A DNA stretch of 12,556 nucleotides, from positions 1-12,556 of the forward strand of contig JBHIAT010000108.1 in assembly GCA_046758705.1 (NCBI GenBank), read 5' to 3'. The stretch comes from Candidatus Bipolaricaulia bacterium (lineage in GTDB: Bacteria; Bipolaricaulota; Bipolaricaulia; JBHIAT01). This document shows positions 1-12,556 of this stretch, in pieces. Every line of letters starts with the position of its first letter. The first letter of the stretch is position 1. Made by a program: the position numbers and the translations under genes. Under the pieces are notes generated by a model. That model searched no databases. It worked only from the letters and a program-made list of their open reading frames with translations, and was not told the DNA's origin.

Positions 1-2
1 TC

Positions 3-842
3 CAGGGATATATGTTCATCCTGCCCTGCCTGTTGATGTTGCTGCTCGTCCTGGGGTTCCCCGCGTTTATGGCGGTACTGAACAGCTTCACACCGATTTG
101 GTCCGAGGTTAAGACGTTCACCACCCAAAACTACGTGAAGCTCGCCAAGGATGCGCTCTTTTGGAACGCCCTGGCAAAAACCCTCATCTTTGTCGGAGGG
201 ACTGTGTTCCTACACCTCGTCGTGGGGTTGGCCGTCGCTGTAGCGCTGAACGCACAAATCAAGGCAAGGCGGTTTTTCCGGGTGGTGGCCATCCTCCCCT
301 GGACCGTGCCGGATGTGATCTCCGGCCTGGTCTGGCGCTTCATGTACAATCCCACCTCAGGTATCATCAACGACCTGTTGTTCCGGATGAGGGTGACCAA
401 CAACTACATCGAGTGGCTGGCCGACCCTAAGTTGGCCCTGCCCAGCGTGATCTTCGCGGACGTATGGCGCGGCTACCCGTTCGTGATGATCATCCTGCTG
501 GCGGGATTACAGGCGATCCCTCGGGAACTTTATGAGGCAGCCAAGATGGACGGTGCTTCGGTGTTTAAAGAGTTCCGTTACATCACCATCCCCAGCCTCA
601 AAAGAATAATCCTCATTGCGGCGGCTTTGGACATAATCTGGCAGTTCAGACGGTTTGGCCTCGTTTACAACATGACCTTGGGAGGTCCCGGCCACGCCAC
701 CGAAATCCTGTCTCTATATGTCTACAAGCAATATTTCAGGTACTTTAACTTCGAATATGCCTCGGCGATCGCCGTGGTGATGGCCGTCATCATGCTGGCC
801 ATTAGCTTTCCCTATGTGCGCATGATCGTTCGGAGGGTCTGA
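3..842 (+). CDS. Carbohydrate ABC transporter (CUT1) permease, MalF/UgpA-like; probably 5'-truncated by the window edge
   Basis: Multiple hydrophobic segments, 'ILPWTVPDVISGLVWRFMYNPTSGIIN', 'DVWRGYPFVMIILLAGLQAIP' and the EAA loop 'ELYEAAKMDGAS'. The frame is open upstream of ATG 12 (cag gga tat atg = QGYMFILP, resembling the usual GYLFILP first-helix motif), so the real start likely lies left of the window. Confidence 0.93.
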   Translation, partial: QGYMFILPCLLMLLLVLGFPAFMAVLNSFTPIWSEVKTFTTQNYVKLAKDALFWNALAKTLIFVGGTVFLHLVVGLAVAVALNAQIKARRFFRVVAILPWTVPDVISGLVWRFMYNPTSGIINDLLFRMRVTNNYIEWLADPKLALPSVIFADVWRGYPFVMIILLAGLQAIPRELYEAAKMDGASVFKEFRYITIPSLKRIILIAAALDIIWQFRRFGLVYNMTLGGPGHATEILSLYVYKQYFRYFNFEYASAIAVVMAVIMLAISFPYVRMIVRRV

Positions 843-1678
843 TGAGGAGGAAATTGAGCCCCGGTATTATCATCATCTACCTGTTCTTGGCCGTGATCTT
901 TTTGTATAACATCGTCCCGTTTGTCTGGATGGGGTTTACCTCCCTGAAGACCGACAAAGAGGCCTACGCCATCCCTCCCACTCTCTGGCCCCAACAGCCC
1001 ACGCTTGAGGACGGGTACATTCAGGTGCTCGTGTGGACGAACTTCCCCCGCTTCTTCTTGAACAGCACCATTATCTCTTTGAGTACCGCTTTGCTGTCCA
1101 CGTTTATCGGATCGCTGGCCGGTTACGGCTTTTCCCGCTTCAACTTTCGGGGACGCGCGACGTTGATCGGGGTGATCTTAGCCAGCCAAATGCTCCCTGG
1201 AGTGCTTCTGGTCGGGCCATACTTCAAAATGCTCGCCAGGATCGGTCTCTACAACACCTACCCAGGCTTGATCCTGGCGTTCACCACCATCACCTTGCCG
1301 TTTAGCACCTGGATGCTCAAGGGCTTTACAGACACCGTGCCTGATGAGCTGGACCAGGCAGCTCTGATCGACGGTTGTACCCGACTCGGCGCCTATTTCA
1401 GGGTGATCCTGCCTGCGATCGCCCCCGGCATGGTGGCAACCGTGATCTTCGCGTTCTTGCTGGCTTGGGGGGATCTGCTTTGGGTGCTGGTTCTGACCAG
1501 CGGCGAGGCCATGACCACAGTCACGCTCGGACTCACCCGCTTGGTCACCCAGTTTCGCATCATCTGGCCTCAACTGATGGCCGGTTCTGTGGTCGCGGCG
1601 CTACCACCCATCATATTGTACCTGATTTTGCAGAACTATCTGGTTAAGGGCCTCACCGGCGGGGCGGTGAAAGAATAG
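842..1678 (+). CDS. Carbohydrate ABC transporter (CUT1) permease, MalG/UgpE-like
   Basis: 'PFVWMGFTSLK', 'FLNS', 'LAGYGFSRFNFRG', EAA-like loop 'PDELDQAALIDGCTRLGAYFRVILP', 'WPQLMAGSVVAALPPIILYLILQNYLVKGLTGGAVKE'. TGATG stop/start overlap with the upstream permease. Confidence 0.95.
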   Translation: MRRKLSPGIIIIYLFLAVIFLYNIVPFVWMGFTSLKTDKEAYAIPPTLWPQQPTLEDGYIQVLVWTNFPRFFLNSTIISLSTALLSTFIGSLAGYGFSRFNFRGRATLIGVILASQMLPGVLLVGPYFKMLARIGLYNTYPGLILAFTTITLPFSTWMLKGFTDTVPDELDQAALIDGCTRLGAYFRVILPAIAPGMVATVIFAFLLAWGDLLWVLVLTSGEAMTTVTLGLTRLVTQFRIIWPQLMAGSVVAALPPIILYLILQNYLVKGLTGGAVKE

Positions 1679-1704
1679 AATAGGGGAAAGGGAGGTTCAG
1701 TAAC

Positions 1705-2451
1705 ATGAAATTGGCGGGCAAGGTGGCCCTAGTCACCGGCGCCGCCCGAGGCATAGGTGCAGCCATAGCGCTTACGCTGGCCCGGGAAGGGGCGGACGTC
1801 GTCGTCAACGATGTGGACTGGGAAGGTGCCCAACGGGTGGCAAACAAGATTGAAAAACTGGGGCGCAAAGCTAAGGCCATCCCGGCCGACGTCTCCCAAC
1901 GCGAAGCGGTCCAACGGTTGGTGAGCGATGCCCTCTCCTTCTTTGGCAGGATCAATATCCTCGTCAACAACGCCGGGATCATCCGGCGGGGAACCTTCGT
2001 TGAGCACAGTCCACAGGAGTGGGAGGAGGTGCTTAAGATCAACCTGGGAGGAACGTTCAACTGCGCCCATCAGGTGGTCCCCGTTATGATCAAACAGGGA
2101 GCCGGGAAGATCATCAATATCTCCTCGGTAGCGGGCAAGATCGGAGATATCGCCGCTGCCCCGTCCTACGGGACCTCCAAGGGCGCGATCAACGCCTTTA
2201 CCAAATCTCTGGCACGGGATTTAGCCCGTTATGGGATCAACGTGAACGCCGTAGCCCCGCATGCCATTGAGACCGAAATGAGTCGTGAGTGGTCTGAGGA
2301 GAAGCGCCGGGGGATTGTAGAGGCCATTCCGTTAAAGAGGCTGGGGAAACCACAAGACGTGGCCGAAGCGGTTGCGTTTCTCGCCTCTGACGCCGCAGAC
2401 TTCATCACCGGCGAGATCATCGACGTCAACGGCGGATACCTGATGGATTAA
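1705..2451 (+). CDS. Classical SDR oxidoreductase (FabG-like fold), probably NAD(H)-preferring
   Basis: TGAARGIG Rossmann motif, NNAG, catalytic 'NISS' and YGTSK, C-terminal 'ITGEIIDVNGG'. RBS GGAGGT at 1691-1696. Asp at the end of beta-2 (VVVND). Confidence 0.93.
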   Translation: MKLAGKVALVTGAARGIGAAIALTLAREGADVVVNDVDWEGAQRVANKIEKLGRKAKAIPADVSQREAVQRLVSDALSFFGRINILVNNAGIIRRGTFVEHSPQEWEEVLKINLGGTFNCAHQVVPVMIKQGAGKIINISSVAGKIGDIAAAPSYGTSKGAINAFTKSLARDLARYGINVNAVAPHAIETEMSREWSEEKRRGIVEAIPLKRLGKPQDVAEAVAFLASDAADFITGEIIDVNGGYLMD

Positions 2452-2455
2452 CACC

Positions 2456-3229
2456 ATGACATATCAGGGGATTAGCATAGCGGGCAAAGTGGCGGTGGTG
2501 ATCGGGGGGACCGGTGGGATCGGCCAGGCTATTGCACTGGGGATGGTCCGTGAGGGGGCCTCGGTCATCCCCACAAGCCGAAACCTTGACCGGGTGAAAC
2601 AGGCGGTCAATCTGATCACGCAGCACGGGGGCAGGTCCCTGGTCTGCCCGGTGGATACCACAGACGAAGCCAGCCTTCAGGAGCTTCGCACGAACGTGAT
2701 CGAGGAATTTGGCAGAGTGGATATCTTGGTCAACTCTGCCGGAATCCACCTCAGAAAGCCGACGATTGAAACCACGGAGGCGGAGTGGAACACGGTGCTA
2801 GACATCAATCTTACCGGGCCATTTCTCGCCTGCAAGGTCATCGGGCAAACCATGATCACCCAAGGTAGGGGTAAGATCATCAACGTGGCCTCGGTGGCCT
2901 CGTTTGTCTCGCTGTTCGAGGCTCCTGCGTACTGTGCTAGCAAGGCAGGACTGTTGCAGTTGACCCGCTCTCTGGCCCAGGAATGGGCCAGGTACAACGT
3001 AAACGTCAATGCCATCGTCCCTGGCTTCTTCTTGACGTTGCTGAACAGAGAGATTCTGGAGAAGGATCCGGAGCGGCGCAGTCTGATCGAGGGGAAGACC
3101 CCGATGGGACGACTCGGGGATGCTGAGGAGCTCGTCGGTGCGGCGGTATACTTGGCCTCCGATGCCGCCGATTTTGTCACCGGGGCGGCAATCTCGGTCG
3201 ATGGGGGATTTTTAACAGCGGGGGTTTGA
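2456..3229 (+). CDS. Classical SDR oxidoreductase (gluconate 5-dehydrogenase/KduD-like), probably NADP(H)-preferring
   Basis: GGTGGIG, NSAG, 'NVAS', YCASK, 'LTRSLAQEWA', 'PGFFLT', 'TPMGRLG..EELVGAAVYLASDAADFVTG..ISVDGG'. Starts 4 bp after the previous stop. Confidence 0.92.
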   Translation: MTYQGISIAGKVAVVIGGTGGIGQAIALGMVREGASVIPTSRNLDRVKQAVNLITQHGGRSLVCPVDTTDEASLQELRTNVIEEFGRVDILVNSAGIHLRKPTIETTEAEWNTVLDINLTGPFLACKVIGQTMITQGRGKIINVASVASFVSLFEAPAYCASKAGLLQLTRSLAQEWARYNVNVNAIVPGFFLTLLNREILEKDPERRSLIEGKTPMGRLGDAEELVGAAVYLASDAADFVTGAAISVDGGFLTAGV

Positions 3230-3240
3230 GCCAGCGCCCC

Positions 3241-3954
3241 TCATTTCAAGCGCTTGATCACCACGTCATAGTGAGCCCGCATTGCCTCAAGAGTTGCCTC
3301 AAAATCTCGTTGCTCAAGGGCGGCAAACAGCCGCTGATGGGCAACTAGGGTCTCCTGCGCCCGGGACCTGTCCAATACGTAATACTCCAAGCGCTCCTCC
3401 TGCAAGAGTTCCATCACCCGAACCAGATAATGGATGAGGCGGAGCAAAATCGGGTTCCGGGCAGCCTTGGCGAGCGCGAGGTGAAAATTCATGTTCACAT
3501 CGAGATAGCGCTCATAATCTTGAGACGCGACCGCTTCCTCCATCTGCTGTAGGAGCCCCTTCAATTGGGCAATCTCCCCATCGCTCGCCCGTTTGACAGC
3601 CAGACGGGCTGTCAGTTCATCCAAGGCCTTGCGGACTTCAAGGGCTTCCAGGAAGCTTCCGCTCTCGACCAAGCTGGCCAGCGCCTTCAGCTCCTCTTTG
3701 GGACTCCCCTCTGCCTTACGGACATAGGTCCCTTCCCCGTGGATGATCTCTACGATCCCCAGAAGCTCCAGAGCGCTGAGCGCCTCACGGATCGTGGTGC
3801 GACTGACCCCCAATCGTTTGGCCAACTCCCCTTCGGAAGGCAGCTTATCCCCCGGGCGATAGATCTCATTGCGGATAGCATTCTGGATCTGTTCGATCAC
3901 CCGGTCGCGCTTGCTTTTGCTGCCTAACTTCTCAAAAGGATCTCGCTGTTTCAT
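3241..3954 (-). CDS. GntR-family transcriptional regulator, FadR subfamily (FCD effector domain)
   Basis: N-terminal winged HTH 'PGDKLPSEGELAKRLGVSRTTIREALSALELLGIVEIIHGEGTYV'. FCD signatures 'LEVRKALD', 'NMNFHLALAKAARNPIL', 'AHQRLFAAL..RD', 'MRAH'. Confidence 0.95.
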   Translation of the reverse strand: MKQRDPFEKLGSKSKRDRVIEQIQNAIRNEIYRPGDKLPSEGELAKRLGVSRTTIREALSALELLGIVEIIHGEGTYVRKAEGSPKEELKALASLVESGSFLEALEVRKALDELTARLAVKRASDGEIAQLKGLLQQMEEAVASQDYERYLDVNMNFHLALAKAARNPILLRLIHYLVRVMELLQEERLEYYVLDRSRAQETLVAHQRLFAALEQRDFEATLEAMRAHYDVVIKRLK

Positions 3955-3981
3955 CCCCGCTTCTTCCAGATAGAAGCTTCA

Positions 3982-4017
3982 GGATGGGACAGACTCCTGG
4001 GAGAGCCTGTCCCATCC
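3982..4017 (-). terminator. Strong GC-rich stem-loop between the SBP gene and the regulator gene (mRNA stabiliser or partial terminator; no U-tract)
   Basis: Perfect 11-bp inverted repeat GGATGGGACAG (3982-3992) / CTGTCCCATCC (4007-4017). On the - strand transcript it extends by a G-U pair and CTC/GAG to about 15 bp. It lies about 35 nt downstream of the SBP stop. Confidence 0.6.
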
Positions 4018-4052
4018 GATTCAGCATCAGTCAAGTTTACGAAGCACACAGG

Positions 4053-5297
4053 TCAACACAAGTCGGTCACCACATCATCGCCAAAGGAACGATCGGCGAC
4101 GAGGATCACCTGGGCTTGGGAGTAGGTCGCCACCCCGGTGCGCATGTCCGCCTGCCCACACGGGAGGAAACCGTAAGTTCCATAAGGCAAATCAAACTTC
4201 GCCCCCGAGAGGATATGGTTGGTAACCGTCCGCGCATTGACGGAGTTTGCGGCTTCGATCGCTTGTTTGACCAGTTGTACACTCCCCCAGCCCCAGCCGT
4301 TGTTCCGGGTGGCCGGTCGGCCACGTCTGCCGATGAAGGCATTGTTCATCGCTTTCGCTCCTGGCTCTGGCTCAACCCGAGGGAAGGTGCGCAAATTCGT
4401 CCCATTGTCGAAGACCCAGGGGAAGAAGAAGCCATCCGCTTTGCCCGCCTCAGCGACCGCTGATTTGAAGGAGACGTCGTTGAGCAAGTCACTCCCATAG
4501 AACGTCTGGGTCAGATCCAGCTCCCGGTACTGATTAGCCAGGTTGATCTCCTCGAAGGCGAGCCCAATCGCCAGCAGGGCCTCGGCTTCCGAAGCCTTAA
4601 CTTTGGTCAGCTCTGGGGTGAAATCGGACTTAAACGGGGTGGTGAACTCCTTCTGAATGATCTCTCCCCCCAATTGGTTTAAGACCTTCTCGAACTCCTC
4701 GACCATGGAGCGACCGAAGTCCGTGTTTTGCCCAATGGCGAAGAACCTCTTGTCTCCATTGACTGAAGCGGCGTACTTGGCCAGCGGCGCCATCTCGGTT
4801 TTGGCCTGGGGGCCCAAGCGAACCGACCGGACTGCGTTAGCCTGCCGGCGCGCTTCTCCGGTGAGAGTCGTGGCAAAGGCAAAGACGATTTGGGGAATTC
4901 CGGCAGCCGCGAAGATGGGCTGCTCCGCTAACGCAGCTGAACTACAGAAATCCCCCATCACAAAGTCTGCATCGATCAACCTCCGCGCGACCCTGGCACC
5001 CTCATCGGGATTGCACTTGGAGTCTTCGAAGGCCAGCTCGATCTGGACCTCGCCAGCGATACCCCCCTCCCCGTTGATGAGATCTCGAGCCAGCTCAGCT
5101 CCATCTTTGACCTCACGTCCCTCCCGAGCGACCGCCCCGGTCAGGGGAAAGACCCCGCCGATCTTAATGGAGGAGGACAACTGAGCTCCAAACGCTCCCC
5201 GGCTCAGTGCTCCTCCAATCGTCAATCCTACTATACCACCGCCTGCATACTGGAGAAACTTCCTCCGACTGATCTGTCCTTTGGTTCCATCCAACAT
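4053..5297 (-). CDS. ABC transporter solute-binding protein, LivJ/LivK (HAAT, periplasmic binding protein type 1) family, with twin-arginine signal peptide
   Basis: 'IKIGGVFPLTGAVAREG..V.DGAELA.D.INGEGGI.G', 'EDSKCNP', 'MGDFCSS', 'TDFGRS', 'DFTPELTKVKAS'. N-terminal 'SRRKFLQ' plus a hydrophobic stretch and AFG-A. RBS AGGAGGT on the - strand at 5312-5306. Confidence 0.92.
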   Translation of the reverse strand: MLDGTKGQISRRKFLQYAGGGIVGLTIGGALSRGAFGAQLSSSIKIGGVFPLTGAVAREGREVKDGAELARDLINGEGGIAGEVQIELAFEDSKCNPDEGARVARRLIDADFVMGDFCSSAALAEQPIFAAAGIPQIVFAFATTLTGEARRQANAVRSVRLGPQAKTEMAPLAKYAASVNGDKRFFAIGQNTDFGRSMVEEFEKVLNQLGGEIIQKEFTTPFKSDFTPELTKVKASEAEALLAIGLAFEEINLANQYRELDLTQTFYGSDLLNDVSFKSAVAEAGKADGFFFPWVFDNGTNLRTFPRVEPEPGAKAMNNAFIGRRGRPATRNNGWGWGSVQLVKQAIEAANSVNARTVTNHILSGAKFDLPYGTYGFLPCGQADMRTGVATYSQAQVILVADRSFGDDVVTDLC

Positions 5298-5298
5298 G

Positions 5299-5308
5299 GG
5301 TTATAACC
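5299..5308. promoter_or_regulatory. Candidate GntR-family operator palindrome GGTTATAACC
   Basis: Perfect 10-bp palindrome fitting the GT-N(x)-AC GntR consensus, overlapping the SBP ribosome-binding region. The core GTTATAA recurs at 5345-5351 over the -10 elements. Confidence 0.4.
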
Positions 5309-5322
5309 TCCTTCGTCCTTGT

Positions 5323-5352
5323 TTGTTTGATGAACCTCTCTGAAGTTATAAT
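5323..5352 (+). promoter_or_regulatory. Putative sigma70-type promoter for the livH...amidohydrolase operon
   Basis: Perfect -10 TATAAT at 5347-5352, with a weak -35 TTGTTT at 5323-5328 (18-bp spacer). Confidence 0.5.
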
Positions 5353-5377
5353 ACAACCGACATCATATATCCGTCAA
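5348..5377 (-). promoter_or_regulatory. Putative sigma70-type promoter for the SBP-regulator operon
   Basis: On the - strand: TTGACG (5377-5372), 18-bp spacer, TATTAT (5353-5348). Each hexamer is a 5/6 match to consensus. Confidence 0.6.
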
Positions 5378-5435
5378 GAGGGAGAGCGGTTACCTGGACT
5401 AACAGACTTGAGGAGTTAACGGGGGTTGACTTCAG

Positions 5436-6314
5436 ATGGATCTGAGTAGTTTCTTGTTCTTTCAGTCTTTGATCAGCGGTCTGTTCATCGCCAGCGTCTA
5501 CGCGCTTGTGGCTCTTGGCCTGACACTGATCTTCGGGGTGATGGACATTGCCGACTTCGCCCAAGGCGCGCTCTACATGCTGGGGGCTTACGTGAGTTTC
5601 TACGCGCTCGATTTCTTGGGCATCCCCTATTTCTTCACTTTGCCGTTGGCGATGCTGTTTGTGGGAATCGTCGCCATCTCGAACAATCTCCTCGTTTATC
5701 GACCGTTGCGCCGGGCGGGAGGGGCGGCCACCTTTATCGCCGCCTTAGGCATTCTTCTCATCATCCAAAACCTGGCCTTGATCGTCTTTGGGTCCGATTT
5801 CCGGATTCTCCGCTCCCCGTTTGGCGAAGGCAAGCTGATCCTGGGGGAGATCATTCTCACCCACCACAAGCTCTTTGTCATGGGAGCTACAGTCATTTTA
5901 ATCCTGGCCGTCTGGCTCTTCTTGCGGCGGACCAAGATGGGAAAGGCACTGAGGGCAATGTCCCAGAATCGAGTTGGGGCAGCGCTGGTGGGCATCAACA
6001 CCAATCGGATTGCTATCGTGACGTTTGCCCTTGCAGGTGCCCTGGCTGGGGGAGCCGGCGCGCTCATCTCCCCGATTCGCCCTTTCGATCCTAACATCGG
6101 GACTCTGGTCATTTTAAAATCTTTTGCCATCGTGATCTTTGGTGGTATGGGAAGCGTCCAGGGAGCGCTCGTAGGCGCGTTGATCCTCGGGGTGGCGGAG
6201 ACGATGACCGCAGCCTTTCTCGCCTCGGAGTTCAGTGATTTGGCGGCCTTTGTGCTTCTGATCTTGATCCTGTTGTTCCGCCCTCAGGGACTCTTTGGAG
6301 GAAGGGCTGCCTGA
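5436..6314 (+). CDS. livH: Branched-chain amino acid-type (HAAT) ABC transporter permease, LivH-like
   Basis: 'YALVALGLTLIFGVMDIADFAQGALYMLGAY', 'RTKMGKALRAMSQN...AALVGIN', 'KSFAIVIFGGMGSVQGA', 'LLFRPQGLFG'. Confidence 0.93.
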   Translation: MDLSSFLFFQSLISGLFIASVYALVALGLTLIFGVMDIADFAQGALYMLGAYVSFYALDFLGIPYFFTLPLAMLFVGIVAISNNLLVYRPLRRAGGAATFIAALGILLIIQNLALIVFGSDFRILRSPFGEGKLILGEIILTHHKLFVMGATVILILAVWLFLRRTKMGKALRAMSQNRVGAALVGINTNRIAIVTFALAGALAGGAGALISPIRPFDPNIGTLVILKSFAIVIFGGMGSVQGALVGALILGVAETMTAAFLASEFSDLAAFVLLILILLFRPQGLFGGRAA

Positions 6315-7330
6315 TGAGCATAGATAGAAGTCGGAAGCCGGAGATACGACGAGCCATTCAGAAGACCCAGCTCCTTCTCGCCACCGGGACGATCCTCCTC
6401 GGCTTGAGCCTTCCTTTTCTGTTCACCAGCCCTTCCCACCGCAATCTGCTCATCCTGATTGCCATCAACGTAATCCTGGTAGCCAGTCTGGATCTGCTCA
6501 TTGGATATACCGGCCTCATGTCCTTAGGTCACGGCGGCTTCTGGGGGATCGGAGCCTATACCTCAGCCTTGCTGGTCATGAGAGCGGATATTCCCTTCCT
6601 CGGAGGATTGGTGGGGGCAGCCCTCGTGGCGATGGCCTCTGGAGCCATCATTGGCTATCCCTTTTTAAAGCTCAGAGGGCATTATTTCGTGGTGGTGACC
6701 TTCATCACCGCCATCATCTTGACACTCTTATTTACGAGCCTCATCAGCGTTACCCGAGGCCCGATGGGGCTGCCAGGAATCCCCTTCCCCAAGGTGGAGA
6801 TCCCCGGCCTCTTCTCTTACACCTTTAACCCGTTCAGATCCACGTTAAGCTATTACTATTTGGTGTTGGTGTTTGTTTTTTTGGCCCTGATCGTAAAATC
6901 TAGAATCGTCCGTTCCAAGATGGGACGCGCTCTCACCGCCATCAAAGAGGACGAAGATTTAGCTCAATCGATCGGGATTCACACCCATCGGTACAAGCTG
7001 CTTATCTTCGCGATCAGTGCAGGCTTTGCCGGACTGGCTGGCTCTCTCTATGCCCATTACGTAACCTTTATCGGCCCGGATTCCTTTACGTTCATCGAAT
7101 CGTTCAACCTGTTCGTCATGAACCTGGTTGGGGGAGCGGGAACACTTATGGGACCGGTGATCGGTCCGACGTTCCTGACCCTGGTGGAGGAGTTTGCCCG
7201 GGTCTTTTCTCCCGTCATCGCTGAAATCGCCTTCGGCGTCCTCCTCATCGTTACCATCACCTTCCTGCCCAGTGGGATCGTCGGGGGAATCCGGCAGCTA
7301 TGGGGGCGACTGACCGATGGCAAGGGGTGA
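6314..7330 (+). CDS. livM: HAAT ABC transporter permease, LivM-like
   Basis: 'SLDLLIGYTGLMSLGHGGFWGIGAY', 'LKLRGHYF', 'TRGPMGL', 'SKMGRALTAIKEDEDLAQSIGI...YKL', 'VGGAGTLMGPVIG', 'LPSGIVG'. TGATG overlap with livH. Confidence 0.93.
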   Translation: MSIDRSRKPEIRRAIQKTQLLLATGTILLGLSLPFLFTSPSHRNLLILIAINVILVASLDLLIGYTGLMSLGHGGFWGIGAYTSALLVMRADIPFLGGLVGAALVAMASGAIIGYPFLKLRGHYFVVVTFITAIILTLLFTSLISVTRGPMGLPGIPFPKVEIPGLFSYTFNPFRSTLSYYYLVLVFVFLALIVKSRIVRSKMGRALTAIKEDEDLAQSIGIHTHRYKLLIFAISAGFAGLAGSLYAHYVTFIGPDSFTFIESFNLFVMNLVGGAGTLMGPVIGPTFLTLVEEFARVFSPVIAEIAFGVLLIVTITFLPSGIVGGIRQLWGRLTDGKG

Positions 7331-7339
7331 ATAACAGGA

Positions 7340-8167
7340 GTGGACAGAGGGAAGATCTTGGAGGTCAAGGATTTAACCAAGAATTTTGGGGGCTTTCGAG
7401 CGGTGAAGCAGTTGAGCTTTACCCTCGATCGCGAGGAGATCTTAGGCTTGGTCGGCCCCAACGGCGCAGGCAAGACCACAACCTTTAACCTGATCACCGG
7501 CTTTCTCAAGCCGACTGCTGGAAAGATCTTCTATGATGGACGGGAGATCACCGGGCTGCCCCCCCACGGGCGGGCACGGCTGGGTTTGGTCCGCACCTTC
7601 CAGAACACGAAAGTCTTTGCCCATCTGACCGTGGAGAAGAACATCTGGATTGGTTGCCATATGCGGGAACGAGGTGGCTTCAAACGGGTGCTGTTGGGCA
7701 CCCCTCACGCCGAGCGGAACGATCTGGAGAGTCGGGTTGAGCAGATCCTTACGTTCACCGATCTGCAGGAGCTGCGTGACAAGATCGCTGACGACCTGCC
7801 CTATGGGGAGCAGCGCGCGCTCGGGATCGCCATTGCTCTGGGAGCCGATCCCAAGCTTTTGCTGCTTGATGAGCCGTTCGCCGGAATGAACCCCGCAGAG
7901 GCATCACGGAGCATGGCTTTGATCCACAAGATCCGAGACGCCGGCACAACCGTTCTGTTAGTGGATCATCACATGGATACCCTGGTGAAACATTGTGATC
8001 GTCTTGTGGTGATGCACCACGGGGAGAAGCTGGCCGAAGGGAGGCCGAAACAGGTCAAGGAGGATCCCCAGGTCATTGAGGTCTACTTGGGAGGCACCGA
8101 GTTGATAGAACTGAGACCGGAAGGCAAATTGGACCCGGATCGATCGGAGCAGGAGTCAGGTGAATGA
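7340..8167 (+). CDS. livG: HAAT ABC transporter ATP-binding protein, LivG-like (GTG start; in-frame TTG at 7358 is an alternative)
   Basis: Walker A GPNGAGKTT, 'RTFQN', LivG-type signature 'LPYGEQR', Walker B 'LLLLDEPFAGMN', C-terminal 'VIEVYLG'. Confidence 0.93.
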   Translation: MDRGKILEVKDLTKNFGGFRAVKQLSFTLDREEILGLVGPNGAGKTTTFNLITGFLKPTAGKIFYDGREITGLPPHGRARLGLVRTFQNTKVFAHLTVEKNIWIGCHMRERGGFKRVLLGTPHAERNDLESRVEQILTFTDLQELRDKIADDLPYGEQRALGIAIALGADPKLLLLDEPFAGMNPAEASRSMALIHKIRDAGTTVLLVDHHMDTLVKHCDRLVVMHHGEKLAEGRPKQVKEDPQVIEVYLGGTELIELRPEGKLDPDRSEQESGE

Positions 8168-8871
8168 GCCTGTTGGAGCTTAGAGAAGTTCACGTCTATT
8201 ATGGGAGGATCTCCGCGTTACAGAGCGTCTCCCTCGAGCTCAAGCAGGGAGAACTGGTCGCGCTCATCGGGGCGAACGGCGCGGGGAAGACGACGACGTT
8301 GCGGACGATCTCCGGATTGATCCGTCCGCGAACGGGACAGATCCTGTTCCGCGATCAAGAGATCACCCGCCTTTCTCCGGAAGCCATCGTCCGTTCAGGC
8401 ATTGCCCACTGCCCTGAAGGCCGGGAACTCTTTCCGGATATGATGGTGCTGGAGAACCTGGAGATGGGAGCCTATACTAGGAAAGATGGCCGAATTGCGG
8501 AGGACCTGGAACGTGTCTACCGTCTTTTCCCTAGGCTTAAGGAGCGTTGGGATCAAAAAGCGGGGAGCCTCAGCGGTGGGGAGCAGCAGATGCTGGCCAT
8601 CGGTCGGGCTCTGATGTCCGGGCCCAGTTTAATCTTATTCGATGAGCCGTCTTTGGGCCTCGCTCCCTATCTCGTTCAAGAGGTTGCCCGGGCGATCCAG
8701 AGATTGAACGCTGAAGGGGTCAGTGTCTTGCTCGTCGAACAGAACGTACACATCGCGTTTGCGATCGCTCAGCGCGGCTATGTGATGGAGAACGGTCGGA
8801 TCGTGCTGGCGGGGCCGATAGATGAACTCCAGGCGGATGAACGGGTGAAGCGCGCTTATCTAGGAGGCTAA
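8164..8871 (+). CDS. livF: HAAT ABC transporter ATP-binding protein, LivF-like
   Basis: Walker A GANGAGKTT, 'CPEGRELF', 'LFPRLKER', signature LSGGEQQMLAIGRALM, 'DEPSLGLAP', 'VEQN', 'VKRAYLG'. ATGA overlap with livG. Confidence 0.95.
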   Translation: MSLLELREVHVYYGRISALQSVSLELKQGELVALIGANGAGKTTTLRTISGLIRPRTGQILFRDQEITRLSPEAIVRSGIAHCPEGRELFPDMMVLENLEMGAYTRKDGRIAEDLERVYRLFPRLKERWDQKAGSLSGGEQQMLAIGRALMSGPSLILFDEPSLGLAPYLVQEVARAIQRLNAEGVSVLLVEQNVHIAFAIAQRGYVMENGRIVLAGPIDELQADERVKRAYLGG

Positions 8872-8875
8872 CGGC

Positions 8876-9820
8876 ATGCAGGAGCGGAGGAACGATCGGA
8901 ACGCAAGGTTGCGGGCTCGCATTGCTGAGGACAAGATCCTGCAGGTGCCGGGGGCGTACGATGGCCTGAGCGCCAAGCTGGTAGAGCACGCTGGGGCGGA
9001 GGCCGTCTATCTGTCCGGTTCGGGGGTGGCTGCCAGTCTCGGCCTGCCCGATCTCGGCCTAGTCAGTTTCACCGAGATGCTCGAGCGAGCGAACCAAATT
9101 GCCGAGGTCGTGTGCATCCCGGTGGTTACAGACGGGGACACCGGCTACGGCGGCCCCCTCAACGTCGTGCGCACCGTGCGGGCCTACGAGAAGGTCGGAG
9201 TATCGGCTATCCAGATTGAAGATCAAGTCTTTCCAAAACGCTGCGGACATTTTGAGGCCAAGCAGGTGATTCCGCTCGAGGAGATGCTTGCCAAGATCTA
9301 CGCCGCGCTTGACGCGCGATGGGATGAGAATTTCCTGATCATCGCCCGCACAGACGCTCGGGCCACCCACGGTCTAGAAGAAGCGATCCGACGCGGCCAC
9401 GCCTTCGCCGAGGCCGGTGCGGACATCGTCTTCGTTGAAGCCCCCCAAAGCCGAGAAGAACTGGCGCGCATCGCGCAGGAGATCGATGCCCCGCTCCTGG
9501 TGAATCTGCCAGAGGGGGGTAAGACTCCGCTGCTCACCGCACAACAGCTCGAGCACCTGGGATATGACATGGTCATTCATGCCAATACTGCTCTGCGGGC
9601 TGCCGCCAAGCAGATGCTCCACGTGCTGCGCTATCTTCTCAAACACGGAACCTCTCAAGGGATCGTCGATCAGCTGATCACCTTCGAGGATCGGGACGAA
9701 CTGACAGGCCTGCCGGAGCTTCAAGCACGAGAAACGGCGTACACCCGGGCGGCTGGCTTGGAGCAGGAAGAGCAGGGCAAGAGAGAGCGAGGAAAGCAAG
9801 GAAAGGGGATGTCTTCATGA
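8876..9820 (+). CDS. Isocitrate lyase/PEP mutase superfamily C-C lyase (2-methylisocitrate lyase / 2,3-dimethylmalate lyase / oxaloacetate hydrolase-like)
   Basis: 'PGAYD', 'YLSGSG..ASLGLPDLG', 'DGDTGYG', catalytic 'IEDQVFPKRCGH' (Cys codon 9242-9244), 'IARTDAR', 'FVEAP', 'N..EGGKTP'. RBS AGGAGG at 8862-8867. Confidence 0.92.
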   Translation: MQERRNDRNARLRARIAEDKILQVPGAYDGLSAKLVEHAGAEAVYLSGSGVAASLGLPDLGLVSFTEMLERANQIAEVVCIPVVTDGDTGYGGPLNVVRTVRAYEKVGVSAIQIEDQVFPKRCGHFEAKQVIPLEEMLAKIYAALDARWDENFLIIARTDARATHGLEEAIRRGHAFAEAGADIVFVEAPQSREELARIAQEIDAPLLVNLPEGGKTPLLTAQQLEHLGYDMVIHANTALRAAAKQMLHVLRYLLKHGTSQGIVDQLITFEDRDELTGLPELQARETAYTRAAGLEQEEQGKRERGKQGKGMSS

Positions 9821-11064
9821 ACGCGGGCATGACGATCGCGGAGCAGATCCTCGCCCGGGCAGCGGGGCGTGAGCGTGTCCGGCCGGGAGAGATCATGGTG
9901 GCGCGCGTCGACCGCCTGCTCATTACCGGCCGACGGTTCGCCAACTTCGCCCAAACGGCGGGGCGCGTCTGGGACCCGGAGCGTGTCGTGGTGGTCTTCG
10001 ACCACGTGGCACCTCCGCCGACTGTCGCGGCGGCCGATGACTTCGTCCATGCCCGGCGCATGGCTAAGAAGCTGGGCATTCGGCATTGGTACGAGATCGG
10101 CCGGGGGATCTGCCACCAGGTCTTCCTCGAGGAGGGTTTCGCCCGACCTGGAGAGCTCGTGGTGGGCTCCGATTCCCACACCTGCACGGCCGGAGCCTTC
10201 AACGTCGCGGCCCGGGGAATCAACGTCGAAACACCCTATGTGCTGGCCTATGGCGAGACGTGGTTCCGCGTGCCGGAGTCCATCGTATTCACCTTAACAG
10301 GTGAGTTTCAGCCCGGCGTCTACTCCAAAGATGTCATGCTCCACATCGCCGGGACCTACGGTGGAGATGTAGGTTCACATCGGTCGATCGAATTCATGGG
10401 CCCCGCCCTCCAGAGAATGAGCCTGGAAAGTCGGATCGTGTTGGCCAACATGGGCATCGAGCTGGGCGCCAAGTTTGCTATTCTGCCCGCGGACCAAGTC
10501 GTGATCGATTACTTGCAGGCGCGCACCGAGGAACCCTTTGCGCCCGTAAGTCCCGATCCCGATGCTCACTACGCCGAAATCCATGAGCTAGACGTCTCAA
10601 AACTCGAACCCCAGGTGGCCTGTCCGCACGATGTGAGCAACGTCAAGCCGGTGAACGAAGTCAAGGAGGTTAAAATCGACCAAGCGTTCATCGGCTCCTG
10701 TACCAACGCGCGATATGAAGATCTGGAAGTGGCCGCGCGCATCCTCAACGGGCACCAGATCCACCTTGACACGCGGCTGATCGTCACCCCGGCCTCCAAA
10801 CAGGTGTACGATCAGGCACTGAAGACCGGAGTCATCGAGATCCTGTCGGAAGCGGGCGCGGTGATCACCAGCTCTGACTGCGGGGCCTGTCCAGGCTTCC
10901 ACATGGGCGTGCTGGGAGACGGCGAAGTCTGCATCGCCTCCCAGAACCGCAACTATAAGGGCCGTATGGGAAACCCAACCGCGCAAATCTATCTGGCCTC
11001 GGCGGCGACCGTGGCTGCATCAGCCGTTGAGGGCCGGATTGCCGACCCGAGAGAATATCTATGA
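9817..11064 (+). CDS. Aconitase-family [4Fe-4S] hydro-lyase large subunit (LeuC/HacA/DmdA-like, divergent)
   Basis: 'MTIAEQILARAAG', 'FDH', 'GICH', 'DSHTCT', cluster ligands GSCTN (Cys 10699) and CGAC (10879, 10888), 'NRNYKGRMG', 'YLAS'. ATGA overlap with the lyase. Confidence 0.93.
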   Translation: MNAGMTIAEQILARAAGRERVRPGEIMVARVDRLLITGRRFANFAQTAGRVWDPERVVVVFDHVAPPPTVAAADDFVHARRMAKKLGIRHWYEIGRGICHQVFLEEGFARPGELVVGSDSHTCTAGAFNVAARGINVETPYVLAYGETWFRVPESIVFTLTGEFQPGVYSKDVMLHIAGTYGGDVGSHRSIEFMGPALQRMSLESRIVLANMGIELGAKFAILPADQVVIDYLQARTEEPFAPVSPDPDAHYAEIHELDVSKLEPQVACPHDVSNVKPVNEVKEVKIDQAFIGSCTNARYEDLEVAARILNGHQIHLDTRLIVTPASKQVYDQALKTGVIEILSEAGAVITSSDCGACPGFHMGVLGDGEVCIASQNRNYKGRMGNPTAQIYLASAATVAASAVEGRIADPREYL

Positions 11065-11591
11065 AGGTGAAGGGGGAACGTGCGATGTCGACGCTTTACC
11101 GAGGTCGCGTCTGGAAGTTCGGGGACCACATTAACACCGACCTGATCATGCCTGGGGACTCCATGTACGGCAAGGTGCCCAAGGAAGAGATGAAGTACCA
11201 CGCGTTCAAGGCCATCCGACCGGAGTTTGCCCGCCAGGTCCGGTCCGGGGACATTATCGTAGCCGGGAAGAACTTCGGTAGCGGCTCCAGCCGCCCCGCC
11301 ACCAGGATTCTCAAAGATTTGGGTATCAGCTGTATCGTCGCTGAATCGTTTGCACAGCTCTTCTTTCGCAACTCGATCAACATGGGCTATCCGGTGTTGA
11401 TCTGCACAGGGGTCACCGGGTTATTCGAGGACGGCGATGAGGCAGAGGTCGAACTGCTCAGCGGTCGTGTCACGAATCTTAAGACAGGCCAGTCTTTGCA
11501 GGCGGAGCCTCTGCCACCGTTCATTCTTAGACTGATCGAGGCTGGAGGCATCCTGGCCTTACTCAAGCGCGGCGAGCGACTGAAAACCTGA
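11061..11591 (+). CDS. Aconitase-family hydro-lyase small (swivel) subunit (LeuD/HacB/DmdB-like); true start may be ATG 11085
   Basis: 'GRVWKFGDHINTDLIMPG', 'GDIIVAGKNFGSGSSR', 'AESFAQLFFRNSINMG', 'LIEAGGIL'. ATG 11085 has a G-rich RBS (GAAGGGGG) upstream, while ATG 11061 overlaps the previous stop. Confidence 0.92.
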   Translation: MKVKGERAMSTLYRGRVWKFGDHINTDLIMPGDSMYGKVPKEEMKYHAFKAIRPEFARQVRSGDIIVAGKNFGSGSSRPATRILKDLGISCIVAESFAQLFFRNSINMGYPVLICTGVTGLFEDGDEAEVELLSGRVTNLKTGQSLQAEPLPPFILRLIEAGGILALLKRGERLKT

Positions 11592-11642
11592 GCAGATCGT
11601 ATGTCAAAGACCACAAGACCGTCACGAAAGGAGAAACGCGAT

Positions 11643-12556
11643 ATGCCGCAGTATGACTTGGCTGTGATCAACGGCACGATGATCATTCCCTACGTCGGCC
11701 CCATACGTGGCGACATCGGCATCCGGGACGGACACATCGTGGCCCTGTGCGATTCCATCGACGCCGCACAGGCCGAGGACGTCCTCGATGCCAAGGATCG
11801 GGTGATCTTGCCCGGGGCGGTGGATTCCCACTTCCACCTGGGCATTTACCGCTCCTTGTCCGATGATGTCCTAAGCGAGACTGCCTCTGCCTTGGTTGGA
11901 GGCGTAACCACGATCATTAGCTACTTCAGAACCGGCCGTCACTACCTTGACAAGAGTGGACCGTACCGTGAGATCTTCCCCGAAGTGCTTACCCTCACTG
12001 ACGGACGCGCGTACACCGATTACAGCTACCACATCGCCATCATGACTACGGACCAGCTCGACGAGGTCGACTGGTTGGTTCGAGAGCAGGGCGTGGGATC
12101 CTTCAAGTACTACATGTTCTACAAGGGATTGAACCTTACCGCTGACTCCACACGCGGCAGCGATTACATCATGGCCGAGACATACGACTTAGGCCATCTC
12201 TACCTCTTCATGCAGCAGGTCGCGGCCGCCTCTCGAAACTATGGCTCTCACGGCCGCATCTCCTTGAGCCTCCACTGCGAGCACGCGGAGCTCATCCGGG
12301 TTTTCATCGAGGAGGTGAAGCGCTTAGGGTTGACCACCCTGGAGGGCTACCACCGGTCACGGCCGCCTCTCACCGAACGTCTCTCCATGGCGGAGGCGGT
12401 CATCCTGGGAGACGTAACCCGCTGCCCCCTCAACCTGCTTCACCTGAGCAGCCGTGAAGCCGTCACGACAGCCAGTGAGGCCAAGCGAAACTATCCGCAC
12501 CTGGACATCCGCCTGGAAACCACGGTCCATCACCTTGCCCTGACCCACGCCACGGC
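11643..12556 (+). CDS. Binuclear-metal cyclic amidohydrolase (dihydropyrimidinase/hydantoinase/allantoinase/dihydroorotase-like), 3'-truncated by the window edge
   Basis: Hand translation gives an unbroken frame: MPQYDLAVINGTMIIP...DIGIRDGHIVAL...ILPGAVDSHFHLG (HxH at 11829/11835)...ETASALVGGVTTIISY...GVGSFKYYM (Lys 12105)...LHCEH (His 12273)...SRPPLTE...LLHLSS (His 12441)...ETTVHHL. RBS AAGGAG at 11628-11633. An in-frame ATG at 11601 lacks a comparable RBS. Confidence 0.92.
   Translation, partial: MPQYDLAVINGTMIIPYVGPIRGDIGIRDGHIVALCDSIDAAQAEDVLDAKDRVILPGAVDSHFHLGIYRSLSDDVLSETASALVGGVTTIISYFRTGRHYLDKSGPYREIFPEVLTLTDGRAYTDYSYHIAIMTTDQLDEVDWLVREQGVGSFKYYMFYKGLNLTADSTRGSDYIMAETYDLGHLYLFMQQVAAASRNYGSHGRISLSLHCEHAELIRVFIEEVKRLGLTTLEGYHRSRPPLTERLSMAEAVILGDVTRCPLNLLHLSSREAVTTASEAKRNYPHLDIRLETTVHHLALTHAT

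Follow-up and report, generated by a model that had tools for sequence, protein, structure and literature searches.

A candidate operon for cyclic amide catabolism in a Candidatus Bipolaricaulia bacterium

Introduction

What is the role of an operon that joins a branched-chain-type ABC importer to a C-C lyase, a LeuC/LeuD-type hydro-lyase and a cyclic amidohydrolase? The question arises from a 12,556-nucleotide stretch of DNA (hereafter the window) that makes up an entire contig, C108, of a Candidatus Bipolaricaulia bacterium. An earlier sequence-only reading had proposed a catabolic operon. Its case for distinct enzymes, co-occurrence in other genomes and the lack of a described counterpart stood, but the half-amidase, isochorismatase or maleate isomerase that it suggested looking for downstream is absent.

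Organization of the locus

Open reading frame listing with Pfam and NCBIfam scans placed eight co-directional, tightly packed genes on the plus strand, from 5436 to at least 12554 (Table 1). Neighboring genes overlap by 1 nt (LivH/LivM) or 4 nt (LivG/LivF, lyase/LeuC and LeuC/LeuD), or else stand 9 nt (LivM/LivG), 4 nt (LivF/lyase) and 9 nt (LeuD/amidohydrolase) apart, all within the 51 bp that the sequence-only reading gave as the upper limit. The last gap, between the LeuD-type gene and the amidohydrolase, becomes 48 nt if the latter starts at 11640, which is more likely than 11601 because homologues begin 13 codons after 11601. The binding protein and the GntR/FCD (FadR-type) regulator lie on the opposite strand, as that reading had them. 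It had also found leuA/leuB, prpC/prpD and pyr genes missing from the window, and none of the 14 window ORFs matches any of these in Pfam or NCBIfam scans.

The final 55 nt of the window are identical to the end of a second contig, C120, their sole other match in the genome, and this overlap is in frame with the amidohydrolase. A full-length homologue (P0003) spans the two contigs, aligning to the window with residues 2-304 and to C120 with residues 288-484. The operon therefore extends past the window. After the end of the amidohydrolase, C120 encodes two further proteins, one of the Rid family with its catalytic Arg missing, the other an Ldh_2 dehydrogenase, and none of the three enzymes that the sequence-only reading had suggested looking for there. 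Since the Rid protein lacks Arg105, it is not a canonical imine deaminase. The Ldh_2 protein best matches ureidoglycolate dehydrogenase in NCBIfam, with 308 bits, which is under the cut-off (356). Window and C120 together hold no half-amidase or other second amidase for ammonia release.

Table 1. Features of the locus and the evidence for each
Feature	Coordinates	Strand	Evidence or remark
GntR-family regulator with FCD effector domain	3241..3954	-	Pfam GntR 8.6e-23, FCD 7.9e-26
Inverted repeat, 15-nt arms, 6-nt loop, 93% complementary	3982..4017	.	Repeat search
Peripla_BP_6 periplasmic/extracellular substrate-binding protein, HAAT transporter	4053..5297	-	Pfam 1.2e-49
Divergent intergenic region between the two gene sets, 138 bp	5298..5435	.	
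LivH-type permease	5436..6314	+	Pfam BPD_transp_2 5.4e-43; under LivH/UrtB cut-offs
LivM-type permease	6314..7330	+	Pfam BPD_transp_2 6.8e-46
LivG-type ATPase	7340..8167	+	Pfam ABC_tran and BCA_ABC_TP_C
LivF-type ATPase	8164..8871	+	Pfam ABC_tran; NF008626 268.9 bits, cut-off 441
PrpB/petal-death-protein-like C-C lyase, ICL/PEP-mutase superfamily	8876..9820	+	Pfam PEP_mutase 4.2e-57
LeuC/HacA-type [4Fe-4S] hydro-lyase, aconitase-family large subunit	9817..11064	+	Pfam Aconitase 1e-89
LeuD/DmdB-family small subunit	11061..11591	+	TIGR02087 165.2, above cut-off 108.95
Cyclic amidohydrolase, N-terminal about 305 of about 490 residues	11640..12556	+	Continues on C120
Amidohydrolase, C-terminal part	L003 11729-11121	-	

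Three enzymes distinct from housekeeping counterparts

The lyase retains the KRCGH catalytic loop, including its Cys, and the Mg-binding acidic residues of petal death protein (PDP) and PrpB. PDP is its best solved relative (1zlp, about 235 bits; PrpBs score 195-220 bits), and its 'EGG' loop resembles that of PDP. It differs from PDP in carrying Arg rather than Tyr at alignment position 241, presumably PrpB's contact to the distal carboxylate, and from PrpB in scoring under the equivalog cut-off (TIGR02317 prpB, 324.7 against 354.4) and in lacking a prpC/prpD context. The gene is present in single copy, the sole one of its kind in the genome, and only 3 of 60 class relatives have a PrpB-like gene, at 43-45% identity.

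All three cluster cysteines of the large hydro-lyase subunit are intact (C295, C355, C358). This protein passes NCBIfam subfamily models but not the LEU2, leuC or HacA equivalogs; its best solved relative is an isopropylmalate/citramalate isomerase (4nqy). Four residues are deleted at MHDxSGP/SHDTTTP, a sequence present in five of six aligned relatives. The specificity loop of the small subunit is unusual: it reads PGDSMYGKVP, where 3vba has RYLVYTKP and 2pkp has PYLRTTDP.

The metal ligands of the amidohydrolase (HxH, K, H, H, D) are intact, and Tyr stands five residues past the carboxylated Lys, as in D-hydantoinases. The structure model of an 80% identical homologue (pLDDT 95.4) has a D-hydantoinase as its best fold match, with TM 0.84-0.90 to the D-hydantoinase/dihydropyrimidinase/allantoinase group (1k1d, 1nfg, 3hm7). 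Identity to that group is only 26-28%, and the protein falls under every NCBIfam cut-off. Unlike D-hydantoinases, its family has some 15 conserved extra residues inserted past the Lys/Tyr motif (YKGLNLTxDSTR...YDLGHLY). Two positions also differ from 1k1d: N (KVNPPIR) replaces S (WSPPLR), and G/F (LPGFGG) replaces N (IPNGG). We take these 1k1d residues to be Ser288 and Asn336, substrate contacts that bind the ureide. Active-site motifs are nearly invariant across four clades/phyla. Sequence and model together suggest a hydantoinase/dihydropyrimidinase-fold enzyme from a widespread subfamily without a characterized member; our literature search found no described function for the family.

Could these enzymes nevertheless be housekeeping LeuCD, PrpB and PyrC/AllB? 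Elsewhere the genome encodes a canonical leuA-leuC-leuD set (C79), a second synthase-LeuC/HacA-LeuD set (C54) and pyrC (C187), and the window LeuC is 44% identical to its own housekeeping-type paralogue. Because of these paralogues, and because all three enzymes fall under the curated equivalog cut-offs, we conclude from sequence that the amidohydrolase, LeuCD and lyase are not housekeeping enzymes, as had been proposed. Within the literature searched, no described pathway corresponds to the operon, again as proposed. The nearest comparison is the nicotinate fermentation of Eubacterium barkeri, where Alhapel et al. (2006) reportedly assigned DmdAB as 2,3-dimethylmaleate hydratase and Dml as 2,3-dimethylmalate lyase. 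There, too, a substituted maleate is hydrated by a LeuCD-type enzyme and the product cleaved by an ICL-superfamily lyase; the likeness is drawn at the level of enzyme family and is echoed in the NCBIfam small-subunit name 'LeuD/DmdB'. However, the other genes of that pathway (enamidase, 2-(hydroxymethyl)glutarate dehydrogenase/dehydratase, B12 mutase and isomerase) are missing from the window and C120. The ring opener here has a hydantoinase fold rather than an enamidase-like one, and no enamidase is among the solved relatives that our searches matched to it.

Conservation and gene context in other genomes

Do the enzymes keep company elsewhere? They do: of 80 related loci, 16 have LeuCD and/or PrpB-like genes no more than 10 kb away from an orthologous amidohydrolase. 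In 12 of these loci they immediately precede it in the same orientation, with the lyase or LeuD gene starting 0.5-0.9 kb before the amidohydrolase match. A Bipolaricaulota/Armatimonadota clade of the amidohydrolase tree (17 rows, SH-aLRT 94) shows the linkage in 14 rows. Its exceptions include L046, which begins inside the amidohydrolase gene, and L010, sister to L005, in which the LeuCD/PrpB-like genes sit 8-10 kb upstream.

The linkage comes in two gene orders, each with different LeuCD/lyase subfamilies. The window's exact order recurs in only two further contigs (L004 and L007), which share the PGDSMYGKVP-type loop. Three Armatimonadota-type loci (L024, L025, L037) have orthologues of the window's amidohydrolase, with 67-75% identity, and of its importer, with 50-52% for the binding protein and 61-63% for LivH. 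Their LeuC, LeuD and lyase share just 39-51% identity with those of the window, the gene order is the other one and the LeuD loop differs, its positive charge being R instead of K. LeuCD and lyase thus appear to have undergone non-orthologous replacement beside an orthologous amidohydrolase. In a Rokubacteria clade (22 rows, amidohydrolase 67-76% identical), 21 loci lack LeuCD/PrpB-like neighbors and show only a divergent SDR gene along with HIT and protease genes. Linkage tracks clades whose members are not independent, so that at most three or four associations are independent.

Across the 80 loci, the amidohydrolase neighbors include CoA_transf_3 (32/80), MmgE/PrpD (26/80), cyclase-family hydrolase (23/80), HMGL-like (14/80), HpcH/CitE-like (12/80), isochorismatase (7/80), FAD_binding_2 (5/80), ACAD (5/80) and MaoC (4/80) genes, counts that derive from a crude GC3-based gene caller and Pfam scans of cluster representatives only (32 and 74 proteins). 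In Actinomycetota and Chloroflexota the amidohydrolase stands beside a CoA-transferase, CitE-like lyase, MmgE/PrpD and cyclase-family hydrolase. Top NCBIfam matches of the neighbors are succinate-glutarate/mesaconate CoA-transferase, RipC/Ccl, RipB/Ich, TcuA/flavocytochrome c and HMG-CoA lyase, with all matches to Ict/Ich/Ccl under curated cut-offs. This context resembles itaconate/methylsuccinate catabolism and amounts to a second, CoA-dependent hydrate-and-cleave module for a branched dicarboxylate. PMC12290011 describes a comparable pseudomonad cluster (Ict, Ich, Ccl, Mcd, MmgE/PrpD isomerase), and states that every known MmgE/PrpD substrate contains a succinate substructure. Family-III CoA-transferase, CitE/RipC-like lyase, MmgE/PrpD, MaoC/RipB-like hydratase and ACAD are common to that cluster and the Actinomycetota/Chloroflexota operons, although the latter's proteins fall under equivalog cut-offs. 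Neither an amidohydrolase nor a cyclase-family gene belongs to the pseudomonad cluster as published, and the paper never mentions 'amidohydrolase' or 'imide'. The window also differs from that cluster in using a CoA-independent LeuCD and lyase pair.

A proposed pathway

With slightly better than even confidence, we propose that the locus is an accessory, probably substrate-induced operon that catabolizes a cyclic amide (imide or lactam) with a branched or substituted C4-dicarboxylate core. We infer the step order, chemistry and substrate class as follows. The dedicated binding protein and LivHMGF-type importer would bring the compound in, controlled by the GntR/FCD protein, whose effector is probably a carboxylate, and the hydantoinase-fold binuclear-metal amidohydrolase would open the ring. 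The LeuCD-type Fe-S enzyme would then hydrate or isomerize a cis-unsaturated or hydroxy di-/tricarboxylate to a 2-hydroxy-(alkyl)succinate, whose C2-C3 bond the Cys-dependent PrpB/PDP-like lyase would cut to give a carboxylate and a 2-oxo acid (pyruvate, glyoxylate or 2-oxobutyrate). C120 may add two lineage-specific accessories, the Arg-less Rid protein and the Ldh_2 2-hydroxyacid dehydrogenase.

We favor this reading of the operon because eight genes are tightly packed, because catalytic residues are intact in all three enzymes, because housekeeping paralogues lie elsewhere in the genome, and because of the linkage in other genomes, the non-orthologous replacement and the dicarboxylate modules around the amidohydrolase in other phyla. 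Against it stand the missing second amidase, the Rid protein without Arg105, the clade-bound linkage, the unlinked Rokubacteria loci, the recurrence of the window's exact order in only two other contigs and the sub-cut-off Ict/Ich/Ccl matches. That the ring is an alkyl-substituted maleimide/succinimide type, or a carboxylated relative, is our best guess but a tentative and rather unlikely refinement; a dialkylmaleimide is pure speculation. More generally, what surrounds the family elsewhere suggests a branched C5/C6 di- or tricarboxylate skeleton. A cyclic-imide pathway that Ogawa and Shimizu are said to have described in Blastobacter sp. runs through an imidase and a half-amidase to a dicarboxylate. 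There the imide ring is opened and the diacid then enters central metabolism, as proposed here, but the window operon has no half-amidase. The imidases that the literature search turned up (BpIH, HxnM; PMC9304392) are reported to be of the PuuE/polysaccharide-deacetylase type, a different fold from the window amidohydrolase. D-hydantoinases, however, have been used to hydrolyze a cyclic imide, 3-isobutylglutarimide (PMC11424739), which also supports our reading.

Alternative explanations

Could the ring be a cyclic ureide instead? An improbable alternative has the amidohydrolase convert a carboxylated hydantoin, dihydropyrimidine or (dihydro)orotate-type ring to an N-carbamoyl amino-dicarboxylate; a carbamoylase would follow, and LeuCD and lyase would act on a hydroxy- or dehydro-amino-dicarboxylate. 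The fold and closest solved relatives, the ureidoglycolate dehydrogenase match and the KVNPPIR motif, which we take to resemble that of dihydroorotase, agree with this, but the replaced S and N of 1k1d do not. Window and C120 lack a carbamoylase. Five Armatimonadota-type loci (L006, L009, L018, L024, L038) have a gene of the M20 peptidase family, the family of known carbamoylases, 3-5 kb downstream; these genes lie behind a separate Opp-type transporter, however, and may belong to another operon. No amino-acid substrates are known for LeuCD or ICL-type lyases, and the CoA-transferase/Ccl/PrpD contexts are a better match for dicarboxylates without nitrogen.

Quite improbably, the enzymes might share no pathway, LeuCD and lyase degrading an imported alkylmalate/citramalate/aconitate-type acid beside an unrelated amidohydrolase, for example for nitrogen salvage. 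The amidohydrolase does occur without LeuCD or lyase in 64 of the 80 loci. Each of the Rokubacteria genomes has 3-6 PrpB-like paralogues at other loci, so that genome-level co-occurrence is uninformative. Yet the spacing in the 12 adjacent loci, the window's close junctions (overlaps of 1-4 nt, no gap above 48 nt), the linkage re-created with non-orthologous partners in a second order, and the recurrence of the amidohydrolase within a dicarboxylate hydrate-and-cleave module in other phyla all speak for a common pathway.

It is very improbable that the amidohydrolase opens a lactone (isocitrate-, homoisocitrate- or hydroxycitrate-lactone type) whose hydroxy-tricarboxylic acid is isomerized and then cleaved. 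Lactonases occur in the amidohydrolase superfamily; this route would account for both the lack of a second amidase and the Rid protein without Arg105, and the K/R of the LeuD loop and the lyase Arg at position 241 fit an extra carboxylate. However, the close structural relatives are all cyclic amide hydrolases, and the amidase-type neighbors in other phyla (cyclase family, isochorismatase) indicate nitrogen chemistry. Barely credible is a housekeeping or known pathway (Leu/Ile/Lys biosynthesis, methylcitrate cycle, pyrimidine synthesis or E. barkeri-type nicotinate fermentation), for which similarity exists at family level only and against which stand the paralogues, unmet cut-offs, gene absences and rarity of PrpB-like genes given above.

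Regulator, binding protein and intergenic elements

The binding protein of the proposed cyclic amide operon scores far under the LivJ/UrtA cut-offs of NCBIfam, and its best solved relative reaches only 1.6e-18; relatives of 50-54% identity occur in L004, L007, L024, L025 and L037. In the divergent intergenic region we found one sigma-70-like site on the minus strand (5377-5348) and a GT-N6-AC element, GTTATAATAC, at about 5346-5355; the count of promoter-like sites (4, against 2.9 +/- 1.7 in shuffles) is not above the shuffled level. The GntR/FCD protein is likely the regulator of the locus. Its top NCBIfam matches are LldR/NanR-like, under cut-off, and L004 and L007 both have a 71% identical gene at the corresponding place. 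The inverted repeat, located after the stop of the binding-protein gene and before the start of the regulator gene, is a possible terminator or attenuator.

Results

The operon continues on a second contig

The window is contig C108 in its entirety and carries 14 genes by ORF listing, Pfam and NCBIfam. Eight of them form the co-directional cluster that the sequence-only reading had described, in which adjacent genes overlap by 1-4 nt or lie 4-48 nt apart, and the same analyses bear out its statement that leuA/leuB, prpC/prpD and pyr genes are absent from the window. The block at 1-3229 converges on the regulator gene; it probably belongs to a different operon, for a sugar or sugar acid, that the start of the contig truncates. 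Promoter and terminator scans of the window gave counts no higher than in shuffled sequence, and a search of the full window against Rfam (E up to 1) gave one chance-level snoRNA match and no riboswitch.

Features of the window (contig C108) and of the adjoining contig C120 (locus L003)
Feature	Coordinates	Strand	Remarks
Two sugar-type ABC permeases (MalF/MalG/GlcTU-like)	3-842, 842-1678	+	
Two SDR oxidoreductases	1705-2451, 2456-3229	+	
GntR/FCD regulator	3241-3954	-	Pfam/NCBIfam
Peripla_BP_6 binding protein	4053-5297	-	Pfam/NCBIfam
Divergent spacer			138 bp, between the binding-protein gene and the LivH-type gene
LivH-, LivM-, LivG- and LivF-type transporter parts	5436-8871	+	
PEP-mutase/ICL-superfamily lyase	8876-9820	+	
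Aconitase-family large subunit (LeuC)	9817-11064	+	
LeuD/DmdB-family small subunit (LeuD)	11061-11591	+	
Cyclic amidohydrolase	from 11601 (more likely 11640)	+	truncated by contig end
RnfC-, RnfD- and FMN_bind-like genes, Rieske protein and cytochrome b	C120 623-5360		
Aldehyde dehydrogenase	C120 5988-7463		
Rid-family protein	L003 (C120) 10654-11124	-	translationally coupled to the amidohydrolase

The final 55 nt of the window (12502-12556) are identical to the end of contig C120 (L003, 11677-11731), the sole other match in the genome, and the reading frame is unbroken across the overlap. The full-length homologue P0003, 80% identical, aligns to the window over residues 2-304 and to C120 over residues 288-484; C120 supplies the rest of the amidohydrolase, to about 490 residues. 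The join is supported by L004, the closest related locus, in a MAG labelled Candidatus Bipolaricaulota, because its gene order is identical: GntR, binding protein, LivHMGF, lyase, LeuC, LeuD, amidohydrolase and Rid (54-81% identity). The 55-nt overlap resembles an assembler k-mer overlap and is a valid in-frame join here; 55-bp "repeats" at other contig ends of this genome may therefore be assembly features.

On C120 the amidohydrolase is followed on the same strand by a Rid-family (Ribonuc_L-PSP) gene and an Ldh_2-family dehydrogenase gene, and then by a convergent thioredoxin-NHL gene. The Rid gene has a 70% identical counterpart after the amidohydrolase in L004. Its product scores under the RidA cut-off (TIGR00004, 61 vs 106) and groups with the Arg-less Rv2704-like proteins 3i7t and 2ig8, of which the uncharacterised 3i7t is the closest solved relative. 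It reads RPALT where RidA, PH0854, ST0811 and RutC have PAR; since Leu thus replaces the catalytic Arg (Arg105 of RidA), the protein should not be read as an imine deaminase. The Ldh_2 gene, which lies outside the window, is missing from L004, where a family-III CoA-transferase takes its place. Its product matches PF02615 (1.1e-127), and scores of 308/302 bits against AllD and 299 bits against sulfolactate dehydrogenase are all under the cut-offs. The Rnf-type, Rieske/cytochrome b and aldehyde dehydrogenase genes of C120 are, as far as can be told, unrelated to the operon.

Two BPD_transp_2 permeases, two ATPases and the Peripla_BP_6 binding protein mark the importer as a predicted HAAT-family ABC system, and all its components fall under the NCBIfam Liv and Urt equivalog cut-offs.

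Hydratase and lyase genes accompany the amidohydrolase in other genomes

A word-based search for the amidohydrolase yielded 3,128 proteins at E <= 1e-10, the best 120 of them 66-83% identical over the window's part. Scanning one genome per species gave 352 matched stretches, of which 293 encode an amidohydrolase relative; the best 80 loci were kept and compared by tblastn with the proteins of the window and C120. The grouping of hydratase, lyase and amidohydrolase noticed in the sequence-only reading recurs among them: LeuCD and/or a PrpB-like gene lies within 10 kb of the amidohydrolase in 16 of the 80 loci, and directly upstream on the same strand in 12. L004 and L007 have the window's order, lyase-LeuC-LeuD-amidohydrolase. 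Ten loci (L006, L009, L011, L012, L018, L024, L025, L029, L037 and L038), some cut by contig ends, have the order LeuC-LeuD-lyase-amidohydrolase.

Loci of the second type have an amidohydrolase 67-77% identical to that of the window, and the importer is orthologous too in L024, L025 and L037 (binding protein 50-52%, LivH 61-63%). Their LeuC, LeuD and lyase are only 39-51% identical to those of the window, no closer than a paralogue, since the window's LeuC is 44% identical to the housekeeping-type LeuC on contig C54 of its own genome. Our interpretation is that the hydratase and lyase were replaced by non-orthologous counterparts and that the importer and amidohydrolase were kept; this pattern is the strongest evidence here for a functional link.

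In a quick maximum-likelihood tree of the amidohydrolase (LG+G4, SH-aLRT only, with the window represented by 305 residues), the linkage was seen in 14 of the 17 rows of a clade of Bipolaricaulota and Armatimonadota/"Sysuimicrobiota". Of the three other rows, L046 begins within the gene, and in L008 and L010 the neighbours are FAD_binding_2 and MmgE/PrpD. The Rokubacteria clade speaks against the link: in 21 of its 22 rows the enzyme has no LeuCD or lyase neighbours, only an SDR gene in divergent orientation and HIT, protease and M16 genes. The linkage follows clades and thus represents few independent associations. All five Rokubacteria genomes examined carry 3-6 PrpB-like paralogues, so co-occurrence at the level of the genome is uninformative there. 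An SDR 40-43% identical to the window's first SDR, an ordinary identity among SDRs, lies divergently beside the amidohydrolase in 12 Rokubacteria-type loci. When metagenomes were scanned with the window's LeuC, 24 loci came up; the two close ones (72-73% identity) are the same contigs as L004 and L007, and the remaining matches, about 42% identical, are generic LeuC/HacA.

The operon enzymes are distinct from the housekeeping set

Housekeeping identities, the alternative that the sequence-only reading had itself raised for the LeuCD, PrpB-like and amidohydrolase proteins, did not hold up. The genome encodes a bacterial-type leuA-leuC-leuD set on C79 (TIGR00170, 775 bits against a cut-off of 560), a second synthase-LeuC/HacA-LeuD set on C54 and a dihydroorotase, pyrC, on C187 (TIGR00857, 365 bits against 279). 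The operon's own enzymes fall under the equivalog cut-offs: the LeuC scores 420.8 vs 610.65 for TIGR02083 (LEU2) and 203 vs 560 for TIGR00170 (leuC), the LeuCD pair also misses TIGR02084 (147 vs 246), and the lyase scores 324.7 vs 354.4 for TIGR02317 and 266 vs 353 for NF008455, both PrpB models. By these comparisons the three enzymes are predicted to be non-housekeeping. The PrpB-like gene is single-copy in this genome and occurs in only 3 of 60 genomes of the same class (43-45% identity), so it is not vertically conserved and the cluster is accessory. The genome itself is 3.7 Mb with an estimated contamination of 4.69%, and 59 of the 60 class relatives are 1.1-2.3 Mb. The loci closest to the operon come from MAGs labelled Bipolaricaulota, which would fit C108 and C120 belonging to this organism.

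The amidohydrolase belongs to a conserved subfamily

By alignment, the metal ligands of the amidohydrolase (HxH, carboxylated Lys, His, His and Asp) map to H63/H65, K155, H211, H267 and D340, and they vary little or not at all among 20 close and 116 diverse sequences. The first four elements lie in the window itself and the Asp is encoded on C120. A model of P0003 built on the 116 diverse sequences reached a pLDDT of 95.4; it supersedes one built on the 20 close relatives only, which was unusable (pLDDT 58.9). Foldseek placed the D-hydantoinases 1k1d and 1nfg first (TM 0.84-0.90, E 6e-44, 26-28% identity), and the predicted fold is the TIM-barrel and beta-sandwich of D-hydantoinase. Ligands and fold together assign the protein, at the level of prediction, to the cyclic amidohydrolase superfamily (hydantoinase/DHPase/allantoinase/DHOase). 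The imidase BpIH is not an enzyme of the same type, being PuuE-type with a different fold.

Within the superfamily the protein stands apart. P0003 is roughly equidistant from the allantoinase, dihydropyrimidinase and pyrC models and below the cut-off of each (TIGR03178, 240.2 vs 358; TIGR02033, 237.2 vs 393; TIGR00857, 234.2 vs 279), as are the halves on the window and C120. A look-up in the ESM Atlas found only clusters named "dihydroorotase family protein / putative allantoinase" and no fresh lead. The family shares with D-hydantoinases a Tyr five residues beyond the metal-ligand Lys; an insert of some 15 residues (YKGLNLTxDSTR...YDLGHLY) is conserved as well. By residue mapping on the alignment, the family differs from 1k1d in having N (KVNPPIR) for S (WSPPLR) and G/F (LPGFGG) for N (IPNGG); the 1k1d positions are presumably the substrate contacts Ser288 and Asn336. 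This is a well-conserved subfamily that carries no NCBIfam name. Its active-site motifs are nearly invariant across four clades in the alignment, so the substrate is probably the same, or closely similar, wherever the enzyme occurs.

The lyase and hydratase look active, with unusual elements of specificity

Aligned to 1zlp, 3eoo and 1o5q, the lyase has the motifs PKRCGH, DGDTGYGG and EDQ, all invariant in nine cluster-linked lyases. The KRCGH gating loop with its catalytic Cys and the acidic Mg ligands (Asp/Glu) are retained, which marks the protein as a putative C-C lyase of the ICL/PEP-mutase superfamily. Among solved structures it is closest to the petal death protein, PDP (1zlp, 235 bits), with methylisocitrate lyases close behind. 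It shares the PDP-like "EGG" loop but not the Tyr of PDP at alignment position 241, where it retains Arg.

The cluster cysteines of the LeuC (C295, C355 and C358) are invariant in a six-sequence alignment, and both subunits pass their subfamily models (NF001614, 516 vs 385, for LeuC; TIGR02087, 165 vs 109, for LeuD), as expected of a candidate aconitase-family [4Fe-4S] hydro-lyase. The LeuC of the window has a 4-residue deletion, leaving "LITG--RR", where five of the six aligned relatives have MHDxSGP/SHDTTTP; the deletion, also present in the L004 LeuC, is probably part of an altered substrate pocket. The LeuD specificity loop, PGDSMYGKVP, contains GDSMYGK and not the YLVY of solved isopropylmalate/citramalate isomerase (RYLVYTKP), and solved homoaconitase has PYLRTTDP. 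In the second arrangement the loop differs again, G(K/A)(F/Y)L--DRP. Both loop types contain positively charged residues and the lyase retains its Arg; in the light of structure-function work on homoaconitase and PrpB, these charges hint at an additional carboxylate. Taken by their motifs, the enzymes of the window look active, with unusual specificity elements.

In other phyla the amidohydrolase lies beside probable CoA-dependent enzymes

We called 867 ORFs within 6 kb of the 80 amidohydrolases by a crude GC3-based procedure and ran Pfam on cluster representatives. The commonest neighbours were CoA_transf_3 (32 of 80 loci), MmgE/PrpD (26) and a cyclase-family hydrolase, PF04199 (23), followed by DUF4437/cupin (16), AMP-binding and HMGL-like (14 each), and HpcH/CitE-like and SDR (12 each); IclR and isochorismatase (7 each), FAD_binding_2 and ACAD (5 each) and MaoC (4) were rarer. 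An M20 gene was near in five loci. Actinomycetota and Chloroflexota share a recurrent same-strand unit of CoA-transferase, sometimes a CitE-like lyase, cyclase, MmgE/PrpD and amidohydrolase, and in Actinomycetota the full set, with a CoA-transferase III and the CitE-like gene, recurs in L047, L049, L055, L076 and other loci; in L055 it spans 5694-11452. Acyl-CoA oxidase, a DUF4437 cupin, an AMP-ligase and an HMG-CoA-lyase-like gene are often alongside in Actinomycetota. Micromonosporaceae, including cultured Actinoplanes, Dactylosporangium, Catellatospora and Micromonospora, have the same neighbours, partly divergent; the orthologues of Actinoplanes, Dactylosporangium and Catellatospora are 53-60% identical to the amidohydrolase of the operon.

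In NCBIfam these neighbours match best to succinate-glutarate or succinyl-CoA:mesaconate CoA-transferase, RipC/Ccl, RipB/Ich, TcuA/flavocytochrome c and HMG-CoA lyase, all scoring under the cut-offs except for the HMG-CoA lyase subfamily model. The operons resemble the pseudomonad itaconate/methylsuccinate cluster, whose MmgE/PrpD protein is a methylsuccinate isomerase according to the relevant passages of PMC12290011; the same passages state that known MmgE/PrpD substrates all share a succinate substructure. On that account the MmgE/PrpD protein of P. aeruginosa is not an itaconyl-CoA hydratase.

The FAD_binding_2 protein (flavocytochrome-c/TcuA-like) is encoded directly beside the amidohydrolase in L005, L008, L010, L014 and L052. 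L005 carries on one strand (about 300-11500) LeuC, LeuD, lyase, IclR, binding protein, LivHMGF, flavoprotein and amidohydrolase. The flavoprotein, that of L005 included, could convert succinate-type into maleate-type skeletons and back. The cyclase-family, isochorismatase and M20 hydrolases of other phyla could likewise perform a second, amide-releasing step.

Discussion

Familiar enzyme families here form an apparently undescribed catabolic module, centred on an amidohydrolase subfamily that is uncharacterised. From the genes, their intact catalytic residues and their linkage we infer an order of steps and a kind of substrate. A ring compound would be imported and opened hydrolytically; the Fe-S hydro-lyase would hydrate or isomerise the ring-opened product; and the lyase would split a C2-C3 bond to give a 2-oxo acid and a carboxylate. 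Product handling would fall to the CoA-independent LeuCD and ICL-type lyase in the window or to a CoA-dependent set elsewhere. Linkage and intact catalytic residues partly support this general scheme, which the sequence-only reading had put forward for a cyclic amide or imide or an N-heterocycle. The scheme falls short at nitrogen release, its chief gap, because the operon of the window lacks a half-amidase. Dialkylmaleamic acids hydrolyse very fast through neighbouring-carboxyl catalysis, and such intramolecular hydrolysis might suffice; alternatively, the Arg-less Rid protein might have an unrecognised role, or the substrate might be a lactone or other ring without nitrogen.

How does this module compare with known systems? 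DmdAB and Dml are the closing pair of Eubacterium barkeri nicotinate fermentation, and an imidase/half-amidase route is known for cyclic imides; together these are the nearest described logic. No protein family that we would assign to enamidase, Hgd, Hmd, the B12 mutase or Mii of the nicotinate pathway was seen in the window or C120, and the ring-opening enzyme of the operon is of a different kind from that of the nicotinate pathway. Among the literature matches listed, we found no description of this gene combination or of bacterial catabolism of alkylmaleimides or succinimides.

A more specific proposal is that the amidohydrolase family is the missing ring-opener for the monopyrrolic end products of tetrapyrrole breakdown, with the window encoding a complete CoA-independent route and the Actinomycetota/Chloroflexota operons its CoA-dependent version. 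We consider this very unlikely to be right as it stands. The substrates would be dialkylmaleimides and hematinic-acid-type imides from chlorophyll, bacteriochlorophyll, heme and bilins. After import and imide hydrolysis, amide nitrogen would be released spontaneously or with the help of Rid; LeuCD would hydrate a substituted maleate or a methyl-homoaconitate-like triacid; and PrpB-like cleavage would yield pyruvate or 2-oxobutyrate plus propionate, butyrate or glutarate. Such monopyrroles are reported as breakdown products of chlorophyll, heme and bilirubin, for example in PMC7318184 and PMC10343206. A maleimide substrate, already the candidate of the sequence-only reading, is an attractive idea of low probability. 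If true, the tetrapyrrole proposal would supply the first pathway by which microbes catabolise these abundant residues of pigments.

The motifs of the amidohydrolase are nearly constant from Bipolaricaulota to cultured Micromonosporaceae, relatives are encoded in most pattern matches among species-representative genomes, and several phyla have wired the enzyme into modules that hydrate and cleave branched dicarboxylates. Such wiring argues that a cyclic nitrogen compound common in the environment is broken down by a route that we did not find in print. The identity of the compound would give a function to the amidohydrolase family, and also to those LeuCD, PrpB-like and MmgE/PrpD paralogues outside housekeeping that now have family names only. 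It could also name a soil source of branched C5 acids such as methylsuccinate, the origin of which was unclear until recently, as passages of PMC12290011 put it. Because orthologues occur in the culturable genera Actinoplanes, Dactylosporangium, Catellatospora and Micromonospora, the question can be taken to the bench.
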